Part shown: piece by piece, positions 1-27,845 of the stretch
Layout of the letters: every line of letters begins with the position of its first letter
Position numbering within the stretch: the first letter of the stretch is position 1
Virus record (IMG/VR): IMGVR_UViG_2802429221_000019
Location: 1 to 27,845 of that record
Reading direction: 5' to 3' (one strand)
DNA: 27,845 nucleotides
DNA from: a virus
Taxonomy: Duplodnaviria > Heunggongvirae > Uroviricota > Caudoviricetes
The notes under the pieces: model-generated
The model's database searches: none
What the model saw: the letters and a program-made list of their open reading frames with translations, nothing else
Told to the model about the DNA's origin: nothing
Made by a program: the position numbers and the translations under genes

Positions 1-50
1 TCGTTTCGACGCAAAATTCAGCAAGCGATCAAAACTGGTGAAAAATATCG

Positions 51-78
51 TTGACTCATCGCGTCAGGTAAGTAGAAT
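51..78 (+). promoter_or_regulatory. sigma70-type promoter of the tRNA operon
   Basis: TTGACT (51-56), 16-nt spacer, TAGAAT (73-78); A/T-rich stretch upstream and GC-rich discriminator downstream; about 70 nt upstream of the first tRNA. Confidence 0.5.
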
Positions 79-151
79 GCAACGCATCGAACGGCGGCAC
101 TGATTGCCAGACGATAATAAAATCAAGTGATTAGCTGATTGCTTGATGAAT

Positions 152-227
<76 letters not shown>

Positions 228-280
228 GTTTAAAAGACATCGGCTTAAGCGGGTGTCTGGCTGAAAAGCCTGAAGAATTT

Positions 281-354
281 GGCGCGTTAACAAAGCGGTT
301 ATGTAGCGGATTGCAAATCCGTCTAGTCCGGTTCGACTCCGGAACGCGCCTCCA
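281..354 (+). tRNA. cysT: tRNA-Cys (anticodon GCA)
   Basis: 74-nt tRNA: acceptor GGCGCGT/ACGCGCC, anticodon loop TTGCAAA, T-arm GGTTCGACTCC, CCA end. Confidence 0.93.
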
Positions 355-366
355 CTTTTTTCCCGA

Positions 367-453
367 GCCCGGATGGTGGAATCGGTAGACACAAGGGATT
401 TAAAATCCCTCGGCGTTCGCGCTGTGCGGGTTCAAGTCCCGCTCCGGGTACCA
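367..453 (+). tRNA. leuZ: tRNA-Leu (anticodon UAA), class II with long variable arm
   Basis: 87-nt tRNA: acceptor GCCCGGA/TCCGGGT, anticodon stem-loop AGGGA-TTTAAAA-TCCCT, long variable arm, T-arm GGTTCAAGTCC, CCA end. Confidence 0.93.
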
Positions 454-496
454 TGGGAAAGATAAGAATAAAATCAAAGCAATAAGCAGTGTCGTG

Positions 497-520
497 AAAC
501 CACCTTCGGGTGGTTTTTTT
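497..520 (+). terminator. rho-independent terminator of the tRNA operon
   Basis: stem AACCACC / GGTGGTT around TTCG tetraloop, followed by a T7 run. Confidence 0.75.
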
Positions 521-993
521 GTATTTGTATTTTGTTAAATGGCGGTAAAGTGGCGATGGTGTGGCGATATGCAGAAATAATGATAGTACACGTCTGTTTA
601 AACTCTAAGGGTGAAGCAAAACTCTCCTGCAACTCATCTGCATTTCGCATATTGAACTAGGGCCTTGGTTAAACCAAAGTTTTTTCTGGGATCTTCCCAC
701 TCAACTTCATTTTTCCTCCTACCATCCACCAAAAGGTGTCTGCGCTACTCTATCTTTTTTAATCTGACAACATCCTGAGAAAAAGACAAATTCGTTAGAT
801 TTACTGTCTTTCTGCTGCCTCGAATGCTGATGTCTGCAGCACTGATAATAACTCTATCTCTTTGATATAGATCTTTTTTTTGATGAATTGCACGGCATAT
901 TATCGTGATGGCACCTTCTTGTTAAAGGTGTTGTACTCCTCATCTCGATTTTATGATGTGGGCTATGATTGGTTAGTAATAGAGTGTATCGGT

Positions 994-1275
994 ATGCGAT
1001 GTGGTTTATTAATGGCAATCTGCCTTTGTTTGGTATCTTTTAGTGGGTATGCAGCAACAGGAAAGTCAGATGCTCAGATCAAGAAAGAAATAATTAAAGA
1101 ATCCATTGAATCTTATCCAGGCAATTGTGCGTGTCCGTATAATCATGCAAGGAATGGTAGTAGATGTGGTGGACGCAGTGCATATAGCCGTACTGGAGGG
1201 TATGACGTGGTATGTTATGAAAGTGATGTTACCGATGAAATGATCCGGCAATGGAAGCAGGAGAATGCTGAGTAA
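994..1275 (+). CDS. small secreted Cys-rich protein of unknown function (signal peptide MRCGLLMAICLCLVSFSGYA; motif CxCPY...RCGGRSA)
   Basis: ORF-track frame 880..1275; start at 994 preferred because it begins a typical signal peptide, and the 38 residues upstream are non-hydrophobic. Lies in an AT-rich islet. Family not identified with certainty. Confidence 0.5.
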   Translation: MRCGLLMAICLCLVSFSGYAATGKSDAQIKKEIIKESIESYPGNCACPYNHARNGSRCGGRSAYSRTGGYDVVCYESDVTDEMIRQWKQENAE

Positions 1276-1340
1276 TCTCTTTTAACTGATTTGTTGTGCG
1301 AGCATTATGTGCAGTTAACGGCTCACTAGCTAGTGAGAGT

Positions 1341-1378
1341 TCCAAAAAGAAACCCCGCAGTTTTTACGCTGCGGGGTT
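1341..1378 (-). terminator. intrinsic terminator (minus-strand sense) downstream of the hok-like gene
   Basis: perfect 10-bp stem AACCCCGCAG / CTGCGGGGTT (1351-1360 / 1369-1378) with 8-nt loop; on the minus strand it is followed by TCTTTTTGG. Confidence 0.5.
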
Positions 1379-1464
1379 GTTATTCATGCCTATGAGATAG
1401 GGTGCCTTATCGGCCTTACCCTAGCAACCGATTGACGGGGAGTTGCCTCCCCGTCGCGGTTTCC

Positions 1465-1605
1465 TTACTGCTTACACTGTAAGAACGCCGCAAACTCCGC
1501 TCCCCAGAAGCTCATCCGTATTTCACACAGCGAACCGTGCAGCATCCAGATGATGAGGATTACCGTCACGCAGAACGTGATGGCCGTAAGCGATTTTTGC
1601 GACAT
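1465..1605 (-). CDS. Hok/Gef-family-like type I toxin (46 aa: MSQKSLTAITFCVTVILIIWMLHGSLCEIRMSFWGAEFAAFLQCKQ)
   Basis: Translated by hand (below ORF-track length cutoff). N-terminal TM helix followed by SLCEIR and G.E.AAF, which resemble the Hok signature (..SLCEIR..G..EVAAF..). Strong SD AAGGAG 8 nt upstream, enclosed in an inverted repeat (AGCGC..CTCC..GGAG..GCGCT). Confidence 0.55.
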   Translation of the reverse strand: MSQKSLTAITFCVTVILIIWMLHGSLCEIRMSFWGAEFAAFLQCKQ

Positions 1606-1756
1606 AGCGCTTGCTCCTTTGTTGGAGAGGCGCTAACCTATCACTTGCTAGGTTGACGGGTTAGGGCCTCGGTTAAACAGAAATGTTTTCCGGGGCCTTT
1701 CCACATCCGGCCTTCGGGTATTCCCTCCGACCATCAGCCGAAAGGCACCCGCACGT

Positions 1757-1785
1757 AATCTATCGCTTTTTTGTTACTCCGGCAA
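1757..1785 (-). promoter_or_regulatory. candidate sigma70 promoter for the hok-like transcript
   Basis: minus-strand TTGCCG (1785-1780), 17-nt spacer, TAGATT (1762-1757); would give a leader of about 145 nt, as expected for hok-type mRNAs. Confidence 0.4.
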
Positions 1786-1794
1786 TTCTGCCTG

Positions 1795-2055
1795 TTAATT
1801 CTGAGGTAAAGGCAAACTCATCTGATTGTTTCCCCTGTGTGAAGCTGGCAGCTCATGCCACGGGATACCTTCTGATGAGTGAACGCCGGAGGCGTGTTTC
1901 GATGTGAATTTATGGAAAGCTTCCAGTGTTGAGAAGCATACGCCGCATTCCAGGTTGTTACACTGGTAATACTTTTGCCGCACGGTGTTTGAATCATTTT
2001 CCGGACGACTGGTGCGGATACGGGCAGATGCGCCACAAAGCGGACAACGGAACAT
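1795..2055 (-). CDS. ogr: Ogr/Delta-family zinc-finger late-gene transcription activator
   Basis: N-terminus MFRCPLCGASARIRTSR...YYQCNNLECGVCFS with CxxC...CxxxxC zinc finger as in P2 Ogr; SD AAGGAGG 5 nt upstream; immediately follows D as in P2. Confidence 0.85.
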   Translation of the reverse strand: MFRCPLCGASARIRTSRPENDSNTVRQKYYQCNNLECGVCFSTLEAFHKFTSKHASGVHSSEGIPWHELPASHRGNNQMSLPLPQN

Positions 2056-2097
2056 AGCGACCTCCTTTAACGTGGTGCTGCCGCTATTCTAAGTTGC

Positions 2098-3207
2098 TCA
2101 CTCTGTTTCCGCTATCCATTCCGGGATTTTTGCCTCAAGCTCAAGCTGCGTGGTAAAGCCGCTGTTATCAATGGTGTGCTCGGCTTTTGCAATAATCCAG
2201 TCCTGATTATCAATCTCGCTTTTAAATCCTGTTACCGTGCCATGCATTTCGGGGTAGAGTTCTGCTCGTCCACGTGCCAGCGTGATGGAGAATGATGCGG
2301 CTCCGCGTTGTAGTTGTTGCCACTTTGCCGCCGCTGCGCGTCTTGCTGCCTGCTCGTTCTGATAAGTCTTGCGTAACACAAACACATTGCCTTCCGCGCC
2401 TTCCATATAATCACCTTCACGGCTGCTGCTTTTCTCTTTTTTCGGTTTTGGCGGTTTGCGGCGTTTCACGCTGACTTTTTTCTTTTTCCCGTAATTAAGA
2501 TCAAGCCAGTAAGCGCGTACCCCCGTATACGCCTCGCGGTCAGCAATGCGGAACTGATGGCGATCGCCGCTGCTGCGGGTGATGGAGAACGATGGCAACG
2601 GCTGGCCCTGTGCGTTCACGCCACCGCCGGGCATGATGAATAACAGATTACCGCTTTTTACCGTGGTGATTGCGCCCAGCATTTCCGCCATGCGCGTAAG
2701 GAAGGACATGTCGCTTTCTTCAGTCTGGTCGGCGTGGTCGATTTCGATATCCATCAGCATTTCGCTGATTTGCGGTTTCAGACCGTACCGATGAGCGATG
2801 GCGGATACCACGCGCTCAACGGTCACATCATGCCAGGACACTTCACGTTTAACGTTAAATTCATCCCGAAAATCTGCGCTTCTGGCTGAAACAGTCAGCC
2901 TGTCCGGCGGTCCTTCGTGTGCGATTTCATCAACAATGTAAGACCCTTTTTCTGTCAGCGGTTCGCCTTTCCAGCCAATGAGAACCGTCAGGCACGCGCC
3001 CCGTGGTGGAAGCTGCAACTGACCATCCGCATCATCCAGCGTAATGGTGAGCTGGTCTGCCTCAAATCCCCGGTTGTCGGTCAGCGACAGGCTCATCAGG
3101 CGCTCTGCCACGCCGGACAGCGTTTTACCCTCCGCGAGAATATCAAAATCCGGCATTTTCACGGGGTCTGTGCTCTGACTGAGCAATTGCATGGTGGTAT
3201 CGGTCAT
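2098..3207 (-). CDS. D: tail protein D (late control D family)
   Basis: ORF-track frame 2098..3339; start chosen at ATG 3207 (MTDTTMQLL...) with SD GGGAGGGAG upstream. P2 gpD-like in size and sequence; contains a Lys-rich insertion KKKKVSVKRRKPPKPKKEK. Confidence 0.85.
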   Translation of the reverse strand: MTDTTMQLLSQSTDPVKMPDFDILAEGKTLSGVAERLMSLSLTDNRGFEADQLTITLDDADGQLQLPPRGACLTVLIGWKGEPLTEKGSYIVDEIAHEGPPDRLTVSARSADFRDEFNVKREVSWHDVTVERVVSAIAHRYGLKPQISEMLMDIEIDHADQTEESDMSFLTRMAEMLGAITTVKSGNLLFIMPGGGVNAQGQPLPSFSITRSSGDRHQFRIADREAYTGVRAYWLDLNYGKKKKVSVKRRKPPKPKKEKSSSREGDYMEGAEGNVFVLRKTYQNEQAARRAAAAKWQQLQRGAASFSITLARGRAELYPEMHGTVTGFKSEIDNQDWIIAKAEHTIDNSGFTTQLELEAKIPEWIAETE

Positions 3208-3364
3208 CTGCTCCCTCCCTGTGCGGCATGGTCGCATGTGTGTGCGGGCGGGGTTACTGCTTTTTGTTGTCGCCGGGCGGCAAGAACGGCGCAGGGGTGA
3301 GATTACGCGCGTGGTGGGTGATGATTGTTGCCGAATCATTTAACGGATACAAGGGGCTGAAGCT

Positions 3365-4549
3365 ATGAGTGAAACTCGTTTTCATGGTGCCCGTGTTACG
3401 GAAAATACCGACCTGGTAACAGCGATTAACGATGTTGATTCCAGCGTTATCGGTATCGTGGCAACGGCGGATGATGCGGACGCGAAGCTGTTCCCGCTGA
3501 ACAAGCCCACACTGCTGACCCGCGTCAATGACGTGCTGGGAAAATGCGGAACAACGGGGACGCTTTATCGTGTGCTTAAGGCCATCGCAGACCAGGTGAG
3601 CACAAAGGTGATCGTCGTTCGCGTGGCTGAACACAAAGAAGAAGACGGAAAGACGCAGGATCAACTGGTTATCGGTGGTTCTGAGGATGACGGCAGCTAT
3701 ACGGGGATGTATGCGCTGCTTGTTGCAGAGCAGGATGAAAGCATCGGATACCGTCCGCGTATTCTGGCCGCGCCGGAGCTGGACACGGAGGCGGTGACAA
3801 AATCCCTGTGCGTGATTGCGGGTAAACTGCGCGCGTTTGTGTATGCCTCATGTCACGGCTGTAACACGATGGCTGAAGCGATTACCTACCGCCAGAAATT
3901 CAACGAACGTGAAGTGATGCTCTTGTGGCCGGACTTCATCGCCTACAACACGAAAAGTGGCGAAAACGAAACGTTCCCCGCGCCTGCCTATGCGTGCGGC
4001 CTTCGTGCGTACATTGACCATGAGCAGGGCTGGCACAAATCGCTGTCCAACGTTCCGGTTAAAAATGTGCTGGGGATGTCCAGGCATGTGTTCTGGTCGT
4101 TACAGGCCGAAGACAGCGATGCCAACAGCCTCAACAACAAAGAAATCACGACCATTATTCGTCGCAACGGGTTCCGCTTCTGGGGCAACCGCACACCGGA
4201 AACGAACGCCTACATCTTTGAGGTGTATACCCGAACCGCACAGGTGCTGGCTGATTCAATTGCGGAAGCGCAGTTTGAAACCATCGACAGTCCACTGACG
4301 CCTGCGAACGTGAAGGATGTTATCAGTGCCATCAGGGCAAAACTGGATTCACTGGTTACTGCCGGGAAACTGATTGGCGCGGAGTGCTGGTATGACGTGG
4401 TGGATAACAGCACCACGGATTTACGTCAGGGGCGTGTGCGTATTCGCTACAAATATACGCCCGTTCCGCCACTGGAAGACATGGAGCTTTACCAGACGTT
4501 TACTGATGAATACTTTGAACCCGCATTTGCGGTGTTGGGAGGTGCCTGA
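3365..4549 (+). CDS. FI: contractile tail sheath protein
   Basis: 394 aa; conserved segments FPLNKP, GFRFWGNRT, YTPVPPLE as in P2 gpFI; SD AAGGGG upstream. Confidence 0.9.
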   Translation: MSETRFHGARVTENTDLVTAINDVDSSVIGIVATADDADAKLFPLNKPTLLTRVNDVLGKCGTTGTLYRVLKAIADQVSTKVIVVRVAEHKEEDGKTQDQLVIGGSEDDGSYTGMYALLVAEQDESIGYRPRILAAPELDTEAVTKSLCVIAGKLRAFVYASCHGCNTMAEAITYRQKFNEREVMLLWPDFIAYNTKSGENETFPAPAYACGLRAYIDHEQGWHKSLSNVPVKNVLGMSRHVFWSLQAEDSDANSLNNKEITTIIRRNGFRFWGNRTPETNAYIFEVYTRTAQVLADSIAEAQFETIDSPLTPANVKDVISAIRAKLDSLVTAGKLIGAECWYDVVDNSTTDLRQGRVRIRYKYTPVPPLEDMELYQTFTDEYFEPAFAVLGGA

Positions 4550-5061
4550 TGGCTGTGCCAAAACATCTTCGCTTTTTTACGCTGTTTGTGGATGGTGAAA
4601 ACGAAGTGGGTAAGGTGACGTCCGTCACTCTGCCTAAGCTGACGCGCAAAACCGACAGCTACCGGGGTGGTGGCATGATGGGGGCGGTAAGTATTGATCT
4701 CGGTCTGGACGACTCCGCGCTTGATGCGAGCTTTGTCATGGGGGGCGCAGTTCGTGAGCTGTTCCTTAAGTATGGCGGCACGATTGACGGCACGCTGCTG
4801 CGTTTTGCGGGTGAATACTACACCGATGCAGAAAGCGACCTGTATGAAGTCGAAATGCGCGGACGTGTGACGGAAATTGATATGGGGGAAGCCAAACAGG
4901 GCGAAGCCACATCACACACTTACGCCATTAAAAACACCTACTACAAGCTGAGTGTTAACGATCGCCCGTTGTGGGAGATTGACCTGCTGAACTTCATTTA
5001 CCGGAAGGACGGCAAGGACATTGCGCCCGATCGCATCCGTTCCGCGCTTGGGCTTGGCTGA
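4549..5061 (+). CDS. FII: tail tube protein
   Basis: 170 aa; ATG overlaps the FI stop (TGATG); size and position as for P2 gpFII. Confidence 0.88.
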   Translation: MAVPKHLRFFTLFVDGENEVGKVTSVTLPKLTRKTDSYRGGGMMGAVSIDLGLDDSALDASFVMGGAVRELFLKYGGTIDGTLLRFAGEYYTDAESDLYEVEMRGRVTEIDMGEAKQGEATSHTYAIKNTYYKLSVNDRPLWEIDLLNFIYRKDGKDIAPDRIRSALGLG

Positions 5062-5116
5062 TAAGTAATATGCAGGCGGCGCAGTGCGTCGCCTCTGACT
5101 GAAAAGGAGACCACTG

Positions 5117-5491
5117 ATGAAAAACATCGATACTGAAACCCAGAATAACACCGTGGCGGATGATGTGACGGCAGATGAGGATATGGCTGTCGAACGTGGT
5201 GTAAAACTTTCCCGGCCAATTGAGCGTGGCGGCGAAAAAATCACGTATGTGGAGATCACCGGGGCTATTGAGCAGGCTGGATCCCTGCGAGGTTTGTCGC
5301 TGTCTGATGTGCTGAATCTGAAAGCGGATACCATGTTCACGCTGTTGCCTCGCGTGACTTCGCCACGACTGGATGAAGTGATGATTAAAAAAATGTCGTC
5401 ACGCGATTTTATTCAGTTGTGCGCTGTGGCTGTAAATTTTATGAGCGAGCCAGACTCTGGCGCGAAGAGCGTGCAGGAGACGGCAGCGTAA
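5117..5491 (+). CDS. E: tail assembly chaperone E
   Basis: 124 aa between tail tube and tape-measure genes; SD AAGGAG 7 nt upstream; overlapping -1 frame ORF (E') continues into the T start region. Confidence 0.7.
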   Translation: MKNIDTETQNNTVADDVTADEDMAVERGVKLSRPIERGGEKITYVEITGAIEQAGSLRGLSLSDVLNLKADTMFTLLPRVTSPRLDEVMIKKMSSRDFIQLCAVAVNFMSEPDSGAKSVQETAA

Positions 5492-5655
5492 TCACCCTGG
5501 TGTGCTTTGAGCACATCGAAGATCTGGTGGCGGATATTGCCGCCATTTTTAACTGGTCGCCCGCCGAAATCTTCATGATGACGCCCGGCGAAGTGGTTAG
5601 CTGGCGTGAGCGGGCGGCACTTCGCAGCGGGAATGCAGACAATGAAGACTCTTGA
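5117..5655 (+). CDS. E+E' tail chaperone produced by programmed -1 frameshift (predicted)
   Basis: -1 frame is open from 5389 to 5655; slippery heptamer A AAT TTT at 5434-5440 in the E frame; analogous to P2 E/E+E' and lambda G/GT. Confidence 0.45.
5434..5440 (+). promoter_or_regulatory. candidate -1 ribosomal frameshift heptamer AAATTTT
   Basis: X XXY YYZ pattern in the zero frame of E inside the E/E' overlap; an alternative A7 run at 5387-5393 is less favourably placed. Confidence 0.4.
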
Positions 5656-8449
5656 TATCCGGGTCGCTTTCAGCGCCGTTGACAGGCTGACCCGGCCTGC
5701 CGAAAACGCCCGCCGCCTGATGGGGCAGTTTGGTGACTCCATCCAGCGAACGCAGGGGGCGATCAAAAATCTCGAGCGTCAGGCGCGTTCATTTGAGCGC
5801 GCCCGTGACGCTGTCAGTAAAGCGGATGCGGGCATCGTAAAAGCACGACGCCAGCTTAACGCCCTTAATCAGTTACAACGCACGGGTACAGTGCTCAGCG
5901 AAAAACAGCAAAAGCTGATGCAGCAGTTAAGCACCCGGCTTGAACGCCTGAATGAATCGCGCACACGGGAAATTCAGAAAATGCGGGAACTTGGCGGAGA
6001 GCTGAAACGCCACGGCATTTCCCTGACAGGCAGCGATAACACCATCCAGCAGGCCATCAGACGCACCGAACAGTACAACAACCAGCTTGAACGCGAACGG
6101 CAGGCGCTTGCGCGTGTAACGCGGGCGCGTGAGCGGTATTCGCGCGCGCAGGAAACAGCGGGAAAACTGAAAACAGGTGGTGCGCTGGCAATTGGTGCGG
6201 CAGCGGCGGGCGGCTATGCTGCCGGGCGTTTTTTGCAGCCTGCGATCGGGTTCGGGAAAGAGATGTCCCGCGTTCAGGCACTGACGCGAATCGACCAGAA
6301 CAGCCCGCAGTTTAAGGTGCTGCGTGAGCAGGCGTTAAAACTTGGCTCTGAAACGCAGTTCACCGCAGGCGATGCCGCCAGTGGACAGGCATTTCTTGCA
6401 ATGGCTGGCTTCACTCCGCAGGCCATTCAGGCTGCGCTTCCCGGCGTACTGAGCATGGCAACGGCTGGCGGTATGGATCTCGGCGAGACGGCAGATATTG
6501 GCTCAAATATCCTGACGCAGTTCGGCCTTTCTGCTGACCAGATGGACCGGGTCGGTGACACACTCACCGCAGCGTTTACCCGTACCAACACTGACCTTCG
6601 CGCACTGGGCGAAACCATGAAATATGCAGGTCCGGTGGCGGGTAAGCTGGGAATATCGCTGGAGCAGGCCGCAGCGATGGCGGGCGTACTGGCGAATATG
6701 GGCATCAGAGGGAGTGATGCCGGGACGGCAATGCGTGCCAGCCTGGCTCGTCTGGCATCACCGCCAAAGGCAGCGGCAGAAGCGCTGAAAGAGCTGGGCG
6801 TGTCCGTCTCGGATGCCGGGGGCAAAATGCGCCCGATGGAAGATCTGCTGGCTGACCTTTATAAAGCTACCCGCAAATACGGGGAAGTTGACCGGGTATC
6901 CTTCTTTAAGGACATCGCCGGGGAAGAGGCTTTCACATCGTTTATGGCACTCGTTGATGCGGCGGGTGACGGTTCCTTACCCAAACTGAGAAAAGAACTT
7001 GAGGGCGCACGCGGTGAGGCTGAACGCACGGCAAAGGTTATGGCCGACAACCTTGATGGCGACCTGAAAAATCTCGACAGCGCATGGGAAGGTCTTCGTA
7101 TTCGCATCAGTGATCTGGTTGACGGTTCGCTGCGTTCTGTCACGCAGTGGCTAACGCGGGTGGTCTCAAAAGTGACGGCACTGGCGCAGGCCCATCCTGT
7201 ACTGACGCGCCAGCTACTGATTGCAGGCGGTGCGCTGCTGGCAGTGACTGCAACCGTAGGCTCGTTGTCGCTTGCTCTTGGTGTGCTTGCTGGCCCACTG
7301 GCAAAACTGCGTCTTGGTTTTTCCCTCCTGACCGGATCAATGAATGCTGTCAGGCTCCTGCCTGCACTATGGGGAATGGTGACGGGTTCCGTTTCGTTAC
7401 TGGGGGGCGCTATCGGGGCGCTGTTCAGCCCGGTCGGATTGATTGCTGCTGCGTTTGTGGCTGCGGCAGTTCTCATCTGGAAATACTGGGAACCCATCAA
7501 GGCGTTTTATGCCGGGGTGTTCAGCGGGATTATGGAGCGGCTGGCCCCGTTACGCGAAACCTTTGAACGGTTTGGTCCTGTTTTTGACGCAATCGGAAGC
7601 GGGATCAGCCAGGTGTTTAACTGGTTTAAATCGCTGTTGTCACCGATGGAGTCCAGCAAGGAAACGCTGGATAAATGCACAAGTGCTGGCGAGGTATTCG
7701 GTAACGTTCTTGGCGGTGCGTTACAGCTTGTCCTGACGCCTGCAAAAATGCTGCTGGATACGTTGGCGTGGATACTTGAAAAACTCGGTGTTCTTCCGGA
7801 TGAAGCGGAAAGGGCGCGCAAGAAAATCGAAGACGCGCAGCGTGCGGCCATTCTTCAGGACAAGGTTGCTCTGTTTCAGGGAGACATTGCGAAAATCAAT
7901 CCGCCGAAGCCTGTGGAAAATGGCAATGGCACCGGAGGTGATAACCCCAAAGACAACAAACCGCTCACAGACAGCAATACCGGTACGCTACGCAGACTCA
8001 GCAAAATTGCTGATAACACAGGTAAGCTGGTTGATGAGACGAAAAAACGCATTGGCCCCGGCGATATTGTCTTTAAGAACCTGCCCCGCGCACTTGCCGT
8101 TCGTGGGGAGTGGCAGGAGCGGAAGATTGCGCAGGTCAGTAAGCCTGCCCCCGCAATTAATATCACACCTGTGGTTCCGGCTCCGCTGCCTCCGGCGCTG
8201 GTCCCTGTTGTTGCGGCCAGCTCCCGCCCGGTGGCAGAGGCCATACGATCGCCAGTGGCATCAGTTCCTGCAACTTCCCGTAACCGGGAGCCTGTTGCCT
8301 CCGGATTTGGCGGTGAAATTCATGTTCATCTGCATAACGTTGTTACGCAGAATCCCCGCGAACTGGCGAAACTGGTCGGTGAAATGGTCAGGGCAGAAAT
8401 GGAACGGCGCGCCCGTGCCGGGCGTGGCAGTTTTTACGATAAAGATTGA
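5606..8449 (+). CDS. T: tail tape measure protein
   Basis: 947-aa ORF (GTG at 5606; possible ATG starts at 5633 or 5642); coiled-coil N-terminus, Gly/Ala-rich hydrophobic core, position between chaperone and U. Confidence 0.85.
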   Translation: MSGRHFAAGMQTMKTLDIRVAFSAVDRLTRPAENARRLMGQFGDSIQRTQGAIKNLERQARSFERARDAVSKADAGIVKARRQLNALNQLQRTGTVLSEKQQKLMQQLSTRLERLNESRTREIQKMRELGGELKRHGISLTGSDNTIQQAIRRTEQYNNQLERERQALARVTRARERYSRAQETAGKLKTGGALAIGAAAAGGYAAGRFLQPAIGFGKEMSRVQALTRIDQNSPQFKVLREQALKLGSETQFTAGDAASGQAFLAMAGFTPQAIQAALPGVLSMATAGGMDLGETADIGSNILTQFGLSADQMDRVGDTLTAAFTRTNTDLRALGETMKYAGPVAGKLGISLEQAAAMAGVLANMGIRGSDAGTAMRASLARLASPPKAAAEALKELGVSVSDAGGKMRPMEDLLADLYKATRKYGEVDRVSFFKDIAGEEAFTSFMALVDAAGDGSLPKLRKELEGARGEAERTAKVMADNLDGDLKNLDSAWEGLRIRISDLVDGSLRSVTQWLTRVVSKVTALAQAHPVLTRQLLIAGGALLAVTATVGSLSLALGVLAGPLAKLRLGFSLLTGSMNAVRLLPALWGMVTGSVSLLGGAIGALFSPVGLIAAAFVAAAVLIWKYWEPIKAFYAGVFSGIMERLAPLRETFERFGPVFDAIGSGISQVFNWFKSLLSPMESSKETLDKCTSAGEVFGNVLGGALQLVLTPAKMLLDTLAWILEKLGVLPDEAERARKKIEDAQRAAILQDKVALFQGDIAKINPPKPVENGNGTGGDNPKDNKPLTDSNTGTLRRLSKIADNTGKLVDETKKRIGPGDIVFKNLPRALAVRGEWQERKIAQVSKPAPAINITPVVPAPLPPALVPVVAASSRPVAEAIRSPVASVPATSRNREPVASGFGGEIHVHLHNVVTQNPRELAKLVGEMVRAEMERRARAGRGSFYDKD

Positions 8450-8455
8450 GGAGTC

Positions 8456-8950
8456 ATGGCCATGATGATGATCTACGGCATGTTTGTTTTTGAGTTGCGC
8501 ACATTGCCGCATCAGCAGTTACAGCAAAATAAAAGCTGGCGACATGTGAAAAATGAACGCGTTAACCGTTCAGCAAGCTGGCAGTATATCGGGGCAGGCG
8601 ATGATCGTATTGTTCTTTCTGGTGTGCTTTATCCTGAAATTACAGGTGGCGAAGTGTCGCTGTCGCTGCTGACCACGCAGGCGTATACAGGACGCCCCTG
8701 GCCTCTTATTGATGGCGTCGGGCAGATTTACGGCATGTATGTCCTGACCGAAACGAATACGACCCGTTCCGAGTTTGATCGCTACGGTAAGGCGAAAAAG
8801 ATAGAATTTTCACTGACCCTTGAACGCTGTGATGAGGATTTGCGGGAGCGCCTGCAATCCTCATCGTTCAGCGATATGCTGTCCGGCTTCAAAGATAAGG
8901 TCACATCATCTCTTAACAGCGCGGCCAGCTCCGTTAAAGGGTTGTTTTGA
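8456..8950 (+). CDS. U: tail protein U
   Basis: 164 aa; SD GAGGAG upstream; P2 gpU-like (MxxxGxFVF...LPxQxLQQ..SWRH). Confidence 0.82.
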   Translation: MAMMMIYGMFVFELRTLPHQQLQQNKSWRHVKNERVNRSASWQYIGAGDDRIVLSGVLYPEITGGEVSLSLLTTQAYTGRPWPLIDGVGQIYGMYVLTETNTTRSEFDRYGKAKKIEFSLTLERCDEDLRERLQSSSFSDMLSGFKDKVTSSLNSAASSVKGLF

Positions 8951-8958
8951 CTTAATAC

Positions 8959-8988
8959 AAAACCGCTAATAAACATATTGGCGGTTTT
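8959..8988. terminator. bidirectional hairpin terminator between convergent U and G
   Basis: AAAACCGC ... GCGGTTTT inverted repeat with an inner AATA/TATT helix; A/T runs on both sides. Confidence 0.45.
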
Positions 8989-9009
8989 GTTCCTTAAATC
9001 ATCTTGCCT

Positions 9010-9585
9010 TTACACTAATTCTGGCCATTCGATATCAGGGGCATTTTCCGGCTGAACACGGTTAAGCAATACCCGGTATTTTTTCCATTTTGTCAGACTT
9101 AATTTTTCTTCTTCTGTAGCTATATCCAAATCGACAGCATCCTGCAGCGTGGCAATAATTTCACCTGCATATGCAATCAGCTCTTTCTTCTGAGACTCCG
9201 CCGCTCTGACAAGCGCATCACGTTCTGCATTCTCATCATTCACCCACGCATTTCCGTCCCATTTCTGATAATCCCCCTCCGGGGAAATAGCTGTCACGTC
9301 TGGAGGTAATACGCCAAGTTCAGAAATATAAATGGCTGCTCCTGTTTTCGTTTCGTAGACGGTCTTTCCGCGATGGTCTTCCATCAGTTCCCATTTCATT
9401 TCATCTGCATTGAAAACGGCTGCATAACCAGCAGGAATATCAGGTGGTGCAATATCTGTACTGTTTGCAGGCAGGCCAGTATACGGCGGAATATATGCAT
9501 CACTTTCGCCAATAAACTCATTGGTTCCATTAAGTAAATTGAAAACGCGGATAGTTTGTGCTTCTGCACTCATTCTGAAAGCCAT
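9010..9585 (-). CDS. G: tail fiber assembly protein
   Basis: 191 aa, immediately downstream of tail fiber gene with overlapping stop/start (TAATG); typical Tfa sequence. Confidence 0.8.
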
Positions 9586-12200
9586 TATGCAAGCCTCACA
9601 ATATAGTTAAATGCGATGTTTTTGACGGTGTTTTCGGTATTACCCGTAGCATTTACCGTGATGGTGTGCCCGTGCGCACCTAATGCTACAGTGTGTGCAT
9701 GGGCACCAATACCTACAGTGTGGTTATGCTGACCAATATCCACCGTATGGGCGTGCGCTCCGGCTGTGCTGGACACCTGATTGTTTCCTGAAGCCTGTAC
9801 ACGCTGTTTTCCACCGACAGAGTCGCCGCCATAAACACCACCGACAGTGTGCGTATGATTGCCCGTATTGTTCGTTGATTTTGTGCCATGGTTAAACGTA
9901 CTGACTGTCTTCGTGCCGTAATCAAATGAACTGGTCGTTTTCGTCCCTAAATCCGTATTTGACGCACTGGCGCTGTGAGTATGCGATTTAATCCCGTCCT
10001 GTTCCTGTGACAATACAGCACGTCCACTGGCGGGTTTGCCCTTGATTGTCCAGCCGCGCATATCTGGAATAACACCAGAAGGATAGGCAATAGCCAGTTT
10101 AGGATATGCTGCCTTATCAAACGTCTGCCCCTGCATAATTGCATAGCCTGCAGGTGGTGTATCTGATGGCCACGGCAGCGGAACACCTGGCGGAAACGCT
10201 TCAATATTTGCCGAGCCGTCAAATTTTACGCCGTTAATTGTCCTTGCCGTTTTCAGCTTTGTTGCTGTAGCCGCATTGCCGGACAGTTCGCCTGAAAGAC
10301 CACCGCTGAATGTCTGTTTCGCCGCCCATGTCTGAGCTTCGTCAATAATTGGCACACGTCTTGTCGTGATCGTGCGGCTTCCCGGATTTCCTGAAATACG
10401 CACCATAAAAAAGCGGTAGTTCGCTTTACTTACAGTGCTGCGCCATACATGCATTGAGCGCCCCGTACCGGAATCATCACTCGGACCAACTGCGATGTTT
10501 ATCAGGTTGCCATCAATGACGCCCCAGTCCATACCGTCGGGAATGTTGGTCATGTTATCAAGCCGAACGGTTATCAGACTGCCCGGCACAAAGTCGTAGG
10601 TCTGCCAGTCCAGGCTGGTGAGCTTTGCCACAGCACCGCCGATACCCAGATTCAGGGGAAGTGAATACGAGGTGTAGACTTCCCGCCATTCGCTCCACGA
10701 ACTGCCGGTATAGACGCGCTCAAACGTGCGACCTTTCGTTGTCGTTCCTGTCCCTGTAGTGGTATAGCGTTGCAATACGGCAACGTAATCAAAACGTCTG
10801 ATAACCTCTAACACCCCTATTAGTGTTGCACCAGATGGATCCAGCAATGGACCATTGGTCGCTTTACCCGTCACACTGTAAATACCAGGGTCGGTTAGAT
10901 CATTCAAATCACCGTCATAAAAGCTGCTTGCAGTCTGGCTGCCGATTCTTAGCCATGGTTCCCACTGCGGATTTGATGCATCCCAGTTTGCAGCAAGGCA
11001 GCGGACATACATGTTCCCACGGCGAGTGGTATAACGCTGGGTATAACTGAATCCACCGCCTTTCAGAACTTCAAGCACCCCCTGCGCGTAACTACCAGCT
11101 TCGGGATAGTGCAACGCAAGAGAAGCTAACGTACTGGAACTATTTCTCCATGTACCCAGATTATCCTCTCCGGCCAGAAAATCGAGATCCATGCTATCAT
11201 CCAGCGTTCTGGCCGTCCCCTGAACGTTACGCCATACGCTCCACGGACCATCTTTGCCGTTCCATTTAGCCGTCAGGTGGCGAATATAAGTATTTCCATT
11301 GCGAACGGTGTAACGCTGTGTTCCGTTAAAATTTCCTGCTGCAAATACTTCCAGGACACCAACGGCATTCTCTTCCGGGAAGTGTTTGGCTATCTGTGCA
11401 TTAGTCGAAGTGCCTTTTGACCATGTACCCAGATAAGCTTTAACGGGACCAAATGTATTCAGATCAGCATCAACCGGCATTTCGCCATTGTTTTTCATAA
11501 ACGTCAGGCTGGTAACGCCAACATTGTCCAGAAAAGCGCCCTTATCTGGAATATCGTCACCGTTCTGGTCTTTCTGCAGACGTTTCTCAGCATTGTCATA
11601 GGCTGCTTTTACTGCCTTTGGCGTTGCCGCCAGCTTTTCACTGGTGCTGTTTGTTGCACTGCTTAACTGGGTAAAACCTTTTTCTGTCAGCGTGGCGTCA
11701 GGATGGCGGCGGGACTGCTCATGCTCTGCGATTTTGTCATCGACGTAATCCTGCGTCGCCATCACTGTGCTGGCATCAATACTCAGCTCAACGGATGCCA
11801 CGTTACTGACAATAATGACCATGCGGCAGGTCTGCGCACGTCCGGAGCCTTCAGCCAGTTCAGGCTTATAGCTTTCTGCCATGTTGGCGACCGCAATCAG
11901 TGTTCCGGCATCGTCATACAGACCAAGTTCACGCATCCAGAAGCCGCCCACTTCTGGCGGAACAACCAGTTCAGCCACGATATAGTTTTTATTCTTATTA
12001 TCCACGCTGACTTTATTCAGGGCATGACGCCAGACCTCATGCACCAGCTTCGTCTGACCGGCATCCGGCACCGGCAATTTGCCATTACCGTCACCCACGG
12101 CCATTGCAGACAGGTTTACTTTTTTCCCGCCGGGAACGGTGGCGGCTGCCAGCTTCGCGGCTCCGGCAGTAGTGATAACGGTTTTAAATTTCGTGCTCAT
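9585..12200 (-). CDS. H: tail fiber protein with C-terminal His-x-His repeat receptor-binding region
   Basis: 871 aa; N-terminus [20 protein letters not shown] typical of P2 gpH; C-terminus carries repeated HTV/GAHAHTV motifs. Confidence 0.85.
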
Positions 12201-12210
12201 TGTTTCTCAC

Positions 12211-12738
12211 TTATCCGGGATAAACAGTAATAACATCACCATCACAGACCACACCGCCTGTATACAGATAGCCGGGAATGTCCTGGATAATGTTCAGACC
12301 GATAAGGTGGCGACTTGCGGGTTTGGCATCGGCAATCAGCCGTTCCATTTCCAGATACATTTCCTCGGTCACACCACTGTCCAGCGTGCCAACATCAACC
12401 TTGAATGTTCCGGGTTCGCCGTCGAACTCCCACCACTCAGACACGCGAATGAGGTATCCCAGCGGTTCAATGGCTCGTCGCAGGGCGCTGATGGTTCCTT
12501 TGTGTCGGTGTATCAGCCATGCATCACGAATCACCTGTCGCTTTGTCTCTTCCGGCCAGTTGCGATCCCAGCGGTCAACGGAAAACGCCCAGGCGAGATA
12601 AGGCAGCAGATGTACCGGGCAGGTGTCCGGCGACCACAGCGTGTTGAGGTCTACCGGAATGTCTGTAATGCGTGTCCCGACGGCTTCGGCACAACGCATG
12701 AAATTGCTGGCTGATGGCGGTAACAGTGAATTACTCAT
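12211..12738 (-). CDS. I: baseplate assembly protein I
   Basis: ORF-track frame 12211..12771; start chosen at ATG 12738 (MSNSLLPP...), 4 nt after the J stop. Confidence 0.8.
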   Translation of the reverse strand: MSNSLLPPSASNFMRCAEAVGTRITDIPVDLNTLWSPDTCPVHLLPYLAWAFSVDRWDRNWPEETKRQVIRDAWLIHRHKGTISALRRAIEPLGYLIRVSEWWEFDGEPGTFKVDVGTLDSGVTEEMYLEMERLIADAKPASRHLIGLNIIQDIPGYLYTGGVVCDGDVITVYPG

Positions 12739-13627
12739 TACGCCCACCTTCGCTGATGGTGAATGACTCACAGCGCGCCGCCTGTATGTCGCTGATGGCC
12801 ATATTCTGTGTGGGTTCGATTATCTCCACGCGTTGCACACCGTGCACATGCAGTGCGGCAGCAATGGCGGACAACGCCACATCCTGACCGATAAGCCCCT
12901 GCTCAGCCAGCCACTTCCTGAACGACGATTCAGCCGCAGCCAGAATAGGTTCGGATTCCGGGCCGGGGTAGAAGTACAGTTTTGCATTCAGCCGCCATGT
13001 CACGATTCTGGCGCTCTGTACGGTCAGGCGGTCGGCCACCGGGCGGGTATCCTCTGCATTCAGAACGGCGCGAACGGTATTAAGCAACGCCTCCGTTGCT
13101 GTGCCGTCGCCCTCAGTGGACAGAATGGAAACCGTCACGTTGGCCGGAGACGGGCTGATGGCCCGCGCGTCGCGTACCAGACCGCTGGCGCTGCGTGCAA
13201 AATACTCGTATGCACCTGACGGGCCAGCAACACTCAGACCGTCATACGCCCGTTGCGCCCGCAGTCTCAGCGAGGTGTCACTTTCCATCACCGCGTCGGT
13301 GGTATCCGTTGCCGGAGTGATAACCAGGCGCTTTGTGTTCATATTGCCCGCGAGGTTGTCCAGGTCTGTCCCGGCGCTGTGGCTTAGCATGCAGGCGCGT
13401 GCACCCTCATTGACCCGCTGGCGTAACAGCATTTCACGAAACGCTGTTGTCTGGGCGATAACGTTCAGGGGCTCCGATTCCAGCTCCAGCGCGGCGGAGA
13501 CGGCTTCACGCTGTTCGGCGGGATAAGCCGCAATCATCATGGCCTTTGTATCAGCCAGAATTGCCTCAAAATCAGGCTCCGCGATGATGGCGGGTTCCGG
13601 TAACTGGGAAAGGTCAACGGCAGGCAT
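12731..13627 (-). CDS. J: baseplate assembly protein J
   Basis: 298 aa; SD GAGGGAG upstream; P2 gpJ-like. Confidence 0.85.
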   Translation of the reverse strand: MPAVDLSQLPEPAIIAEPDFEAILADTKAMMIAAYPAEQREAVSAALELESEPLNVIAQTTAFREMLLRQRVNEGARACMLSHSAGTDLDNLAGNMNTKRLVITPATDTTDAVMESDTSLRLRAQRAYDGLSVAGPSGAYEYFARSASGLVRDARAISPSPANVTVSILSTEGDGTATEALLNTVRAVLNAEDTRPVADRLTVQSARIVTWRLNAKLYFYPGPESEPILAAAESSFRKWLAEQGLIGQDVALSAIAAALHVHGVQRVEIIEPTQNMAISDIQAARCESFTISEGGRNE

Positions 13628-13629
13628 GA

Positions 13630-13980
13630 TTACTCCCTCAGCGTGATGGTTAATTCAACATTTTGCATGGTCTGCATGACAGTGCCCGACAACGTCACCC
13701 CGGCGCGGCCTCCCGCTTTCCAGACAACGTCGATGGCATCCAGGGCAATGCGGGGTTCCCATCGTGTCAGCGCAATCACGGCAGCACTCATGCATTGCAG
13801 ACGCGTGGTGTTATTCATGGGTTCGTCAATCAAATCAGGCACAAGGCTGCCATATTCCCGTCGCATAACCCGGCTTGCCAGCGGGGTGGTCAGGATGTCC
13901 CTGACTGACTGTTTCAGGTGCTCCATATCGTTCAGGTTTCCCGTCCCGTCCGGATTCATTCCTGTGTAGCGGGTTGTCAC
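13630..13980 (-). CDS. W: baseplate protein W
   Basis: 116 aa; GTG start with SD AGGAGG 6 nt upstream; MTTRYTGMN resembles the P2 gpW N-terminus. Confidence 0.8.
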   Translation of the reverse strand: MTTRYTGMNPDGTGNLNDMEHLKQSVRDILTTPLASRVMRREYGSLVPDLIDEPMNNTTRLQCMSAAVIALTRWEPRIALDAIDVVWKAGGRAGVTLSGTVMQTMQNVELTITLRE

Positions 13981-14558
13981 TGCGGGCCTCCTGTCGAATC
14001 GCTGCCGCCTTTCACGCCACCGTGTGTATGCGTATGCACGGTAATGCCGTTTGAGGTGAAGCTGCCGCCGCTGTGCGTGATATTGCCGCTCATCTTTCCC
14101 CCTTTTGTGACGTCAAGCGTCGCTGTTCTCAGAAGGTTTGTGCATTCCACGACGGGCGTATCCAGTGTCACGCTGACGGATGCCTGCAGGGTGGCTGTTT
14201 TCATGCCGCTGGCGCTCAGTGCGCCTGCGTCCGCGTCGTAGCGGAACACCGCGCCGTCCGGCGCGCTGATCACGATTTCTTTCAGGCTTTTGCCGGGGGC
14301 CGGATTGGCATCACTCCACAGGCTGCCAATTATCATGGCGGTTTCCGGGTTGCCGCCAATGCAGGCAATTACCACCTGTTCGCCTGGTGATGGCGGCAGC
14401 CACACATTGAAGGCTCCCGCGCGCGTGGTGTTCCAGCGCAGCCAGCCTGTTTCCAGTTCGCCGCTGCGAACGCGCACGCGCCAGGACTTCTCATCAACTT
14501 CAGAGATGATCCCGGTGCGGATGATATTGCTCAGCAGTCGCATGAGTTCTGCGCTCAC
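13977..14558 (-). CDS. V: baseplate spike/assembly protein V
   Basis: 193 aa; GTG start overlapping the S stop, SD GGAGG upstream; P2 gpV-like. Confidence 0.8.
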   Translation of the reverse strand: MSAELMRLLSNIIRTGIISEVDEKSWRVRVRSGELETGWLRWNTTRAGAFNVWLPPSPGEQVVIACIGGNPETAMIIGSLWSDANPAPGKSLKEIVISAPDGAVFRYDADAGALSASGMKTATLQASVSVTLDTPVVECTNLLRTATLDVTKGGKMSGNITHSGGSFTSNGITVHTHTHGGVKGGSDSTGGPQ

Positions 14559-15190
14559 CGTACAGCCTCCGCAATCCGGCCCAGCACCGTGTTATAAATC
14601 AGGCGTTCATCTGCCTGACTGATACCCAGCAGCTCACGTACCGGGTAATCGGTGAAAATGCCCGGCGCAACCTGATCGCGCTCGCCGAACTGATGAACGC
14701 GTGCAATACGTGCGGCCACGCCGCTGTAACCCACCGTCACACCGGAGGCATCCGCGCGGGCTTTCAGGTAACGGGTGGTGCGCAGTTTCACGAACATGGG
14801 GACGTGCTTTGTGCTGTCCTGGTTGATACGCCGGGTGCGTATTTCCAGAAAACGGTCGATGTCATCCCGGTAAAACGTGCGGATATTGTTTTTATCCTCA
14901 TCCCACCCGGTAATGGTTCGCCCGTATTTCCCCGTGTCGTGATGCCAGTTTTTCAGCGTGCGTGTTTCGTTATTCCAGATAAAGCGAATGCGCTCCTGTA
15001 TCCGGGTTACGCGGCGTCTGCGTGGTGTCCACGCGGTCCCGTCCGGCGCTTTCTGTGACCGGATACGCGCCTGCTGGGCGCGGCGTAAATCCTGTGCCAG
15101 CTTTCTGGCGATGTTATTGATGGCCTGCTGATTCAGGCTGTCGCGGATGGCCTCAAAGGTTTCATCCACGCGGATGAATGCCTTATCCAT
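14555..15190 (-). CDS. S: tail completion / virion morphogenesis protein (S-like, extended)
   Basis: 211 aa in the position of P2 S between R and V; longer than the roughly 150 aa I recall for P2 gpS; assignment mainly by synteny. Confidence 0.55.
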   Translation of the reverse strand: MDKAFIRVDETFEAIRDSLNQQAINNIARKLAQDLRRAQQARIRSQKAPDGTAWTPRRRRVTRIQERIRFIWNNETRTLKNWHHDTGKYGRTITGWDEDKNNIRTFYRDDIDRFLEIRTRRINQDSTKHVPMFVKLRTTRYLKARADASGVTVGYSGVAARIARVHQFGERDQVAPGIFTDYPVRELLGISQADERLIYNTVLGRIAEAVR

Positions 15191-15650
15191 CGCTTTCCCC
15201 CCACGTCACATCCTGGAATACATGCGACCAGTCGCCTTCGGAAGATGGCAGGCGGGGTTTTGGCTCCGGAAGGTGTTCTGCCTGCAGTGTGCCCTGACTG
15301 CTGCGCGTGATGCGAACACGTTCCCGCAGGGGAAGCATAAACAGGAGATCGGCGCTGTCATCGTCATTAATAACGGCAGAGAATTTGATGTCCTGATTAC
15401 GCTCCGGATTGAGCAACAACTGTGGCTGATTTTCTGATAACCACGCCAGTAACGGCAGCGTGAGGTCGTCCAGCTCCCCGGCGTAATCCATGACAAACAT
15501 CACCATCTGATAGCGGTAAACAAACGAGGGCGTTTCTCCGGTCGTTTCAATGTTGCCGCTCTCCACGAAAATGGTGAATTTTTCCGGGTTGGCCTGACAC
15601 CATCGGCATGAACGGGTCATGGCTTCACGCAGGGAATCAGTTTTCAGCAT
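15183..15650 (-). CDS. R: tail completion protein R
   Basis: 155 aa, same size as P2 gpR; MLK.DSLR...ENQP motifs. Confidence 0.75.
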   Translation of the reverse strand: MLKTDSLREAMTRSCRWCQANPEKFTIFVESGNIETTGETPSFVYRYQMVMFVMDYAGELDDLTLPLLAWLSENQPQLLLNPERNQDIKFSAVINDDDSADLLFMLPLRERVRITRSSQGTLQAEHLPEPKPRLPSSEGDWSHVFQDVTWGESDG

Positions 15651-15927
15651 GGTTGTTGTCCTCGTTGTTCAGTCGTTGCAGCCTGCGCTGTTCCAGTAAT
15701 TCAATGGCCCGTTTATCTGCGTTACAGGTTTCCAGTGCATCCAGAAGGTGGTCGCCCCATATCCCGAGGTTTCCCCATGTGGGAGCATCAGGGAAGGGGG
15801 GCGGCGTTACCGGTATGGTCAGCGTCTGCGGTATAAGCCGGACTGACGGCGCTGGCCGTGGCGCGTTCTGCGTGCCTGCGCAACCTGTCAGTAAAACGAG
15901 CGTCAGGCAAAGCGTGGGCGCATTCAT
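15637..15927 (-). CDS. lysC: o-spanin (Rz1-like outer-membrane lipoprotein, LysC-type), overlapping lysB in another frame
   Basis: start at ATG 15927 gives MNAPTLCLTLVLLTGC with lipobox LLTGC; Pro-rich mature part; begins inside lysB and extends into R, as in the P2 lysB/lysC architecture. Confidence 0.6.
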   Translation of the reverse strand: MNAPTLCLTLVLLTGCAGTQNAPRPAPSVRLIPQTLTIPVTPPPFPDAPTWGNLGIWGDHLLDALETCNADKRAIELLEQRRLQRLNNEDNNHAEN

Positions 15928-16195
15928 CTTTTGCAATATCGTTGCGTAGCTGTTCACGTCTGGCCTCTCCGTCCTGATTGCGTTGCTGATTTTCCGCGCG
16001 GAGTTGTGCCAGCACCTGCTGCATATCCTGTACTCCGGCGCTGATGATATTCAGTGTGTCGACGGTACTTTTCAGGGTGCTGGCCTGCGCTTCGTTTCTG
16101 GCGTTCTCCCGGCCCAGCGACCACGACAGACGCATGGATGTTCCCCATGCGGCAATCAGAAGGAAAGCGACACCCAGCGTGGGCCAGAGCTTCAT
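15788..16195 (-). CDS. lysB: i-spanin (Rz-like, LysB-type)
   Basis: start at ATG 16195 (MKLWPTLGVAFLLIAAW N-terminal TM helix) overlaps the endolysin stop (ATGA); coiled-coil-rich periplasmic part. Confidence 0.6.
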   Translation of the reverse strand: MKLWPTLGVAFLLIAAWGTSMRLSWSLGRENARNEAQASTLKSTVDTLNIISAGVQDMQQVLAQLRAENQQRNQDGEARREQLRNDIAKDECAHALPDARFTDRLRRHAERATASAVSPAYTADADHTGNAAPLP

Positions 16196-16584
16196 GCCGG
16201 ATAGGCTCCGTGTGGTAACTGAAAATGCGGTCCGTCTTTCAGGGTCTTCCAGTCGCCGCCCCATTCCACCGGAATATTCAGCTCCCGGCTGGCCTGTCTG
16301 AATGCTGCTGCGATTTTTTCGTACAGCGGCCATTCCCATGACACCTGGCTGCCGACATAAGCCACAACATCCACGGCATGCCCCGTAAGGTGGCGGCTGT
16401 TCATGGTCTGGCTCTTACCCGTGGCCACAAGTTGCTTCTGGCGGTAACGGCTACGCAATCCTTCGGTGATACCAAAATCCACTTCCGAGATTTCCAGTGC
16501 CCGTCGGGTCACTTTCACCAGATCAGGGTTTACGCCCTGCAAATTCTTTTCGCTCCGGCTGCTGAATTTAAATGTGTTGCTCAT
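16192..16584 (-). CDS. endolysin, peptidase M15-type (L-alanyl-D-glutamate / D-Ala-D-Ala peptidase-like)
   Basis: 130 aa with H..D...H zinc-peptidase-like residues; SD AAGGAG upstream; occupies the P2 K position but is not a P2-type lysozyme. Confidence 0.65.
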   Translation of the reverse strand: MSNTFKFSSRSEKNLQGVNPDLVKVTRRALEISEVDFGITEGLRSRYRQKQLVATGKSQTMNSRHLTGHAVDVVAYVGSQVSWEWPLYEKIAAAFRQASRELNIPVEWGGDWKTLKDGPHFQLPHGAYPA

Positions 16585-16904
16585 TCGTCCTTCTCCTTCA
16601 CCCTGCGATTAAAGGCCGCAATAACCTTGTCGCGTGCTTTCTCTGCGCCCATAAAACCGATTGATGCGCCGATAAACGTCACGGCATCTTCAGGAAAACC
16701 GAAGAAGCGCAACGACCCGGCCACGGCCATGGCAAGAACGCCGCACGCCAGCGATCCCGTTACGGTCTGAACCAGTGTTCGTCCGTCATAAAGACTCATC
16801 AGCGCGGAAATGCTGACCGCCGCGCCTACTGCATACACCGTTGGCAGGTGGTCAAAGATCCACGCAATAACCTGCTCTGTGATCCCTGTTTGAATGGTGC
16901 TCAC
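16581..16904 (-). CDS. holin (class I, three TMDs, charged C-terminus)
   Basis: GTG start at 16904 with SD GGGGGGAG upstream; three hydrophobic helices and C-terminal EKARDKVIAAFNRRVKEKDE; between X and endolysin as P2 Y. Confidence 0.65.
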   Translation of the reverse strand: MSTIQTGITEQVIAWIFDHLPTVYAVGAAVSISALMSLYDGRTLVQTVTGSLACGVLAMAVAGSLRFFGFPEDAVTFIGASIGFMGAEKARDKVIAAFNRRVKEKDE

Positions 16905-16906
16905 TG

Positions 16907-17107
16907 CTACTCCCCCCACAACTGAATCATTTCTCGTTTCTTCTTCTCCGGCTCCGGCATCTCCACTTCCTGCCCGGCGTCCAGAAATACCTGCTGACAG
17001 AGTCCGGGGTTGGCATCCAGCACCTTTTCGGTGACGCCCTGCGTCGTGCCGTAGTACCGGAAACAGAGCGAATCCACGGTGTCGCCTTCCAGTGCCTTCA
17101 CTTTCAT
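16907..17107 (-). CDS. X: tail protein X
   Basis: start at ATG 17107 overlapping the L stop (TGATG); 66 aa MKVKALEGDTVDSLCFRYYG... matches P2 gpX size and N-terminus. Confidence 0.75.
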   Translation of the reverse strand: MKVKALEGDTVDSLCFRYYGTTQGVTEKVLDANPGLCQQVFLDAGQEVEMPEPEKKKREMIQLWGE

Positions 17108-17601
17108 CAACACAACTCCGCAAAGATTCGCGGGCGGCACAGAATGTCAGAGATGGCCCAGCTCACATCGCGCCACAAATCCGATGTCTGTATATCCAGT
17201 GCGTCCGCCCGGCGGTCGCCCTTATCCGTGGTGTCCGCATCGCGGTAACGCTCCAGAATCAGGGCGCGTGTGGCGGTATAAACAGCATTGCGCCAGTGCC
17301 AGAGATTGACGCTTTCTCCGTTAATTACGGGTGCCGGAACATCGGCCAGCGTATGGTGGCCAGCCGCCTGCTGTTCCTGCTGCCATGCTTCCAGCTCGCG
17401 GGTAACGTGTGCCACAGCTCCGGTGGCGGTATGCAGCAGGCGGGAGGTGGTCACACGGCCCGGCAGTCGTACCGCCAGACGCAGCTCGCGCAGCACAATA
17501 TCCGGCCAGAATGCACCTGCTGAAATGCGAGTGTCGCCATCATCGGTATCGGTGATGTCGTCCTCTGCGGGTCTTGGTTCAGTTCTGGCAACCATACTCA
17601 T
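17107..17601 (-). CDS. L: head completion/stabilisation protein L
   Basis: start chosen at ATG 17601 (SD AGGAG 8 nt upstream) instead of GTG 17610; size and position as P2 gpL. Confidence 0.78.
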   Translation of the reverse strand: MSMVARTEPRPAEDDITDTDDGDTRISAGAFWPDIVLRELRLAVRLPGRVTTSRLLHTATGAVAHVTRELEAWQQEQQAAGHHTLADVPAPVINGESVNLWHWRNAVYTATRALILERYRDADTTDKGDRRADALDIQTSDLWRDVSWAISDILCRPRIFAELC

Positions 17602-17703
17602 GGGGTTCACTCCTGAAAAAAATCGGGCGGTGGGTGCGCGGTGTAAACGGTCACGGAGTCAAACCGGAACACCGTGCACGCCGCCCGCTGACGGGGTCAG
17701 TCG

Positions 17704-18504
17704 TTAACCGCGCTTCGCCTTCTGCGTCGCGGTGTTTTTTCGTGTTGCAGGCTTCCGCGTTGTCTTTTTACTTTTGCTGCTTTCGTCCTGCGCCTGCGGT
17801 GCGCTGGCGTCTTCTGGGTCGGCTGCGGAATCGGCTTTTTTCAGGGCGCGGGAAAGGGTTGCAATCTCGCGTTTCACACCTGCGTTCGGGTTCAGGTGCA
17901 TCGCTTCGCGCAGCAGCTTCAGTGACAGGGCCATGCTGTCCGCATCACTCAGGCCACGGCGGGCAAAGGCGCACGCCTTGCATAATTTGGCGCGCACTTC
18001 GTCCGGCATGTCCTGGTCGGTGACAATCTCCCGGAGGGTGTCCAGTGGTTCGATAAAGGCGGATAAATCCGCGTCGGCATCCGTTCCGGCCTGCGTCAGT
18101 ATTGGGTTGCAGATTTCCTCGGTCAGTACCGTGGCAGCAGTACGGCCAAAGTTATCCGGCATGATGAGGTTGTGACGAACCACATACGCACCAATACGCA
18201 ATGCCAGCGGAAGATCGCCGCAGTCAATCGCCCACACCATCAGCGTGGCAATCACTTCATCCTGCTGCCCGCCGTCAGCCTCCAGCGTTCCTTCAATCCA
18301 GCCGGAAAAGTCCGGCAACAACTCTTTTTTGATGGCGGCTCTGGCGCTTCTGGCCTGTACGCCCTTAAGCCGGGCCTGTGCCAGACGCAGACGATACAGC
18401 ACCTCTTCATGCGCGGTACGCGCGGCGTGATCCACGCCTTCATTCGCCCGGCCTGCGCGCTGCGCCATCACGTTCTGCCAGTGTTGCTGTGCAGGGGTAA
18501 TCAT
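17704..18504 (-). CDS. M: terminase small (endonuclease) subunit
   Basis: 266 aa, P2 gpM-like, basic C-terminal tail. Confidence 0.82.
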   Translation of the reverse strand: MITPAQQHWQNVMAQRAGRANEGVDHAARTAHEEVLYRLRLAQARLKGVQARSARAAIKKELLPDFSGWIEGTLEADGGQQDEVIATLMVWAIDCGDLPLALRIGAYVVRHNLIMPDNFGRTAATVLTEEICNPILTQAGTDADADLSAFIEPLDTLREIVTDQDMPDEVRAKLCKACAFARRGLSDADSMALSLKLLREAMHLNPNAGVKREIATLSRALKKADSAADPEDASAPQAQDESSKSKKTTRKPATRKNTATQKAKRG

Positions 18505-18549
18505 TCTTTCTCTCCGTTACAGGCGGGCATGATGCCCGCCGTGAGTTGA

Positions 18550-19602
18550 TTAGCTGTCGGCGAACTTCAGGCCAGTGACCATCGCGCACTTGCCATAGTC
18601 TTCAACGACATAAGCGTCATTGATGGACTGGTAGGTGGCGATGCGGTTGTATTCCGGCTCGTCTTTCATCAGGCGACGCATTGTTCCTTTCTGCCAGTAA
18701 ATTGACAGGTTGTTGAACGAGGTGATAAGCATCGTTGAATCCGGGAAGAACGGCGCAAGGAATACATCCAGCCCGCCAATGGCGCGCGATGACAGGATGA
18801 GCTGTCCGGCAAGTAATTCCGCATTGGGATTCTGGCCGCTGATGCTGTTCAGCACGGGCAGACGCAGCGAGTTAAACAGGTTGCGCCCCATAATCACCAC
18901 GAGGTCGTCAGCTTCCTTGTGCCATTCATCCAGCAGGGATGAGCGCGCGTCCTGTACCAGAGCATCAGCGTTCGCATACTTACCCGCGTGCGCCACGGTG
19001 TTGTCCATGTTGCGGGAGGTCAGCGTCACGTCATTCATTACGCGCTCGCTGGCGTCGGTTCTGATGTGCTCCAGCCATCCCACGTTAACGTCCTGAAGCA
19101 GCTTGTTAGTGCTGAAGTTGGACTCATCTGCGTGAGACGTGCCGTTGAAACCGATCATGATGCGGTCAAGCGCCACCTGCCGGGCAATCTGTGTGCTGAC
19201 GCGGGACTGAAAATCAGGGTGTGCCGCCCAGGCATCAAGCTGCGGATACGAAATAAACGTGTCGTAGTTCACCTGTTCGCACTGATATTTGCGGTTTTTC
19301 AGATCAACCACGTTATTCGGGTTACGGCGTTTTGTGCCGTCATAACTGGTATTCGTGCGCGCAATCGGCCCGGTGGTGTCCAGGAGGATTTTTTCGCCTT
19401 TCTGGTCGGTCACACCGAACACGTTAATTTTTTTTGTAAATTCGGTGCTTTCCTTTACTGCGTTTTCAAAACGCTGCTGCACCGAGGGTTCCACGGTAAA
19501 TCGCGATACCAGTGCAGATACCGGGATGTTGTTAAGCGACGCCTGCTGCGCCATATAGCAACCCAGCTTGTTGCGGGTAATATCTGACATCACCAGATTC
19601 AT
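18550..19602 (-). CDS. N: major capsid protein
   Basis: 350 aa; conserved segments FTVEPSV, GFNG, VGWL, LSIYWQ, YVVEDY as in P2 gpN. Confidence 0.9.
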   Translation of the reverse strand: MNLVMSDITRNKLGCYMAQQASLNNIPVSALVSRFTVEPSVQQRFENAVKESTEFTKKINVFGVTDQKGEKILLDTTGPIARTNTSYDGTKRRNPNNVVDLKNRKYQCEQVNYDTFISYPQLDAWAAHPDFQSRVSTQIARQVALDRIMIGFNGTSHADESNFSTNKLLQDVNVGWLEHIRTDASERVMNDVTLTSRNMDNTVAHAGKYANADALVQDARSSLLDEWHKEADDLVVIMGRNLFNSLRLPVLNSISGQNPNAELLAGQLILSSRAIGGLDVFLAPFFPDSTMLITSFNNLSIYWQKGTMRRLMKDEPEYNRIATYQSINDAYVVEDYGKCAMVTGLKFADS

Positions 19603-19625
19603 AAAAAATTTGCTCCTTTGTCTTA

Positions 19626-20462
19626 TCAGAAGTCAGCCAGTTGATCGGAGGCTGCGCCCGTTGCGGTGAACCGGTTCTGCGGATCGCCGTCCTGCGTGCG
19701 CAGTTTTTCCTTCAGTGCTGTCAGCTCTGTGGTCAGTGAAGTGATTTTCTGGCTGTCCTGCTGATGGCGGGTTTCCAGCGCATTAAAACGGTCGATAATG
19801 TCGGCCTGTGACGTTGCGACGCCTTCCACCGCTTCCTGAATGCGGGAAAAACTGGCGTCATCCGCTTTGCGGCCACGGCCAATAATCCCCATTACGCGGT
19901 TAAACCACTGGGTGCCTTCTTCCTGGCGTTGTTCTGCCATTTCGATGATTTCAGACTCGATGGCTTCGGAGATAAGCGGTGCTTCACCCTGGACACTGTT
20001 GAACGTCATCACCGCCTGACGTTGCTGTGCCGTGAATTTCAGGCGCTCAGTGCCCAGACTTGCCGGGGTGTCGGTCATCGCCAGCCCGACCAGATAGGCG
20101 CGCCCGTTAACGGAGAACTGCGGGTGCAGTTCGATACTGGAATAGATTTTCTTGCCGTCAGCGACAAGCTGCTTCATGCGCTCGGTCGGTTCGATTTCTG
20201 CATACAGCGCAGTACGTCCGGCCAGCGGACCTTCCGTAATGTCTTCCGTACTCAGTGCGGTGACATCGCCCATTGCGGAAAATTCGCTTGACGGGCATGG
20301 CGAGAGATAGTGCTCAACGTTCACGCGGGCAGCGTAAACATCCGGGTCGAAGTTCTCAGCAGCTTCACGCAGATGCACCGGACTGATTTCGCGGCCATCA
20401 ACAGTTGATCCGGAGACAGCCACGCGAAACTTTTTGCGTGATGTCTTTTTTTCATTAGCCAT
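19626..20462 (-). CDS. O: capsid scaffolding protein
   Basis: start chosen at ATG 20462 (MANEKKTSRKKFRVAVSG) with SD AGAGGGG; ORF-track frame extends to 20495. Confidence 0.82.
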   Translation of the reverse strand: MANEKKTSRKKFRVAVSGSTVDGREISPVHLREAAENFDPDVYAARVNVEHYLSPCPSSEFSAMGDVTALSTEDITEGPLAGRTALYAEIEPTERMKQLVADGKKIYSSIELHPQFSVNGRAYLVGLAMTDTPASLGTERLKFTAQQRQAVMTFNSVQGEAPLISEAIESEIIEMAEQRQEEGTQWFNRVMGIIGRGRKADDASFSRIQEAVEGVATSQADIIDRFNALETRHQQDSQKITSLTTELTALKEKLRTQDGDPQNRFTATGAASDQLADF

Positions 20463-20616
20463 AGTTTTTGCCCCTCTGACTGGTTCTTCAGTCATGATGG
20501 CAAAGCGTAACAGGCTGATACAAAGGGCTTTTGTTGTAAGAAAATGGCCAGAACAGGGGGTTAAGGAGAACGGTTTCGCGCGCGGGTAATCTTCCTGTAA
20601 TTACTCAGGGGGAGCA

Positions 20617-22368
20617 ATGATTCAGGACGCTTTTGTGCGCCAGCGTGCGCGACAACTTTACTGGCAGGGTTATCCGCCCGCTGAAATATCACGTCTGATG
20701 GGAATAAACCCGAACACGATTTATGCGTGGAAAAAACGCGACCAGTGGGATGAAACGCCACCCGTGCAGCGTGTCACGCAGTCCATCGATGCGCGCCTCA
20801 TCCAGCTTACTGAAAAACAGAATAAAACAGGCGGTGACTTTAAGGAAATAGACCTGCTGACCCGGCAGCTTAAAAAACTGCATGATGGCCAGCCGGATGC
20901 GACGGCCACAGGAAAGAAAGGCCGGGCGAAAAAGCTTAAAAATCATTTCACGCCGGAACAGATTGCCGCACTGCGGGAAAAAATCATCAGCAGGCTGGAG
21001 TGGCATCAGCGGGGCTGGTTTGACTCCCTGACCCTTTGCAGGGAAGCCGGGATACGTAACAGGATGATCCTGAAATCCCGACAGATTGGGGCGACCTGGT
21101 ATTTTGCACAGGAAGCACTGCTGATGGCGCTGCGTGACGATGTGGCGCAACCTTACCAGCGTAACCAGATTTTTTTGTCTGCGTCGCGTCGTCAGGCGTT
21201 CCAGTTTAAAAGCATTATTCAGAAGGCTGCATCTGAAGTTGATGTGGAGCTGAAAGGGGGCGATAAAATCATCCTCTCCAACGGCGCAGAACTGCATTTT
21301 CTCGGTACTTCTGCTGCGACGGCACAGTCCTACACAGGCAATTTTTATTTTGATGAATTTTTCTGGGTCAGTCGCTTTGCTGAACTGCGCAAGGTGGCTG
21401 GCGCTATGGCAACCCTCAGCGGGCTGCGACGCACCTACTTCTCCACGCCATCAACCGAAACGCACGAGGCATACGTCTACTGGAACGGCGACCGCTGGAA
21501 CGAGAAAAAGGCCGCGCATAAACGCCAGCGTTTTTCTGTGGACTGGAAAACGCTGCATAACGGGCTTATCTGCCCCGACCGGACGTGGCGGCAAATTGTC
21601 ACGCTGGAAGATGTGGTTAATCACGGCTGGAAACACACCGATATTGATGAAATTCGTGATGAAAACACCGAAGACGAGTTCCGCAATCTCTATATGTGTG
21701 AGTTTGTCCGCGAAGGGGAATCGGCATTTAACCTGAATATCCTGATTGGCTGCGGCGTTGACGGATACGACGACTGGAAAGACTGGAAACCTTTTGCTCC
21801 CCGCCCGATGGGGAATCGTCCGGTATGGATTGGGTATGACGCAAACGGCAGCAGTGGAAACGGCGACAGTGGCGCGGTGTCCGTGGTGGTTCCTCCGGCT
21901 GTTCCTGGTGGCCGTTTTCGAACGGTGGAGACGCGACGCGTTCAGGGGCTGGAGTTTGAAGAACAGGCCAGAGTCATTGAAGAGTTCACGTGTCGCTACA
22001 ACGTGGAACACATCGGCATTGATGTGACGGGCGGGAACGGGGAGGCTGTTTATCAGATAGTGAAACGGTTTTTCCCTGCCGCTATTCCGTACACCTTCAC
22101 GCTGTCATCAAAACGGTCGCTGGTACTGAAAATGCTGCAAATAATGCGTGCCGGGCGGTGGGAATACGATCGCGCCGAACGCGAGCTGGTCGCGGCCTTT
22201 AACGCCGTGCGTAAGGTGAAAACACCGGGCGGCTTTATCACTTACGAAACGGACCGCGCGAGGGGGATCAGCCACGGCGACCTTGCGTGGGCAACCATGC
22301 TTGCTGTCATTAACGAACCAATTGGCGGCGAAGGAGAAAACGAGCGTTTCACGGTTATGGAGTTCTGA
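20617..22368 (+). CDS. P: terminase large (ATPase) subunit
   Basis: 583 aa; SD GGGGGAG upstream; divergent from O as in P2. Confidence 0.9.
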   Translation: MIQDAFVRQRARQLYWQGYPPAEISRLMGINPNTIYAWKKRDQWDETPPVQRVTQSIDARLIQLTEKQNKTGGDFKEIDLLTRQLKKLHDGQPDATATGKKGRAKKLKNHFTPEQIAALREKIISRLEWHQRGWFDSLTLCREAGIRNRMILKSRQIGATWYFAQEALLMALRDDVAQPYQRNQIFLSASRRQAFQFKSIIQKAASEVDVELKGGDKIILSNGAELHFLGTSAATAQSYTGNFYFDEFFWVSRFAELRKVAGAMATLSGLRRTYFSTPSTETHEAYVYWNGDRWNEKKAAHKRQRFSVDWKTLHNGLICPDRTWRQIVTLEDVVNHGWKHTDIDEIRDENTEDEFRNLYMCEFVREGESAFNLNILIGCGVDGYDDWKDWKPFAPRPMGNRPVWIGYDANGSSGNGDSGAVSVVVPPAVPGGRFRTVETRRVQGLEFEEQARVIEEFTCRYNVEHIGIDVTGGNGEAVYQIVKRFFPAAIPYTFTLSSKRSLVLKMLQIMRAGRWEYDRAERELVAAFNAVRKVKTPGGFITYETDRARGISHGDLAWATMLAVINEPIGGEGENERFTVMEF

Positions 22369-23414
22369 TGAGCAGAAAAAATAAAAAAGTGCGCATGAGT
22401 TCACGCATTGATCTCGCTGATGCGCTCAGGAAAGAATCGTCGCTCAGTGCATTCACATTTGATGGTCCTTACCGCCTGACCGGGCATGACCTGCTGGACA
22501 ATATGTACTGTGCTGATAACGGGCGATGGTATGAAACCCCGGTGGACTGGTACGGTCTGGCAAGAGCTGCCCGGCAAACGTCCTGGCATCAGTCTGCGCT
22601 TTACTTTAAGCGTAATGTATTGCTCGGCTGCTATATTCCGCATCCGCTGCTTTCCCGGCAGGATTTCTCGGCGCTGGCGCTGGACTGGTTTGTGTTCGGT
22701 AACGCATTCCTTGAGCTTCGAAGCAATATGCTCGGCGAACCGCTTAAATTACGGCACGCCCTGGCGAAATACATGCGACGCGGAAGCGATCTTGAATCAT
22801 GGTGGTATGTGCAGGATGGCAAGGACGCGTTTCAGTTTCGCCCTGGCAAAGTGTGCCACCTGATGAACCCGGATATTAACCAGGAAATCTACGGCATGCC
22901 GGAATATCTTGGCGCATTACTCTCGGCCAGCCTGTCTCATTCGGCGGACATGTTCAGAAAACTGTACTACGACAATGGATCCCACGCCGGGTGCATCATC
23001 TACATCGGTGCAGCGCAGGTAAACCGCGAAAGCATGGACTCCCTGAAGGAAACGCTACAGGGTGCGCGTGGTGGTGGTGCATTTAAAAACGTGCTCATTC
23101 ACGCGCCAAACGGGGGCAAAGAAGGTGTGCAAATTTTGCCGTTCCAGCAGATCACCGCAAAGGATGAGTTCATGAATGTTAAGGCGGCATCCCGTGATGA
23201 TGTGCTGGCTGCGCACCGCGTTCCGCCGCAACTGATGGGGGCGATGCCGGGCGAAAAAAGTGCGTTTGGTGATGTGGAGAAGGCAGCGCGGGTTTACGCA
23301 ATTAACGAGCTGATGCCCGTCATGGAGGCCATGAAGCACATCAATGACTGGCTTGGCGAAGAGGTGATCCGTTTTAATTCTTATGCTCTTCTTGATGAAA
23401 AAACAGCCCCGTGA
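22368..23414 (+). CDS. Q: portal protein
   Basis: 348 aa; ATG overlaps P stop (TGATG); P2 gpQ-like size and position. Confidence 0.9.
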   Translation: MSRKNKKVRMSSRIDLADALRKESSLSAFTFDGPYRLTGHDLLDNMYCADNGRWYETPVDWYGLARAARQTSWHQSALYFKRNVLLGCYIPHPLLSRQDFSALALDWFVFGNAFLELRSNMLGEPLKLRHALAKYMRRGSDLESWWYVQDGKDAFQFRPGKVCHLMNPDINQEIYGMPEYLGALLSASLSHSADMFRKLYYDNGSHAGCIIYIGAAQVNRESMDSLKETLQGARGGGAFKNVLIHAPNGGKEGVQILPFQQITAKDEFMNVKAASRDDVLAAHRVPPQLMGAMPGEKSAFGDVEKAARVYAINELMPVMEAMKHINDWLGEEVIRFNSYALLDEKTAP

Positions 23415-23430
23415 TGGGGCTGTCCTTTTT
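23403..23430. terminator. bidirectional intrinsic terminator between Q and the convergent 174-aa gene
   Basis: stem ACAGCCCC / GGGGCTGT with 5-nt loop, overlapping the Q stop, followed by CCTTTTT; the complementary strand has a T-run on the other side. Confidence 0.65.
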
Positions 23431-23953
23431 ACCAGAGTTGAACCATTTTCTGTGTGCCGTCAGGCTTGAGATTATCAATTTCAGAGAGAACGTAATATTG
23501 AATGGCTTCACAGACGGTGGTGTATGGTGAATTACCTTCTTTAAGTGGCACGATATTATTATTAACGCGAACCTGTATTTCATCGTTATACATTGCGATC
23601 GAAAGAGGAGTATGCACGAAGGCGACTTCGCCAGGTGTGTCGTCAACCACTGTCTCAATGCTGAAAATCAGTTTTCGCTCATCATTGCCGCCCCTTGCTT
23701 TGGGGGTAGCGGCAGGAATCTGAGATAAAGGCATTCTGCGAAACCCTTCAGCCGTTTCCAGTCCGCATGAAACGTAATGCTGGCGATTACCGTCGCTATC
23801 AGTCCATGTCTGTGATGGCAGCTCCAGAGAGATTTCATAAGCATCAACAATTCCCTGGGCAATGCGTACAAGCGGGGTCAGGTCTTCATTGCGGCGAAAA
23901 CTCTCCTTTACCTGATCTCGTTTTTCTCGTAACTGCTTGTAATTAATGACCAT
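23429..23953 (-). CDS. hypothetical protein, 174 aa, no recognised domain
   Basis: ORF-track frame 23429..23992; start chosen at ATG 23953 (MVINYKQLREKR...) with SD GGAGG 7 nt upstream; ends at the bidirectional terminator; GC content looks lower than the phage core. Confidence 0.5.
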   Translation of the reverse strand: MVINYKQLREKRDQVKESFRRNEDLTPLVRIAQGIVDAYEISLELPSQTWTDSDGNRQHYVSCGLETAEGFRRMPLSQIPAATPKARGGNDERKLIFSIETVVDDTPGEVAFVHTPLSIAMYNDEIQVRVNNNIVPLKEGNSPYTTVCEAIQYYVLSEIDNLKPDGTQKMVQLW

Positions 23954-24358
23954 AAGACAGCCTCCATTGATTTCTTTGCTCGTATTTTGCACTTATGAAG
24001 TGTGGTCGGCAAGGTGCCGCATCACTGACGCGCTTCGCTTGTCTGCTGCTTCGCCGGGGCATAAAAAATTTATGCCCCGACTCTCCAGCTCCCGTATCAA
24101 TCAGATAATTTCACGACGTCTTCCAACTTATCGCCATCATCGACGGCCAGACTCTTACGCAATCCCATCGAGCTGATAGCATGTTCTCGCCGCCTCAGTG
24201 CGATTTTGACGGCCTTACCTTTCACCCCATCAAATCAGAACCCCTTACGTATTTTTCACGCTCAGCGTGAGCGATACAGCCATTCTGTTGTGTCGCTGCG
24301 ACATCGTTCAGGGAATGCTATTTACCCCCTGAAACGCGGGCTGTTCCCCCGTCACCTG

Positions 24359-24382
24359 CGCGCAGAAAAAGCGCGTTTTTTT
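24359..24382 (+). terminator. terminator-like hairpin with U-tract (plus-strand sense) in noncoding region
   Basis: CGCGC - AGAAAAA - GCGCG followed by T7. Confidence 0.35.
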
Positions 24383-24450
24383 GTGCACGCACGGATCCTT
24401 GACGGATCCAGCCGCCATGCGGGCCGGAAGGGCAAAAAGTCGTTCAAAAA

Positions 24451-24480
24451 AATTGTGCAAATTTGTGCACTATTGTGCAA
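24451..24480. repeat. three tandem 10-bp repeats (ATTGTGCAAA / TTTGTGCACT / ATTGTGCAAA)
   Basis: TTGTGCA core at 24453, 24463 and 24473, exactly one helical turn apart, at the boundary of the AT-rich island. Confidence 0.6.
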
Positions 24481-24718
24481 ACCGAACGGAGTGCTTATTT
24501 ATAGAAAAATTGAGCCTATGTATACGACGTTGCTTATAAATACATCCCTGACTGTTATGTGAAAATATGCAAAGAAAATTACATGCTATGGAGATGAGAG
24601 TTATAACGACCTTTTCTACTTATTTGTAAAAGAGGTCGTTATGTAAAAGTTAAATTATTTTTTACTCTTGATATGTGTAAAAAATATAGCTTTGATGTTT
24701 ATATCCTATTAGAATACA

Positions 24719-26416
24719 TTATTTATCCTCTTTAATGATTTTGTTATAGTCAAAATCCCAAATTTTTCTGTCAATGCCGTTTGTTGGTGTAACCCGGTAG
24801 AATAAGGATCGTAATCCATTGTAAAAATACTGGAGAGATTTCTGATTTTCTGGTTTGTCTAACCAGTTTCTTGTAATCATTCTAAAGAATTCAATATGCT
24901 GATTGAATATTTTCTTATTTAATTTTCTTCTTAAACCGGATGTAGACTCATGGTTGTCTTTTCTTTTCTGAATTTCAGTTTCAATTGATTGTAATTGAGG
25001 ACGTATCTTGAGTAAGTATAACTCTTTCGAAAAACCATTGTTAATTATATCCTGATTTTCCCAGAAGGAAGAGTCGTCGGTATTATAAAGGTGCTCACAA
25101 TGCTCAAATATCAATTGTTCTGGAGCTTTTTCACCCGGCAGTGATATAATTCCTCTCTGATCCTCAGGGCTGTGATCTCCATCAAGAATACAAATTGATT
25201 TTAACGAGGTTTCCTTAAGATGAGAATCATTAAAAATAGTTTTTAAATTGTCTGCACCAATGAAACAATCAATTAAGTGAAATGAATTACTAACTATAGC
25301 AAAATTTGGATATTTGCTTATCCAATAACCAAGTATTTCATTAAATAAAAAGCGAGCTTCTTCATCTTCCGTGAAAACTGGTATCTTGTTCCTTGTGTAT
25401 ATCTCATCCTTTGTTTGTGTTTTCAGATACATTGTTATTTTTAATATATCAGGATTATCCAAAAGCAGAGCCTTTGTAATATTGTTAATTAGATAGGCAA
25501 CATGATATTTTTTATGAAAAGCATATTCTAGCAATGTCAGACTGTGCGTTGTGAAAAATACTTGAATCTTATAATCTTTTGCGTATTGATAAATTTTATC
25601 TAATAATCTTATCTGTAAAGAAGGATGTAAAGTGGCATCAAATTCATCTATTAACAGAATGCTTTCTTTTTGATCAGTGGATTGAATAAGTGATTCAAAA
25701 TAATACCTAAGGCTAACTAATGCCTTGATTATAACGAATATATTGTCTTCCCCGGATGATATGGTATTAGAATCAATTGCTGGGTTATCGGTATCAAATA
25801 ATGGGCCAGCTTTAAAATCTCCGATATTGTTTGATTCTATATTTATAATATTAATGCCCAAAAGTTCATTATATATTTTCGATATATAACCAACATACTC
25901 TTCTGGTAGGTTTAACGGAATTTTTGTAAGGGCGTCGTCTTTAGTTTCACCAATTGGGAATAGTCGCGATAATCCAAGATATAAAACTGGTTTAGCTGGA
26001 AGTGATTGTTTTTCTTTTCCGCGTGGGTATACTGGTTTGATAGCATACCGTTGCGCTTCGTCTGGATTTTTTGAGTTGTGCTTTCTGAAGTCTAGTGTGC
26101 TATGATCCAAATAGTTAATAGAAAATAACACACCTTTTGTTCCCTCTGCCGGATCGGTGTAATTTTTTGATTCCCTAACAATTGCTTCCATTTTGGGGTT
26201 GGCTATTTTGTTTATAGATTTTATAACTCTAACACAATTACTATTTGAATAATTTTGTGATCGAGATGGTGGCATTTGGAAACCATTGCTAATTAAATGA
26301 AGCAATGTTGTCTTACATGTCCCATTGGTTCCTGATATTATATTGATGTCTTCATTGAATGAGAAGTCAATATCTATCAGTTTCTTAAATTTTTTAAAAC
26401 TAATTTCTTTAATCAT
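24719..26416 (-). CDS. OLD-family-like ABC ATPase with C-terminal Toprim-like nuclease domain
   Basis: 565 aa; Walker A GTNGTCKTT (aa 29-37), signature-like ISSGE (aa ~219-223), Walker B ILLIDE (aa 253-258), H-loop FFTTHS (aa ~287-292); C-terminal PVFTEDEE (Glu ~350) and ILDGDHS (DxD 412-414) fit a Toprim fold; SD AAGGA 8 nt upstream; very AT-rich. Confidence 0.7.
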   Translation of the reverse strand: MIKEISFKKFKKLIDIDFSFNEDINIISGTNGTCKTTLLHLISNGFQMPPSRSQNYSNSNCVRVIKSINKIANPKMEAIVRESKNYTDPAEGTKGVLFSINYLDHSTLDFRKHNSKNPDEAQRYAIKPVYPRGKEKQSLPAKPVLYLGLSRLFPIGETKDDALTKIPLNLPEEYVGYISKIYNELLGINIINIESNNIGDFKAGPLFDTDNPAIDSNTISSGEDNIFVIIKALVSLRYYFESLIQSTDQKESILLIDEFDATLHPSLQIRLLDKIYQYAKDYKIQVFFTTHSLTLLEYAFHKKYHVAYLINNITKALLLDNPDILKITMYLKTQTKDEIYTRNKIPVFTEDEEARFLFNEILGYWISKYPNFAIVSNSFHLIDCFIGADNLKTIFNDSHLKETSLKSICILDGDHSPEDQRGIISLPGEKAPEQLIFEHCEHLYNTDDSSFWENQDIINNGFSKELYLLKIRPQLQSIETEIQKRKDNHESTSGLRRKLNKKIFNQHIEFFRMITRNWLDKPENQKSLQYFYNGLRSLFYRVTPTNGIDRKIWDFDYNKIIKEDK

Positions 26417-26433
26417 CTATATCATCCTTAAAT

Positions 26434-27279
26434 TTAAATGTCAGGGATTTTTATACCATGATTATAAATGATAATTTCTAGACCTTTTTTCTTATCTTGT
26501 GCAGTATAATTAAGCGTATAATCAGTCATATTGAATTCATGATATATGCTTTTTATTTCAGGCACATTGTCATAAGACACAACCCAAGGTAGTTGAATTT
26601 CCCGTAGTGTATTAGCGATTTTTACATGATCATCATGTTTATAAAAATTTCTATATAACTCTGCTCCTTTAACATAATAAGGTGGATCAAGATATATTAG
26701 ACTATTTTGGGGTAGCAATGCTTTTTGGTGTAGCAGAAAATCTACAGCATCAAAATTCGATACGTAAATTTTCTCCTTATATGCCCCAATTAGTTCAATC
26801 CTTTTAATTAACTCTTTTTTGTTGAATCGTGCATCTAACTTCCATGGTCCTTTTTGTTCTTTCCCTCCAATAACGCCAGCCTTAAGTATTCCTGAACGGT
26901 TTGTTCTATTTAAAAAGAAAGTAGATAATGCGACTTCAAGCATACTATATTTATCATTGTTTAGGAGTATCTCCTTTTGAGTATGCCAATTTTCAATAGT
27001 CACAGGAACTTCATCAATCATTTCACATAACAGATCGTTATGATTAACCACTGCAAACCAAAAAGAATAAAGGGCAGGATCAATATCATTTATGAAGATA
27101 TTTTCAACAAGACCGTTAAGGAGCAAACCTAATGCAACACCGGCTCCACCTGCATAAGGTTCAGCATAACATCCACCAATGAGATCATTGTTGCGGAGTA
27201 TTTGTTCAATATGTGGCAAGAATTTTGCCTTACCTCCCGGATAACGAAGAGGGGTTCTAAAATGAGAAGGCTTTGTCAT
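26434..27279 (-). CDS. Dam-family (D12 class) N6-adenine DNA methyltransferase
   Basis: 281 aa; motifs YPGGK (aa 13-17), EPYAGGAGV (aa 40-48, SAM-binding FxGxG type), DPPY (aa 198-201); 17-nt gap to the downstream OLD-like gene. Confidence 0.85.
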   Translation of the reverse strand: MTKPSHFRTPLRYPGGKAKFLPHIEQILRNNDLIGGCYAEPYAGGAGVALGLLLNGLVENIFINDIDPALYSFWFAVVNHNDLLCEMIDEVPVTIENWHTQKEILLNNDKYSMLEVALSTFFLNRTNRSGILKAGVIGGKEQKGPWKLDARFNKKELIKRIELIGAYKEKIYVSNFDAVDFLLHQKALLPQNSLIYLDPPYYVKGAELYRNFYKHDDHVKIANTLREIQLPWVVSYDNVPEIKSIYHEFNMTDYTLNYTAQDKKKGLEIIIYNHGIKIPDI

Positions 27280-27367
27280 CCACGATTTTCTCAGTAAAAA
27301 ATAAACATAATCTTAACATGGCACTTGAGTTTTCCCGATAAAAAACATCGTCGCCGTCCATAGATAT

Positions 27368-27383
27368 TTGCATAGTTATGCAA
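27368..27383. promoter_or_regulatory. perfect palindrome TTGCATA-GT-TATGCAA, candidate operator in the leader of the methyltransferase operon
   Basis: 16-bp dyad located between the predicted promoter and the methyltransferase start. Confidence 0.35.
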
Positions 27384-27402
27384 AAAATCCAGTTTTCAAT
27401 GA

Positions 27403-27432
27403 ATTAAGGGGAATTATATCAATTGCATTCTA
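27403..27432 (-). promoter_or_regulatory. candidate extended -10 promoter for the methyltransferase/OLD-like operon
   Basis: minus-strand TGATATAAT (27411-27403) with weak -35 TTGTGT (27432-27427, 18-nt spacer). Confidence 0.35.
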
Positions 27433-27464
27433 TTCAACACAATATTCGGTTAGCGATTCACATC

Positions 27465-27845
27465 TCATCCCTCATGATGGAAAAGGCATATCCAACTTTG
27501 TAATTGTTTTTTCTCATCATCATTTTGATTACTAAAGTGCTGTTTGCCTCTCTTTTGGAGCAAAGTAGCCTTGCGGCGGGCGCGTTCAGTGGTTTCATTG
27601 ATTCTTTGTGCGTGCTCTGCGTCACGGATGGCGCGCAGCATGTCAGAAAGCACGGTAACGGGAGTTTTCATGGTGTTCTGGTCCTGCTGAATTGTGGATG
27701 CCAGGCGTGCGGCGGCTTCGGGGTCTGATGCCCCGAGCTGCTCCAGATAGCTGGAGACCGGGTTATGGCGGATCTCCGTGCTGCTTACGCCGTGATTACG
27801 GCTCAGGCGCTGCCAGAGCTGCGTGATTCGGCTGTCCGGGCGGGT
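27465..27845 (-). CDS. phage early-region protein, C-terminal part (5' end outside window)
   Basis: frame is open from the window edge (hand translation ...TRPDSRITQLWQRLSRNHGVSSTEIRH...) to the stop at 27465; function not recognised; last ~30 codons are AT-rich. Confidence 0.55.
   Translation of the reverse strand, partial: TRPDSRITQLWQRLSRNHGVSSTEIRHNPVSSYLEQLGASDPEAAARLASTIQQDQNTMKTPVTVLSDMLRAIRDAEHAQRINETTERARRKATLLQKRGKQHFSNQNDDEKKQLQSWICLFHHEG

Follow-up and report, generated by a model that had tools for sequence, protein, structure and literature searches.

The classical morons of temperate phages, that is, their exported-protein and cargo genes, include bor and lom of lambda and tin, old and Z/fun of P2. 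Like the open reading frame (ORF) described here, they are single-gene cassettes that are absent from close relatives, deviate in GC content, have their own terminator and occupy a variable locus. Their products have no sequence or fold relation to the product of our ORF, which is neither a lipoprotein nor an outer-membrane barrel. A likeness in sequence is found in the 53-aa secreted peptides of phrog_14503 ('membrane associated protein'; Uetakevirus-type TL-2011b gp43, BUCT711), which are encoded by accessory genes of temperate phages. These peptides have a signal peptide followed by the core G-x-C-x12-C-GGRSA-x-SRPGG, with 55–62% identity over residues 41–69. However, their mature part has only ~30 residues and two Cys; both terminal helices of our protein and its second Cys pair are missing.

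The tRNA gene leuZ is a documented and conserved prophage and island site in STEC (PMC8767318, PMC7067040); the cargo gene is not discussed in either of these papers. P2-like prophages of STEC at leuZ (CP-933T of O157:H7 EDL933 and the elements in O121:H19 and O145:H28) share the integration site with the prophage analysed here. In O157:H7 genomes, the DNA that we describe lies beside leuZ at 92% identity, and through an IS30 insertion just past the ORF, hok, ogr and part of D have been lost, all of which are kept in our prophage.

We analysed a stretch of 27,845 nt (the window; IMG/VR record IMGVR_UViG_2802429221_000019) that begins in the tRNA operon and continues into the prophage. The closest isolated phages are the Xuanwuvirus phages P88, PhiR44_2, Chuche and P884B11, with 95–96% nucleotide identity over 77–87% of the region 1344–26000; the late genes, from 1344 to about 24,480, are 95–96% identical to those of P88, PhiR44_2 and Chuche. 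These phages have the same hok/sok–ogr–D end and the same inverted FI–U tail block as the window. They match it only from 1344 on: 523–1343 (hereafter the islet) is entirely absent, the ORF is not present in them, and their att arm differs, whereas the prophage in the window has a leuZ-specific att/int module. The break at 1344 is a mosaic boundary, at which phages differing in their att/int modules join.

We consider it highly probable that the islet constitutes the cargo-bearing, att-proximal end of a leuZ-integrated P2-like (Peduoviridae, Xuanwuvirus-type) prophage, and that the ORF product acts in the envelope. The phage integrated at the 3′ end of leuZ, by site-specific recombination through a core at 399–522. 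Inward from the core lie the P′ arm with three presumed arm-type integrase sites, then a defunct hok/sok leader without its former toxin gene, and then the cargo cassette, composed of a conserved upstream region, the 93-aa ORF and a terminator in common with the convergent hok gene. In the lysogen, the ORF would be driven by a promoter of its own and not depend on the late operons for transcription. The precursor is expected to be exported via Sec and cut after GYA(20), leaving a mature protein of ~73 residues, in which a ~70-residue domain may be held together by two disulfides, C45–C58 and C47–C74. The mature protein would then be a binding module of the periplasm or envelope that alters a property of the lysogen, and we propose that it has its role outside the virion and the lytic programme.

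The four-cysteine protein, predicted to be exported, and its relatives

The cargo gene (994–1275, + strand) encodes a 93-aa precursor that reads MRCGLLMAICLCLVSFSGYAATGKS...CACPYNHARNGSRCGGRSAY...C..., with a CACPY...RCGGRSA motif and four invariant Cys (C45, C47, C58 and C74); it is recognized from the ORF list, its pN/pS, the match to phrog_27544 and its homologues. Residues 1–20, MRCGLLMAICLCLVSFSGYA (994–1053, + strand), form a predicted signal peptide, with R2 and a 12-residue window of Kyte-Doolittle mean 2.9. Its layout is M-R, then CGLLMAICLCLVSF (a 14-residue hydrophobic core), then S-G-Y-A followed by A, and cleavage by signal peptidase I is predicted after GYA (residue 20); signal peptide and cleavage site were judged by rule of thumb and by inspection. 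No lipobox of the form [LVI][ASTVI][GAS]C is present in the signal peptide. The original prediction had described this product as a signal peptide plus a mature domain with four Cys and the CACPY...RCGGRSA motif. The alignment bears this out: 43 of the 44 aligned relatives share such an N-terminus and have exactly four Cys in the mature part. Among the 44 homologues, 15 mature positions are invariant, including all four Cys and G59-x-R61-S62-A63-x-S65.

We observed that the product matches phrog_27544 over the full profile (positions 1–81 of 81; E = 1.5e-59), as do all 44 aligned relatives; no function is assigned to this family, and membership gives the protein a name but no explanation. Weaker matches, through residues 37–70, were obtained with phrog_14503 and phrog_3117. 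One search yielded 260 homologues, and HMMER found 2,307 cluster representatives (50% identity) at E ≤ 0.001, 1,473 of them below 1e-10. The family spans Entero-, Beta- and Alphaproteobacteria, Xanthomonas and relatives of Geobacter, and its members are named 'hypothetical' or 'secreted protein' in every source. Pfam, NCBIfam and PADLOC (the last at E ≤ 0.001) gave no family for the ORF product. The sole Pfam match, Sclerostin (PF05463), reached 16.8 bits against a cut-off of 27 and reflects Cys-rich composition only; a match to RIM2a_ZnF was likewise below threshold and a composition effect. The AlphaFold model is of moderate confidence (pLDDT 78.9) with a predicted helix-loop-helix architecture, and no match to it was found among solved and viral folds. 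A lysozyme inhibitor of the Ivy/PliC/MliC kind was rejected: the motifs differ and the predicted helix-loop-helix does not fit these folds.

No recurrent neighbour gene was seen across 80 species-level loci, the best family being present in 7 of them, and genomic context therefore gives no hint of function. Many relatives lie in chromosomes with no evident phage nearby, so that the four-Cys domain is not phage-specific. Among 50 longer relatives, the fusion partners were SH3_3 (14 proteins), PG_binding_1 (3), SNase (3), TonB_C (1), GmrSD_C (1) and Adhesin_E (1), with the four-Cys domain usually at the C-terminus. Since it is fused to peptidoglycan-binding modules and to secreted nucleases, we place the domain in the periplasm or envelope, and these architectures suggest a small binding module rather than an enzyme.

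The SNase fusions recall Excalibur (PF05901), a small Cys-containing module of secreted SNase-type nucleases that is comparable in size and in extracytoplasmic location. Its C-terminal position after SNase is the one that the four-Cys domain takes in the relatives P0127 and P0244, and a further relative, P0179, has by eye (Pfam does not confirm it) an Excalibur-like D-x-N-x-N-G-x-x-C-E besides the four-Cys domain. However, there is no sequence similarity between the two modules; the four-Cys domain lacks the DxDxDG calcium motif and has four Cys instead of two, so the likeness is one of architecture only.

The pairing of the cysteines may be read from the 53-aa Uetakevirus-type secreted peptides, which keep only the equivalents of C45 and C58, at the same 12-residue spacing. 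Because only these two Cys are retained, a C45–C58 disulfide is probable, and C47–C74 would follow by elimination.

The protein is most likely a periplasmic binding protein expressed by the lysogen. Two proposals about what it does for the lysogen seem to us about equally tentative. According to the first, a narrower form of our preferred explanation, the exported protein is a superinfection-exclusion or anti-phage factor of the envelope, which would block DNA entry or wall penetration in the periplasm. Its position matches that of other cargo of P2-like prophages; the window itself contains a PD-Lambda-5-like pair at 24719–27279, and Thoeris adjoins ogr on related contigs. The product is small and predicted to be exported, its peptidoglycan-binding fusion partners put the domain where phage entry occurs, and its core weakly matches phrog_14503, which is classed under moron/host takeover. 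However, PADLOC gave no match, and the family is widespread in chromosomes without phage context; we would thus call such a role conceivable and no better than doubtful. According to the second, which we hold to be just as doubtful, the protein is a host-fitness or stress factor of the lysogen, for example an envelope protein of the stationary phase, unrelated to conflict between phages.

A wider proposal on the family, of comparably low probability in our judgement, is that the ~65-residue core (SYPGxCxCPY...GxxCGxRSAxSRxGG...CY..DV) may be an undescribed extracytoplasmic ligand-binding domain of Proteobacteria, which P2-like and Uetakevirus-like phages would have captured in free-standing form.

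The degenerate hok/sok leader in the islet

The immediate neighbour of the islet is an intact hok/gef-family type I toxin gene (1465–1605, − strand; 46 aa), identified by Pfam HOK_GEF (E = 3.7e-7, above the cut-off) and by RefSeq. The leader and Sok antisense region of this locus (1595–1750, − strand) scores 47.3 bits (E = 7e-9) with Rfam RF01794 sok, for which the gathering score of 59 is not reached. The intact toxin locus stands between the ORF and ogr, the late-gene activator (1795–2055, − strand; Pfam Ogr_Delta, E = 5e-14). Inward of the cargo, no conserved P2-type gene precedes ogr. The original prediction had overlooked the toxin locus, the leader copy described below and the place of the short repeats in the P′ arm. 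At 1351–1378, a terminator scan of both strands detected a bidirectional intrinsic terminator, which is common to the ORF (+ strand) and the convergent hok mRNA (− strand).

A second, degenerate copy of the hok/sok leader is present in the islet itself at 657–802 (− strand; mok-start/Sok region), with ~70% identity to 1661–1828, in the leader of the adjacent intact locus. The local alignment score of the two segments is 94, as compared with 24.5 ± 3.4 for dinucleotide shuffles, and blastn gives E = 5e-7. Unlike hok/sok type I loci, the islet copy has no toxin ORF, is not recognized by the Rfam model and diverges at a near-neutral rate: no Rfam sok match was found for 657–802 at E ≤ 1, whereas the adjoining intact locus gives the score stated above. 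The ORF list contains no Hok-like ORF on the minus strand of 474–732. We also rejected a decayed hok coding region at 523–656, where there is no Hok-like frame and the P′ arm, itself conserved, takes up the space; no more than about 80 nt separate this arm from the leader copy, which is too little room for a toxin ORF.

The segment 601–802 is the least conserved part of the islet, with 84–86% identity between haplotypes, which is close to the synonymous divergence of the ORF. Moreover, the leader copy is missing from two other versions of the cassette, one in Salmonella and the other at copA (see below), both of which retain the ORF. We therefore read 657–802 as a neutrally drifting remnant of a hok/sok leader. 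Relatives in Salmonella carry two complete tandem hok loci, so a duplication followed by decay is a reasonable history for it.

These observations also bear on whether the functional element of the islet could be an RNA, 657–802 still making a Sok-like orphan antitoxin and the ORF being incidental. The homology to the Sok/hok leader is significant, and a small hairpin with a T-run, read by eye, is kept at about 727–756 on the + strand. But an RNA of this kind would have to be encoded in the fastest-evolving segment of the islet, which escapes the Rfam sok model and is absent where the Salmonella and copA versions keep the ORF; at 70% identity, it would also be expected to pair poorly with the neighbouring hok mRNA. 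We regard this as very improbable, and prefer the reading of 657–802 as a drifting remnant beside a cargo gene under purifying selection.

The attachment site at leuZ and the end of the prophage

The window opens with the tRNA genes glyW (152–227), cysT (281–354) and leuZ (367–453, + strand). The latter, a tRNA-Leu(UAA) gene identified by ARAGORN, by Rfam tRNA and by RefSeq on identical DNA, stands last in the glyW-cysT-leuZ operon and is the target of integration. A terminator scan places the intrinsic terminator of the operon at 496–517 (+ strand), within the att core described below. The original prediction had noted a sharp drop in composition after this terminator, and the measurements agree: GC is 0.401 in 523–1343 (0.403 in 540–1320), as compared with 0.494 in 1–522, 0.517 in 1344–2400 and 0.514 in the whole window. 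The fall starts directly past the terminator, and from 1344 on GC is back to 0.52. The window has a more AT-rich part than the islet, around 25,200, where GC is 0.30.

We compared the DNA downstream of leuZ with reference genomes, using 455–1400 as a megablast query. Matches were found in 5,425 of 5,426 complete E. coli genomes, nearly all of them over the first 68–70 bases only, i.e. to ~522. In insert-free genomes, ...GGTGGTTTTTTTGT is followed directly by GCCTGCAAC... at the junction past leuZ, and yecA starts 195 bp past leuZ. It had been claimed that yecA is the K-12-type gene at this place and that the DNA here is inserted; both claims stand, as the homology to the 5,425 genomes ends at window position 522. 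The islet proper is present in 646 of the 5,426 genomes (~12%), in 586 of them nearly at full length, and falls into haplotypes of about 100, 96.6, 92 and 90.5% identity; carriers include O157:H7, O103, O111 and O6:H16 strains. The islet is thus not a piece of core genome conserved 3′ of leuZ.

The right end of the prophage lies outside the window, and the second att copy was read from a genome with a 100% identical islet (NZ_CP024232, locus L004). There, 399–522 is repeated at 29360–29481, directly after a 333-aa integrase, whose gene ends about 105 bp before the repeat; this copy matches the 124-bp core in identical blocks of 64, 34 and 16 nt. The repeat after the integrase, together with an attP alignment, defines 399–522 as the attL copy of the att core, which runs from the anticodon loop of leuZ through the 3′ part of the gene and takes in the terminator.

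The attP alignment comes from a contig of IMG/VR (UViG_2548876853_000002, hereafter L122; 34,888 bp), in which int, P arm, core, P′ arm, islet, ORF, hok, ogr and D are continuous and which is devoid of any complete tRNA gene. We observed that the window aligns with L122 from exactly 399, and that the int-side arm of L004 aligns with it to the end of the core. L122 is therefore in the attP configuration. The segment 523–600, which follows the core both in attL (the window) and in attP (L122), is the P′ arm of the attachment site and the first phage-specific DNA. The ORF was found on 36 viral contigs of IMG/VR, lying within about 2.3 kb of a contig end in 32 of them, and a metagenomic contig of 35.2 kb starts about 500 nt upstream of the ORF.

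The element thus has what is expected of a P2-like prophage at a tRNA gene: flanking att repeats, an adjacent tyrosine integrase, an attP junction and P2-type late genes. Among the latter, Ogr_Delta was identified by Pfam, while ogr, D, sheath, tube, tape measure, portal and terminase were assigned by the RefSeq annotation of homologous DNA. As the att core is repeated after int and L122 joins int to the islet, the islet is phage DNA; it is the prophage's own att-proximal end, and the first phage base is 523. The original prediction, which saw an islet between the tRNA operon and the prophage, was wrong on this point.

A separate genomic islet or remnant between tRNA operon and prophage would fit the fact that homology of the window to the isolated Xuanwuvirus phages begins only at 1344. 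However, the att repeat is 399–522 and does not lie at 1344, int is joined directly to the islet in the attP-form contig, and in the islet-carrying loci that we inspected, prophage DNA or IS-disrupted remnants always follow 3′ of the islet. We consider a separate islet extremely improbable and take 523–1343 as part of the prophage. A phage boundary at 1343/1344, where the P88 homology breaks, with the terminator 1351–1378 as att core, is excluded by the 399–522 repeat and the attP contig.

The P′ arm also contains short direct repeats. Non-core repeats in both arms are a hallmark of the arm-type sites of lambda/P2-type tyrosine integrases. An upstream direct repeat in two copies had been noted at about 559–584; the repeat exists, as GTGGCGAT at 550–557 and 561–568, but its assigned place was about 10–20 nt too far to the right. 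By itself this 8-mer pair is weak evidence, since the corresponding 9-mer with one mismatch has 9 matches in the window against 7.1 expected. The pair is, however, included in a longer array of three direct 10-mers at 11-bp spacing (537–568, + strand), namely AAATGGCGGT at 537, AAGTGGCGAT at 548 and GTGTGGCGAT at 559, with the consensus AA(A/G)TGGCG(A/G)T and the first starting 15 bp past the core. The opposite arm has AAGTGGCGAT, AAGTGACAAT and AAATGGCGTT at L004 29255–29293, in the same orientation and just after the stop codon of int, so that the non-core motif occurs three times in each of the P and P′ arms; the background of such matches is about 1 per kb. Moreover, the block 537–575 (ATGGC.G.AAAGTGGCGAT.GTG.GGCGATA.GC) is kept in a Salmonella leuZ prophage, the flanking DNA of which has diverged and no longer aligns. 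By analogy with the known integrases, we infer that the repeats at 537–568 are candidate arm-type sites.

The cargo cassette and its significance

The ORF at 994–1275 is the only conserved reading frame in the islet, and RefSeq gives the same frame and start in identical DNA, annotated only as hypothetical. Between E. coli haplotypes, its pN/pS is 0.09–0.26, which shows that it is a real gene under purifying selection. A longer, TTG-started version (880–1275; 131 aa) is unsupported, because the homologues in other taxa have about 90–110 aa. Its designation as the sole credible ORF of the segment thus holds, on the strength of the pN/pS and of the 2,307 homologue clusters.

Upstream of the gene, 803–993 (+ strand) is 92–99% identical between haplotypes, as compared with 84–86% for 601–802, and presumably contains the promoter and the 5′ UTR. 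No sigma-70 promoter on the + strand passed a consensus scan; two TATGAT −10-like hexamers lie at 952–957 and 964–969, inside the conserved block, and we infer that the promoter of the ORF is within 803–993. The Shine-Dalgarno sequence is weak. The weak Shine-Dalgarno sequence, the lack of a consensus promoter and the bare annotation as hypothetical might suggest a chance or decaying frame in AT-rich junk, but in view of the pN/pS, the 15 invariant columns among 44 diverse homologues from Alpha-, Beta- and Gammaproteobacteria and relatives of Geobacter, and the 2,307 cluster representatives, we can practically dismiss this.

The cassette occurs in more than one setting. A copy of window 798–1284, at 86% identity, lies some 55 nt into another insertion, namely a P2-like remnant that strain 33-6 has between copA and glsA. 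In Salmonella leuZ prophages, a protein of 68% identity is encoded in the corresponding position, with the P′ arm on one side and hok on the other. Close phages have no such gene at this position, and GC is 0.40 as compared with 0.52. A tblastn search of 50,697 phage records gave no match to the ORF product at 1e-3, and at E ≤ 1 only matches to a 29-residue core, none of them full-length. The 994–1275 cassette is thus mobile prophage cargo near att, i.e. an ordinary moron: the closest isolated phages do not have it, its composition deviates and it is equipped with its own terminator. The suggestion that a moron lies at this prophage end had therefore named the right category, in view of the absence from the closest phages, the deviant GC and the terminator.

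The element type, the leuZ site and the hok/sok neighbour were already known, and the protein had been catalogued as hypothetical and as a PHROG; new are the precise anatomy of the islet and the place of the cargo protein in a large unnamed family of exported four-Cys domains. The exact left boundary and the att anatomy are now fixed for a common family of leuZ prophages in E. coli and Salmonella, and the short repeats have a likely explanation. Within this end lies an unstudied cargo gene, whose carriers make up about 12% of the complete E. coli genomes, with O157:H7, O103 and O111 strains among them. If the four-Cys core is indeed an extracytoplasmic ligand-binding domain, the copies captured by phages would have their effect in the lysogen's periplasm, for example by occupying a peptidoglycan or envelope site needed by incoming phages. 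If a phenotype were found for the phage copy, it would provide annotation for thousands of hypothetical proteins, among them near-universal ones in Klebsiella.

Relatives of the four-Cys protein and the adjoining hok loci

The four-Cys protein encoded by the islet ORF was found to have relatives in the Uetakevirus-type temperate phages, which encode secreted peptides of 53 aa, as in TL-2011b (locus L015, 3441-3602) and the Klebsiella phage BUCT711 (L016, 3435-3593). The only part common to these peptides and the ORF product is the core C-x12-C-GGRSA-x-SRPGG. In TL-2011b, the peptide gene adjoins ant/arc and a gene for a YafO-family toxin. We also observed that domains of the ORF type are fused to SNase in other species. 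In Pseudomonas sp. EpS/L25 (L017, 6001-8826), a stand-alone homologue lies two genes away from an SNase+Excalibur nuclease gene. This pattern may be a coincidence or may reflect a functional link.

Between the islet and ogr, on the minus strand of the window, a toxin gene of the hok/gef type (46 aa) is intact and has its leader/Sok region beside it (1465-1830). The Rfam sok model scored 47.3 bits on this locus, below its gathering score of 59, and a mok-like frame upstream of hok (1648-1734) terminates ahead of the hok start. The E. coli version has one intact hok locus and, across the ORF, a leader remnant (a degenerate hok/sok leader copy), whereas in the leuZ prophages of Salmonella enterica the ORF homologue is followed by two complete tandem hok genes (8713-9351 in L011, L013 and L014; 8713-9362 in L012).

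Cargo sites and the tail-gene block

Among the relatives, the short spacer between ogr and D, at 2055-2098 of the window, serves as a variable cargo site. A Thoeris-type pair (SIR2_2/STALD + ThsB_TIR) occupies this spacer in two contigs (L023, 2095-4010; L024, 1974-3889), and in strain A17 it holds a 1,464-nt gene of unknown kind (L007, 5781-7244).

Farther along (2098-12200), the plus strand carries a block of tail genes, FI, FII, E, T and U (3365-8950), whereas the genes that border it, D/ogr at one end and G/H at the opposite end, lie on the minus strand. Compared with the canonical P2 gene order, the FI-U block of the window is inverted. The phage P88 and relatives in O157:H7 and Salmonella have the same arrangement.

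At the far end of the window, a minus-strand gene for an AAA/OLD-like ATPase (565 aa) adjoins one for a Dam-type N6-adenine methyltransferase (281 aa), both within 24719-27279; portal/terminase genes precede them. The methyltransferase matched the PADLOC model PD-Lambda-5_B (E=8.7e-122), and the GC content falls here to the lowest value of the window, ~0.30. The two genes are a defence-type cargo pair.

Att core copies and occupancy of the leuZ site

In the simplest expectation, the phage supplies the 3' part of attL. We observed the opposite: the attL copy of the core (window 399-522) is identical to the prophage-free E. coli sequence, whereas the attR copy of NZ_CP024232 (L004, 29360-29481) deviates at a few positions (…GACAAGAATAATC…, CACCTACGGG). 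Comparison of the two copies suggests that the crossover may have fallen close to the core's right end, or that conversion may have followed later.

In O157:H7 (L002, 4840-6386), an IS30 element lies immediately 3' of the ORF. It has removed hok and ogr together with the greater part of gene D; the cargo gene and the att arm are still intact, at 92% identity.

In NZ_CP024232, a second island begins directly past attR (L004, 29482-43515), with a P4-type integrase disrupted by IS21 and another tyrosine recombinase farther along. The leuZ site of this genome is tandemly occupied, and therefore the displacement of yecA greatly exceeds the length of the prophage.

Follow-up and report, generated by a model that had tools for sequence, protein, structure and literature searches.

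The window, that is, the whole 27,845-nucleotide stretch of viral DNA analysed here, very probably carries a complete hok/sok-type type I toxin–antitoxin cassette in the 1344–1785 region, with the predicted hok mRNA on the minus strand and Sok on the plus strand. Just as probably, a P88-like (P2 family) prophage that lies next to the E. coli tRNA cluster glyW-cysT-leuZ carries it as accessory cargo at its ogr end. The locus is already known: RefSeq and phage records annotate the gene, the cluster of its peptide is catalogued, a near-identical peptide has been described as toxic and a related prophage hok/sok has been characterised, which leaves little discovery value and removes the novelty implied by a preliminary description of this DNA. 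What does separate the 46-amino-acid Hok subfamily to which it belongs from both plasmid R1 hok/sok and hokW is the lack of a conserved mok start codon.

The Hok peptide

The hok coding sequence (1465..1605, minus strand; 46 amino acids and a stop codon) encodes MSQKSLTAITFCVTVILIIWMLHGSLCEIRMSFWGAEFAAFLQCKQ, a product containing SLCEIR and GAEFAAF. The preliminary description had recognised this 46-codon frame as Hok-like from SLCEIR and a G.E.AAF pattern and had proposed a search against Hok/Gef family models, which bore the reading out. The peptide passes Pfam HOK_GEF (PF01848) with 30.1 bits against a cutoff of 22 (E 3.7e-7, profile positions 5–42 of 42), and residues 1–46 match PHROG 251, 'MokW-like host killing' (E 2.5e-23, 82.8 bits). 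It falls under the cutoffs of two NCBIfam models, NF007279 'type I toxin-antitoxin system Hok family toxin' (23.6 versus 73 bits) and the HokA model NF007290 (35.8 versus 89 bits), in a run that gave R1 Hok 126 bits. The ORF carries the generic RefSeq name 'Hok/Gef family protein' (WP_000078920.1) because these NCBIfam Hok cutoffs are missed. The RefSeq entry also qualifies the earlier remark that the ORF track had missed the gene, which is true of the track but reflects only the small size of the ORF. No PADLOC model matches the peptide.

The ORF is intact, and the C-terminal half of Hok is nearly invariant between E. coli, Salmonella, Klebsiella and Citrobacter. Among the supplement entries examined from the study of Escalera-Maurer et al. 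(bioRxiv 10.1101/2025.08.07.668861), the window peptide does not occur in its exact form, and the nearest entry is one residue off. This entry, 72_1621 (45/46 residues identical), was one of the homologues tested, is not listed as non-toxic and is reported in this 2026 preprint to be toxic when over-expressed. Judged from these family matches, the 46-amino-acid product is a real Hok-family membrane toxin, its toxicity being assigned by analogy with the near-identical 72_1621 under over-expression.

The carrier and distribution of the cassette

Homology to K-12 stops at about position 522 of the window, and the hok cassette lies inside the inserted element. The hok promoter starts 10 nt past the ogr stop codon, the terminator scan predicts no terminator between the two, and ogr is directly upstream in 79 of the 80 IMG/VR loci with a near-identical Hok. 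Downstream of the hok terminator, the window continues with a phrog_27544 ORF and then the leuZ junction. The position right after ogr in P88-like prophages represents a further cargo site in P2-family genomes, beside the known hotspot. As a separate observation, that known hotspot holds a probable PD-Lambda-5 defence pair in the window.

A 501-bp stretch is shared identically with many E. coli genomes, and 1549 of 5426 complete E. coli genomes carry the hok cassette. The unit of about 410 bp moves intact, being found in P2-like phages, Stx phages, a relaxase-bearing (plasmid-like) contig and chromosomal sites. The IMG/VR scan gave near-identical copies only, and the diversity used below came from genome contig searches and individual homologue look-ups. 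An alignment of 24 homologues was used, and a set of 15 diverse homologues (61–98% Hok identity) served for RNA structure.

The predicted hok promoter and mRNA

Fold, homology and terminator together predict a full-length hok mRNA of about 409 nt (1344..1752, minus strand), close to the 400 nt typical of hok mRNAs that had been proposed. Its 5' end was set through homology with the hokW and R1 mRNAs and through position 1 of the Rfam model, which falls at 1750; the 3' end was set by the terminator. The leader, from the predicted transcription start near 1750–1752 to the ATG at 1605, is about 147 nt long, against an earlier estimate of about 145. The full-length RNA has a minimum free energy of −182.7 kcal/mol (z −7.0), and 0 of 100 shuffles were as stable. 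Three stem-loops 3' of the hok start region, noticed in the preliminary description, can be placed at 1485–1462, 1455–1434 and 1395–1384, and are followed by an intrinsic terminator found in the terminator scan (1344..1378, minus strand; inverted repeat I4) with a 10-bp stem (1378–1351) and the U tract that had also been noted.

The hok promoter, as read from the sequence on the minus strand, consists of a −35 TTGCCG (1780..1785) 17 nt upstream of a −10 TAGATT (1757..1762). The hexamers and spacing given in the preliminary description stand, but the label 'near-consensus' does not: a hand count matches the sigma-70 consensus at 8/12 positions, and a consensus scan of both strands over 1250–1900, which required at least 9/12, returned no promoter. 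The −35 hexamer is not conserved among homologues, whereas the −10 is TAGATT, TAGAAT or TAGAGT in 14 of the 16 homologues aligned across the site, and its position relative to the GGGUGC 5' end equals that of TAGAAT in 933W hokW. Because the consensus scan found none, the predicted hok promoter and the sok promoter described below are called on homology and conservation and not on consensus strength.

Rfam RF01794 aligns over its whole model length to the leader on the hok-sense strand (E 1e-8 to 1e-9), with a score of 47.3 bits that misses the gathering score of 59. All tested members of the 46-amino-acid subfamily score 38–53 bits, while hokW reaches 113.5 and an R1-like hok 87.2 in the same orientation. 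The other Rfam matches (e.g., BSnc120, ClpQY_promoter and Thr_leader) are weak matches to the terminator hairpin, far under their gathering scores, and were rejected.

Conserved and alternative RNA structures

RNA folding, a check suggested at the outset for the leader, predicts a Shine-Dalgarno hairpin, a target hairpin and pairings of the 5' element, and the full-length structure is 88.7% paired in the 15 homologues, compared with 40–45% when partners are slid. In the full-length fold a tac-like 5' element, GGGUGCCUUUCGGCU (1736..1750, minus strand), pairs with an fbi-like 3' element, GGCCGAUAAGGCACCC (1400..1415, minus strand), an end pairing that fits the proposed likeness to hok mRNAs. 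This helix has 15 bp in the minimum free energy fold, including an exact 9-nt complement of 1742–1750 with 1400–1408, and is 94.4% paired across the 15 homologues with 4 compensatory pairs. The 5' element has an alternative, ucb-like partner, GAAAGGCCCC (1692..1701, minus strand; inverted repeat I8), with 1740–1749 and 1692–1701 forming a 10-nt complement at 90%. The tac/ucb-like pairing is present in the leader-only and 3'-trimmed folds, and its helix is 94% paired in homologues; alignment columns 12–13 covary with both 363–364 (the 3' partner) and 52–53 (the internal partner).

A similar choice is predicted around the hok Shine-Dalgarno sequence. The Sok-target hairpin (1627..1670, minus strand; inverted repeat I1, the consensus hairpin of RF01794) exposes a loop of 10 nt that is complementary to the 5' end of Sok and is seen in the leader-only and trimmed folds, with 87.6% pairing in the 15 homologues and 4 pairs changed on both sides. 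In the full-length fold, a hairpin at 1605..1635 (minus strand) sequesters the hok Shine-Dalgarno, AAGGAG (1619–1614), in its 3' arm, in keeping with the inverted repeat that had been described as enclosing it; its 11 bp (1635–1624 with 1617–1605) are 90.9% paired in the 15 homologues. The two hairpins are mutually exclusive because the Shine-Dalgarno hairpin (5' arm) and the target hairpin (3' arm) share bases. The 3'-UTR contributes an arm (1420..1432, minus strand; inverted repeat I2) that pairs with the Sok-recognition loop region 1652–1640 in the full-length mRNA, and this helix 6 (1432–1420 with 1652–1640) is 88.8% paired with 5/12 pairs changed on both sides. Next to it, a G+C-rich hairpin (1434..1455, minus strand), formed by the perfect 9-bp repeat I7, shows 99.2% pairing and 5 compensatory pairs among homologues and might act as a barrier to 3' exonucleolytic trimming. 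The compensatory changes fall in two clades, of 6 and 9 sequences, and given this split they may represent few evolutionary events.

The energy needed to open the hok translation start was computed as 15.0 kcal/mol in the full-length RNA, 10.6 when the RNA is trimmed to the 3'-UTR hairpin and 16.6 when the stretch complementary to Sok is kept single-stranded as a proxy for bound Sok, so that the predicted activation on trimming is only about 4 kcal/mol. The start codon is paired with a segment of the coding sequence (1603–1589 with 1501–1487) in all predicted states. The mean unpaired probability of the Shine-Dalgarno, 0.33–0.36 in every state, was dropped as a measure in favour of the opening energy, in which the difference is itself modest.

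A predicted Sok-like antisense gene

By homology to the characterised sokW, a predicted Sok-like antisense gene with a conserved promoter is present on the plus strand. No Sok-like promoter had been confidently identified in the preliminary description, and comparison with sokW supplies one: a −35 TTGCTC (1611..1616, plus strand), which is the counterpart by homology of the sokW TTGCCT, precedes by 17 nt a −10 TAACCT (1634..1639, plus strand) that agrees with the sokW −10 both in sequence and in homologous position. In all 15 homologues the −35 is TTGCTC, TTGCCT or TTTACT with the same 17-nt spacing, and the −10 is TAACCT or TATCCT (15/15). The annotated sokW 5' end in 933W is 7 nt downstream of its TAACCT, and primer YO-421 alters TAACCT in the sokW promoter-less construct, in which antitoxin activity was lost (PMC8621323).

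The predicted Sok-like RNA is about 57 nt long (1646..1702, plus strand), with both ends predicted from fold and homology. Its fold (−22.8 kcal/mol, z −2.6) would consist of a free 12-nt 5' tail and a long hairpin with UUUCC after it, with only 3 U past the hairpin, and this architecture matches the annotated SokW. Across the 15 homologues the predicted Sok RNAs are 55–60 nt long; their hairpin is conserved, and the part 5' of it varies. The Sok RNA and mRNA elements of the 46-amino-acid subfamily carry no annotation in the records examined and the subfamily RNA scores under the Rfam gathering threshold; automated pipelines therefore report a lone toxin without an antitoxin. A Pfam match above gathering, an RF01794 match below it, covarying RNA pairings and this Sok-like gene together uphold the original assignment to a Hok/Gef-like type I toxin locus.

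Proposed control of hok without a conserved mok

In the window, no ORF beginning with ATG, GTG or TTG extends across the hok start, and no leader ORF is conserved across the 15 homologues; the same analysis recovers a mok-type ORF in hokW and in the R1-like locus. The GAGG element is kept in the window with no start codon after it. The +2 frame was considered as a mok and rejected, as it is stop-free over the hok start in 15/15 homologues but has no conserved start codon, and its upstream part (about 16 codons) is estimated to be stop-free by chance nearly half the time. Also rejected was the notion that mok is constantly out of frame with hok in the family: it is in frame in 933W and in the R1-like plasmid, while coordinates in PMC9841398 imply that it is out of frame in R1 proper. 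In R1, mok starts at +116 and hok translation requires mok translation, with only translation reaching the hok Shine-Dalgarno, and not the Mok product, being of importance (PMC9841398).

A tentative but possible reading is that the widespread 46-amino-acid Hok subfamily (cluster 72) represents a hok/sok variant that naturally lacks mok and in which the GAGG 'mok SD' is purely structural and Sok acts via a three-way RNA switch. In such a switch the target and Shine-Dalgarno hairpins would compete for about 1635–1627, and Sok binding would return these bases to the Shine-Dalgarno hairpin. If this is true, a large natural branch of the family can do without mok coupling, which is regarded as essential under the R1 paradigm, and the absence of a conserved mok makes the subfamily a natural test of the need for such coupling in hok control.

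Instead of being mok-less, hok could be coupled to a 21-codon leader ORF (1641..1706, minus strand) whose AUG lies at mRNA +47 and which might, with some uncertainty, stand in for mok. Sok, pairing from 4 nt downstream of the AUG (1706), would block its translation, whereas ribosomes ending at the stop (1641) would melt the 5' arm of the Shine-Dalgarno hairpin (1635–1624) and let hok initiate. Of the 80 E. coli-type loci, 77 retain this AUG, with ORFs of 10 to 24 codons or running into hok; they usually stop 13–40 nt from the hok Shine-Dalgarno, 3 leader variants extend into hok in the style of a classical mok, and the E. albertii ORF (79 codons) overlaps hok. The R1 precedent, in which translation up to the hok Shine-Dalgarno suffices and the Mok product is irrelevant (PMC9841398), also speaks for this coupling. 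The AUG is, however, absent from the Salmonella, Klebsiella and Citrobacter members, where all RNA elements are kept, the stop position varies widely (the Stx-phage copy ends 40 nt upstream of the Shine-Dalgarno) and the only Shine-Dalgarno-like sequence of the ORF, an AAGG 4 nt ahead of it, is taken up by pairing within the predicted 5' hairpin. Coupling to this leader ORF is held to be unlikely.

With hok switched by RNA structure, the following course can be proposed. In the computed full-length RNA, the 5' end (1750–1736) is clamped to the 3' end (1415–1400), pairing with the 3' UTR occupies the Sok-recognition loop and the hok Shine-Dalgarno is buried. By analogy with R1 hok/sok and hokW-sokW, slow 3' trimming would remove the end clamp, with refolding predicted once the RNA is trimmed to 1455–1434; the freed 5' end would then re-pair with 1701–1692 and the target hairpin (1670–1627) would form. 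Since that hairpin shares bases with the Shine-Dalgarno hairpin, its formation would open the hok ribosome-binding site. On the same analogy, the short-lived Sok of about 57 nt, made from the plus strand, would bind the target hairpin via its free 5' tail, bringing duplex cleavage and re-closure of the Shine-Dalgarno, and cells no longer making Sok would produce Hok and lose membrane integrity. In contrast to R1 and hokW, no conserved mok frame links Sok to hok here; the switch probably acts directly on the hok Shine-Dalgarno, which is the least certain step.

Biological role

Most chromosomal hok loci of E. coli K-12 are no longer expressed or regulated, and the window cassette could likewise be an inert relic, a hok homologue without mok that is unexpressed or unregulated and is a passive passenger of the prophage. 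The lack of a canonical mok, the missed Rfam and NCBIfam cutoffs and the weak consensus matches of both promoters would fit such a relic, as would the remark in bioRxiv 10.1101/2025.08.07.668861 that chromosomal Hok homologues may be inactive. The rest of the evidence makes it very improbable: the ORF is intact with a C-terminal half nearly invariant between E. coli and three other genera, the RNA helices are maintained by compensatory changes, the Sok promoter hexamers and spacing are retained in 15/15 homologues, the cassette of about 410 bp is mobile as an intact unit between P2-like phages, Stx phages, the plasmid-like contig and chromosomal sites, and it is present in 1549/5426 complete E. 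coli genomes. The near-identical 72_1621 is, moreover, reported as toxic in that preprint.

Should the cassette be functional, prophage addiction, put forward in the preliminary description together with abortive infection, is not the only role to be considered. To our knowledge, hokW-sokW of Sp5 is the only prophage hok/sok studied. It is reported to assist lysis and phage release on induction: when it was deleted, mitomycin C treatment released half as much Sp5, and SokW vanished on induction (PMC8621323). The same paper cites inhibition of T4 by hok/sok, and the window cassette might thus aid lysis and release as in Sp5, or exclude other phages as R1 does T4. The hok promoter follows ogr, the late-gene activator, after 10 nt, and because no terminator is predicted between them, late read-through from ogr into hok is possible. 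Against this, the sequence does not discriminate between addiction, a lysis aid and phage exclusion, PADLOC offers no matching model for the peptide and hok is reported in bioRxiv 10.1101/2025.08.07.668861 not to be enriched near defence systems. A role other than prophage addiction is given a little under an even chance.

Relation to known systems

The same gene occurs in the same place, directly after ogr, as P88 gp52 and Chuche CDS0012 ('MokW-like host killing'; Xuanwuvirus, Peduoviridae), with 94–96% DNA identity to the window over the cassette. The similarity ends at or just before the hok terminator, past which Chuche has com, a methyltransferase and int, whereas the window has the phrog_27544 ORF and the leuZ junction; the P88 and Chuche records have no Sok RNA annotated. 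Of the cluster 72 representatives in bioRxiv 10.1101/2025.08.07.668861, 72_1621 differs by one residue from the window peptide and is identical to the Chuche peptide, which occupies the same gene position as P88 gp52, and 72_1589 has 45/46 residues in common with the Stx phage Lyz12581Vzw peptide. Both entries belong to a 'high abundance cluster' and were tested, and neither is listed as non-toxic. That study covered coding sequences only and by its own statement did not analyse Sok, Mok or mRNA structure, so that the RNA anatomy given here is absent from it.

Plasmid R1 hok/sok (parB), the paradigm of the family, shares with the window the tac/fbi end pairing, the alternative tac/ucb pairing and a target hairpin built from a GAGG-containing segment and a downstream box. 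Its Sok, of about 60 nt, resembles the predicted antisense RNA, and its Hok has SLCEIR and AAF in common with the window peptide, with 39% BLASTP identity over 31 amino acids. R1 differs in being a plasmid and not a prophage, and in needing mok (start at +116) for hok (PMC9841398), where the window keeps GAGG with no start codon after it.

A second close system, hokW-sokW of the Stx2 prophage Sp5 and of 933W (AF125520, which annotates sokW, mokW and hokW), is a validated type I toxin–antitoxin system (PMC8621323). HokW has 51 amino acids and belongs to another peptide cluster, hokW has an in-frame 70-codon mokW starting inside the SokW-complementary region that has no equivalent in the window, and its Rfam score is 113.5 bits versus 47.3. 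The window leader is about 24 nt shorter than that of hokW, the window sok −35 overlaps the hok Shine-Dalgarno and the window phage is P2-like whereas the hokW phage is lambdoid. Yet both systems are prophage-borne and encode Pfam HOK_GEF peptides, both mRNAs begin with GCGGGUGC, for which a 3' GCACCC element provides the complement, both sok genes have a −10 TAACCT 17 nt from a TTGC-type −35, and SokW and the predicted Sok of the window each consist of a free 5' tail and one long hairpin.

The hok Locus and Its Transcript

The minus-strand ORF at 1605..1465, proposed in the preliminary description to encode a Hok/Gef-like peptide, is present, and its translation, read from the sequence, is MSQKSLTAITFCVTVILIIWMLHGSLCEIRMSFWGAEFAAFLQCKQ. 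Upstream of it are an Ogr/Delta zinc-finger gene (2055..1795, minus strand; Pfam 52.4 bits), 190 nt away, and the gpD tail gene (2098-3339, minus strand; longest ORF 413 aa); a tRNA-Gly/Cys/Leu cluster (152-453) lies at a distance of about 1 kb. The 413-aa gpD ORF has an arginine/proline-rich N-terminal extension that is apparently not genuine, and RefSeq carries at its position only an 801-nt 'VgrG/Pvc8 family' CDS and a partial pseudogene.

The hok promoter hexamers, TTGCCG (1785-1780, minus strand) and TAGATT (1762-1757, minus strand), stand 17 nt apart as described, but calling them near-consensus was an overstatement: counted by hand, the pair makes 8 of 12 matches to the sigma-70 consensus, and a sigma-70 consensus scan of the hok region found no promoter. 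A terminator scan located the claimed terminator with its U tract at 1378-1351 (minus strand), and the transcript, put earlier at about 400 nt, is computed to run from ~1752 to ~1344, or 409 nt. Folding of this RNA gave an MFE of -182.7 kcal/mol (z -7.0 vs dinucleotide shuffles). Promoter strength apart, the anatomy is confirmed.

The search against family models proposed at the same time bore out the Hok/Gef resemblance. The peptide scores above the Pfam HOK_GEF cutoff (30.1 bits vs 22; E 3.7e-7), matches PHROG 251 'MokW-like host killing' (E 2.5e-23) and aligns by BLASTP with R1 Hok at 39% identity over 31 residues, SLCEIR and AAF included. It does not reach the NCBIfam cutoffs for the Hok family (23.6 vs 73) or HokA (35.8 vs 89), and so represents a divergent branch. 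A protein search returned 68 relatives, mostly of exactly 46 aa, from E. coli, Shigella, Salmonella and Klebsiella oxytoca, with every named one a Hok/Gef family protein; G24, C27, E28 and most of the C-terminal A36-K45 (AEFAAFLQCK) are invariant among homologues.

Distribution and Genomic Context

The locus is a real feature, correctly interpreted in the preliminary description and already known. Copies 100% identical to the 501 bp at 1300-1800 occur in many E. coli chromosomes, O103:H2 and O45:H2 strains among them, and this stretch or a relative is found in 1549 of 5426 complete E. coli genomes; the RefSeq name of the ORF is 'Hok/Gef family protein' (WP_000078920.1). The cassette also stands after ogr, at 94-96% identity, in the Escherichia phages P88, Chuche, 500465-2, PhiR44_2 and Xuanwuvirus P884B11 and in a Citrobacter phage; several of these records label its gene 'MokW-like host killing'. 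Stx2a phages carry an 83%-identical copy in another context. The placement next to ogr, recognized from the outset, is seen in the window and recurs in 79 of 80 IMG/VR loci with near-identical Hok, where Ogr is directly upstream. Homology to the K-12 core chromosome stops near 522, ~70 nt past tRNA-Leu, which places the cassette inside an inserted element.

The stretch from ~522 to hok is part of the island and holds an ORF (880-1275, plus strand) matching phrog_27544 (labelled 'unknown function'; E 3e-59); in strain 2011C-4251 an IS3 element lies between this ORF and the tRNA. Two contigs with Gram-positive labels, from a Planococcaceae MAG (L005) and a Vagococcus sp. (L006), encode a Hok 100% identical to that of the window, with Ogr at 74% and 100% identity, respectively; enterobacterial contamination or mis-binning is the most likely origin of both. 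At the far end of the window, a D12-class adenine methyltransferase (281 aa, 26434-27279, minus strand; PADLOC PD-Lambda-5_B, E 9e-122) adjoins an AAA_15/OLD-like ATPase (565 aa, 24719-26416, minus strand; phrog_3940, E 1e-135). This gene pair (24719-27279) is probably a PD-Lambda-5 anti-phage pair, with no match to the A-component model among the 25 matches listed, and it sits after the portal gene (22368-23414), in a cargo hotspot known from P2 genomes.

Predicted Alternative Structures of the hok mRNA

Rfam RF01794 ('sok') matches the window at 1750-1595 on the minus strand with 47.3 bits (E ~1e-8 to 1e-9), below its gathering score of 59. On the validated hokW locus (113.5 bits) and an R1-like hok locus (87.2 bits), its match covers the hok-sense strand between the 5' end of the mRNA and the hok ATG, so the model describes the hok leader containing the sok complement. 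Other 46-aa subfamily members score 38-53 bits, which leaves the subfamily with no annotated RNA feature.

Structure was assessed by consensus folding and explicit pair counts, with partners slid 1-3 columns as the control, in an alignment of 15 diverse subfamily mRNAs (Hok identity 61-98%) from P2-like phages, Stx phages, a relaxase-bearing (plasmid-like) contig and chromosomal sites of E. albertii, Salmonella, K. oxytoca and C. braakii. Conservation extends over the entire ~360 nt between the 5' end and the 3' element. Pairing in the full-length structure is 88.7%, vs 40-45% with slid partners, and 28 pairs have both members changed. The helix joining the two ends (1750-1736 with 1415-1400) reaches 94.4% and has four compensatory pairs, and a second long-range helix, joining the future Sok-recognition loop (1652-1640) to the 3' UTR (1432-1420), has five, but as the compensatory changes separate two clades (6 vs 9 sequences), the independent events may be few. 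An alternative local structure, in which the 5' element pairs with 1701-1692 beside a target hairpin at 1670-1627, is 88.2% paired. Changes in alignment columns 12-13 are matched in the 3' partner and in the internal one alike, the coupled covariation expected of a single element alternating between two partners. The complements in the window were confirmed by a plain repeat search.

A Predicted Antisense Sok Gene

No Sok-like promoter had been identified with confidence in the preliminary description, yet a candidate is present, homologous in position to the sokW promoter. On the plus strand, TTGCTC (1611-1616) is followed after 17 nt by TAACCT (1634-1639), and the predicted Sok RNA would start at 1646-1647 and end near 1702 with a hairpin and UUUCC. 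In the 933W annotation, the sokW 5' end falls 7 nt downstream of TAACCT, itself 17 nt from TTGCCT, and primer YO-421, used for a promoter-less sokW construct, alters exactly TAACCT (PMC8621323). All 15 homologues have TTGCTC, TTGCCT or TTTACT exactly 17 nt from TAACCT or TATCCT, and the RNA predicted for each is 55-60 nt long, its hairpin conserved and its 5' part variable. The 57-nt window Sok is predicted to fold (-22.8 kcal/mol, z -2.6) into one long hairpin preceded by a free 5' tail of 12 nt, whose sequence complements the target-hairpin loop of 10 nt. As far as sequence evidence goes, a Sok gene is present.

The most variable part of the cassette is the Sok 5' tail and target loop (window 1640-1660; columns ~95-118 of homologue alignment A2), with indels even among E. 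coli copies with 98-100% identical Hok and 28 distinct leaders in 80 loci; such variability could keep copies that reside together from responding to one another's Sok. Up to 7 matches to the cassette occur in some genomes. Two Salmonella enterica loci (L092, 1352-2205; L093, 1353-2205) carry two complete subfamily cassettes in tandem, ~490 bp apart, each with its own promoter, tac/fbi elements and terminator, and the predicted Sok 5' tails differ between the copies. Another S. enterica locus (L100, 1021-1992) belongs to a different P2-like prophage (gpD, Ogr) at ihfA-pheT, with a hok cassette directly after ogr, a Hok only 61% identical to that of the window and the enterobacterial sRNA STnc540 (Rfam RF02082, 171.6 bits) immediately after it on the opposite strand.

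Control of hok Translation

In R1, translation of mok up to the hok SD is needed (PMC9841398). The window keeps a conserved GAGG element, the counterpart of the mok SD, with no start codon found after it, and no ATG, GTG or TTG ORF was found overlapping the hok start. Judged from these sequences, mok is apparently absent from a large natural branch of the family. In IncFII plasmid pMTY1886 (L103, 440-660), whose Hok is identical to R1 Hok, a mok-like ORF is in frame with hok, as is mokW of 933W, whereas the R1 coordinates (mok AUG 116-118, hok AUG 174-176) put mok out of frame (PMC9841398); the frame of mok is thus not constant even among close relatives.

A leader ORF starting at the AUG at mRNA +47 (window 1706) might serve instead as the coupling device. 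This AUG is retained by 77 of 80 E. coli-type loci, and the ORF that it opens either has 10 to 24 codons or continues into hok. The Salmonella-type clade lacks the AUG; no conserved leader ORF was found across the 15 homologues. The explanation favoured here is hairpin competition: the target hairpin, in its 3' arm, and the SD hairpin, in its 5' arm, share bases ~1635-1627, so that forming one would melt the other. Opening the hok start is predicted to cost 15.0 kcal/mol in the full-length RNA, 10.6 in RNA trimmed to the 3'-UTR hairpin and 16.6 with the Sok-complementary stretch held unpaired as a proxy for bound Sok, values that fit competition in direction, with a modest effect. The hok start codon is paired to a downstream CDS segment in all predicted states.

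Toxicity and Biological Role

[quoted passage not shown] In a 2026 preprint with a catalogue of 1264 Hok peptides, hok was enriched in prophages, and of 45 representatives assayed only 19_179, 60_1482 and 69_1540 were non-toxic; Sok, Mok and mRNA structure lay outside its analysis (bioRxiv 10.1101/2025.08.07.668861). Its Table S2 lists, both in a 'high abundance cluster', 72_1621 (MSQKSLTAITFCVTAILIIW...), one residue different from the window Hok, and 72_1589, which shares 45 of 46 residues with the Stx-phage (Lyz12581Vzw) peptide (bioRxiv 10.1101/2025.08.07.668861). As both were tested and neither is among the non-toxic three, over-expression toxicity has already been reported for cluster 72.

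The cassette may act in prophage addiction, in lysis assistance on induction or in exclusion of other phages, roles that sequence cannot separate. Lysis assistance is reported for hokW-sokW, deletion of which halves phage release after mitomycin C (PMC8621323), and exclusion for R1 hok/sok against T4 (as cited in PMC8621323). The hok promoter begins 10 nt past the ogr stop with no terminator predicted between them, which makes late-infection read-through conceivable.

Comparison with Known hok/sok Systems

Two points keep some interest: a predicted Sok RNA that lacks annotation, and the apparent absence of mok across so large a natural branch. In R1 and hokW the mok frame starts inside the Sok target, and the window has none such. 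The predicted window Sok has the shape of SokW, a free tail and a long hairpin, and the predicted mRNA pairings match the scheme of R1 hok/sok, with tac/fbi formed between the 5' and 3' ends of the full-length RNA, and the internal tac/ucb pairing and target hairpin in the truncated RNA (PMC9841398).

Follow-up and report, generated by a model that had tools for sequence, protein, structure and literature searches.

In the reference record of phage P2 (Peduovirus P2, NC_001895), V-W-J-I-H-G, fun(Z) and FI-FII-E-E'-T-U-D-ogr all lie on one strand. FI-FII-E-T-U-D-ogr form a single co-oriented operon behind G, and the cargo (fun/Z) adjoins the end of G. The late-promoter consensus is TGT-N12-ACA (PMC3931495). 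In the P2 record, pP and pO share a single annotated activator site, and their transcription starts lie +/-55.5 nt from the middle of it. The centre of the pF site is 82.5 nt away from the FI start codon, and pV is a separate promoter. Stenotrophomonas phage Smp131 is another P2-like phage whose tail operons are rearranged relative to P2, and a single palindromic TGT-N12-ACA site is reported to serve its divergent PP'/PO' pair (PMC3931495). Phage P88 (Xuanwuvirus P88, NC_026014 / KP063541) is an inducible, plaque-forming myovirus (PMC5285337), and Citrobacter phage phiSM (OR565851) is released spontaneously, can be induced, forms plaques and has lysogenised E. coli K-12 (PMC6456863).

We analysed a 27,845-nt stretch of DNA, hereafter the window, which is an E. 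coli prophage integrated beside the glyW-cysT-leuZ tRNA cluster. The window reaches its end in the cargo region past Q, with the integrase, repressor and replication genes lying outside it. An Rfam scan of the window returned three tRNAs only. The open reading frame list and PHROG matches placed FI, FII, E, T and U on the plus strand (3365-8950), with the O-to-G genes, ogr and D (2098-3207) on the minus strand. These assignments agree with the earlier note, which had stated that FI to U are opposite in strand to D, ogr and V-G; its further statement, that inverting about 3208-9009 once would bring back the P2 order, held when compared with the P2 reference record. The window thus lacks the canonical Peduovirus order, in which FI-FII-E-T-U-D are co-oriented in one operon after G, and has the order ogr-D(-) / FI-FII-E-T-U(+) / G...O(-) / P-Q(+) of a P88-like clade. 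Its late gene set is that of P2, and it likewise encodes an Ogr-type activator and has sites of the TGT-N12-ACA type; most tail proteins are 44-55% identical to those of P2.

On the minus strand, the ogr/Delta-type late activator gene (1795-2055; phrog_603, transcriptional regulator) lies downstream of D and is co-oriented with it. Its 86-aa product carries CPLC...CNNLEC, the C4 zinc-finger pattern (CX2C...CX4C) of Ogr/Delta-type activators, and its homologues in P88 and phiSM match it at 99-100% identity. The tail/baseplate hub protein gpD (369 aa, 2098-3207; phrog_52, tail protein, E = 3.5e-166) is not part of the inverted block and is 99% identical to P88 gpD and 52% identical to P2 gpD. 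The mechanical D reading frame extends to 3339, but the gene itself begins with the ATG at 3207, which follows a GGGAGGG sequence; given this start, the D/FI spacer had been correctly placed at 3208-3364.

The plus-strand block begins with the tail sheath gene FI (3365-4549; phrog_23, E = 3.1e-127; 46% identical to P2 FI) and the tail tube gene FII (4549-5061; phrog_55), annotated in relatives as the major tail tube protein. The tail assembly chaperones follow (phrog_103), with E at 5117-5491 and its E' frameshift extension in the region to 5655; a GpE-family reading frame is annotated at the corresponding place in P88 and an APEC prophage. The tape measure gene T (5642-8449; 935 aa; phrog_28 and phrog_17114) starts at the ATG at 5642, not at 5606, and at 2808 nt has the same length as in P88. 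The final gene of the block is the tail protein gene U (8456-8950; phrog_76, E = 5.4e-75). Convergent with U are the tail fibre assembly gene G (9010-9585, minus strand; phrog_105) and the tail fibre gene H (9585-12200, minus strand; phrog_295/381), the terminal genes of a long leftward O-to-G operon. Beyond them, the baseplate, lysis and head genes continue on the minus strand up to O, and P and Q are then on the plus strand. The S and V genes overlap, leaving no spacer where P2 has its separate pV promoter. All late genes yielded full-length family matches, and the window is apparently an intact member of its clade.

We then compared the window with named phages. P88 has the same order and strands, with ogr-D on the minus strand, FI-FII-E-E'-T-U on the plus strand and the fibre, baseplate, lysis and head genes on the minus strand. 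Nucleotide identity of the window to this type phage is high across the structural region, at 95.2% over 1500-8986 and 96.9% over 12172-23390. The same arrangement is found in phiSM (96.1% identity from ogr to U) and in Xuanwuvirus P884B11 (NC_049391; 95.7%). Window positions 1500-8988 gave a single collinear alignment at 94-96% identity to P88, P884B11, phiSM, PhiR44_2 and Chuche, and their annotation gives the same strands. The differences lie beyond U. P88 carries a DNA invertase and an alternative set of fibre and assembly genes between U and the fibre genes, where the window has a hairpin alone; in phiSM and P884B11, too, the U/G junction is occupied by an invertase together with variable fibre cargo, and these phages have other hosts or attachment sites. 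The C-terminus of H and the G protein of the window are of Peduovirus (P2) type, G being 37% identical to P88 G, and from 9019 on the DNA matches Peduovirus-type fibre genes (P24A7b, 91.8%; STYP1, 85.2%), not P88. The rearrangement of Smp131 is a different one (V/J operon membership), and its gpD is distant (35% identical).

Gene order was next surveyed in 170 related loci. The inversion was present in all 134 loci whose gpD is more than about 60% identical to that of the window, and the canonical order in all 36 more distant loci, including P2, Fels-2-like phages and phiCTX. Loci from IMG/VR with gpD 65-99% identical were inverted in 80 of 80 cases, and those from species-representative genomes (61-98%) in 48 of 48. 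Every locus with gpD 47-54% identical had the canonical order, as did P2, Cartapus, SEN8, YenM_42.18 and phiCTX, and inside the clade the inverted order held down to 56% gpD identity. In neighbour-joining trees of thinned taxa rooted on phiCTX, the inverted loci were monophyletic for both gpD (34/34) and gpFI (32/32). Moreover, the D/FI junction was contiguous at no less than 95% identity in 1358 of 5426 complete E. coli genomes, showing that about a quarter of them have P88-type prophages.

These results indicate that the inverted order is fixed in a monophyletic clade, comprising Xuanwuvirus/P88-like phages and relatives, across many Enterobacterales genera. The FI-U inversion relative to P2 is ordinary for this lineage; an explicit description of it was not found in the searchable literature. 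We are highly confident that the flipped sheath-to-gpU block is real and is the normal, anciently fixed order of a large P2-like group that includes plaque-forming P88; because of this, the inversion is neither a defect nor an assembly error. Among the three options left by the earlier note, the lineage-specific arrangement is the one that survives, with every clade locus inverted. That note had also held that the same arrangement in related functional phages would speak against its concern, and P88 and phiSM both share the order and form plaques. P2 is the wrong gene-order template for some P2-like prophages, and the 'inversion' of a P88-type prophage relative to P2 should not be counted as damage or misassembly.

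The earlier note had further suggested that D was left without its operon promoter. D and FI are indeed divergent, as it stated, over a short intergenic region of 157 bp (156-157 bp in all close relatives). This region contains an Ogr-type activator site and, to its left, the breakpoint at the left end of the ancient inversion. The site, TGT-N12-AGA (TGTCGCCGGGCGGCAAGA), lies at 3268-3285 on the plus strand with its centre at 3276.5 and has one mismatch (AGA for ACA) in one half-site. Of 81 distinct D/FI spacers, 78 have a TGT-N12-A(C/G)A site whose centre lies 80-88 nt before the FI start codon. On the FI side, the predicted -10-like hexamer of pF (GATGAT, 3320-3325, plus strand) lies 44-49 nt from the site centre, with a predicted start at about 3332; this position keeps GATTAT, GATGAT or GAATAT across the clade and in canonical lineages. 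On the D side, a predicted leftward -10-like hexamer (GACCAT, 3228-3233, minus strand), with TG two bases upstream, lies at the same 44-49 nt from the centre, placing the predicted D start at about 3221 with a leader of only about 14 nt. When sequences were aligned on the site centre, an xA..AT element at 44-49 was conserved on the D side in 39 non-redundant sequences of the inverted clade and was missing from the equivalent side in 19 canonical-order sequences, which have the FI-side element only. A generic sigma-70/terminator scan of 1500-9700 found no promoter in the D/FI spacer, which is expected if the promoters are activator-dependent; the same scan also failed to list the hairpin at 8957-8990.

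A second Ogr-type site (TGT-N12-AGA) lies at 20535-20552 on the plus strand in the divergent O/P spacer. On its P side TAATCT occupies +44..49, and position 20462, the likely start for O, agrees with the same promoter geometry. The motif TTTGTTGT-N9-GCMAGAAC occurs only in the D/FI and O/P spacers, a count that is circular because this common 25-nt motif was built from those two sequences themselves. The divergent pP/pO pair of P2 has the architecture proposed here for D/FI.

Based on these sequence comparisons, one ancestral inversion of the segment from pF to U produced the present order. The inverted segment brought pF and its palindromic Ogr site along, and D therefore lies divergently beside that site; D would thus have retained Ogr-dependent late expression through a new -10-like element located beyond the pF site. 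Late transcription would then consist of two divergent promoter pairs, P / O...G and D-ogr / FI...U, each arranged around a single palindromic Ogr-type site (TGT-N12-AGA), with about 55 bp from the site centre to each predicted start. We lean, by a modest degree, towards the reading that a new leftward late promoter, using the single palindromic Ogr site of pF, took control of D and of ogr behind it, and that the late regulon of the clade consists of two bidirectional sites with no separate pV. The suggestion that D lost its promoter is probably wrong in effect, given that D adjoins the Ogr site that moved with pF and that a -10-like element at the mirror distance is conserved in the clade. 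We found no description of a D/FI promoter arrangement with a shared Ogr site in the searchable literature. The conserved symmetric D/FI spacer offers a testable case of one Ogr site for two divergent late promoters and, if the model is true, a natural case in which a gene severed from its operon was rescued by co-opting a palindromic activator site.

A less probable but still plausible alternative is that the order is lineage-typical while D depends on a spacer promoter that does not need Ogr, or D and ogr are expressed from another start, so that the timing of D differs from that in P2. As a -10, the D-side hexamer of the window (GACCAT) is weak, and RNA polymerase alone could use a conserved TT at 21-22, with a spacer of 17 bp, as its -35. 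In addition, D is co-oriented with ogr, and P2 ogr has its own activator-independent promoter. However, the D-side element exactly mirrors the FI-side one in its distance from the palindromic site, an arrangement also seen in P2 pP/pO, and it is conserved specifically in the inverted clade; both points argue against this alternative.

As for the order itself, a recent inversion in this single prophage that split the F operon and left it tail-defective is very improbable. Such an event would account for the order being inverted relative to P2 and for D being parted from pF, but the same order extends through all 134 clade loci, down to 56% gpD identity, and a quarter of complete E. coli genomes; plaque-forming P88 and phiSM share it, and the tail genes are all full length. 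The option of a recent rearrangement making the prophage defective, raised in the earlier note, is effectively refuted by this clade-wide order and the full-length tail genes.

An assembly artefact at 3208-3364 and/or 8951-9009 has a negligible likelihood. The exact U/G joint (36 nt) had no match in the species-representative genome collection, and the identical joint is therefore absent from those species representatives. Among complete E. coli genomes, no contiguous high-identity match covered the U/G joint, and the best matches there had a serine O-acetyltransferase inserted between U and G. Since the exact joint is unmatched, its support comes from an independent, about 10% diverged genome (L025; 90% identical) and from 35 relatives with similar cargo-free junctions. 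L025 aligned to window 1333-9586 in one piece at 90.6% identity, spanning both junctions, and the left junction is contiguous in the 1358 complete genomes, so that the misassembly option was not borne out. Furthermore, the junctions have no repeats able to mislead an assembler. A search for inverted or direct repeats at the two junctions found none of meaning flanking the block, only the U/G hairpin and short matches at chance level. The weak ATNATTTAA-like similarity claimed at both junctions was itself no better than chance (the window has 3 matches where 1.13 are expected, and 10 of 100 shuffles reached that number), and its left copy sits within the FI leader, off any breakpoint.

Finally, a programmed reversible segment flipped by a phage DNA invertase is extremely unlikely: although P88-type relatives encode a Gin/Cin-like invertase right beside U, it targets their fibre genes and not FI-U, in the window neither 8951-9009 nor the reading frames scanned encode an invertase, the block has no bounding inverted repeats (the 9-mer similarity being due to chance), and the other orientation occurred in 0 of 134 clade loci. 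The invertase in question is reported to flip tail fibre segments in a P88-like prophage (bioRxiv 10.1101/2022.05.07.487787). A Gin/Cin/Hin-type invertible segment was rejected on both counts, an invertase with end sites and the presence of both orientations in relatives.

At the U/G junction, the earlier note had described only a terminator, and this was borne out by a strong hairpin at 8957-8990 in the gap between the convergent U and G genes (8951-9009). The hairpin has 15-nt arms that are 93% complementary, T-runs on both strands, and a folding energy (dG) of -21.7 kcal/mol (z = -8.6), and is probably a bidirectional terminator at which the two long convergent operons would end. Relatives often carry cargo at this junction, and its content varies among them; in the window the site is empty. 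Among relatives, the slot holds an invertase, an O-acetyltransferase or nothing, much like the Z/fun site of P2.

Genes were assigned by scanning the listed ORFs against PHROG and Pfam, which showed that the window carries a P2-like late region. The minus strand holds ogr (1795-2055) and gpD (2098-3207), followed on the plus strand by the FI sheath (3365-4549), FII tube (4549-5061), E/E' (5117-5655), T (5642-8449, with its start codon at 5642) and U (8456-8950). G (9010-9585), H (9585-12200) and then I, J, W, V, S, R, the lysis genes, L, M, N and O, up to about 20462/20495, are on the minus strand, and P (20617-22368) and Q (22368-23414) on the plus strand. In the reference record of P2, V-W-J-I-H-G, fun(Z) and FI-FII-E-E'-T-U-D-ogr follow one another on a single strand. 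Comparison of the window ORFs with this record confirmed the earlier note's claim that FI to U are inverted and that a single inversion of about 3208-9009 gives back the P2 order. Its limits for the D/FI spacer, 3208-3364, are also right, because D really begins with the ATG at 3207, which follows GGGAGGG; the mechanical ORF reaches 3339.

Positions 1500-8988 formed one collinear alignment, at 94-96% identity, with Citrobacter phage phiSM, Xuanwuvirus P884B11 and Escherichia phages 520873, PhiR44_2, P88 and Chuche. The annotated strands of P88 and phiSM match those of the window (FI to U run rightward, D and the fibre and baseplate genes leftward), and the remaining late region shares 96.9% identity with P88. 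IS100-family insertions inside the part matching 1500-8988 break up the alignment in Escherichia phages 520873 (NC_049344) and 503458 (NC_049341). Among 5426 complete E. coli genomes, 1358 matched an 801-nt probe spanning the D/FI junction contiguously at 95% identity or more, and two of these were looked at in detail. P88 is mitomycin C-induced, forms plaques and has been engineered via its lysogen (PMC5285337), and phiSM shows spontaneous release, plaques and lysogeny in K-12 strains (PMC6456863). Plaque-forming relatives thus share the gene order, which is what the earlier note had said would refute its idea and mark the order as ancestral for the lineage. The orientation of the block is not unusual for the lineage. 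Judged by its sequence, the window represents a typical E. coli prophage of the P88 type (Xuanwuvirus), differing from P88 mainly in having no invertase cassette and a P2-type H/G module. The arrangement has been present in public annotated genomes ever since P88 was deposited, and the literature searched contained no explicit discussion of the FI-U inversion.

A gpD alignment of the window, P2 and P88 was used to retrieve 80 IMG/VR loci and 80 further loci from one-genome-per-species contigs, and gene order was scored by tblastn with the window proteins as queries. In all 134 loci with gpD about 61-99% identical to that of the window, U-T-E-FII-FI were on one strand and D-ogr and V-W-J-I-H-G on the other, so that no clade member, like the window itself, has the canonical P2 order. 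Their hosts include Salmonella, Citrobacter, Klebsiella, Enterobacter, Kosakonia, Pantoea, Erwinia, Brenneria, Pectobacterium, Symbiopectobacterium, Serratia, Edwardsiella, Hafnia, Yersinia, Morganella, Providencia, Xenorhabdus and Photorhabdus. The canonical order was found in 36/36 loci with gpD 47-54% identical to the window, including P2, Elveevirus Cartapus, Felsduovirus SEN8, Firavirus YenM_42.18 and the Pseudomonas outgroup phiCTX. Among the scored loci, no gpD, FI, FII or U sequence had a nearest neighbour of the opposite arrangement, and phiCTX-rooted NJ trees recovered the inverted loci as monophyletic both for gpD, a gene outside the block (34/34), and for FI, a gene inside it (32/32). 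From the gpD split, the neighbours and these trees, we infer that the canonical order is the ancestral state and that the inversion arose once, long ago. T identity inside the inverted clade drops to 26%. One locus labelled Vagococcus sp. (NZ_JBQPOM010000071.1) has prophage proteins 96-100% identical to those of the window and is probably a contaminated or mislabelled assembly. In a related phage recorded as a linear Klebsiella "plasmid" (CP052639.1, 10009-13354) the sheath gene is split, with its N-terminal part divergent from D and its C-terminal part past D-ogr, in the same direction as the tube-to-U genes; the pattern resembles an additional inversion ending within FI, or an assembly error.

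In P2, the activator Ogr binds a TGT-N12-ACA dyad in the late promoters (PMC3931495). One annotated site in the P2 record is common to the divergent pP and pO, whose starts, mapped to 3016 and 3127, flank the dyad centre at ±55.5 nt. The D/FI spacer of the window contains a single dyad, TGT-N12-AGA at 3268-3285. Its centre and the FI ATG are 88.5 nt apart, compared with 82.5 nt in P2 pF, and these like distances suggest that pF moved along with the block. The dyad occurs at that position, with variable N12, in 78 of 81 distinct D/FI spacers. Spacers were aligned on the dyad centre, and information content from 39 non-redundant sequences revealed an xA..AT hexamer 44-49 nt from the centre on both sides: GATGAT, GATTAT or GAATAT on the FI side (window 3320-3325), and TG-n-(G/A)A(C/T)CAT behind a CG-rich run on the D side (GACCAT, window 3228-3233). 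The D ATG and GGAGG are about 70 nt from the centre. Among canonical-order spacers (19 non-redundant sequences), conservation was seen on the FI side only, the opposite side being without signal. A TGT-N12-AGA dyad recurs in the O/P spacer (20535-20552), with TAATCT at 44-49 nt toward P, and the likely O start at 20462 fits this geometry. S and V overlap by 4 nt (14555-14558), leaving no room for a separate P2-style pV, and O to G seems to form a single transcription unit about 11.4 kb long. On the favoured reading, late transcription would start from two bidirectional Ogr sites and D would keep a predicted promoter; the proposal that the inversion left D promoterless is probably incorrect, given the dyad and the D-side hexamer conserved in the clade. 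The GACCAT of the window is weak and the predicted D leader short, and an Ogr-independent promoter driving D is a reasonable, though less likely, alternative. The inversion is real yet ordinary, and its sole mildly new part is the putative shared-site promoter pair for D and FI. A perfect TGT-N12-ACA dyad with a GTTGT late-promoter flavour (TGTTGTGTCGCTGCGACA) lies at 24286-24303, between Q and the cargo genes. A sigma-70-like match on the minus strand (GTAACA-18-GATAAT, 9/12; 2206-2235), within the D 3' end and about 150 nt upstream of ogr, could be an activator-independent ogr promoter. The D-ogr gap is 42 nt in the window and 81 nt in P2.

Misassembly, which the earlier note had also raised, is very unlikely because L025, an independent genome about 10% diverged, aligned with window 1333-9586 in one piece spanning both junctions, though the exact 36-nt U/G joint had no match in species-representative genomes. 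A repeat search at both junctions found no inverted repeats bounding the block, and the suspected ATNATTTAA similarity there is at chance level, its left copy sitting within the FI leader. No invertase gene turned up between U and G or among the other window ORFs scanned, and the opposite FI-U orientation occurs in 0/134 clade loci, which in practice rules out a reversible switch.

At the U/G junction, P88-type homology ends at 8988 and Peduovirus-type G/H homology runs from 9019 (P24A7b 91.8%, STYP1 85.2%), indicating a mosaic tail fibre module with its apparent joint at the foot of a hairpin (8957-8990). H and G are 67% and 37% identical to the P88 proteins, but I-J-W-V are 89-100% identical. 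The G/H homology (9010-12200) is of Peduovirus or lambda-stf type. The hairpin (dG -21.7 kcal/mol, z = -8.6) is flanked by T-runs on both strands, which suggests a predicted terminator of both convergent operons. This junction is a cargo slot among relatives: P88, phiSM and the APEC E12053 prophage carry a DNA invertase with alternative fibre and assembly genes there, and O104:H4-type prophages a serine O-acetyltransferase. Cargo occupies 8251-10399, 15089-16830 and 7808-8380 in related loci L001, L003 and L004, respectively. Within the clade the gap varies between about 0 and 3900 nt, and 35 members have a window-like stop-to-stop gap below 200 nt. A second cargo position, between ogr and D, holds a TIR-domain protein gene in L003, the E. 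coli APEC E12053 prophage (7147-8061).

The left end of the window carries tRNA-Gly(GCC), tRNA-Cys(GCA) and tRNA-Leu(TAA) at 152-453, a glyW-cysT-leuZ type cluster, so this prophage end adjoins leuZ. Positions 1-1800 match leuZ-linked prophage ends of E. coli at 99.3% identity, with Hok/Gef and a hypothetical gene annotated there, and 324 genomes cover at least 80% of them; other relatives adjoin serS rather than leuZ. Beyond Q, at the P2 old/tin hotspot position, a minus-strand cargo pair of about 31% GC (24719-27279) encodes an AAA_15/AAA_21 ATPase (565 aa) and a D12 adenine methyltransferase (281 aa). The methyltransferase matches PADLOC PD-Lambda-5_B (E = 8.7e-122), and the pair is probably a PD-lambda-5-like defence system.

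Follow-up and report, generated by a model that had tools for sequence, protein, structure and literature searches.

The moron, as described by Juhala and Hendrix, is a piece of extra DNA of deviant composition that has its own terminator and its own promoter and is expressed from the repressed prophage (PMC3594210). Morons of the P2 family located at the genome end considered here are phage-exclusion genes (PMC9122126, PMC9519451). The exclusion genes of P2 comprise old and tin at this end of the genome and fun elsewhere, and superinfection exclusion is also the role of gp15 of HK97. Both old and tin lie in the interval between gpA and gpQ, which was treated as a defence hotspot by Rousset et al. 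and by Vassallo et al. This interval of P2-like prophages is among the most productive sources of new anti-phage systems.

We analysed a window of 27,845 nucleotides (the whole of the stretch under study, from virus record IMGVR_UViG_2802429221_000019). The window holds a P2-family head and packaging cluster whose orientation is reversed with respect to the P2 map, with capsid (18550-19602) and scaffold (19626-20495) genes on the minus strand and large terminase (20617-22368) and portal (22368-23414) genes on the plus strand. The phage is a P88-type (Xuanwuvirus-like) prophage of the P2 family. Convergent with the portal gene, Q, is a gene for a protein of 174 amino acids. We consider it very probable that this gene forms an optional, self-terminated moron cassette at the portal end of the genome.

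A module at the 3' end of the portal gene

The gene occupies 23429-23953 on the minus strand, with an ATG at 23953 and a TAA at 23431-23429, and an identical 525-bp coding sequence is annotated by RefSeq in related genomes. The first-pass annotation, made from the sequence alone, had credited the gene with a good Shine-Dalgarno sequence. A GGAGG is indeed found 7 nt 5' of the ATG (23961-23965, minus strand), and its GGAG is invariant across the E. coli and Salmonella loci. A version of 187 amino acids, starting at an in-frame GTG 13 codons upstream, was rejected because that start lacks a Shine-Dalgarno sequence, while the GGAGG and the RefSeq start both favour the ATG. The composition of the gene had been judged intermediate between phage core and AT-rich island, and the measured values agree: G+C content is 45.9% in the gene, 53.0% in the portal gene, 53.9% in the terminase gene and 32.4% in the island (24719-27279). 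The deviation from the flanking genes expected of a moron is thus present and modest. For the stretch 23395-24027, which includes the upstream DNA, the value is 46%.

Scans of both strands identified an intrinsic terminator hairpin, ACAGCCCCGTGATGGGGCTGT (23403-23423), with a T-run on either strand, the TGA of the portal gene (23412-23414) in its loop and, in the minus-strand scan, a position 4 nt past the stop of the 174-amino-acid gene. Because the T-runs point each way and the portal stop lies inside, the hairpin is taken to end both convergent genes, in line with the bidirectional terminator that had been proposed for this junction. Upstream of the gene, the sole sigma-70-like match is TTGCCG-17 nt-CAAAAT (23984-24012, minus strand), which agrees with the consensus at 8 of 12 positions and falls below the threshold of both consensus scans. 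The E. coli and Salmonella loci share the CTTGnC and CAAAAT blocks without change, set 17 nt apart in both, other upstream DNA having diverged. The conservation of hexamers and spacing can be read as the phylogenetic footprint of a candidate promoter, not as proof of one. Late promoters that depend on Ogr are expected to carry a TGT-N12-ACA dyad, and inspection by eye found none upstream of the gene. The transcriptome of one P2-like prophage, BTP5 (PMC7067206), holds nothing on this gene.

Alignments to P88 delimit a variable module of ~650 bp (23372-24027) that is missing from P88-type phages. It comprises an alternative version of the last ~13 portal codons, the terminator, the gene, its Shine-Dalgarno sequence and the candidate promoter. 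The match to P88 is near perfect up to ~23371, drops over the last ~13 portal codons, where the window reads FNSYALLDEKTAP and P88 reads FNPYALLDTQPTS before the stop, and is lost from ~23397. It restarts at CTGACGCG (24024-24027), equivalent to the portal stop codon of P88 and the bases following it. Salmonella portals linked to the gene likewise end in YALLEEK or YALLEENKTGL before the stop; these similar ends show that the gene and a particular portal 3' end travel together. At the other end of the module, GCCGCATCACTGA (24012-24027) resembles the final codons and stop of a P88-type portal (GCCCACATCCTGA). This sequence may be a relic, indicating that the module was inserted into the 3' end of a P88-type portal gene, rather than deleted from one.

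Between the gene and the variable hotspot lies a conserved non-coding backbone (24030-24480; 51.9% G+C), presumed to be the cos/packaging region. Of 5426 complete E. coli genomes, 1143 carry this backbone, at 1309 places in all, and the identity is in most cases 90-95%. The homology of most genomes to the window ends at ~24479, where the variable hotspot starts. Since this point is beyond the conserved backbone, the 174-amino-acid gene lies outside the recombining segment.

The backbone has several further features. An 11-bp-stem palindrome, CGGGGCATAAA-AAA-TTTATGCCCCG (24055-24079), recognised from the alignment and the sequence, is situated closely 3' of the portal stop in P88-type phages and has no T-run after it on either strand. 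Rfam gave no match in 22000-27845. The P2/P4 cos 19-mer was not recovered even with 3 mismatches allowed, and BLAST with the P2 cos junction found nothing similar in the 24030-24480 region. The best orientation-consistent cos candidate, GGGCTGTTCCCCCGTCACC (24338-24356), agrees with the reverse complement of P2 cos at 13 of 19 positions. In phage P88_4B11, a 5-bp deletion overlaps the left end of this candidate, and the record of this phage is broken at the equivalent of 24434/24435, with no terminal repeat there. Three tandem 10-bp units ending in TTGTGCA (aaaTTGTGCA, aatTTGTGCA and ctaTTGTGCA; 24453-24479) occupy the exact right edge of the backbone, where most E. coli homology stops, and could be a putative protein-binding array, for example a terminase or regulator site. 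In P2 (NC_001895), cosL is annotated at 1-19, the terminator tQ at 160-181 and Q at 187-1221. No gene is annotated between Q and cos, as the first-pass annotation had stated.

Carriage of the module and the neighbouring hotspot cargo

A 'distant' blastn search with 23300-24500 against phage genomes found the whole segment in four phages (vB_EcoM-705R2, vB_EcoM-569R5, PhiR44_2 and a P88-like ST131 phage) and matched only the flanks in P88, 520873, 503458, 500465-2, Chuche, Shae_phiSM and P88_4B11. In the module-free P88, P88_4B11, 500465-2, 520873, 503458 and Chuche, the flanks align at 92-94%. The gene is therefore polymorphic for insertion or deletion, being absent from P2, P88, P88_4B11, 500465-2 and others, and the ~650-bp module is extra DNA relative to close relatives in the way described for morons. 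Among the 5426 complete E. coli genomes, the gene occurs at 403 places in 397 genomes, as against the 1309 places with the backbone; carriage thus amounts to ~31% of backbone junctions and ~7% of genomes. The constant presence and position throughout a lineage that mark a core gene are not seen. These results show that the gene is dispensable for the phage, and the earlier suggestion that it is accessory cargo holds. The sampled carriers include pathogenic lineages, namely ST131 EC958, O111, O145 and ETEC.

The hotspot cargo next to the module varies widely. In the window and in TW10598, the neighbours are an AAA ATPase and a Dam methylase. In CFIAFB20190157, a gene 100% identical to that of the window is accompanied by an HTH protein, a hypothetical protein and ParM/StbB. 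The cargo in ST131 EC958 is DUF4760 with a hypothetical protein and ParM/StbB, in O111:H8 a small hypothetical protein with ParM/StbB, and in RIVM_C037794 ParM/StbB only. In Salmonella, the portal slot is the same, the gene is 60% identical and the cargo is either HTH/Peptidase_M78 or a YafO toxin. This variety indicates that the gene does not belong to the methyltransferase/ATPase pair as a third part. Its neighbours include five or more other types of cargo, or no cargo, and the proposal that it acts with the neighbouring operon is not supported by these occurrences. The available part of Table S5A of Rousset et al. points the same way, listing a MethyltransfD12 plus AAA_15/AAA_21 locus (NZ_BGUT01000005) with no third gene; a DUF4760 locus is also listed there without the 174-amino-acid protein. 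The gap between gene and operon is 765 bp and contains ~450 bp of conserved backbone as well as terminator-like hairpins. As regards membership of a PD-lambda-5 system, the protein matched no model for such a component, and neither consistent co-occurrence with the pair nor contiguity with it was observed. The gene is independent of the methyltransferase/ATPase operon.

The pair itself, at 24719-26416 and 26434-27279, deserves a comment. The methyltransferase matches PADLOC model PD-Lambda-5_B (E 8.7e-122). For the 565-amino-acid ATPase, the best PADLOC matches are HEC-04, PtuA, ATPase-Toprim_I-B, AriA and GajA, at about 1e-16, and PD-Lambda-5_A is not among its best 25. The ATPase partner may differ from that of the described PD-lambda-5.

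The status of the gene as a separate portal-linked cassette has consequences for surveys of the hotspot. Rousset et al. took everything between gpA and gpQ (PMC9122126). As such surveys extract all that lies in this interval, the 174-amino-acid gene has been counted in many different 'systems', and its recognition as a portal-linked cassette corrects these guilt-by-association calls. Both the family identifier and the RefSeq accession are absent from the main text of papers. The protein is named only in supplementary Table S5 of Rousset et al., in the available part of which WP_000236495 appears at least 167 times as a 'hypothetical' locus member.

Selection, predicted structure and other insertion slots

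The 174-amino-acid open reading frame is a real gene under purifying selection. Homologues ranging from 97% to 23% identity, dN/dS values of 0.06 (E. coli alleles; dN 0.015, dS 0.23) and 0.19 (two Salmonella alleles), and the occurrence of the window's exact protein on 778 contigs together argue that the frame is more than chance. The protein matches phrog_5091 over its whole length (E 6.4e-66, residues 1-168 on profile positions 1-164 of 164). This family is annotated as 'unknown function', so that the match names the gene and leaves its role unexplained. Word-indexed searches found relatives only in Enterobacteriaceae, down to 60% identity and all 'hypothetical'. An exhaustive profile search recovered 76 clusters at E <= 1e-3, mostly of 155-175 amino acids and 23-33% identity, and all 26 of the aligned relatives match phrog_5091 as well. 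A narrower family alignment used as locus query gave 2 genome loci and 10 viral loci. Searches of Pfam, NCBIfam and PADLOC returned no significant match, with one sub-threshold match to LYR, and no PADLOC family was hit at E <= 0.1. No structural family of Pfam or PHROG was matched, and the conserved structural or packaging homologue that would have spoken against accessory cargo did not appear. In the PDB, a single-sequence phmmer search matched residues 124-168 to de novo designed helical-repeat and cage proteins (E 2.8e-7 to 5e-4). These matches look spurious, since they are gone with the family profile and the model has strands and one helix in this region.

Two further observations concern the family. 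Distant homologues (loci L018-L029) have a conserved in-frame N-terminal extension of 12 codons, which begins ~36-39 nt before the conserved start at M(T/S)ITY. The extension is of two types, MNxFNCNKGRF and MLIRNNxLMEKG, each with its own AGGTG ribosome-binding site and with variation of the synonymous type. As the internal ATG has an AAGGAAG/GGAGAA site as well, two starts are possible in these loci; the upstream start has been lost in the P2-type clade of E. coli and Salmonella. A copy of the protein with 96.6% identity was also found in two E. coli records filed as plasmids, NZ_MK439959.1 (48515-49036) and CP054248.1 (523380-523901), of 228 kb and 542 kb.

The protein has a pI of about 5, a net charge of -6 and no hydrophobic segment, and mild acidity is a trait of the family throughout. 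Neither a signal peptide nor a membrane segment was found in the protein, nor any effector or toxin domain or other known virulence domain. The product is probably a soluble, mildly acidic cytoplasmic protein. Structure prediction was one of the checks suggested by the first-pass annotation. Of two AlphaFold models (pLDDT 71, then 86), the one based on the 26-sequence alignment is confident (pLDDT 86.2, pTM 0.75), and comparison of its fold with known structures yielded no informative match. The predicted fold has helices at 5-22 and 26-42 and, after an antiparallel sheet whose strands fall within 49-135, a C-terminal helix at 145-159. The best-conserved residues are Y39, S42, L43, W50, G55, Y60, V61, F97, T101, V102 and C148, and a TV(I/V)DD(S/T)P loop is also conserved across the family. 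Far below significance, the fold neighbours include the FP domains of PI31 and Fbxo7, actin-capping protein and the Mediator Med17/Med14 modules, together with the TnsE C-terminal domain, type III secretion chaperones, polymorphic-toxin immunity proteins, P1 DarA and AcrIIA11. Most of these are protein-binding scaffolds, not enzymes. As the predicted structure has no recognisable catalytic, membrane or DNA-binding signature and its weak neighbours are mostly binding scaffolds, we infer that the protein would act by binding a partner, not by catalysis.

Relatives of the gene, each with its own terminator, occupy at least four slots in unrelated temperate phages. In lambdoid prophages, including those of Klebsiella, and in phage CharmingMan, the slot is between the late antiterminator Q (or NinG/HIRAN genes) and the holin/endolysin genes (L009-L014, L018, L019, L023, L024, L027 and L034). 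A second slot, in myovirus prophages, lies after the sheath and tube genes, between the tail assembly chaperone (phrog_1932) and the tape measure (phrog_2276); it was tested directly for L020 and assigned to L026, L028 and L029 by a like layout of open reading frames. One relative (L025) follows an antirepressor and precedes a Dit-like tail protein and baseplate hub, and another (L022) precedes a baseplate wedge subunit.

An intrinsic terminator was present 2-94 nt past the stop in 19 of 19 scanned cassettes of the family, against a background of 0.058 such terminators per 100 nt on the same strand of the same loci; these cassettes are related, and so do not amount to 19 independent events, although they span several unrelated genomic contexts. 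An own factor-independent terminator, as described for morons, is thus a feature of the window copy, with its hairpin at 23403-23423, and of all of these cassettes. The terminators of L019-L029 are alike in sequence, which suggests that gene and terminator move together. Of 20 family loci, only 3 have a promoter of consensus grade in the 180 nt upstream. In two of these three, the lambdoid loci L009 and L011, a terminator-like hairpin stands between promoter and gene, and the promoter may well be the late one, with its terminator, rather than one belonging to the cassette.

Candidate functions and comparison with known systems

Our preferred reading is that the gene is a moron encoding a binding-type protein, which is made in the lysogen and excludes competitors. 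Taken as a whole, this reading is tentative, falling a little short of an even chance. The gene would be an optional and horizontally mobile transcription unit inserted at the 3' end of Q; it lies to the portal side of the conserved backbone and not in the variable defence hotspot itself. It would be transcribed alone, from the weak candidate sigma-70 promoter at ~23984-24012 to the shared hairpin, and its product would bind a protein of a competing phage or satellite and so block it. The conceptual model is Tin, which is not an enzyme and stops a competitor by attaching to one of the competitor's proteins. A conflict function, directed at other phages or at the host and exerted through stoichiometric binding, is proposed because old, tin, fun and the HK97 moron that shares a slot with this family all exclude phages. 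Exclusion expressed from the lysogen is the likeliest version of such a function, and is nevertheless itself rather unlikely; the lack of any matching PADLOC defence model and of an effector, toxin or membrane domain, the 8-of-12 match of the candidate promoter and the few consensus-grade promoters in the family count against it.

A role in the lytic cycle ranks close behind, and is only slightly less likely. The protein would then be made late or packaged, and would neutralise a host defence or a satellite such as P4 or a PICI. Where it lies in a lambdoid phage or a tail operon, the gene points the same way as the late genes and may there be expressed lytically, which fits counter-defence or a virion-associated role better than exclusion. 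Several observations argue against this role. The gene runs antisense to the late P-Q operon where it occupies the P2-type slot, inspection by eye shows no dyad of the Ogr type upstream of it, every examined cassette is closed by its own terminator, and the similarities of structure fall far short of significance. Known anti-defence genes, moreover, are usually located in early regions.

It is improbable that the gene is a host-directed factor of lysogenic conversion, altering host physiology, stress tolerance or virulence. Such factors do occupy like slots, with stx between Q and S and, elsewhere, lom, bor and sopE (PMC3594210). The CharmingMan homologue adjoins genes annotated as tellurite-resistance-like and TciB-like, and the gene is common in the sampled pathogenic lineages. 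However, a conversion factor of this kind is hard to reconcile with a protein that has neither export or membrane signals nor a known virulence domain, and the spread over lineages may mirror the abundance of P88-type prophages and the choice of genomes for sequencing. Still less probable is a non-essential accessory of virion structure or assembly, for example a head/portal accessory or decoration protein. The gene adjoins the portal gene and lies inside tail modules in some relatives, but it is absent from P2, from P88 and from ~69% of otherwise near-identical prophage junctions, takes non-equivalent positions in unrelated virion types and lacks any structural PHROG or Pfam match. The weakest explanation, that the gene is a third component or regulator of the adjacent PD-lambda-5-like operon, draws on adjacency and a shared strand in the window and TW10598 and on the PD-Lambda-5_B match of the methyltransferase, and is already largely refuted by the varied or absent cargo, the locus listed with no third gene, the gap and the want of a PADLOC model for the protein.

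To return to the moron reading, its bearing may extend beyond the window. It is possible, if on balance doubtful, that the phrog_5091 proteins form a new family of conflict factors, each acting as a single protein in exclusion or counter-defence and having a fold not described before. The family would be carried as gene-plus-terminator cassettes in at least four unrelated slots of temperate Enterobacterales phages and be present in ~7% of complete E. coli genomes (397/5426). Part of this picture is already known, as databases and a published hotspot table list the gene as hypothetical, and the moron is a well-known kind of element. The present analysis adds that the module is linked to the portal gene, lies outside the hotspot and does not depend on the cargo, and it supplies a wider family with multiple insertion slots and a confident model without a known fold neighbour. 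Nothing in the analysis shows an unusual mechanism, and in other respects this is an ordinary hypothetical accessory gene. A widespread gene of this kind, with no known fold neighbour, is nonetheless a cheap single-gene candidate for phage challenge.

Comparison with described systems places the gene among several types of cargo. Several distant homologues lie exactly in the Q/lysis cargo slot of the stx type, after a terminator-like hairpin and before the holin/endolysin genes, whereas the window copy is in a P2-family phage and convergent with the portal gene; the 174-amino-acid protein is unlike the toxins or any characterised cargo of that slot. The slot between chaperone and tape measure is the place of HK97 gene 15, the first moron to be described (PMC3594210). 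Like the relatives in L020, L026, L028 and L029, gene 15 is a single gene added to this part of the late region; it has transcription signals of its own. Its product is a small inner-membrane protein of the YebO family, whereas the window protein is predicted to be soluble and is unrelated in sequence. In contrast to old, tin and fun(Z), with which it has no similarity of sequence or fold, the 174-amino-acid gene is located on the portal side of the 450-bp backbone and not in the variable segment, and its G+C content (46%) is lowered only slightly, the island being at about 32%. It shares with these three P2 genes the character of a non-essential, compositionally deviant and variably present accessory gene of the P2 family.

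Follow-up and report, generated by a model that had tools for sequence, protein, structure and literature searches.

A probable cos site of classical layout and diverged sequence beside the portal gene of a P88-like prophage

The portal-cargo junction of the prophage

The stretch of DNA analysed here (27,845 nucleotides, IMG/VR record IMGVR_UViG_2802429221_000019; hereafter the window) is a P88-like, P2-like prophage (Xuanwuvirus, Peduoviridae). The genes for the cognate terminase (gpM, gpP) and portal protein (gpQ) are all present on this same prophage. Downstream of P and Q come a variable gene for a 174-aa protein, a conserved block and AT-rich cargo genes, in that order. The features that matter for the present analysis are as follows.

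17704-18504: terminase small subunit, gpM homologue
20617-22368: terminase large subunit P, gpP homologue
22368-23414, plus strand: portal Q, gpQ homologue
23403-23423, plus strand: hairpin with T-run overlapping the Q stop codon (9-bp stem, 6 GC, CCTTTTT tail)
23429-23953, minus strand: variable cargo ORF of 174 aa, an insert that separates Q from the conserved block
24017-24091, strand-neutral: conserved module with an 11-bp-arm palindrome (24055-24079)
24092-24313: noncoding spacer specific to the clade, which separates the palindrome module from cos and holds both 6-bp dyads
24314-24479, minus strand: predicted cos module, shared with a satellite-like element, the Novemvirus phage phiT5282H and prophages of many Enterobacterales genera

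These packaging proteins have diverged from those of P2 (36% identity for gpM, 44% for gpP and 47% for gpQ), which fits a cos site that has retained its layout while its sequence has changed. P88 and its relatives share the conserved block (24017-24482) at 92-94% identity; it lies where the cos site of the P2 family maps, between portal Q and the variable gene-A side; in P88, gene A comes after the cargo. The P2 annotation places cos between old and Q, and the original prediction, which expected packaging signals near here on those grounds, agrees with P2 in map position. The gpA-gpQ interval of P2-like phages is a cos-adjacent defence hotspot (Rousset et al., PMC9122126), and the right limit of the conserved block, which is the left edge of this hotspot, falls at 24479|24480. 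In the window, the right-hand cargo encodes a D12-class adenine methyltransferase matching PD-Lambda-5_B (E = 8.7e-122) and, according to Pfam and PADLOC searches, an AAA_15/AAA_21 ATPase.

On the left, the 174-aa ORF is missing from P88 and P88_4B11 and matches no Pfam or PADLOC family. Its start is most likely the ATG at 23953, which is preceded by GGAGG, and the same 174 aa are annotated in phage PhiR44_2; the noncoding stretch therefore begins at 23954 and not, as was predicted, at 23993. Homology with P88 begins abruptly at 24017, variable cassettes lie beyond 24017 and 24479, and 23954-24016 is the upstream region of the inserted cargo gene, not a part of cos. The hairpin at 23403-23423 (RNA fold, -16.9 kcal/mol), situated between the convergent Q (plus strand) and 174-aa ORF (minus strand), has the sequence of a likely bidirectional terminator and is likewise not cos.

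The interval 23993-24440 had been described as GC-rich noncoding DNA packed with palindromes and a direct repeat, and every motif listed was found again when the sequence was re-examined: the dyads at 24257-24269 and 24291-24303, the direct repeat of ACGGATCC at 24391-24409, the hairpin GCGCGC-AGAAAAA-GCGCG(T) followed by T7 (24358-24382), and the palindrome GGGGCATAAA-AAA-TTTATGCCCC at 24056-24078, whose arms really measure 11 bp (24055-24079). The label GC-rich does not hold, as the region has 53.8% GC versus 53.9% in the structural genes; it is only the neighbouring cargo that is AT-rich (32.1%). The interval had been said to lack a credible ORF, and this holds: most of the 1182 complete E. 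coli genomes with the block have no PGAP annotation in it. The small ORFs annotated in P88 were rejected as genes by a polymorphism test, including a 42-aa ORF (24097-24225, minus strand) in which polymorphisms show no codon-position bias (15, 13, 10). The palindrome load exceeds chance as represented by 300 dinucleotide-preserving shuffles: the longest perfect inverted-repeat arm is 11, as against a shuffle maximum of 10, and there are eight inverted repeats with arms of at least 6, as against 1.0 +/- 1.2, with none of the 300 shuffles reaching eight. The 8-nt direct repeat taken alone is not significant, being matched by one in 7% of the shuffles.

Much of this palindromic DNA lies outside the predicted cos site. 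The palindrome module (24017-24091) occupies the slot of the P2 terminator tQ behind the portal gene and is not cos; in P88 it starts a few nucleotides after the portal stop codon, with the palindrome about 25 nt downstream. Positions 24030-24069 are almost invariant among 67 P88-class sequences, and 68 bp of the module recur with 98.5% identity in an otherwise different P2-like prophage. As a canonical rho-independent terminator the palindrome was rejected: its strong stem (-22 to -28 kcal/mol) has no T-run after it on either strand. The spacer that follows (24092-24313) is conserved in the P88 class only, with 20-50% polymorphic sites per 20 nt, has no coding signature and a covariation term of only -2.05 kcal/mol, and is not part of cos. 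The palindrome, both dyads and the second copy of ACGGATCC are not conserved outside the P88 clade and do not belong to the shared core.

The predicted cos module and the mapped cos sites of P2, P4 and 186

We propose that 24314-24479 is, with high probability, the cos site of this P88-like (Xuanwuvirus, Peduoviridae) prophage, an assignment that draws on sequence comparison. As a cos site it is an ordinary one: the prophage type is common, the map position is the expected one, the layout is classical and the sequence has diverged. The cos or packaging reading had been offered as a candidate for the whole interval 23993-24440; the comparative evidence supports it, but only 24314-24440 of those 448 bp belong to cos. 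The module extends 39 bp beyond the end of that interval (the conserved block reaches 24479), and its most diagnostic element, three copies of TTGTGCA at 24453-24479, lies just outside. The parts of the module are listed below.

24334-24388, minus strand: counterpart of the P2-family 55-bp core (GTGCAC + A7, hairpin, cosN, GCG)
24338-24356, minus strand: predicted cosN, cohesive end 5'-GGTGACGGGGGAACAGCCC-3'
24358-24382, plus strand: GC hairpin + T7 adjoining cosN, terminator-like on the plus strand
24383-24388: fourth GTGCAC site, cosN-proximal, at -31 from the predicted cos start
24391-24409, plus strand: ACGGATCC twice, with the first GATCC at 24394-24398
24421-24439, plus strand: conserved spacer block GGGCnGnAAGGGCAnAAA, in the interval from proximal to distal TGCAC
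24444-24479, plus strand: TC + A7, then TTGTGCA at 24453, 24463 and 24473 (exact 10-bp spacing)

For comparison, the circular junctions of P2, P4 and 186 were rebuilt from their linear records. Each has three phased copies of TGCAT, about 60 nt of intervening DNA, a further TGCAT with TAAAA, a GC hairpin, the 19-nt cohesive end and GCGCGC. On its minus strand, the window has three phased copies of TGCAC, about 65 nt, GTGCAC with A7, a GC hairpin and GGTGACGGGGGAACAGCCC. In P2, P4 and 186 the repeats lie at -123/-124, -111, -101 and -29 from the mapped cos start; in the window they lie at -123, -113, -103 and -31 from the predicted one, and the same TGCAC offsets were found in phiT5282H, in an element of E. 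coli C25 and in a third prophage lineage, KY174. The alignment with the P2 and 186 cos regions that was suggested as a check therefore returned the same architecture on the same strand at near-equal distances, and did so for P4 as well. Three phased TGCAY copies some 100-125 nt from the cos end, our own, unpublished description of the P2, P4 and 186 sites, are present in the window at that distance from the predicted end. The layout of the 55-bp core, a concept of Ziermann and Calendar (1990) as cited in PMC5694545 and PMC9594776, recurs at 24334-24388: TGCAY with an A-run, a short GC hairpin, cosN and a GC-rich flank. TTGTGCA occurs seven times in the window, four of them within 99 bp at cos (Poisson P ~1e-8). 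Comparison of the sequences demonstrates homology with cos sites defined by experiment, in position, in strand and in the order and spacing of the motifs.

The P2 cohesive end had been looked for in this region and not found; a probable diverged form of it sits at 24338-24356, on the minus strand. The type of end sought was GG(C/T)G(A/T)GGCGGGG..., and GGTGACGGGGGAACAGCCC departs from this literal consensus. With the distal repeats as its only seed, a scan of species-representative genomes recovered the same cos layout in about 20 genera of Enterobacterales and in Thiolinea. The slot of the 24338-24356 block is occupied by GGCGAGGCGGGGGAGCAAGC in Yokenella, Klebsiella, Brenneria and Pectobacterium; the first 12 nt of GGCGAGGCGGGGGAGCAAGC, GGCGAGGCGGGG, are also the first 12 nt of P2 cos, and it aligns with GGTGACGGGGGAACAGCCC at 14 of 18 positions with a 2-nt gap, which is the main difference between the window form and the bridging forms. 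Through these intermediates, sequence homology convincingly links the window block to classical cosN. The nicks are predicted to fall at 24338-24356, to within a few nucleotides. The overhang would be 19 nt long by analogy with P2, or possibly 17 nt; given the 2-nt gap relative to the P2-type cosN, both lengths fit.

Next to cosN, the hairpin with T7 has the stem-loop and U-tract of a terminator and folds at -13.4 kcal/mol. Only the P88 class retains its stem, often in weakened form, and the C25 element and phiT5282H have none; the T-run after it and the following GTGCA are near-invariant everywhere. In P88, which is without the cargo insert, no other canonical terminator on the plus strand comes between Q and this one, so that it may have a second role as terminator of the late operon. 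The first GATCC (24394-24398) is kept in at least 90% of 115 aligned IMG/VR flanks, the second copy of ACGGATCC is limited to the P88 class, and both copies are missing from the satellite-like element. For the conserved block at 24421-24439, our guess would be a bend or a site for an accessory factor. No IHF consensus was found inside the cos module, its spacer included, and window-wide counts of this consensus are at chance.

By analogy with the R sites of lambda cosB, the TGCAC repeats may be binding sites of the small terminase subunit (gpM), and we propose the three TTGTGCA copies as the counterpart of the triple TGCAT of P2, P4 and 186, a terminase-binding (cosB-like) array. In the orientation of the P2 map, that of the minus strand here, terminase (the gpM and gpP homologues) would bind the three TGCAC sites, which share a face of the helix, as well as the fourth site, GTGCAC, beside the A-tract. 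The bound terminase would then position its nuclease over the G-rich GGTGACGGGGGAACAGCCC (24338-24356), and the large subunit would make staggered nicks to yield the cohesive 5' ends of virion DNA; the A- and T-tracts and the conserved spacer block may help to bend the DNA. Our literature search found no report of terminase binding to TGCAY repeats and no paper giving the cos core sequence or describing the cos site of P88; a small-terminase review matched P22 and not P2, and cos is not mentioned in a 2026 survey of P2-like viruses.

Several observations bear on the exact position of the ends. The linear P88_4B11 record opens inside the block, at 24434|24435, not at the predicted cosN; nucleotide 1 of that record was chosen relative to reference genomes after SPAdes assembly and not from termini (PMC6969025), so its start, being a curated choice, neither supports nor refutes the predicted ends. 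Nor were the ends of IMG/VR sequences usable as evidence for nicks, as those near the site scatter, belong mostly to prophage predictions and are ends of loci, which need not be ends of contigs. The block at 24421-24439 scores against P2 cos like the predicted cosN, but in reverse orientation, and was rejected as cosN on this orientation, on the TGCAY offsets and on the presence of the bridging cosN variants at 24338-24356. The PhageTerm end reported for Serratia phage BZS1 is a 12-nt sequence, GCATTGCGCGCC, that also occurs in phage 186, where it straddles the 3' edge of cos; if BZS1 is P2-like, nick positions may shift within the family.

Conservation, a satellite-like element and rival readings

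The block was found in 1182 of 5426 complete E. coli genomes (about 22%). Beyond the P88 clade, conservation is confined to 24314-24479, which is 74% identical in Enterobacter phage phiT5282H (Novemvirus) and 81% identical in the element of E. coli C25. We aligned 115 distinct IMG/VR flanks seeded on a 22-mer in 24340-24361; outside the seed, three blocks are near-invariant, TTTTTTGTGCA (24377-24387), GGGCnGnAAGGG (24421-24433) and TCAAAAAAATTGTGCAAATTTGTGCACTATTGTGCA (24444-24479), and homology stops abruptly after 24479.

The C25 element encodes a Toprim primase, an integrase, an Ogr/Delta zinc finger protein, an Icd-like protein and a diverged P2-family capsid protein. No portal or terminase gene and no psu or sid were found in it; a 236-aa protein considered as a gpO-like scaffold was rejected, showing no similarity. 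When 1.7 kb of the element was searched against all complete E. coli genomes, the whole stretch was found in about 55 of them, and hundreds of P88-like prophages matched only positions 6001-6167 of the C25 sequence (L008), which correspond to 24314-24479 of the window. Within the stretch searched, the cos module is the sole DNA common to P88-like prophages and the satellite-like element. In P2 and P4, cos is the only DNA common to helper and satellite (PMC9122126), and the restriction of the shared DNA to 24314-24479 repeats this pattern. Both the family-wide conservation of the module and its sharing with a satellite-like element are demonstrated by these alignments.

Three other explanations of the locus were weighed against this evidence. 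An sRNA, or a long 3' UTR of the P-Q transcript, might end at the hairpin with T7 (24358-24382), with the palindromes serving as RNA structure; the sRNA had been raised as a possibility from the start. The hairpin does conform to the terminator consensus, with its folding energy of -13.4 kcal/mol, and late transcripts of P88 may stop at it, as the first canonical plus-strand terminator behind Q. Against such a transcript, there is no promoter-like site on the plus strand in 23300-24800 and no Rfam family (the best hit, UptR, is at chance level, E = 0.93, and lies elsewhere, at the Q terminator 23403-23423), and covariation is negligible: RNAalifold on 25 diverse P88-class sequences gave the above -2.05 kcal/mol, with 3 of 86 pairs compensatory. 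In addition, Q of the window already has its canonical terminator at 23403-23423, and the stem is not conserved in the satellite-like element and phiT5282H, whereas the flanking DNA motifs were kept. We regard an RNA of either kind as unlikely. The TTGTGCA repeats and the dyads could instead be operators or promoters of the cargo genes or of the 174-aa ORF, with no part in packaging. Some 30 bp separate the TGCAT array of P2 from the start of its old-tin transcripts; in the window, a weak minus-strand hairpin with T7 within the repeats could terminate a cargo operon, and a promoter-like pair, TTGCCG-17-CAAAAT, is present upstream of the 174-aa ORF. This pair, however, belongs to the inserted cassette (it lies in 23960-24016) and not to the conserved block, and the cargo genes of the window are transcribed toward the repeats, not away from them. 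The repeats are invariant whatever cargo follows and in whichever orientation, recur in the satellite-like element beside different neighbours and stand in the same phase to cosN as in P2, P4 and 186, all of which makes a regulatory role very unlikely.

The block might also be a mere conserved flank, an anchor for homologous recombination in cargo swaps with no sequence-specific function of its own. The sharp breaks of homology at 24479 and 24017, where variable cassettes begin, would fit this, as would the palindrome module that is 98.5% shared with an unrelated lineage. A passive flank, however, would not keep the spacing of motifs to the nucleotide across genera while the intervening sequence diverges, nor would it be the sole DNA shared with a satellite-like element, and if cargo exchange is anchored here, this more probably follows from a cos site that the phage cannot do without (PMC9122126). 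As an explanation of the whole block we consider it extremely improbable. A cos site at 24314-24479 is the reading adopted in what follows.

Packaging specificity and comparison with known systems

Sites with TGCAC repeats come with at least three variants of cosN, all accompanied by TGCAC and not by TGCAT. It is possible, and we advance it tentatively, that this type of cos defines a separate packaging-specificity group of P2-like phages across the Enterobacterales, perhaps with dedicated satellites of the C25 type. The group would include the P88-like prophages of about 22% of complete E. coli genomes. If so, the type of cos would divide the helper-satellite pairs of Peduoviridae into groups, and P88-type helpers would not package classical P4, which is of the TGCAT type. 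The sequence comparisons suggest that phased TGCAY repeats are a general and previously under-described part of P2-family cos sites, and the type of repeat, TGCAT or TGCAC, may set the specificity between helper and satellite.

The value of these results is practical, and the understanding of cos packaging is unchanged by them. A concrete predicted cos is now available for a very common type of E. coli prophage (P88/Xuanwuvirus) and for its relatives, with which their genomes could be opened at the right place; the region of about 165 bp may serve as a minimal packaging signal in cosmid or transduction systems built on P88; and the exact left edge of the cos-adjacent defence hotspot (24479|24480) is marked.

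The closest relatives of the predicted site are the cos sites of P2, P4 and 186, whose ends have been mapped, whereas those of the window are predicted from sequence. P2-type phages package from monomeric circles, not from concatemers. The sites have in common the map position beside the portal gene; a G-rich cosN on the same strand (antisense to Q), in the slot held by GGCGAGGCGGGGAAAGCAC; three phased TGCAY copies between about -123 and -101; the fourth TGCAY with an A-run at about -30; and a GC hairpin abutting cosN, the hairpin with T7 of the window standing in the slot of a hairpin with TTTTAATGCA. A GCGCGC element is also found near cosN in all of them, although in the window it is on the other side of cosN. 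As with P2 and P4, the site is common to a phage and a satellite-like element, and a cargo hotspot adjoins it. The window differs in its repeat, which is TGCAC instead of TGCAT, and in the extra conserved spacer block at 24421-24439. Its GGTGACGGGGGAACAGCCC has only about 10 of 19 positions, ungapped, in common with the P2 cos GGCGAGGCGGGGAAAGCAC (the 19-nt 5' end), and its cosN carries a 2-nt gap relative to the GGCGAGGCGGGGG forms. From the predicted cosN (24338) to the palindrome in the tQ slot (24079) there are about 260 bp, versus about 140 bp between cos and tQ in P2.

A further member of the P2 family, Ralstonia phage phiRSA1, has a mapped cos end, GGTGAGGCGGGGTCCAAC, which is cited in PMC5694545. 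The quoted end, GGTGAGGCGGGG..., matches the predicted window cosN at 9 of its first 12 nt, and like it begins GGTGA...GGGG. In relatives of phiRSA1 such as phiRSY1, extra genes are described between cos and the Q homologue (PMC5694545). The host of phiRSA1 belongs to a different branch of the phylum and its flanks differ, and the comparison covers the end sequence only.

The cos site of lambda consists of the nicking site cosN and of cosB, with the R3-I1-R2-R1 sites for gpNu1 and IHF. The proposed logic of the site in the window would be the same, with a nicking site that has one proximal and several distal sites for the small terminase subunit on one side and a spacer between them. In sequence, lambda cos is unrelated to the site in the window.

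Genes flanking cos

The minus strand carries genes on both sides of the cos module:
Window 24719-27279, minus strand: two-gene cargo, directly past cos, AT-rich (32% GC).
Window 23429-23953, minus strand: 174-aa ORF preceded by a strong ribosome-binding site (GGAGG), lying in the interval from the portal stop codon to the conserved block.

The two-gene cargo encodes a 281-aa D12-class adenine methyltransferase, which matches PADLOC PD-Lambda-5_B with an E-value of 8.7e-122, and a 565-aa AAA_15/AAA_21 ATPase similar to those of the OLD, Gabija and Septu type. The pair is probably a defence system of the PD-Lambda-5 type that occupies the cos-adjacent hotspot of P2-like phages. The 174-aa ORF had no match in either Pfam or PADLOC. 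It is found in PhiR44_2 and in some E. coli prophages and is missing from P88 and P88_4B11. These features point to a second small slot for cargo, located on the Q side of cos.

Palindrome and cosN variants in other lineages

The palindrome module (window 24024-24091) is 98.5% identical to positions 4001-4068 of L009, the E. coli JNEC-KY174 locus, which belongs to a different P2-like prophage lineage and carries the module approximately 260 bp past the portal gene. In L032 (3380-3425), a relative from IMG/VR, other sequence has taken the place of the right flank, so that the arms of the palindrome reach a perfect 20 bp (CTGCTTCGCCGGGGCATAAA-AAA-TTTATGCCCCGGCGAAGCAG); this suggests hairpin-templated conversion.

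The cos of JNEC-KY174 (L009 4500-4660) has the same TGCAC layout as the window, with an additional proximal TGCAC at -38, and its cosN slot holds a third variant, GGTGGCGTGGGACAGGGCG. Yet other sequences occupy this slot in Sodalis, Arsenophonus and Thiolinea.

A satellite-like element with its own capsid gene

A TGCAC-type cos is also present in the following element of E. coli C25:
L008 about 2500-12160 (NZ_CP127314.1 4529911-4542076): satellite-like integrated element, adjoining hpt.

About 55 complete E. coli genomes carry an element of this type. The C25 element encodes MazEF, a P2-family major capsid protein, Ogr/Delta, an integrase, an 891-aa Toprim protein and an Icd-like protein; no homologues of psu, sid or P4-alpha were detected in it. 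The capsid protein, of 423 aa, has a 130-aa N-terminal extension and 35% identity to phage gpN. A satellite that carries a P2-type capsid gene of its own may merit study.

Matches in unexpected taxa and the end of phage BZS1

The genome scan returned cos modules nearly identical to the enterobacterial one on contigs assigned to Firmicutes, namely Vagococcus sp. WN89Y (L155) and the Bacillota MAG contig QAKE01000006.1 (L169 and L181), which are probably due to contamination or mis-binning. The 18-mer ATTGTGCAAATTTGTGCA occurs in many Pedobacter genomes and is much commoner there than in other non-enterobacterial taxa. Those of the Pedobacter/Sphingobacteriaceae loci (L134, L135, L139 and about 20 others) that were screened lack the cos layout; accordingly, the 18-mer is regarded there as an unrelated conserved element.

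For Serratia phage BZS1, a 12-nt cohesive end, GCATTGCGCGCC, has been derived with PhageTerm (PMC7556043). This end is identical to 186 sequence, comprising the last 4 nt of the 19-nt cos followed by TGCGCGCC; the identity may reflect a cut at a shifted position or else an offset introduced by PhageTerm.

Follow-up and report, generated by a model that had tools for sequence, protein, structure and literature searches.

An AT-rich methyltransferase-OLD cassette between a chimeric gpA 3′ end and a conserved repeat array in a P88-like Escherichia coli prophage

Near one end of a viral record of 27,845 nucleotides (the window, meaning the whole stretch analyzed), AT-rich DNA lies amid GC-rich phage DNA and runs into the 3′ end of a flanking phage gene. 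An earlier note, made from the letters alone, placed this island at 24440-27560 and suggested that a cargo insertion had replaced the C-terminus of that gene. Where does the foreign DNA begin and end, what did it displace, and what does it carry?

The prophage locus and the extent of the island

The window represents an E. coli prophage of the P2 family that is P88-like (Xuanwuvirus), the closest phages being P88 and Xuanwuvirus. To the left of the island lie the portal gene (22368-23414, plus strand) and the terminase; to its right, the open reading frame ending at 27465 on the minus strand is the 3′ end of the gene for the replication endonuclease gpA, which is cut only by the window edge and stays open up to 27845. 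In a prophage of E. coli TW10598 (98% identical), the full gpA has 941 amino acids with a Phage_GPA domain at residues 179-503. The locus order is thus gpA, cargo, cos and portal gene Q, and the island occupies the position of the known variable tin/old locus of P2, with replication gene A on one side and cos/portal gene Q on the other; that locus was reportedly treated by Odegrip in 2006. The gpA-gpQ hotspot has been described by Rousset (2022, PMC9122126), Vassallo (2022, PMC9519451) and Moura de Sousa (2026, PMC13586616). Near relatives of the window keep both flanks (92-99% identical) and carry unrelated cargo between them.

In 200-nt windows, GC content ranges over 0.26-0.42 between about 24.45 and 27.55 kb and over about 0.44-0.60 in the DNA on both sides, and maximum-likelihood change-points in composition fall at 24434 and 27568. 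Delimited by the homology breaks on both sides, the island (24483-27567, unstranded; 3,085 bp) has a GC content of 0.323 compared with 0.538 in the remainder of the window, and 0 of 428 same-size windows outside it fell below 0.487. Its left bound lies at 24480/24483 and its right bound at 27567 (∼3.09 kb). Sliding-window GC and change-points thus bear out the AT-rich island first noticed by eye, and the earlier coordinates were right to within about 10 to 40 nt.

The intact island (100% coverage) was found in 15 of 5,426 complete E. coli genomes and in 13 IMG/VR contigs, with identical junctions and context; no isolated phage record carrying it was found. The island contains no transposase or integrase gene, and neither terminal inverted nor flanking direct repeats bound it, the only pairs being short and chance-like. 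An Rfam scan of 23400-27845 gave no match, and Chi sites, sought as a recombination cue, number zero in the whole window.

Junctions at the gpA 3′ end and the repeat array

About 70 related P88-like loci align with the window down to exactly 27568 and then stop; over the conserved 3′ part of gpA (27568-27845, minus strand, continuing beyond the window's right end) they are 95-96% identical to it. The right change-point in composition falls on the same base. The final 103 nt of gpA (27465-27567, minus strand), comprising 33 codons and a stop and encoding TLLQKRGKQHFSNQNDDEKKQLQSWICLFHHEG, are therefore island DNA. Their GC content is 0.35, against 0.57 in the 103 nt before them, in agreement with the suggestion that the last ∼30 codons are encoded by AT-rich DNA. 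This tail is always accompanied by the island (15/15 E. coli genomes and the 13 IMG/VR contigs). Among 5.8 billion proteins it was matched by three fragments, all of the same lineage, and the exact tail 35-mer had no match in species-representative genomes. The same AT-rich tail in gpA of unrelated phages, which the note had named as grounds for abandoning its reading, did not turn up, and the tail is confined to island carriers. A protein search with the C-terminal 245 amino acids of gpA returned 13 matches only, most of them fragments, and the alignment with P2 gpA covers residues 77-706 only.

The diversity of gpA tails was sampled from 80 IMG/VR loci and the 5,426 complete E. coli genomes. 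Alignment of relatives lacking the island, as the note had proposed, fixed the junctions at 27568 and 24478-24482 and identified a majority tail, RGGLTSGNKKQTETGLTNPVNEQKTRSDI, carried by ∼95% of P88-type gpA genes; the corresponding gpA-parM junction, with its different gpA tail, occurs in 1,299 of the 5,426 genomes. All majority-tail relatives have 1186-1352 nt of ParM plus a partition gene directly after gpA, of which the window has nothing, and relatives hold 1.9-5.1 kb of other DNA between the same two points. The island therefore represents a replacement and not a simple insertion: the "cargo insertion" of the note was right as to the presence of foreign DNA, but relatives hold other DNA there, including the displaced ParM module. 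The idea that the cargo replaced the C-terminus of gpA is supported in that the tail occurs only with the island, but it needs a further qualification. The final 21 residues of the majority tail are encoded by DNA upstream of parM, and one locus (L092) carries them as a fusion with an unrelated 155-aa open reading frame. The replaced "original" tail is itself partly cassette-encoded, not purely gpA's own.

Two further AT-rich cassettes, the L089 and L077 types (in 40 and 8 of the 5,426 genomes, respectively), break at the same codon as the island and supply tails of their own. The motif R(R/H)KAxLL(Q/R) is preserved across the four tail alleles, whose codons for it differ synonymously; the tails extend 33, 15 and 12 residues after RRKA and are unrelated past ∼10 codons. 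Frameshifts at A-runs yield other gpA endings (L039, L044/L053 and L056), P0003 is a frameshifted form of the window tail, and one alternative C-terminal allele stops ∼70 residues sooner. The chance of a 33-codon read-through in such DNA is P ∼0.11, so an open frame of this length needs no special explanation. The new tail is probably functionless; gpA would seem able to dispense with a particular ending. Past the break, the window and L089 tails are alike at 16 of 30 nt (∼10 codons; shuffle p = 0.001). This residual similarity, together with the xLL(Q/R) kept in all four alleles, suggests that the opening codons of the "island" part probably descend from an old, diverged allele of gpA and not from random foreign DNA, and the right junction may be compound, arising from two nested events. 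The residues LQSW occur in both the window and L077 tails; shared ancestry was rejected in favor of chance here, since they are encoded by different codons and followed by unrelated DNA.

At the left edge, three TTGTGCA repeats with 10-bp spacing (24453, 24463 and 24473, plus strand) lie in an array that Tandem Repeats Finder places at 24449-24481 with a period of 10. Beyond the last base of the third TTGTGCA (24478-24482), where alignment with all relatives stops, at least 12 unrelated sequences follow. Of the 57 relatives whose left junction was mapped, 56 keep the array; the exception is a deletion (L073). The note had the left edge coincide with the 10-bp repeats; the edge does adjoin the array but falls just after its third copy, and the repeats are conserved backbone. 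More than 12 cargo types start at one left nucleotide, and selection alone may not account for this; a site-specific process could be at work.

The array also lies close to a putative cos terminus region (24416-24434, unstranded). The linear record of phage P88_4B11 (LR595891) ends at 24434/24435, its start and end sequences mapping to either side of this point, which is presumably the cos cohesive end, judging from the record terminus. The left edge and array lie 15-45 bp from this deposited terminus, with which the left change-point at 24434 coincides. Alignment of the P2 cos junction with the window gave only chance-level matches and no nucleotide homology. In P2, three (T/G)TGCAT repeats lie 100-140 bp from cosR, and the window has its three TTGTGCA repeats near the putative cos; we infer that the TTGTGCA array is a candidate terminase-binding or packaging element.

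The two genes of the cassette

The gene nearest gpA (26434-27279, minus strand) encodes a D12-class N6-adenine DNA methyltransferase of 281 amino acids with a DPPY motif. It matches Pfam MethyltransfD12 (1.3e-20) and scores below the cutoff of the NCBIfam dam subfamily; a MADS identity was rejected (NCBIfam MAD3 score 15 versus a cutoff of 420). The protein also matches the PADLOC model PD-Lambda-5_B (PDLC04018, E = 8.7e-122) over essentially its full length (residues 6-280 against profile positions 3-277 of 291), and so the methyltransferase component of PD-lambda-5 is present in the island. PD-lambda-5 is a "ParB/HEPN, methyltransferase" pair (supplementary table of Vassallo et al. 2022, PMC9519451). 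Its partner is thus a ParB/HEPN protein, whereas the partner in the island is a 565-aa ABC-ATPase/Toprim protein, with PD-Lambda-5_A absent from its 25 best PADLOC hits; PD-lambda-5 was rejected as the identity of the cargo because the partner protein differs.

Based on Pfam, PADLOC and Foldseek, this partner (24719-26416, minus strand) is an OLD-family protein with an ABC ATPase and a Toprim domain. Pfam matches are to AAA_15, AAA_21 and SMC_N, with no match to Pfam Toprim; the best PADLOC hits are HEC-04, ATPase-Toprim_I-B and AriA, and no system-specific PADLOC model is matched. The Walker A, Walker B and signature motifs of ABC-type ATPases are present, GTNGTCKT (residues 29-36) and LIDEFDATLHP (residues 255-265) being invariant or nearly so in homologs. 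The conserved Glu and DxD of Toprim domains are present too: E350, D351, E353 and D412-G413-D414 are invariant across 33 homologs at 45-82% identity. An AlphaFold2 model (pLDDT 80) gave as top Foldseek matches the retron Eco8 OLD effector, Gabija GajA and Thermus OLD (6p74), full-length with a probability of 1.00; the TM-scores, at 0.2-0.3, are low owing to a different arrangement of the domains. There is also a full-length match to phrog_3940, a family of unknown function. Some homologs are named "ATP-dependent nuclease" by their source, and ATP-dependent nuclease activity is predicted here. The ABC ATPase and Toprim-like domains are common to the known OLD family (P2 Old of class 1, GajA of class 2, the Eco8 effector of class 3 and PARIS AriA/AriB of class 4), but sequence similarity of the island protein to these classes is limited to the ATPase motifs, and its conserved neighbor is an adenine methyltransferase instead of a helicase, reverse transcriptase or DUF4435 protein.

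Around the genes, a hairpin with 17-nt arms (24603-24642, unstranded; 88% complementary, 6-nt loop) lies downstream of the ATPase gene and is possibly a terminator; a terminator scan did not flag it. The spacer between the gpA stop and the methyltransferase start (27280-27464, minus strand) is carried by the island. It holds an extended -10 element read by eye, TGATATAAT (27413-27421, minus strand), and a palindrome, TTGCATAGTTATGCAA (27368-27383); a promoter scan returned no minus-strand promoter in this spacer. Only 27280-27319 of the spacer is common to the methyltransferase-OLD module in other elements.

The pair recurs elsewhere. Over 24746-27319, and likewise with a GC content of 0.33, it shows 75% nucleotide identity to its counterpart in Klebsiella and Salmonella islands, which are associated with a tyrosine integrase and lie next to smpB; the gpA tail segment is absent from this shared core. 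The two genes are also adjacent in a Desulfosporosinus prophage, so that the methyltransferase-nuclease pairing is kept in three unrelated contexts, and the pair has more than 1,300 homologs, from Enterobacterales to Firmicutes. The island is a foreign two-gene cassette, and the domains of its two proteins suggest a probable anti-phage role. The two genes probably provide a defence resembling restriction-modification: the methylase would mark the DNA of host and prophage, and incoming DNA lacking the mark would be attacked by the OLD-type nuclease.

Origin of the island and its significance

Very probably, a foreign low-GC cassette replaced the DNA from the gpA 3′ end to the repeat array in an ordinary cassette swap. 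The segment replaced everything from 103 nt before the gpA stop to the last base of the TTGTGCA array, displacing the ParM/partition module and any cargo beyond it, and gpA now reads into island DNA up to the first in-frame stop, acquiring its 33-residue tail. A single event of illegitimate recombination is the most likely origin. The conserved flanks in gpA and at cos may have served homologous recombination that spread the island afterwards; the carriers differ in their left flank, which fits such spread. The sharp edges would mark what the phage cannot lose: gpA to about ...RRKAxLL, and the packaging site with its repeats.

A discrete mobile element (an IS, transposon, integron-like cassette or integrative island) that entered the gpA 3′ end by its own recombinase would also leave edges sharp to a single base. 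The same module adjoins a tyrosine integrase in the Klebsiella and Salmonella islands, and one contig (L107) has the island and a 195-nt gpA remnant beside an integrase. However, the island has neither a recombinase gene nor bounding repeats or a target duplication, relatives show other DNA between the same points and not an empty site, many unrelated cargos have an identical left edge, and the core common to the integrase islands ends at 27319 and 24746, well within the island. We regard such an entry as very unlikely. Low GC arising from local selection on native phage DNA, or an assembly chimera, would account for the abrupt change in composition only. We give either next to no credence: the junctions are identical in all 15 complete genomes and all 13 IMG/VR contigs that have the island, neither gene is disrupted, and other taxa keep the pair with an equally low GC content.

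It is also unlikely, in our view, that the AT-rich tail is a selected and functional gpA C-terminus, gained from a divergent low-GC P2-like phage by homologous recombination within gpA. The motif kept in all four alleles with synonymous differences, the 16 of 30 nt shared with the L089 tail and the break of three different AT-rich cassettes at one codon would all fit such a history. Yet the tails become unrelated past ∼10 codons and differ in length, no divergent gpA with this tail was found among the 5.8 billion proteins or the species-representative genomes, frameshifted tails persist, and an open frame is expected by chance (P ∼0.11). One function imagined for a selected tail is, as an example, the coupling of replication to the cassette.

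As a cassette swap, the island resembles the P2 tin/old hotspot in its position, low-GC cargo, conserved flanks and many alternative cargos, and P2 itself carries an OLD-family nuclease there, as does the island. The published P2 hotspot has gene-level borders, whereas here the right break lies inside the gpA reading frame, 103 nt before its stop. Between gpA and the variable cargo, 95% of P88-like phages retain a ParM/partition module that the replacement removed here, and the island cargo is co-directional with gpA, whereas P2 old and tin run opposite to it. Lambdoid "moron" or mosaic junctions, which evolve by illegitimate recombination with homologous exchange across the conserved flanks afterwards, are similar in that foreign-composition DNA with its own promoter-like sequence sits between conserved modules, with junctions shared by descent; they fall at gene boundaries, however, whereas the island junction lies within the coding region of an essential gene and creates alternative C-termini.

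These results give base-level anatomy to a hotspot described gene by gene in four papers (PMC9122126, PMC9519451, PMC13586616, bioRxiv 2024.10.15.618418). One edge is the end of a repeat array near the presumed packaging site, the other can fall inside the replication gene, and the last 20-35 codons of gpA come from whichever cassette adjoins. Automated delimitation as "genes between gpA and gpQ" overlooks the chimeric gpA end and treats ParM, a backbone module, as cargo. The findings bear on the mode of cassette exchange and leave the general view of P2 hotspots as it was.

We tentatively propose, at rather less than even confidence, that the methyltransferase-OLD pair is an uncharacterised type of defence, with methylation guarding against the nuclease, and, linked to this, that the gpA 3′ end of P88-like phages is an "open socket". 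If so, the pair would add a fifth genomic setting to those of OLD nucleases, separate from classes 1-4 and from PD-lambda-5. Each neighboring cassette, the ParM module included, would provide its own gpA C-terminus, and cassette swaps would always remodel gpA, which might tune replication or cassette expression. The conserved methylase-OLD pair is a candidate defence system worth cloning.

The AT-rich island between gpA and the putative cos site

In 200-nt sliding windows, GC is 0.26 to 0.42 from ~24.45 to 27.55 kb against ~0.44 to 0.60 on both sides. The island (24483-27567, 3,085 bp) has a GC of 0.323 and the remaining window 0.538; GC below 0.487 occurs in 0 of 428 windows of island size elsewhere in the window, so the strongly AT-rich island described in the earlier note is real and far beyond chance. 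Maximum-likelihood change-points in composition lie at 24434 and 27568. ORFs for the large terminase (20617-22368) and portal protein (22368-23414) lie to the left on the plus strand; on the minus strand, the 3' end of gpA, the replication endonuclease gene, ends at 27465, its frame open to the right end of the window. An E. coli TW10598 prophage is 98% identical across the whole region; in it, the gpA ORF corresponds to a 941-residue 'replication endonuclease' (Phage_GPA domain, residues 179 to 503). The closest phages belong to Xuanwuvirus (Peduoviridae, P2 family), P88 among them. Because its flanks are gpA, portal, and terminase of a P2-family prophage, the island sits between replication gene A and cos/portal gene Q, the P2 'tin/old' locus, which tin and old occupy in P2 itself. 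This locus is a well-documented defence hotspot (PMC9122126, PMC9519451, PMC13586616). No transposase, integrase, or bounding repeats were found in or around the island, and an Rfam scan of 23400-27845 returned nothing.

Replacement of the gpA tail and partition module

We aligned 80 IMG/VR loci encoding close relatives of the gpA C-terminal region to the window. All loci without the island cargo are 95 to 96% identical to the window from 27845 to exactly 27568 and not beyond, a break that coincides to the base with the composition change-point. As the gpA stop codon occupies 27465-27467, 103 nt of gpA (33 codons plus stop, where the earlier note had estimated ~30 codons) are island DNA, with a GC of 0.35 versus 0.57 in the preceding 103 nt; a 33-codon open frame in island DNA has a chance expectation of P ~0.11. 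The protein ends ...RRKA-TLLQKRGKQHFSNQNDDEKKQLQSWICLFHHEG in the window and ...RRKA-DLLRGGLTSGNKKQTETGLTNPVNEQKTRSDI in ~70 relatives. The island and its junction occur in 15 of 5,426 complete E. coli genomes, invariably whole and adjoining gpA. An exact 42-mer of the window tail is present in 13 IMG/VR contigs, every one carrying this island in the gpA context, a 35-mer has no match in species-representative genomes, and a protein search with the tail recovered three same-lineage fragments only. As far as searched, the tail is private to this island: genomes, IMG/VR, and proteins yielded no homologue from an unrelated phage sharing it; the earlier note had named the existence of such homologues as what would refute its reading.

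A gpA followed by parM is the majority type (1,299 of the 5,426 genomes). In every locus with the majority tail, the first 1186 to 1352 nt past the gpA stop are conserved and code for ParM and a partition protein; from there to the cos-side repeats the cargo varies. The window contains nothing of this module, and therefore the island took the place of the gpA tail, of the partition module, and of any cargo beyond; it arrived as a replacement, not an insertion. The proposal that cargo replaced the gpA C-terminus is thus supported, with the refinements that the break is at 27568 and that the parM module was also displaced. Two further cassettes have their own gpA tails, one of the L089 type (AAA ATPase and S8 peptidase, tail ...HKASLLQDKGNSEKKK, 40 of 5,426 genomes) and one of the L077 type (three genes, GC 0.34, tail ...RKADLLQSWLNNRNKE, 8 of 5,426), and the break codon is identical in all three minority cassettes. 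In L089 itself the cassette (6328-9698) encodes a 373-residue AAA ATPase and a 741-residue Peptidase_S8 protein, with E. coli matches H77-H84. Separately, an IMG/VR contig (L107, ~2450-7600) carries the island with just the last ~195 nt of gpA, abutting a tyrosine integrase and a btuC-like gene of the host; this arrangement may reflect prophage decay or relocation of the cassette.

What was lost was not simply an original C-terminus, as the earlier note had it: a tail was replaced, but the majority tail is not wholly gpA's own. Locus L092 has a different gpA allele with an end ~70 residues earlier (...HRHQGDESQ), and its 155-residue zinc-finger-like ORF before parM ends ...QEKKQTKTGFTNPVNEQKTRRDI, the distal tail of majority gpA. 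From AAAAAACAGACAG onward, 66 nt short of the P88 gpA stop, P88 and L092 share 96% DNA identity, and the parM-upstream region therefore supplies the final 21 residues of the majority tail. Two unrelated proteins, majority gpA and the 155-residue ORF, share the tail KKQTxTGxTNPVNEQKTRxDI because the same DNA ends that ORF in L092. Two 36-nt hairpin repeats lie in this parM-upstream region (fold z = -4; L002, which is P88, ~5915-6060, minus strand; L092 5690-5835). With a core of ACGGGAyTyAsrAATCCCGT, they straddle the gpA stop in majority P88-like phages, 76 nt upstream of parM, and are plausibly a parC-like centromere or a promoter.

Frameshifts at A-runs (A6/A7 length changes) in the majority tail give other endings in L039, L044/L053, and L056 (...GNKKTDRNGTHESRK, ...GNKNRQKRDSQIP, and an extended ...EQKRAAIYEARTKQAKTGFQNPVND, each before a stop), which suggests that the gpA tail is weakly constrained; the window tail also exists in a frameshifted version (protein match P0003). 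P2 gpA is alignable only to residues 77 to 706 of the P88-type protein. Together with the tail sharing in L092, these observations show that downstream DNA sets the end of gpA. The motif R(R/H)KAxLL(Q/R) is kept in all four tail alleles with synonymous codon differences, and past the break the window and L089 tails are identical at 16 of 30 bases (shuffle p = 0.001), so conserved gpA ends at about ...RRKAxLL; the window and majority tails retain no similarity there (7 of 30, p = 0.56). The right junction of the window may therefore be compound, from two nested replacements. The alternative C-terminal-domain allele of L092 (4483-5295; protein matches P0013-P0015) circulates in E. coli P88-like prophages with 46 to 49% identity over ~150 residues, making the whole C-terminal third of gpA mosaic.

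The left edge and the putative packaging region

All relatives align to 24478-24482 and then split into at least 12 unrelated sequences, divergence beginning directly after the third of three TTGTGCA repeats (24453, 24463, and 24473; 10-bp phasing), an array conserved in 56 of 57 relatives with a mapped left junction. The left edge thus coincides with the 10-bp repeats, as previously noted, but the exact break falls just after the third copy and not inside the array. The conserved stretch between the change-point at 24434 and the homology break, 45 to 48 bp to its right, is itself AT-rich, which explains the offset. Both the start and the end of the linear record of phage P88_4B11 (LR595891) map to 24434/24435, placing the array 15 to 45 bp from the deposited terminus, presumably cos. 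The array is analogous to the three (T/G)TGCAT repeats located 100 to 140 bp from cosR in P2. We infer that it belongs to the packaging signal and that DNA can be replaced only as far as the left edge before packaging is lost.

A fourth TTGTGCA at 24381 lies opposite the array, so that the motif flanks the putative terminus on both sides, and a GGATCC-TTGAC-GGATCC repeat within 24381-24410 is directly left of it. L073 has a deletion, equivalent to 24422-24482, that takes out the array along with part of the putative terminus region; should packaging depend on the array, the L073 prophage is probably defective in it. Between the portal stop and the cos region, relatives differ by a second and smaller presence/absence polymorphism: ~630 bp (23390-24016) found in the window and some relatives, and missing from most others, contain a minus-strand 187-residue ORF (23429-23992; phrog_5091, function unknown) with no Pfam, PADLOC, or NCBIfam match.

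The methylase-OLD cassette and its acquisition

Both cargo genes are on the minus strand. One encodes a D12-class adenine methyltransferase (26434-27279; Pfam 1.3e-20; PADLOC PD-Lambda-5_B 8.7e-122, full length), the other a 565-residue AAA_15/AAA_21 ABC-type ATPase (24719-26416). In the latter, E350, D351, E353, and D412-G-D414 are invariant in 33 homologues (45-82% identity), and the best PDB matches of its AlphaFold2 model (pLDDT 80) are the retron Eco8 OLD effector, Gabija GajA, and Thermus OLD, identifying it as an OLD-family ATPase-Toprim protein. In PD-lambda-5, the methylase partner is a ParB/HEPN protein (PMC9519451); the island methylase is alike, whereas its partner is of the OLD family. 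The two genes (24719-27279; L093-L100) form a conserved module. They occur in integrase-associated islands adjoining smpB in Klebsiella and Salmonella (GC 0.33), with 75% nucleotide identity to the window over 24746-27319 only. A Desulfosporosinus prophage also has them side by side, with their order reversed. The core common to the Klebsiella and Salmonella islands includes neither the gpA tail nor most of the 185-nt spacer (27320-27567). The module appears to be an R-M-like defence system, either uncharacterised or chimeric. The spacer upstream of the methylase gene holds a perfect palindrome, TTGCATA-GT-TATGCAA (27368-27383), and a minus-strand extended -10, TGATATAAT (27413-27421), which could be operator and promoter of the cassette; an automated promoter scan called neither.

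The DNA between 27567 and 24483 is a low-GC replacement into which gpA reads, and its junctions are the same in all carriers. A single illegitimate recombination event would account for the origin, and homologous recombination in the gpA and cos flanks may have spread the island later; carriers vary in the presence of the 187-residue ORF left of cos. The cassette would act like a restriction-modification system, the OLD-type nuclease serving as restriction arm. The sharp edges would reflect functional limits, the gpA core and the packaging site, with the new gpA tail probably incidental. The feature is a further instance of an already known locus type, in which only the base-level junction anatomy and the putative methylase-OLD defence pairing are modestly new.

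Follow-up and report, generated by a model that had tools for sequence, protein, structure and literature searches.

A Phased TTGTGCA Array as the Probable Distal Block of an Extended cos Site in a P88-Like Prophage of the P2 Family

Three direct copies of the heptamer TTGTGCA, set one helical turn apart at the edge of a variable island, probably constitute the distal terminase-recognition block of an extended bipartite cos site in a P88-like prophage of the P2 family, as judged by comparison of its DNA with that of relatives and satellites. The window (the whole stretch of 27,845 nucleotides that was analyzed) is a P88-like prophage of the genus Xuanwuvirus, P2 family, and its orientation is opposite to the P2 map. 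The original prediction left three options for the array: a packaging or cos-associated element, a regulator-binding array or iterons, and a recombination target that captured the island. The packaging option gained support from the fixed geometry of the array, from the homologous array in P2, P4, 186, and PSP3, and from its occurrence in a satellite without packaging genes, whereas the other two options lost ground.

Results

The repeat array and its prophage setting

The sequence at 24450-24479 reads aaaTTGTGCA aatTTGTGCA ctaTTGTGCA, and Tandem Repeats Finder reports a repeat of period 10 with 3.3 copies at 24449-24481. The word itself is not enriched, as the whole window contains seven copies versus 6.5 expected; TTGTGCA is, at the same time, the sole exact 7-mer tripled at 10-bp phase anywhere in the window. 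A phased 7-mer triple was seen in none of 1000 dinucleotide-preserving shuffles, a 6-mer triple in one, and a 5-mer triple in 20. The exact positions, the Tandem Repeats Finder output, and the shuffles thus establish the three 10-bp-phased copies as real, and their placement downstream of the ATPase gene and beside a GC-rich noncoding stretch had also been described correctly (Table 1). It is reasonable to suppose from the sequence that the helical phasing may reflect cooperative binding on one face of the DNA. A fourth, isolated TTGTGCA, absent from the original prediction, is found 72 bp upstream of the array.

According to Pfam and annotated relatives, the genes for gpP and gpQ are located upstream of the array and the replication gene gpA beyond the island; the N-terminal part of gpP contains a helix-turn-helix (PF06056/HTH_23, residues 6-63). 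The array therefore occupies an interval flanked by the portal gene Q on one side and by the end of the early region or hotspot on the other, which is where cos resides in P2-like phages (PMC9122126). The distance from the array to the portal stop is 1039 bp here and approximately 370-410 bp in relatives without the inserted 187-aa ORF. This ORF is missing in P88 and several close relatives, and the segment between the portal stop and cos is a second insertion/deletion hotspot (window 23390-24016; boundaries 23389/24017). No known RNA families were found in the cos/array region. Three consecutive tRNA genes near position 1 (window 152-450, left end) probably represent the chromosomal flank or the prophage attachment region.

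Table 1. Coordinates of the features discussed in the text (positions in the window unless stated otherwise)
Feature	Position	Strand	Basis
gpM, terminase small subunit (PF05944)	17704-18504	-	Pfam
gpP, terminase large subunit	20617-22368	+	Pfam
gpQ, portal	22368-23414	+	Pfam and annotated relatives
187-aa ORF	23429-23992	-	No Pfam or PADLOC match
Left (portal-side) cos flank, common to satellite	24314..24337	.	Near-identical to ETEC6334 satellite from ~24317 (TGCTATTTACCCCCTGAAACGCG)
Predicted 19-nt cohesive-end segment (cosN)	24338..24356	-	Homology to P2 end
GC hairpin and T-run (GCGCGCAGAAAAAGCGCG-T7), adjoining the predicted nick	24357..24380	+	Terminator scan: site 24358-24376
Proximal single TTGTGCA	24381..24387	+	TGCA core 27 nt from predicted nick
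GC-rich spacer	24388..24445	.	Constant length, variable sequence
A7 tract adjoining the array	24446..24452	+	AAAAAAA 80-90% conserved
Triple TTGTGCA, putative distal block, with which the conserved cos module ends	24453..24479	+	Conservation profile
TTGTGCA array, three copies	24453-59, 24463-69, 24473-79	+	Exact word search
Variable cargo island, outside cos	24480..27567	-	Homology breaks
ATPase, 565 aa	24719-26416	-	Pfam, PADLOC
D12 adenine methyltransferase	26434-27279	-	Pfam, PADLOC
Satellite-like element, ~13 kb, between hpt and gcd	E. coli ETEC6334, NZ_CP122604.1, ~4124100-4136030 (L345 2148-10150; L347 1-4533)		

The predicted cohesive end and the anatomy of cos

Direct comparison of the P2 cos with the window by blastn-short revealed no meaningful similarity, and the P2 end, written as a degenerate pattern with at most three mismatches, had no match in the window. 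The two are bridged by intermediate relatives from a portal-protein scan with one genome per species (52 loci, 31-100% portal identity), many of which have, in the column of 24338-24356, the minus-strand sequence GGCGAGGCGGGGGAGCAAGC, a match to the P2 end GGCGAGGCGGGGAAAGCAC over its first 12 nt; the cohesive end was therefore set at 24338-24356. It reads GGTGACGGGGGAACAGCCC on the minus strand and is identical to the P2 end in 12 of 19 positions, and, being placed by homology alone, its nick positions are uncertain by approximately 2 nt. In 32 diverse loci, the overhang core TTCCCCCG is at least 90% conserved, and so is TTTTTGTGCA at the proximal site; the CCCC and GCGCG columns of the left flank are also conserved in these loci. 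The one linear P88-like record, LR595891, starts at window position 24434, which falls within the spacer instead of at the predicted nick, and shows no terminal redundancy. Its start may be arbitrary and fails to support the nick placement, and we treated this terminus as uninformative about a physical end.

From the nick toward the island, the proposed site would comprise the 19-nt end, the hairpin with its T-run, the proximal TTGTGCA, the spacer of constant length and free sequence (offset of 72 bp, counted between site starts), the A-tract, and the triple repeat. The terminator scan flags the nick-side hairpin as terminator-like on the plus strand, but its RNA folds no better than that of shuffled sequences (z -0.9). 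At the equivalent place by the nick, the hairpin CCGCCCCGTGAAGCGGGCGG is its analogue in P2 and P4, and 186 and PSP3 also have a hairpin there. The spacer contains an exact direct repeat, ACGGATCC, at 24391-98 and 24402-09, 11 bp apart. The T7 run that precedes the proximal TTGTGCA and the A7 tract that precedes the array form an inverted pair. The array begins 96 bp from the predicted cohesive end, and 99 nt separate the nick from the first TGCA core. The suggested comparison with known IHF sites yielded no match to the consensus WATCAANNNNTTR with up to one mismatch in 24357-24480.

Conservation and geometry among relatives

The exact 18-mer of the array is found in 80 viral contigs, all of them from phages. 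A P88-like portal gene lies approximately 0.4-1.1 kb upstream of it in each of the 74 contigs with at least 400 bp of upstream sequence, the other six having less than 370 bp there. Among 80 portal loci of close viral contigs, the array is retained in all 78 in which the upstream anchor was found, with divergence right after it. At a larger distance, in loci from Citrobacter, Serratia, Kosakonia, Pantoea, Erwinia, Brenneria, Morganella, and others, the array in the form TGTGC N5 TGTGC N5 TGTGC is present in approximately 33 of 40. Several of the remaining loci have three TGCA cores at the 10-bp period within other flanks, and since these variants retain the cores while the flanks differ, TGCA is the invariant part of the repeat. 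In a few relatives, the third repeat is degenerate (TTTTGCA, CTTACA) or the array has two copies only, and some of them may be decaying prophages.

In a column profile of 32 distinct sequences from many genera, the overhang core, GCGCG, TTTTTGTGCA, and AAAAAAATTGTGCAAAtTTGTGCAc.aTTgTGCA are conserved at 80-99%, the spacer columns show 50-80% versus 90-99% at the flanking sites, and conservation falls to random levels after 24479. The geometry is rigid as well. Among 180 P88-type arrays (loci from many genera, not de-duplicated between searches), the offset from the proximal site to the array is 72 bp in 177 and 71 bp in three, and the offset from the overhang core to the array is 109 ± 1 bp. 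The 40 nt that follow the array, by contrast with this constancy, fall into 45 unrelated classes, which start within 1 nt of the end of the third repeat; many of them open with a terminator for cargo transcription. Finally, among 5426 complete E. coli genomes, 1152 contain the cos module, and the matches stop almost without exception at 24479-24482.

Two records from these searches deserve a separate comment. Contig NZ_JBQPOM010000071.1 ("Vagococcus sp. WN89Y", L193) has a P88-like portal gene (99% identical) and a cos region closely matching the E. coli type; Vagococcus is Gram-positive, and the contig is probably contaminated or mis-binned. A Symbiopectobacterium MAG (L202) contains a tandem array of approximately 12 copies of a 10-bp unit, which includes ACGGTGAATTAC-like sequence, about 2000-2120 bp downstream of the portal stop; the array belongs to the cargo region and is unrelated to the TGCA repeats.

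Homologous arrangement in P2, P4, 186, and PSP3

The same 1 + 3 arrangement of TGCA cores is seen in P2, P4, 186, and PSP3. One TGCA-core site, whose sequence in these elements is TGCATTAAAACC, is situated 25 nt from the nick (27 nt in the window), and three more, spaced at 9-12 bp, start 95-96 nt from the nick (96-99 nt in the window); over all layouts, the three distal sites lie about 96-125 nt from the nick. Read in one direction, the P2 array is ATGCAA-N4-ATGCAC-N6-ATGCAA and that of the window GTGCAA-N4-GTGCAC-N4-GTGCAA, and the bases after the cores (A, C, A) occur in identical order in both.

For the P2/P4 cos (Ziermann & Calendar 1990), the accessible literature gives a conserved core of 55 bp only (PMC3931495, PMC5694545, PMC9594776), and the distal array may not have been described as part of this site. 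We counted exactly 55 bp of sequence in which P2 and P4 are identical, with the proximal TGCA at one end and TGCGCGC at the other, and this length matches the quoted core. The distal array is approximately 67 bp outside it. According to an engineering study, longer cos flanks transduce better (PMC9594776). For the 186-type cos as well, matching sequence in many genome hits sets in 5-10 nt outside the first TGCA, so that the boundary rule is general.

In P2 itself (33424-33479; L003 2925-2980), the old-tin promoter shares sequence with the TGCAT array, its -35 element (TTGAAT) overlapping the outermost repeat, and terminase binding and old transcription could interfere with each other.

Satellites

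Satellites depend on the terminase of the helper, and cis elements shared by helper and satellite are therefore good candidates for packaging signals. A weak match among E. coli genomes was traced to a satellite-like element in strain ETEC6334 (Table 1). It has genes for two integrases, a toprim primase, an Icd-like protein, an ogr/Delta-like protein, and a 423-aa "P2 family major capsid protein", and no terminase, portal, or tail genes were found in it. It shares with the window the region from ~24317 to 24479; conservation covers the overhang, the proximal site, and the array (AAATTGTGCAAATTTGTGCACTTTTGTGCAG), whereas the spacer differs in sequence but not in length. The ETEC6334-type cos/ogr region occurs in 53 complete E. 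coli genomes.

In 65 distinct sequences of P4-like satellites, the ATGCA-type array is invariant, including those with Psu identity as low as 62-64%, whereas the spacer drifts; on the opposite side, conservation in these elements stops 7 bp past the overhang. No P88-type cos was found among 80 close P4-relative loci, all of which have the P2 or 186 type. Thus the array, as expected of a P2-family cos element, is shared with satellites, in the ETEC6334-type elements directly and in the P4-like ones as the P2-type equivalent. Conservation in satellites would also fit any other cis element shared by helper and satellite.

The cargo island and its boundary

In 16 phage records with 92-94% identity, every match stops at 24479-24482, the end of the third repeat, which agrees with the original description of the array as standing at an island boundary. 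Homology to other P88-like phages resumes at 27568, in locus L001 inside the annotated gpA, and these two breaks delimit 24480-27567 as an island that can be replaced. In P2-like phages, Rousset et al. described a hotspot next to cos (PMC9122126), to which this island corresponds, and an earlier observation for 186-related prophages, as cited in PMC5694545, is in agreement.

The gene first taken for OLD-like encodes an AAA_15/AAA_21 ABC-type ATPase, whose best PADLOC match is HEC-04 (1e-16), with the ATPase-Toprim model also among the top ones. The D12 methyltransferase matches PD-Lambda-5_B at 8.7e-122, and to judge by these matches the two genes may form a PD-lambda-5-like defence pair. The 3' untranslated region of the ATPase gene contains a 17-bp hairpin (ATAACGACCTCTTTTAC / GTAGAAAAGGTCGTTAT, 24588-24627, minus strand; -18.7 kcal/mol, z -5.7), which is not followed by a T-run.

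Discussion

The comparisons show the layout, its conservation and fixed geometry, the homology with P2, P4, 186, and PSP3, and the presence in satellites; that a protein binds the array, and which protein this might be, is inferred. The phage terminase would read all four TGCA-core sites, and the candidate reader is gpM (PF05944), the N-terminal helix-turn-helix of gpP (PF06056), or both; a search for solved structures related to gpM or gpP returned none that was useful. The reader would occupy the three phased copies next to one another along one face of the DNA, and wrapping or bending of the spacer would bring in the proximal copy, so that the nuclease becomes positioned at the nick. The block could act either in initiation, as cosB does, or in termination, as cosQ does. 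The array would then be the last stretch needed in cis for packaging, and since the cis requirement would end with it, the DNA beyond could be replaced, with the defence hotspot starting at the very next nucleotide.

The abruptness of this junction is also what a recombination target would produce, be it an integron attI-like capture site or a terminase-bound fixed endpoint for recombination of cos ends. Such a role would account for 45 unrelated classes of sequence beginning within 1 nt of the third repeat, and cos ends have been speculated to drive exchange in the hotspot (PMC9122126). We nevertheless consider it unlikely. No repeat is present at 27568, the other end of the island, where a matching site would be expected; the only stray TTGTGCA, at 26497, is inside the methylase gene; and Pfam and PADLOC reveal no dedicated recombinase gene in or beside the island. 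Moreover, the P4 array is equally conserved, yet it borders the conserved psu gene, and the hotspot adjoins the opposite side of cos. A sharp edge needs no special mechanism if purifying selection acts on cos and the flanks undergo homologous exchange, and selection for packaging explains the boundary better than a dedicated capture site does. That the array serves transcription, as an operator or promoter, an Ogr/Delta-type late promoter, or a weak terminator or insulator shielding cos, seems quite unlikely. Phased direct repeats are typical of response-regulator operators; on the minus strand, the first two repeats can pair (GTGCA/TGCAC) and are followed by T7, which the scan flags as terminator-like; and the P2 old promoter (starts 33424, 33426) abuts the outer repeat of the P2 array. 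However, the array hairpin is no stabler than shuffles (z -1.1), and many cargos bring a strong terminator of their own directly before the array. The scan shows no promoter-like site overlapping the array, and the TGT-N12-ACA dyad of Ogr/Delta-dependent promoters is absent there. In addition, the array stays constant while the content and orientation of the cargo vary over the 45 classes, and in most relatives the DNA from the portal gene to the array encodes nothing for which a promoter would be needed.

Replication-origin iterons, or a ParR-type centromere (parC) for ParM-like partition genes, also consist of direct repeats phased at about 10 bp, and in P88 and its relatives genes for ParM-like and small partition proteins do lie in the interval from gpA to the array. 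Here, however, the island replaces the partition genes and the array stays, and the homologous array is present in P2, 186, PSP3, and P4, with no partition gene annotated in the parts of the records that were examined. The P2 origin is inside gene A, and satellites with an unrelated primase-based replicon and origin repeats of their own keep the array. A distance to the cohesive end fixed within 1 bp would be demanded by cos function only, and the iteron or parC assignment appears highly improbable. The remaining alternative accepts a role in packaging and assigns the site to a host architectural protein that would act as a cos accessory factor by bending the DNA. The invariant TGCA is common to P2-type and P88-type arrays, whose phages infect the same hosts, A-tracts and T-tracts flank the sites, and IHF sites are annotated near cos in the phiCTX record. 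On the other hand, the IHF consensus is absent from the DNA that separates nick and array, each phage lineage has its own bases around the core (TTGTGCA versus A/G/T-TGCAT), and the repeats of HP1 (CACGGAAAAT) and phiCTX (CGCAG) are quite different. Because the flavour of the repeat varies with the phage lineage, we favor a phage-encoded reader and regard a host protein as an improbable one. The distal terminase-recognition block of an extended cos is the reading that we retain.

That repeats beside the cos nick guide terminase, and that a hotspot adjoins cos, is already known. What may be new is the P88-type cos itself, the rigid 1 + 3 TGCA layout of P2, 186, P4, and P88-type elements past the 55-bp core, and a satellite family with a P88-type cos. 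We would tentatively go further and suggest, as a possibility that we hold with considerable doubt, that P2-family phages and their satellites all have an extended cos of about 165 bp with a rigid plan (one TGCA at ~25 nt and three phased ones at ~96 nt, 71-72 bp apart), that the TTGTGCA or TGCAT flavour sets which satellite a given helper can package, and that the terminase-bound outer block defines the nucleotide at which cassettes are swapped, the junction being mechanistic and not only selective.

If the proposed assignment is true, it gives the outer limit of the packaging signal for a prophage type that approximately one in five complete E. coli genomes contains, and it accounts for the single precise base at which the anti-phage hotspot begins in P2-like phages. 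The cohesive end, the 72-bp offset, and the three TGCA cores would together provide a sequence anchor for delimiting islands and for sorting satellites by their likely helper. On the practical side, a needed block may be missing where P2/P4 cosmids or transducing particles rely on the 55-bp core.

Among known systems, the closest is the P2/P4 cos, which the site described here resembles in genomic position, in the predicted 19-nt GC-rich end placed by homology, in the hairpin by the nick, and in being shared with dependent satellites; they differ in the repeat, which in the P2 type is (A/G/T)TGCAT at 12/10 or 9/10 spacing and in the window TTGTGCA at exactly 10/10. Two other members of the P2 family, phiCTX and HP1, likewise have short repeats within ~150 bp of the right cohesive end, and the GenBank record of phiCTX annotates repeats R4-R6 spanning cos together with IHF sites, although the motifs (CGCAG-type in phiCTX, CACGGAAAAT in HP1) and the spacing are different from those in the window. 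Plasmid iterons and the parC sites bound by ParR share with the array the direct repeats phased at about one helical turn, whereas the array is independent of rep and par genes, is tied to the cohesive end within 1 bp, and occurs in satellites. The repeats of lambda cosB (R1-R3, bound by gpNu1, with the IHF site I1) are read by the terminase small subunit, which positions the nuclease. The array is similar to cosB in that several short repeats flank the nicking site on one side and at a defined distance, and the reading mechanism proposed here would be comparable to that of the gpNu1 R sites; this is a likeness of working and not of family. The sequences are unrelated, P2-type phages are reported to package monomeric circles, cosB has an IHF site between its repeats while the window has no IHF consensus at 24357-24480, and the window has four direct copies arranged as 1 + 3 with a 72-bp offset.

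What the first reader, a model, noticed from the sequence alone, without database searches (positions are those of the whole stretch)
24719..27279. Dam-family methyltransferase coupled to an OLD-like ATPase/Toprim nuclease: candidate undescribed R-M-like defence module
Two co-oriented genes with a 17-nt gap and an SD for the second gene form an AT-rich island inside a ~55% GC prophage. The island sits between the portal gene and the early region, where P2 carries old and tin and where P2-like prophages are known to carry variable anti-phage cargo. The first gene has the D12/Dam motifs, the second the ABC ATPase and Toprim-like motifs of OLD/Gabija/PARIS-type nucleases. A modification enzyme tightly linked to an ATP-dependent nuclease suggests self-protection by methylation and attack on unmodified DNA, but with an OLD-type effector rather than a Type I/II/III restriction subunit. 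I do not recognise this pairing as a named system. That is a statement of my knowledge, not a search result.
Basis: partly seen in the sequence, partly recalled or inferred. Interest (0 to 1): 0.85.

Follow-up and report, generated by a model that had tools for sequence, protein, structure and literature searches.

The report
Methylase paired with OLD-like ATPase nuclease
A P2-like prophage carries, in its known anti-phage cargo slot, a DNA adenine methylase of the PD-lambda-5 family tightly coupled to an ATP-driven Toprim-like nuclease instead of the usual PD-lambda-5 partner; the same pair recurs across many bacterial phyla but has apparently not been named or tested.

Summary
Two intact minus-strand genes, a D12 methylase (26434-27279) and a 565-aa ABC ATPase with a Toprim-like C-terminus (24719-26416), lie 17 nt apart. 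They form a 32-34% GC island in the P2 portal/gpA defence hotspot.

The pairing is not chance. In 70 of 72 readable loci from many phyla, a homologue of the ATPase lies next to a methylase of this family, and their divergences correlate (r=0.64).

The methylase matches PADLOC's PD-Lambda-5_B model as strongly as the real one does (404 bits). The ATPase is unrelated to PD-Lambda-5_A. It is phrog_3940 (unknown function), a distant relative of HEC-04/IbfA and other OLD-like nucleases.

The methylase family is almost never orphan. It sits beside PD-Lambda-5_A, beside this ATPase, or beside both. The locus is therefore an undescribed sister architecture of PD-lambda-5, not a wholly new kind.

Most likely mechanism, inferred rather than shown: m6A marks self DNA and the ATPase-Toprim protein attacks unmarked DNA. 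The main rival is a guard-type abortive-infection system. The Toprim assignment rests on structure, topology and invariant E/DxD residues, not on Pfam.

Interest is moderate to high.

The parts
26434..27279 (-). M: D12-class N6-adenine DNA methyltransferase, 281 aa, PD-Lambda-5_B family
   Evidence: - Pfam PF02086 MethyltransfD12, 1.3e-20 over residues 13-253.
- PADLOC PD-Lambda-5_B PDLC04018, 403.9 bits, E 8.7e-122, full length; MTase_II PDLC03358, 358 bits.
- Motif I EPYAGGAG and motif IV DPPY at residue 198.
- 53% identical to the methylase of an E. coli PD-lambda-5 locus (L003) and 59-60% to Pseudomonas and metagenome PD-lambda-5 methylases.
26417..26433 (-). 17-nt intergenic spacer with Shine-Dalgarno AAGGA (26429-26425) for the ATPase gene
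   Evidence: Read directly from the sequence. The same 12-18 nt spacing is kept in the Klebsiella, Salmonella, Pectobacterium and Morganella versions.
25517..26416 (-). T, N-terminal part (about aa 1-300): ABC-type ATPase head with a family-specific insert
   Evidence: - Pfam AAA_15 (2.1e-12), AAA_21 (1.5e-10), SMC_N.
- Invariant in a 39-sequence alignment: Walker A G29/N31/G32/C34/K35, signature S220-G222-E223-D224-N225, Walker B D257-E258, H-loop H291.
- Foldseek on the full model hits PtuA, GajA, the retron Eco8 OLD effector, Ts OLD and Rad50/SMC heads at E 1e-9 to 1e-7.
25082..25399 (-). T, Toprim-like core (about aa 340-445) with E350/D351/E353 and D412-G-D414
   Evidence: - AF2 model of the C-terminal domain, pLDDT 85. 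Strands at full-length residues 345-349, 379-382, 408-411 and 423-425, with E350 after the first strand and DGD after the third.
- E, ED..A, DxD and LPG..PE stay invariant down to 20-25% identity.
- This domain alone hits the PADLOC HEC-04 model at 3.7e-07 over exactly this segment.
- No Pfam Toprim/DUF4435 hit.
24722..25081 (-). T, C-terminal all-helical domain (aa 446-565)
   Evidence: - AF2 helices 449-564 at pLDDT above 90.
- Conserved F451, W452, G494, R497, K501, F504, W518.
- No match to any family.
27310..27318 (-). Candidate module promoter: extended -10 TGTTAAGAT, 30 nt upstream of the methylase ATG
   Evidence: The roughly 45 nt before the ATG are the only upstream sequence conserved with the Klebsiella, Salmonella, Pectobacterium and Morganella copies, which read TGGTAAAAT or TGTTAAGAT. 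This is a consensus-level inference; the generic promoter scan did not list it.
24603..24642 (-). Stable hairpin about 77 nt downstream of the ATPase stop; possible transcript end
   Evidence: Inverted repeat ATAACGACCT/AGGTCGTTAT, RNAfold -18.7 kcal/mol. No T-run follows, so it is not a canonical intrinsic terminator.

Best explanation
The locus is a two-gene, methylation-coupled defence module carried as cargo in the P2 portal/gpA hotspot. M is a constitutive D12-class m6A DNA methyltransferase of the PD-Lambda-5_B family and marks the host and prophage DNA. T is an OLD-like protein: an ABC ATPase head, a divergent Toprim nuclease domain and a helical tail. T is the effector and is harmless only in the presence of M's mark or of M itself.

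Proposed steps:
1. M and T are co-transcribed from the module's own promoter.
2. M methylates a conserved target site on resident DNA.
3. T dimerises through its ABC heads on ATP. Either directly or with M as its specificity subunit (as Mod serves Res in Type III enzymes), it detects unmethylated sites on incoming phage DNA.
4. The Toprim site (E350, D412, D414) nicks or cleaves that DNA.

The module is a sister architecture of PD-lambda-5. The same methylase hub is served by a ParB/HEPN protein (A), by T, or by both.

Shown here: gene structure, domain content, hotspot location, conserved pairing, co-inheritance, and interchangeability of A and T around M.

Inferred: methylation protects the host, T cleaves DNA, and T discriminates by methylation.
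For: Coupling:
- 70 of 72 loci readable on both sides have a same-family methylase adjacent to a T homologue. It is usually within 100 nt on the same strand. Taxa include Firmicutes, Proteobacteria, Actinobacteria, Spirochaetes, Planctomycetes and an archaeon.
- Remote T homologues (24-37% identity) in temperate phages and a plasmid are also next to a methylase.
- T and M distances correlate: r=0.64, Mantel p=0.001, 67 pairs.

The methylase is never alone:
- Of 66 evaluable metagenomic methylase loci, 42 carry A, 14 carry a T-type ATPase, 9 carry both and 1 carries neither.
- The methylase consensus does not differ between A-linked and T-linked copies.

The two-gene form is autonomous: the same M-then-T pair without A occurs in Klebsiella, Salmonella, Pectobacterium and Morganella. 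There it lies in integrase islands, beside IS elements, and beside a ScoMcrA-type HNH gene.

Defence context:
- The slot is the P2 hotspot that holds old and tin (PMC9519451, PMC9122126).
- PD-lambda-5, an experimentally validated system with broad protection, occupies the same slot in other strains.
- PD-lambda-5 had to be cloned in a strain deleted for the region containing mrr. I read this as indirect evidence that a methylase of this family modifies host DNA.

Effector:
- Full-length fold matches to OLD-family nucleases.
- Toprim topology with invariant E/DxD.
- In the remote relative HEC-04, Walker A and E/D/D mutations abolish defence.
Against: - No experiment exists on this pair.
- All characterised OLD-family systems (P2 Old, Gabija, retron Eco8, PARIS) and the related HEC-04/IbfA are described as trigger-sensing and/or abortive systems, not as methylation-sensitive restriction enzymes.
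- Two intact T homologues in Rhizobium and Pseudorhizobium defence islands have no family methylase within 4 kb. T is therefore not necessarily lethal without an adjacent M.
- No reader domain for m6A or for a DNA sequence was identified in T.
- In three-gene loci T could be an accessory to an A+M restriction system.
Confidence: 0.55

Rival explanations
1. Guard-type abortive infection. T is an OLD-like sensor-effector kept latent by M, through protein contact or through M's activity. A phage anti-restriction or anti-methylation factor (DNA mimic, SAM hydrolase, methylase inhibitor) disturbs M. T is then released and destroys DNA or tRNA, aborting the infection. This would parallel PrrC guarding EcoprrI, or PARIS sensing Ocr.
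For: - Characterised OLD-family and ABC-Toprim systems act through triggers or abortive infection: PARIS senses Ocr and cleaves tRNA, Old responds to RecBCD inhibitors, retron Eco8 responds to SSB, and HEC-04 is toxic on induction.
- Three-gene loci (A+M+T) look like a restriction system plus a back-up effector.
- Intact T homologues exist without an adjacent methylase. That fits a nuclease that is latent by default.
Against: - About three quarters of T loci have M but no A. The guarded object would then be a methylase that provides no defence by itself.
- M is almost never found without A or T. This is what one expects if M is the antidote to a nuclease.
- No sensor domain was recognised.
Confidence: 0.25
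2. Two independent cargo genes. An orphan phage methylase (anti-restriction or epigenetic) happens to lie next to a stand-alone OLD/HEC-04-type abortive-infection gene.
For: - Phages often carry orphan Dam-like methylases.
- HEC-04/IbfA and class 1 OLD proteins work as single genes.
- PADLOC also scores the methylase against 'orphan MTase' models, but weakly (96 bits).
Against: - 70/72 adjacency across phyla, in both gene orders, with 12-100 nt spacing.
- Correlated divergence.
- The methylase family is never orphan.
- The pair moves as a unit between unrelated contexts.
Confidence: 0.05
3. Decayed remnant of a three-gene PD-lambda-5-plus-ATPase locus that lost the A gene. It would have no function in this prophage, or only residual function.
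For: The closest relatives outside the E. coli, Klebsiella and Salmonella group are Pantoea spp. and one MAG (T 58-71% identical). They have A-M-T with a full-length A homologue.
Against: - Both ORFs are intact in 15 E. coli genomes.
- The same A-less pair, with its own conserved promoter-proximal sequence, is found at 71-77% T identity in four other genera and several contexts.
- T+M without A is the commonest arrangement overall.
- There is no A remnant in the 185-nt gpA-M spacer.
Confidence: 0.05
4. Not a defence system. An ATP-dependent Toprim enzyme and a methylase act in prophage DNA metabolism, such as replication, repair or epigenetic control. The archaeal OLD-family protein Cran1, which acts in the cell cycle, would be a precedent.
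For: One OLD-family class (Cran1) is reported not to be antiviral.
Against: - The locus lies in variable, AT-rich cargo slots of prophages, integrative islands and defence islands.
- It replaces known defence genes at the same position.
- Its distribution is sporadic: 15 of 5,426 E. coli genomes.
Confidence: 0.05

Closest known systems
PD-lambda-5 (Vassallo et al. 2022, PMC9519451; PADLOC PD-Lambda-5_A/B)
   Same: - Same methylase family: 404 bits to PD-Lambda-5_B, and 53% identity to the methylase of an E. coli PD-lambda-5 locus.
- Same two-gene size and the same P2 gpA/portal slot.
- The methylase is always partnered.
- Three-gene loci physically join the two systems.
   Different: The partner is not PD-Lambda-5_A (ParB/HEPN, about 500 aa). 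It is an unrelated 565-aa ABC ATPase-Toprim protein with no BLASTP similarity to A and no PD-Lambda-5_A model among its best PADLOC hits. PADLOC's two required genes are therefore not both present. This pair has no experimental data.
HEC-04 / IbfA (Payne et al. 2024 bioRxiv 10.1101/2024.01.29.577857; PMC12111858)
   Same: - A single polypeptide with an ABC ATPase fused to a Toprim nuclease.
- It is the best PADLOC hit for T (58.6 bits) and the only model that sees T's C-terminal domain.
- The Walker A lysine and the E/D/D triad correspond to the residues shown to be essential in HEC-04.
   Different: - The match covers only HMM positions 230-408 of 494.
- HEC-04/IbfA act as stand-alone genes, embedded in Hma systems or on IncI plasmids. 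T is almost always paired with a specific methylase.
OLD family nucleases (P2 Old, class 1; Gabija GajA, class 2; retron Eco8, class 3; PARIS AriA/AriB, class 4)
   Same: - Domain order: ABC ATPase followed by Toprim.
- Full-length Foldseek matches to the Eco8 effector, GajA and Ts OLD.
- Same prophage slot as P2 old.
   Different: - Sequence similarity to P2 Old is confined to 63 residues.
- No Pfam Toprim or DUF4435 hit.
- The conserved neighbour is a DNA methylase, not a helicase, a reverse transcriptase or a split AriB.
- No methylase-linked class appears in the classifications I could read (classes 1-5 and clades U1-U11).
Type III restriction-modification (Mod + Res)
   Same: The logic is the same: a methylase subunit is paired with an NTP-dependent nuclease subunit that may depend on the methylase for target recognition. 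Both are two-gene operons.
   Different: Res is an SF2 helicase plus a PD-(D/E)xK nuclease. T is an ABC ATPase plus Toprim. The methylase here is a small D12 alpha-class enzyme. This is an analogy only, with no homology.
EcoprrI-PrrC (R-M plus abortive-infection guard)
   Same: An ABC-type ATPase-nuclease is genetically tied to a DNA modification system. It is the model for the rival mechanism.
   Different: PrrC carries a HEPN anticodon nuclease and is embedded in a complete Type I system. Here there is no separate restriction subunit in the two-gene form.

Membership tests
PD-lambda-5 | B component: D12 adenine methyltransferase matching the PD-Lambda-5_B models | tested here: met
   PDLC04018, 403.9 bits, E 8.7e-122, residues 6-280. 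The genuine E. coli PD-lambda-5 methylase scores 404.1 bits.
PD-lambda-5 | A component: an adjacent ParB/HEPN protein of about 450-600 aa matching the PD-Lambda-5_A models | tested here: not met
   - The only neighbour is the ATPase, which has no BLASTP similarity to A of L003.
- No PD-Lambda-5_A model is among its best 25 PADLOC hits.
- The 185-nt spacer to gpA has no room for another gene.
PD-lambda-5 | Anti-phage phenotype of the cloned operon | not testable with these tools
   Needs plaque assays.
OLD family nucleases | N-terminal ABC-type ATPase with Walker A/B, signature and H-loop | tested here: met
   AAA_15, AAA_21 and SMC_N hits. K35, S220-G-E-D-N, D257-E258 and H291 are invariant. 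Fold matches.
OLD family nucleases | C-terminal Toprim domain with a catalytic Glu and DxD | tested here: inconclusive
- Against: no Pfam or NCBIfam Toprim hit; Foldseek E above 0.4; hhalign against P2 Old negative.
OLD family nucleases | A class-defining neighbour: none (class 1), UvrD-like helicase (class 2), reverse transcriptase and ncRNA (class 3), or split AriA/AriB (class 4) | tested here: not met
   The conserved neighbour is a D12 methylase in 70 of 72 loci. It fits none of the classes described in PMC12796447, PMC12392090 and PMC10568477.
HEC-04 / IbfA | Full-length match to the HEC-04 model | tested here: inconclusive
   58.6 bits, E 1e-16, but only residues 249-444 align to HMM positions 230-408 of 494.
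HEC-04 / IbfA | Acts as a stand-alone single gene | tested here: not met
   It is paired with a methylase in 97% of readable loci.
PARIS (AriA + AriB) | AAA_15/AAA_21 ATPase plus a DUF4435 (PF14491) protein or fusion | tested here: not met
   AriA and AriAB models match only ATPase segments at 53-54 bits. PF14491 does not hit T or 32 divergent relatives.
Gabija | GajA together with a GajB UvrD-like helicase | tested here: not met
   GajA models hit only the Walker B region. There is no helicase gene in the island.
Type II restriction-modification | A methylase with a recognised cognate restriction endonuclease family, cleaving without ATP | tested here: inconclusive
   The methylase matches MTase_II PDLC03358 at 358 bits. 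No REase model is among T's best PADLOC hits, and T has an intact ATPase. The REBASE assignment could not be checked.

The most novel reading that the evidence does not exclude
T and M form a previously unrecognised class of ATP-dependent restriction enzyme. In it, an OLD-like ABC-Toprim nuclease uses a small D12 methylase as its immunity and specificity partner. This methylase is a modular hub onto which unrelated effectors (ParB/HEPN, ABC-Toprim, or both) are plugged. The family would then be the first methylation-coupled class of OLD-like nucleases.
Probability: 0.4. Interest if true: 0.75.

Novelty: new variant of a known kind. Interest (0 to 1): 0.62.

Why it matters
Characterised OLD-type ATPase-Toprim nucleases (P2 Old, Gabija, PARIS, retron Eco8) are described as trigger-sensing or abortive systems. 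How they avoid self-damage is an active question.

This family is obligatorily linked to a DNA methylase. It would show a second solution, epigenetic self-marking, and would add a new nuclease chemistry (Toprim with an ABC motor) to restriction-modification.

The comparative picture also shows one methylase family serving two unrelated effectors, singly or together. That is a clean natural example of effector swapping around a conserved self-marking module, and it gives a rationale for what PD-lambda-5's methylase does.

In practice:
- The pair is missed as a system by PADLOC-type rules. Only the methylase would be flagged, so defence inventories under-count it.
- The family is widespread. The C-terminal domain alone defines 336 clusters at 50% identity. 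It occurs in gut Firmicutes, Enterobacterales, Haemophilus, Neisseria, Streptococcus and Staphylococcus.
- The E. coli prophage copy is directly testable in a standard host.

Tried and rejected
- Sequence detection of Toprim. Pfam on the full protein, on the C-terminal domain alone, and on 32 divergent relatives gave nothing beyond ATPase families. NCBIfam gave nothing. A PDB profile search with the C-terminal alignment returned only noise. hhalign of that profile against P2 Old was negative.
- Exhaustive profile search with the C-terminal domain. It returned a compact family, but only the best 150 hits (E 1e-12 or better) are listed. It could not be used to bridge to annotated Toprim families.
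- A third component in the window. The 187-aa ORF at 23429-23992 (-) between portal and ATPase belongs to a backbone segment shared by about 400 E. coli P2-like prophages whatever their cargo, and it is absent from AR_0013, which has the same M+T pair. I rejected it as part of the module.
- The perfect extended -10 TGATATAAT (27421-27413) and the palindrome TTGCATAACTATGCAA (27383-27368) upstream of M. Neither is conserved in other contexts of the module, so they are not treated as module parts.
- Near-identical DNA in deposited phage genomes: none.
- Literature. There were no hits for the RefSeq accessions. Krishnan et al. [quoted passage not shown] Prior mention of this pairing there cannot be excluded.
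- Vassallo's phrase 'compacted RM+Abi' for PD-lambda-5. I considered whether it referred to the ATPase. It most likely refers to the ParB (DNase) plus HEPN (RNase) fusion in the A protein.
Full report
**1.

The window has two intact, co-oriented minus-strand ORFs: 26434..27279 (281 aa) and 24719..26416 (565 aa). They are separated by 17 nt that contain an AAGGA Shine-Dalgarno 8 nt before the second ATG. GC is 0.34 and 0.32 for the two genes against 0.54 for the rest of the window, and the drop begins near 24450-24500.

In E. coli AR_0013 the identical pair (99.8%) is annotated 'DNA adenine methylase' and 'AAA family ATPase'. It lies between the portal gene and the replication endonuclease of a P2-family prophage. 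In P2 itself that interval holds tin and old.

Only 15 of 5,426 complete E. coli genomes carry the pair. No deposited phage genome has it at high identity.

**2. What the two proteins are.**

*Gene 1 (M).* It is a D12-class adenine methylase (Pfam 1.3e-20).
- Its best PADLOC match is PD-Lambda-5_B (PDLC04018, 403.9 bits, E 8.7e-122, full length).
- The next best is a REBASE-derived Type II methylase model at 358 bits.

*Gene 2 (T).* It has an ABC-type ATPase head (AAA_15, AAA_21, SMC_N).
- Its best PADLOC hits are weak and partial: HEC-04 58.6 bits, PtuA, ATPase-Toprim_I-B, AriA, GajA.
- NCBIfam names nothing.
- PHROGs places it full length in phrog_3940, function unknown (1e-135).

**3. Relation to PD-lambda-5.**

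PD-lambda-5 (Vassallo et al. 2022) is a validated two-gene system from ECOR7, described as 'ParB/HEPN, methyltransferase'. It gives broad protection and was cloned in a strain lacking mrr.

A distant-DNA search with the methylase gene found divergent copies in other E. coli strains:
- In KSC207 and NCTC9008 a 501-aa protein plus a methylase sit in the same gpA/portal slot. The locus length (2,460 bp) matches the published coordinates. The two proteins score 557 bits on PD-Lambda-5_A and 404 bits on PD-Lambda-5_B.
- The window's methylase therefore scores exactly like the genuine B component. Its partner T has no similarity to A.
- A further E. coli island (KSC64) pairs a 26%-identical T-type ATPase with a family methylase in the opposite gene order.

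**4. Is T an ATPase-Toprim nuclease?**

The ATPase part is secure:
- Walker A, signature S-x-G-E-D-N, Walker B D-E and the H-loop are invariant in 39 homologues. They remain invariant in 32 relatives at 20-25% identity.
- An AF2 model (pLDDT 80) matches PtuA, GajA, the retron Eco8 OLD effector, Ts OLD and Rad50/SMC heads at E 1e-9 to 1e-7. For the OLD-type proteins the alignments span the whole length.

The C-terminal part is harder. Evidence against a Toprim assignment:
- Pfam sees nothing, even in divergent relatives.
- A PDB profile search and hhalign against P2 Old are negative.
- BLASTP against P2 Old aligns only 63 residues around Walker B.

Evidence for it:
- The isolated domain hits only the HEC-04 model (3.7e-07), over residues 343-445. 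HEC-04 is an ABC ATPase-TOPRIM defence protein whose E/D/D site was shown to be essential.
- An AF2 model of residues 303-565 (pLDDT 85) shows four strands. The invariant E350 follows the first and the invariant D412-x-D414 follows the third, which is the Toprim arrangement. A helical domain follows.
- Foldseek's best hits, although not significant, are the same proteins.
- E-D..A, DxD and LPG..PE survive in all remote homologues examined.

I rate 'divergent Toprim nuclease' at about 0.75.

**5. The pairing is conserved and mobile.**

- *Homologue search.* T has full-length relatives at 45-77% identity in Enterobacterales, Firmicutes and many metagenomes. The first contexts inspected (Desulfosporosinus, Sporomusa, a metagenome) each had a D12 methylase immediately downstream.
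- *Species-representative genomes.* A scan returned 80 loci from Firmicutes, Proteobacteria, Actinobacteria, Spirochaetes, Deferribacteres, Planctomycetes, Kiritimatiellia, Tenericutes and one archaeon. By tblastn, 70 have a methylase of the same family (35-58% identical to the window's) next to T. In 58 it lies downstream on the same strand, usually 15-100 nt away. In 7 it lies upstream on the same strand, as in the window. In 5 it is on the opposite strand. Eight loci are cut by contig ends. Only two loci that are readable on both sides, from Rhizobium and Pseudorhizobium, lack it. Those two T proteins keep all catalytic motifs.
- *Remote homologues.* Copies in Streptococcus prophages, a P2-like Vibrio phage and a Bacillus plasmid are also next to a methylase.
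- *Co-inheritance.* Pairwise divergences of T and M correlate (Pearson 0.64, Mantel p 0.001, 67 pairs).
- *The window's own clade.* At 71-77% T identity, Klebsiella, Salmonella, Pectobacterium and Morganella carry the same M-then-T pair with a 12-18 nt gap and no third gene. The contexts are integrase islands next to smpB, plain chromosomal sites, a spot beside a ScoMcrA-type HNH gene, and a spot beside an IS. Only the last 45 nt or so before the methylase ATG are conserved between these contexts. They include an extended -10-like TGnTAAnAT.

**6. One methylase hub, two effectors.**

- In four loci a gene lies between T and M, and it is a PD-Lambda-5_A homologue (up to 893 bits). Re-screening showed at least 13 of the 70 T loci also carry A. 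These include the Pantoea loci and the MAG closest to the window's clade, arranged A-M-T.
- In the reverse direction, a metagenome scan seeded with the methylase gave 80 loci. Of 66 in which a partner could be assessed, 42 have A, 14 have a T-type ATPase, 9 have both and one has neither.
- On a methylase tree the partner type is clustered but changes repeatedly (25 Fitch changes against about 62 for shuffled labels).
- No position distinguishes A-linked from T-linked methylases. The best-conserved block (FFLNRTNRSGI..GGVIGG) lies between motifs I and IV, where D12 enzymes contact DNA (the placement is from my own knowledge). This suggests one conserved specificity.

The system in the window is therefore a sister architecture of PD-lambda-5, not an unrelated novelty.

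**7. Mechanism.**

*Shown:* a methylase that is never orphan; a putative ATP-dependent nuclease that is almost never without that methylase; co-transfer of the two; and location in defence slots.

*Inferred:* M is the antidote to T, as it presumably is to A. The simplest model is restriction-modification logic. M marks resident DNA, consistent with the mrr-deleted host used for PD-lambda-5. T engages DNA through ATP-dependent head dimerisation and cuts unmarked DNA at its Toprim site. T may use M as its recognition subunit, as Res uses Mod in Type III systems. That would explain why unrelated effectors can be exchanged around an unchanged methylase.

I give this 0.5-0.55.

*Main rival (0.25):* a PrrC- or PARIS-style guard, in which T is latent and fires when phage factors disturb M.
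- In its favour, characterised OLD-type systems are trigger-sensing or abortive, and two methylase-less T genes exist.
- Against it, most T loci lack any separate restriction gene. The 'guarded' methylase would then have no defence role of its own.

Independence of the two genes, decay of a three-gene locus, and a non-defence role are each unlikely (section 5).

**8. Novelty and limits.**

- None of the papers I could read describes a methylase-linked class of OLD-like nucleases. These cover OLD classes 1-5 and clades U1-U11, the HEC paper, the P2/P4 hotspot paper, the Vassallo screen, and the two Krishnan-lab comparative papers.
- The RefSeq accessions appear in no paper.
- Krishnan et al. 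[quoted passage not shown] That is the main caveat on novelty.
- DefenseFinder, REBASE and HHpred were not available.

I classify the locus as a new variant of a known kind, of moderate to high interest, and readily testable in E. coli.

Noticed in passing
window 23429-23992 (-): A 187-aa ORF lies between the portal gene and the cargo island. It matches phrog_5091 (unknown function, 8e-66) and has no Pfam or PADLOC hit. It sits in a 1.06-kb segment shared at 94-96% identity by about 400 E. coli P2-like prophages. About 750 others, and AR_0013, lack the ORF-bearing half of that segment. It may be a second small variable gene next to cos.
   Followed up: partly
window 152-453 and 880-1275 (+): A tRNA-Gly(GCC)/tRNA-Cys(GCA)/tRNA-Leu(TAA) cluster lies at the left end of the window. 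After it comes an AT-rich stretch (GC 0.39) with a 131-aa ORF (phrog_27544; weak match to a 'membrane associated protein' moron), just before ogr (1795-2055, -). This is probably the prophage end and a moron next to the attachment site.
   Followed up: partly
window 27368-27383 and 27413-27421 (-): A perfect 7+7 palindrome TTGCATA-AC-TATGCAA and a perfect extended -10 TGATATAAT lie in the gpA-methylase spacer. Neither is conserved in other genomic contexts of the module. They may belong to the P2 backbone or the junction, possibly as an operator and a read-in promoter.
   Followed up: partly
window 24603-24642 (-): A 10-bp-stem hairpin (-18.7 kcal/mol) lies 77 nt downstream of the ATPase stop, with no T-run after it. 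It could be a transcript end or stabiliser, or a recombination junction of the cargo.
   Followed up: no
L063 3971-5737 and L064 4001-5695 (Rhizobium sp., Pseudorhizobium pelagicum): These are intact T homologues (about 40% identity, all catalytic motifs kept) with no family methylase within 4 kb. They lie beside a HerA-like ATPase, an unknown protein of about 500 aa and, in L063, an AbiTii-like gene. They may be a methylase-independent offshoot of the family.
   Followed up: partly
L012-L014 4890-8173 (-): In these metagenomic PD-lambda-5 (A+B) loci, a convergent T-type ATPase (519 aa, 52% identical to the Vibrio phage ValB1MD-2 ATPase) is followed by a 567-aa protein with no Pfam hit. This could be a fourth conserved partner.
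   Followed up: no
L181 and L184 2289-3002 (+): A 237-aa ORF with no Pfam hit lies between the integrase and the methylase in the Klebsiella and Salmonella island versions of the module. It is absent from the window.
   Followed up: no
L001 6382-7428 (E. coli AR_0013) versus window 22368-23414: The portal gene is annotated as a pseudogene (internal stop) in AR_0013 but is an intact 348-aa ORF in the window. The window's prophage may therefore be the more functional copy.
   Followed up: no

Follow-up and report, generated by a model that had tools for sequence, protein, structure and literature searches.

An ABC ATPase with a Toprim-like C-terminal domain, encoded in the window (the whole stretch of DNA that was analyzed, 27,845 nucleotides), is obligately linked to a D12 DNA methylase of the PD-lambda-5_B type, across phyla and in both gene orders. 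Methylase and predicted nuclease are co-inherited as a unit, a trait of restriction-modification systems, and the pair is probably an uncharacterized restriction-like anti-phage cassette. We put at about even the chances that the 565-residue protein is the predicted nuclease half of a two-gene, restriction-like, methylation-gated defense cassette placed in a hotspot of P2-like prophages. The features of the locus, with the basis for each in brackets where one applies, are as follows.

22368..23414, plus strand: P2-type portal gene (gpQ homologue), a hotspot boundary (RefSeq, from the near-identical E. coli TW10598 prophage)
24719..26416, minus strand: ABC-ATPase and Toprim-like protein, 565 aa (ORF; Pfam; PADLOC)
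24722..25126, minus strand: C-terminal helical domain of that protein, aa 431-565
25127..25399, minus strand: Toprim-like core, aa 340-430, with strand 1 (345-349) followed by E350-D-x-E353-x-R355 and strand 3 (408-411) followed by D412-G-D414
25484..26416, minus strand: ABC ATPase head, aa 1-311, with Walker A K35, signature T218-ISSGEDN-225, Walker B D257/E258, D-loop DATLHP and H-loop H291
26027..26299, minus strand: aa 40-130, ABC lobe-I strands and Insert 1 (entropy, polarity and conservation ordinary; modeled secondary structure)
26434..27279, minus strand: D12 (alpha-class) N6-adenine DNA methyltransferase, 281 aa, the first cassette gene (Pfam, PADLOC, RefSeq)
27465..27845, minus strand: P2-type replication endonuclease gene (gpA homologue), 3' end, the other hotspot boundary, running off the window (RefSeq)

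The cassette lies in the gpA-portal slot of a P2-like prophage, a recognized defense hotspot that old and tin occupy in phage P2 (PMC9122126; PMC9519451). Across the two cargo genes the GC content falls from ~0.53 to 0.31. Complete E. coli genomes rarely carry the cassette (14 of 5426 cover at least 80% of the query), and for 13 of these 14 the match consists of two pieces that together span 86% of the query. AR_0013, the comparison genome that was inspected, has nothing but the methylase and ATPase genes in its hotspot, indicating that the pair is autonomous. A search for the P2 cos sequence with up to 3 mismatches allowed had no match in the window, and a scan for promoters and terminators scored the hotspot no differently from shuffled sequence. 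A 187-residue ORF (23429-23992) was considered as a third component and rejected, being absent from all 80 related loci described below and from the AR_0013 hotspot.

The methylase contains motif I (YAGGAG) and motif IV (LDPPYY), is labeled 'DNA adenine methylase' in RefSeq, and matches Pfam MethyltransfD12 (1.3e-20), PADLOC PD-Lambda-5_B (PDLC04018; 8.7e-122, full length) and MTase_II (9.1e-108). The ATPase gene follows the stop codon of the methylase gene at a distance of 17 bp, and the same ORF in the 98%-identical E. coli TW10598 prophage bears the RefSeq label 'AAA family ATPase'. Searching 5.8 billion proteins with the 565-residue sequence returned 1360 homologues (E<=0.001), among them full-length proteins of ~550-565 residues at 45% identity or above. 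The family alignment, reaching down to 45% identity, comprises 52 sequences.

When GTDB, represented by one genome per species, was scanned with this alignment, 80 loci at 36-71% identity were kept, spanning at least seven phyla (Bacillota, Pseudomonadota, Actinomycetota, Spirochaetota, Planctomycetota, Kiritimatiellia, Mycoplasmatota and others). A D12 methylase homologue (33-58% identical to that of the window) is present in 71 of the 80 and directly adjacent in 64, while in each of the nine loci without one the contig breaks off at the ATPase gene, so that all 71 loci with intact flanks are positive. Among these 71 the ATPase gene directly precedes the methylase gene on the same strand in 53 and directly follows it, as in the window, in 7; in 4 the two are adjacent and convergent with the ATPase gene first, and in the remaining 7 they are separated by 0.4-4 kb. 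In many loci the genes overlap or stand 4-50 bp apart. Pairwise distances of the ATPases correlate with those of the methylases (r = 0.65; Mantel test, 0 of 999 permutations), a mirror-tree relationship that can also arise from simple co-inheritance of neighbors. The association extends to remote ATPase relatives (24-32% identity), with an adjacent methylase in a second E. coli family (577 aa, 26% identity; neighboring methylase 52% identical), in Vibrio phage ValB1MD-2 (Peduoviridae) and in Streptococcus phage phiGBSVK-D. A frameshift disrupts the ATPase gene of two related loci, whose neighboring methylase gene is intact; one of the two lies in a metagenome-assembled genome and is hence possibly an assembly error, and the reverse case was seen in none. 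An earlier reading of the protein, made from its sequence only, overlooked this obligate methylase neighbor, which is the decisive context.

The same methylase type occurs in PD-lambda-5, an experimentally validated, broad-range, two-gene defense ('ParB/HEPN, methyltransferase') of E. coli prophages (Vassallo et al. 2022, PMC9519451). Its cloning required an mrr-deleted host (PMC9519451), indicating that its methylase is active in vivo. The window and PD-lambda-5 share the PD-Lambda-5_B methylase and the form of a compact two-gene prophage cargo; in contrast, the partner in the window is an ABC ATPase with a Toprim-like domain rather than ParB/HEPN, leaving the methylase as the only element common to both, and PADLOC run on the window would call an incomplete system only. 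No PD-Lambda-5_A gene was found in the window, either among the PADLOC matches listed for the three hotspot proteins or by tblastn with four ParB/HEPN homologues. Related loci are more varied. An iterated HMM places a PD-Lambda-5_A (ParB/HEPN) gene beside the ATPase-methylase pair in 21 of the 80, and in 4 of the loci where the pair is separated a PD-Lambda-5_A homologue (PADLOC 5e-30 to 2e-269) stands between its two genes. The closest relatives of the window outside E. coli have the order ParB, methylase, ATPase, and a lambdoid E. coli prophage carries a methylase (49% identical to that of the window) paired with ParB/Srx. No recognizable effector other than the ATPase and methylase is present in 50 of the 71 loci. 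One methylase is therefore the fixed element of a modular family, in which it is joined by the ABC-Toprim protein (these 50 loci and the window), by ParB/HEPN (PD-lambda-5 proper) or by both. The ParB/HEPN protein would be an optional second effector working on the same methylase, present in about a quarter of the related loci and absent from the window.

The sequence motifs of the 565-residue protein describe an intact ABC ATPase and a Toprim-like acidic site. K35, D257/E258, H291, E350 and D412/D414 (contexts GTNGTCKT, LLIDEFD, FFTTHS, PVFTEDEE and ILDGD) are invariant in the 52-sequence alignment, as are the signature T218-I-S-x-G-E-D-N225 and the D-loop D260-A-T-L-H-P265. The sequence-only reading had assigned the first seven of these residues to Walker A, Walker B, the H-loop and a Toprim site, and its positions are exact; its remark that the protein is close in size to P2 Old also holds (565 aa versus 586 aa). 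Pfam AAA_15/AAA_21 matches are confined to the N-terminal half. Profile-profile comparison identifies this half as homologous to the ATPase of the P2 Old family, with Walker A, signature, Walker B and H-loop all present; it is an OLD-type ABC ATPase homologue that keeps every nucleotide-binding motif.

Modeling suggests that the C-terminal half is plausibly a very divergent, family-specific Toprim-like domain with its acidic site intact. Modeled alone, residues 312-565 (pLDDT 89, pTM 0.83) run in the order strand 345-349, helix, strand 379-382, helices, strand 408-411, strand 423-425 and helical bundle. The invariant E350 (with D351, E353 and R355) ends the first strand of the model and the invariant D412-G-D414 ends the third. 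A glutamate after strand 1 together with a DxD after strand 3 is the canonical Toprim arrangement, reportedly described by Aravind et al. in 1998. In the model, the acidic residues of the Toprim C-terminus that had been proposed stand invariant at canonical positions, whereas Pfam (E<=1), hhalign and Foldseek lend the assignment no support. Pfam finds no match of any kind within residues 312-565 at E<=1, Toprim included, while OLD-like_TOPRIM (PF20469) gives P2 Old 1.2e-17, and Pfam DUF4435 has no match in the 565-residue protein. The C-terminal alignment compared with the P2 Old family by hhalign scores 0.75%, marking the two C-terminal profiles as unrelated. Foldseek returns nothing below E 0.2 for the C-terminal domain, with AriB among the top fold matches at weak scores. 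Among the matches listed, 120 for each protein, the relatives of P2 Old have PF20469 precomputed with the exception of a single truncated entry, while those of the 565-residue protein all lack it.

The C-terminal profile of the family retrieves only 343 relatives from 1.84 billion cluster representatives; in the full-length ones the domain starts at about residue 310 of a 550-610-residue ATPase fusion, and the rest are fragments. No transitive link to relatives with an annotated Toprim domain emerged, all 343 matches having the same architecture and none of the 10 distant relatives examined carrying a Pfam C-terminal domain. Solved structures, searched with the single sequence and with the family profile, gave the C-terminal half no match, and those that did match (PtuA, retron ATPases, AriA, Rad50 and Thermus OLD) do so over ATPase segments only. 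The best PADLOC matches, HEC-04 (residues 249-444, from Walker B onward; 1e-16) and ATPase-Toprim_I-B (residues 14-418; 7.7e-16), both run through the Toprim-like core. Conservation within the protein is lowest in the last 105 residues (461-565), where the mean column identity is 0.51.

In predicted function the protein resembles the OLD-family nucleases and HEC-04. OLD-type nucleases fall into classes that are solitary, followed by a downstream UvrD-like helicase, associated with a retron RT and ncRNA, or split as AriA/AriB (PMC12392090), and the members compared here are those of Class 1 (P2 Old, Thermus OLD, Vc OLD), Class 2 (GajA), Class 3 (retron Eco8) and Class 4 (PARIS AriA/AriB). The protein of the window shares with this family an N-terminal ABC ATPase, in its model a C-terminal Toprim-like glutamate and DxD, a length of ~570 residues and, with old itself, the P2 hotspot. 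The protein differs in having no OLD-like_TOPRIM or DUF4435 match, a C-terminal half that shows no profile similarity to P2 Old, and weak fold scores. Its family has a gene context that fits none of the four classes, the constant neighbor being the D12 methylase (71 of 71 loci), and the combination that PARIS requires, an AriA-type ATPase with a DUF4435 Toprim, separate or fused, was not found. HEC-04 is a single-gene ABC ATPase-Toprim defense protein embedded in Hma systems, in which the Walker A and E/D/D residues are essential for defense (bioRxiv 10.1101/2024.01.29.577857). It resembles the protein of the window as an ATPase-Toprim fusion in which 'Insert 1' extends an N-terminal hairpin into a sheet (bioRxiv 10.1101/2024.01.29.577857), but the profile match is partial and weak (residues 249-444) and the window holds an autonomous pair with its own D12 methylase.

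The likeness to Type II and Type III restriction-modification systems lies in the methylase and nuclease being inherited together in either order, in the MTase_II match, and in occasional decay that strikes the nuclease gene and not the methylase. The differences are that the nuclease lacks a classical restriction fold and has an ABC ATPase where Type I and Type III enzymes have a helicase-type motor. Classical restriction-enzyme folds are PD-(D/E)xK, HNH, GIY-YIG, PLD and half-pipe.

In the restriction-like mechanism that we favor, the methylase would mark resident DNA (host chromosome and prophage) with N6-methyladenine at its own recognition sites, while the ATPase-nuclease, probably an ATP-engaged dimer like other ABC/OLD enzymes, would bind incoming unmethylated DNA. 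A Toprim two-metal site (E350/E353, D412/D414) would then nick or cleave that DNA, with ATP binding and hydrolysis gating or licensing cleavage. The logic would be that of restriction-modification, with an ABC-Toprim nuclease in place of a classical restriction-enzyme fold. This reading rests on parsimony. Since 50 of the 71 loci have no other recognizable effector, the methylase has nothing else to protect against in most loci, and the nuclease is never found without it. For this family, sensitivity of cleavage to methylation is purely something that we infer, and no DNA sequence-recognition domain was identified in the 565-residue protein. Analogy also counts against the reading, in that the characterized P2 Old, Vc OLD, GajA and PARIS are triggered sensors or nickases and are not known as methylation readers, and OLD-ABC/Toprim modules beside modification systems have been read as back-up suicidal effectors (PMC12839542). 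It is somewhat short of an even bet that the family consists of true restriction endonucleases that read the m6A of their cognate alpha-class methylase, forming a widespread, modular methylase-hub defense family of which PD-lambda-5 would be just one face; if so, Toprim would join the short list of restriction-enzyme catalytic folds.

The alternative that survives best, which we nevertheless consider unlikely, is an abortive-infection guard. The ABC ATPase would sense a phage trigger, such as an anti-restriction or anti-methylase protein, a DNA mimic or the loss of methylase activity, and would then free the Toprim nuclease to attack nucleic acid of the host or the phage (DNA, or tRNA as for PARIS), so that the cell is killed or arrested. 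The methylase would serve as the guarded or partner protein, or have a separate modification function, and would not provide the self-marker for the nuclease. PARIS (AriA/AriB) and PrrC/RloC act in this way, and OLD-ABC/Toprim modules beside BREX-type systems have been interpreted as back-up suicidal effectors (PMC12839542; PMC9122126). Consistent with a guard, PD-lambda-5 has been termed a compact 'RM+Abi' system (Vassallo et al., PMC9519451), expressed HEC-04 is toxic (bioRxiv 10.1101/2024.01.29.577857), and AriB is one of the top fold matches of the C-terminal domain. Moreover, the second effector (ParB/HEPN) of 21 of the 80 loci means that the ATPase could be the 'Abi' layer there. However, the cassette consists of methylase and nuclease alone in the window as in 50 of the 71 loci, leaving no primary restriction to back up, and a nuclease without a methylase is never seen, even at 24-32% identity, whereas a stand-alone sensor-effector would not need one.

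A sub-variant of the restriction-like reading, to which we give still less credence than to the guard, is a Type III-like holoenzyme in which the nuclease would have no DNA specificity of its own and would work solely in complex with the methylase, whose target-recognition domain would find unmethylated sites while the ABC head, by hydrolyzing ATP, would drive communication or license cleavage. Tight gene coupling (17 bp in the window; overlap or 4-50 bp in many loci) and the correlated divergence of ATPase and methylase would suit such a complex, as would the lack of a recognizable DNA-reading domain in the nuclease and an invariant surface-loop motif (N73-P-K-x-E77) in Insert 1. Independent proteins fit better with a methylase family that also pairs with ParB/HEPN and with the convergent orientation of some pairs.

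Finally, a plain stand-alone Class 1 OLD nuclease, equivalent to P2 Old and lying next to an unrelated orphan prophage methylase, with residues 40-130 as a lineage-specific variable specificity insert, is essentially excluded: it would account for the slot shared with P2 old, the similar length, the homologous ATPase and the single polypeptide with its ATPase ahead of the Toprim-like domain, but the methylase neighbor is universal across phyla and gene orders, the Pfam OLD-like_TOPRIM domain that the 120 listed relatives of P2 Old carry, one truncated entry apart, is assigned to none of the 120 listed here, hhalign finds the C-terminal profiles unrelated, and residues 40-130 are conserved rather than variable.

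We found no description of a methylase paired with an ABC-Toprim protein in the P2-hotspot, PADLOC-HEC, BREX or PD-lambda-5 literature, and an earlier mention in comparative genomics is possible. None of the four current OLD-type classes involves a DNA methylase, and PD-lambda-5 has been validated yet is without a known mechanism; the locus links the two. One methylase family is a hub to which an ABC-Toprim nuclease or a ParB/HEPN protein, or the two together, are attached in temperate phages and in at least seven bacterial phyla. Should the nuclease prove to be methylation-gated, the pair would be a restriction-modification system built on a fold foreign to classical restriction enzymes, which current defense-finding tools would report only as incomplete. 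The pair also offers a simple two-gene E. coli model, in the old slot of P2, for the licensing of a Toprim nuclease by an ABC ATPase. The cassette is moderately interesting and experimentally tractable.

The feature that the sequence-only reading had singled out, a non-conserved, low-complexity and polar insertion at residues 40-130, is ordinary, and such an insertion is ruled out by entropy, polar fraction and conservation alike. The Shannon entropy of the segment is 4.07 bits (4.06 for the whole protein) with no 12-residue window below 2.2, and its polar fraction is 0.55 versus 0.52 for the rest, placing it at rank 134 of 474 sliding windows. Its mean column identity (0.62, with 18 invariant columns) equals that of the C-terminal catalytic region (0.62) and lies near that of the ATPase core (0.68). 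The invariant residues are S43, N44, N73, P74, K75, E77, P89, G95, Y102, F110, R111, H113, N114, S115, R123, K127, P128 and Y130. A variable insert that sets partner or target specificity, as had been proposed, does not agree with a segment that is conserved and of normal complexity. Nor is it the suggested coiled-coil or dimerization insertion, the segment containing no coiled coil and being largely canonical ABC fold. In the AlphaFold2 model of the full protein (mean pLDDT 81) it forms a helical hairpin (60-82) and strands 96-102, 107-112 and 126-129, which the model places as the antiparallel sheet of ABC lobe I together with 'Insert 1', a term for ABC ATPases from Payne et al. (bioRxiv 10.1101/2024.01.29.577857), and thus as a normal, conserved part of the ATPase. 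Residues 74-85 fall below a pLDDT of 50. The sole oddity of the segment is that the invariant N73-P-K-x-E77 motif sits in this low-confidence loop of Insert 1, through which contact with a partner or with DNA is possible.

The slot that houses the cassette also holds an additional ORF beside the portal gene and a long stretch that separates this ORF from the stop codon of the nuclease gene:

Window 23429-23992, minus strand: 187-aa ORF, with the portal gene on one side and the nuclease gene on the other
Window 23993-24718: intergenic stretch of about 725 bp, from the 187-aa ORF to the nuclease stop codon
Window 24358-24376, plus strand: GC-rich hairpin, then a run of T
Window about 24603-24642: 9-bp inverted repeat (ATAACGACC...GGTCGTTAT)

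The ORF, whose RefSeq version is a 175-aa "hypothetical protein", has no match in Pfam, NCBIfam or PADLOC. None of the 80 related loci contains it. Of the comparison genomes only E. coli AR_0013 was inspected for it, and it is missing there too; the remaining 12 E. coli genomes with the cassette show an equal 86% coverage, split into two segments. This ORF probably represents an independent small cargo gene that entered the same hotspot as the cassette. Across the adjoining intergenic stretch, which contains no convincing ORF, the GC content drops from roughly 0.49 to roughly 0.31. The P2 cos sequence has no match anywhere in the window at up to 3 mismatches, and the cos site of the prophage was therefore not located.

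The AR_0013 prophage is otherwise near-identical to the window and its methylase-nuclease cassette is intact, while its portal gene carries an internal stop; it is a defective prophage that still keeps its defence cargo:

AR_0013 locus 569-1615: portal gene, annotated as a pseudogene

The only solved structure with a sequence match to the window methylase (26434-27279, minus strand) is M.CbeI (7M6B, E 1.5e-17), rather than Dam or T4 Dam. M.CbeI is described as an alpha-class N4-cytosine methyltransferase, yet the window methylase keeps an adenine-type DPPY motif.

Beyond the hotspot, a second, distant pair occurs in E. coli, and several related loci depart from the two-gene layout:

E. coli KSC64, NZ_CP018840.1 465919-468631: ATPase/Toprim-like gene and methylase gene
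Desulfosporosinus sp. FKB locus 3011-3778, minus strand: second D12 methylase copy

The KSC64 pair, flanked by two integrase genes near yfdQ/yfdR, encodes a 577-aa ATPase/Toprim-like protein with 26% identity to the window protein and a methylase with 52% identity to its window counterpart. Of the 134 E. coli genomes with a match to the window methylase, about 100 owe it to a 101-bp stretch of this methylase gene that is 74% identical to the window methylase gene; in E. coli the KSC64 pair seems far commoner than the P2-borne version.

In Rhizobium sp. 2MFCol3.1 and Pseudorhizobium pelagicum the methylase, only 33% identical to that of the window, is found 4 kb upstream of the ATPase gene. The interval is occupied by two large genes, one encoding about 710 aa and the other about 500-530 aa, and the arrangement may represent an enlarged version of the system with four genes. 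The second Desulfosporosinus methylase has the opposite orientation to the ATPase gene and is located about 2.2 kb upstream of it, and another D12 copy sits directly downstream of the ATPase gene.
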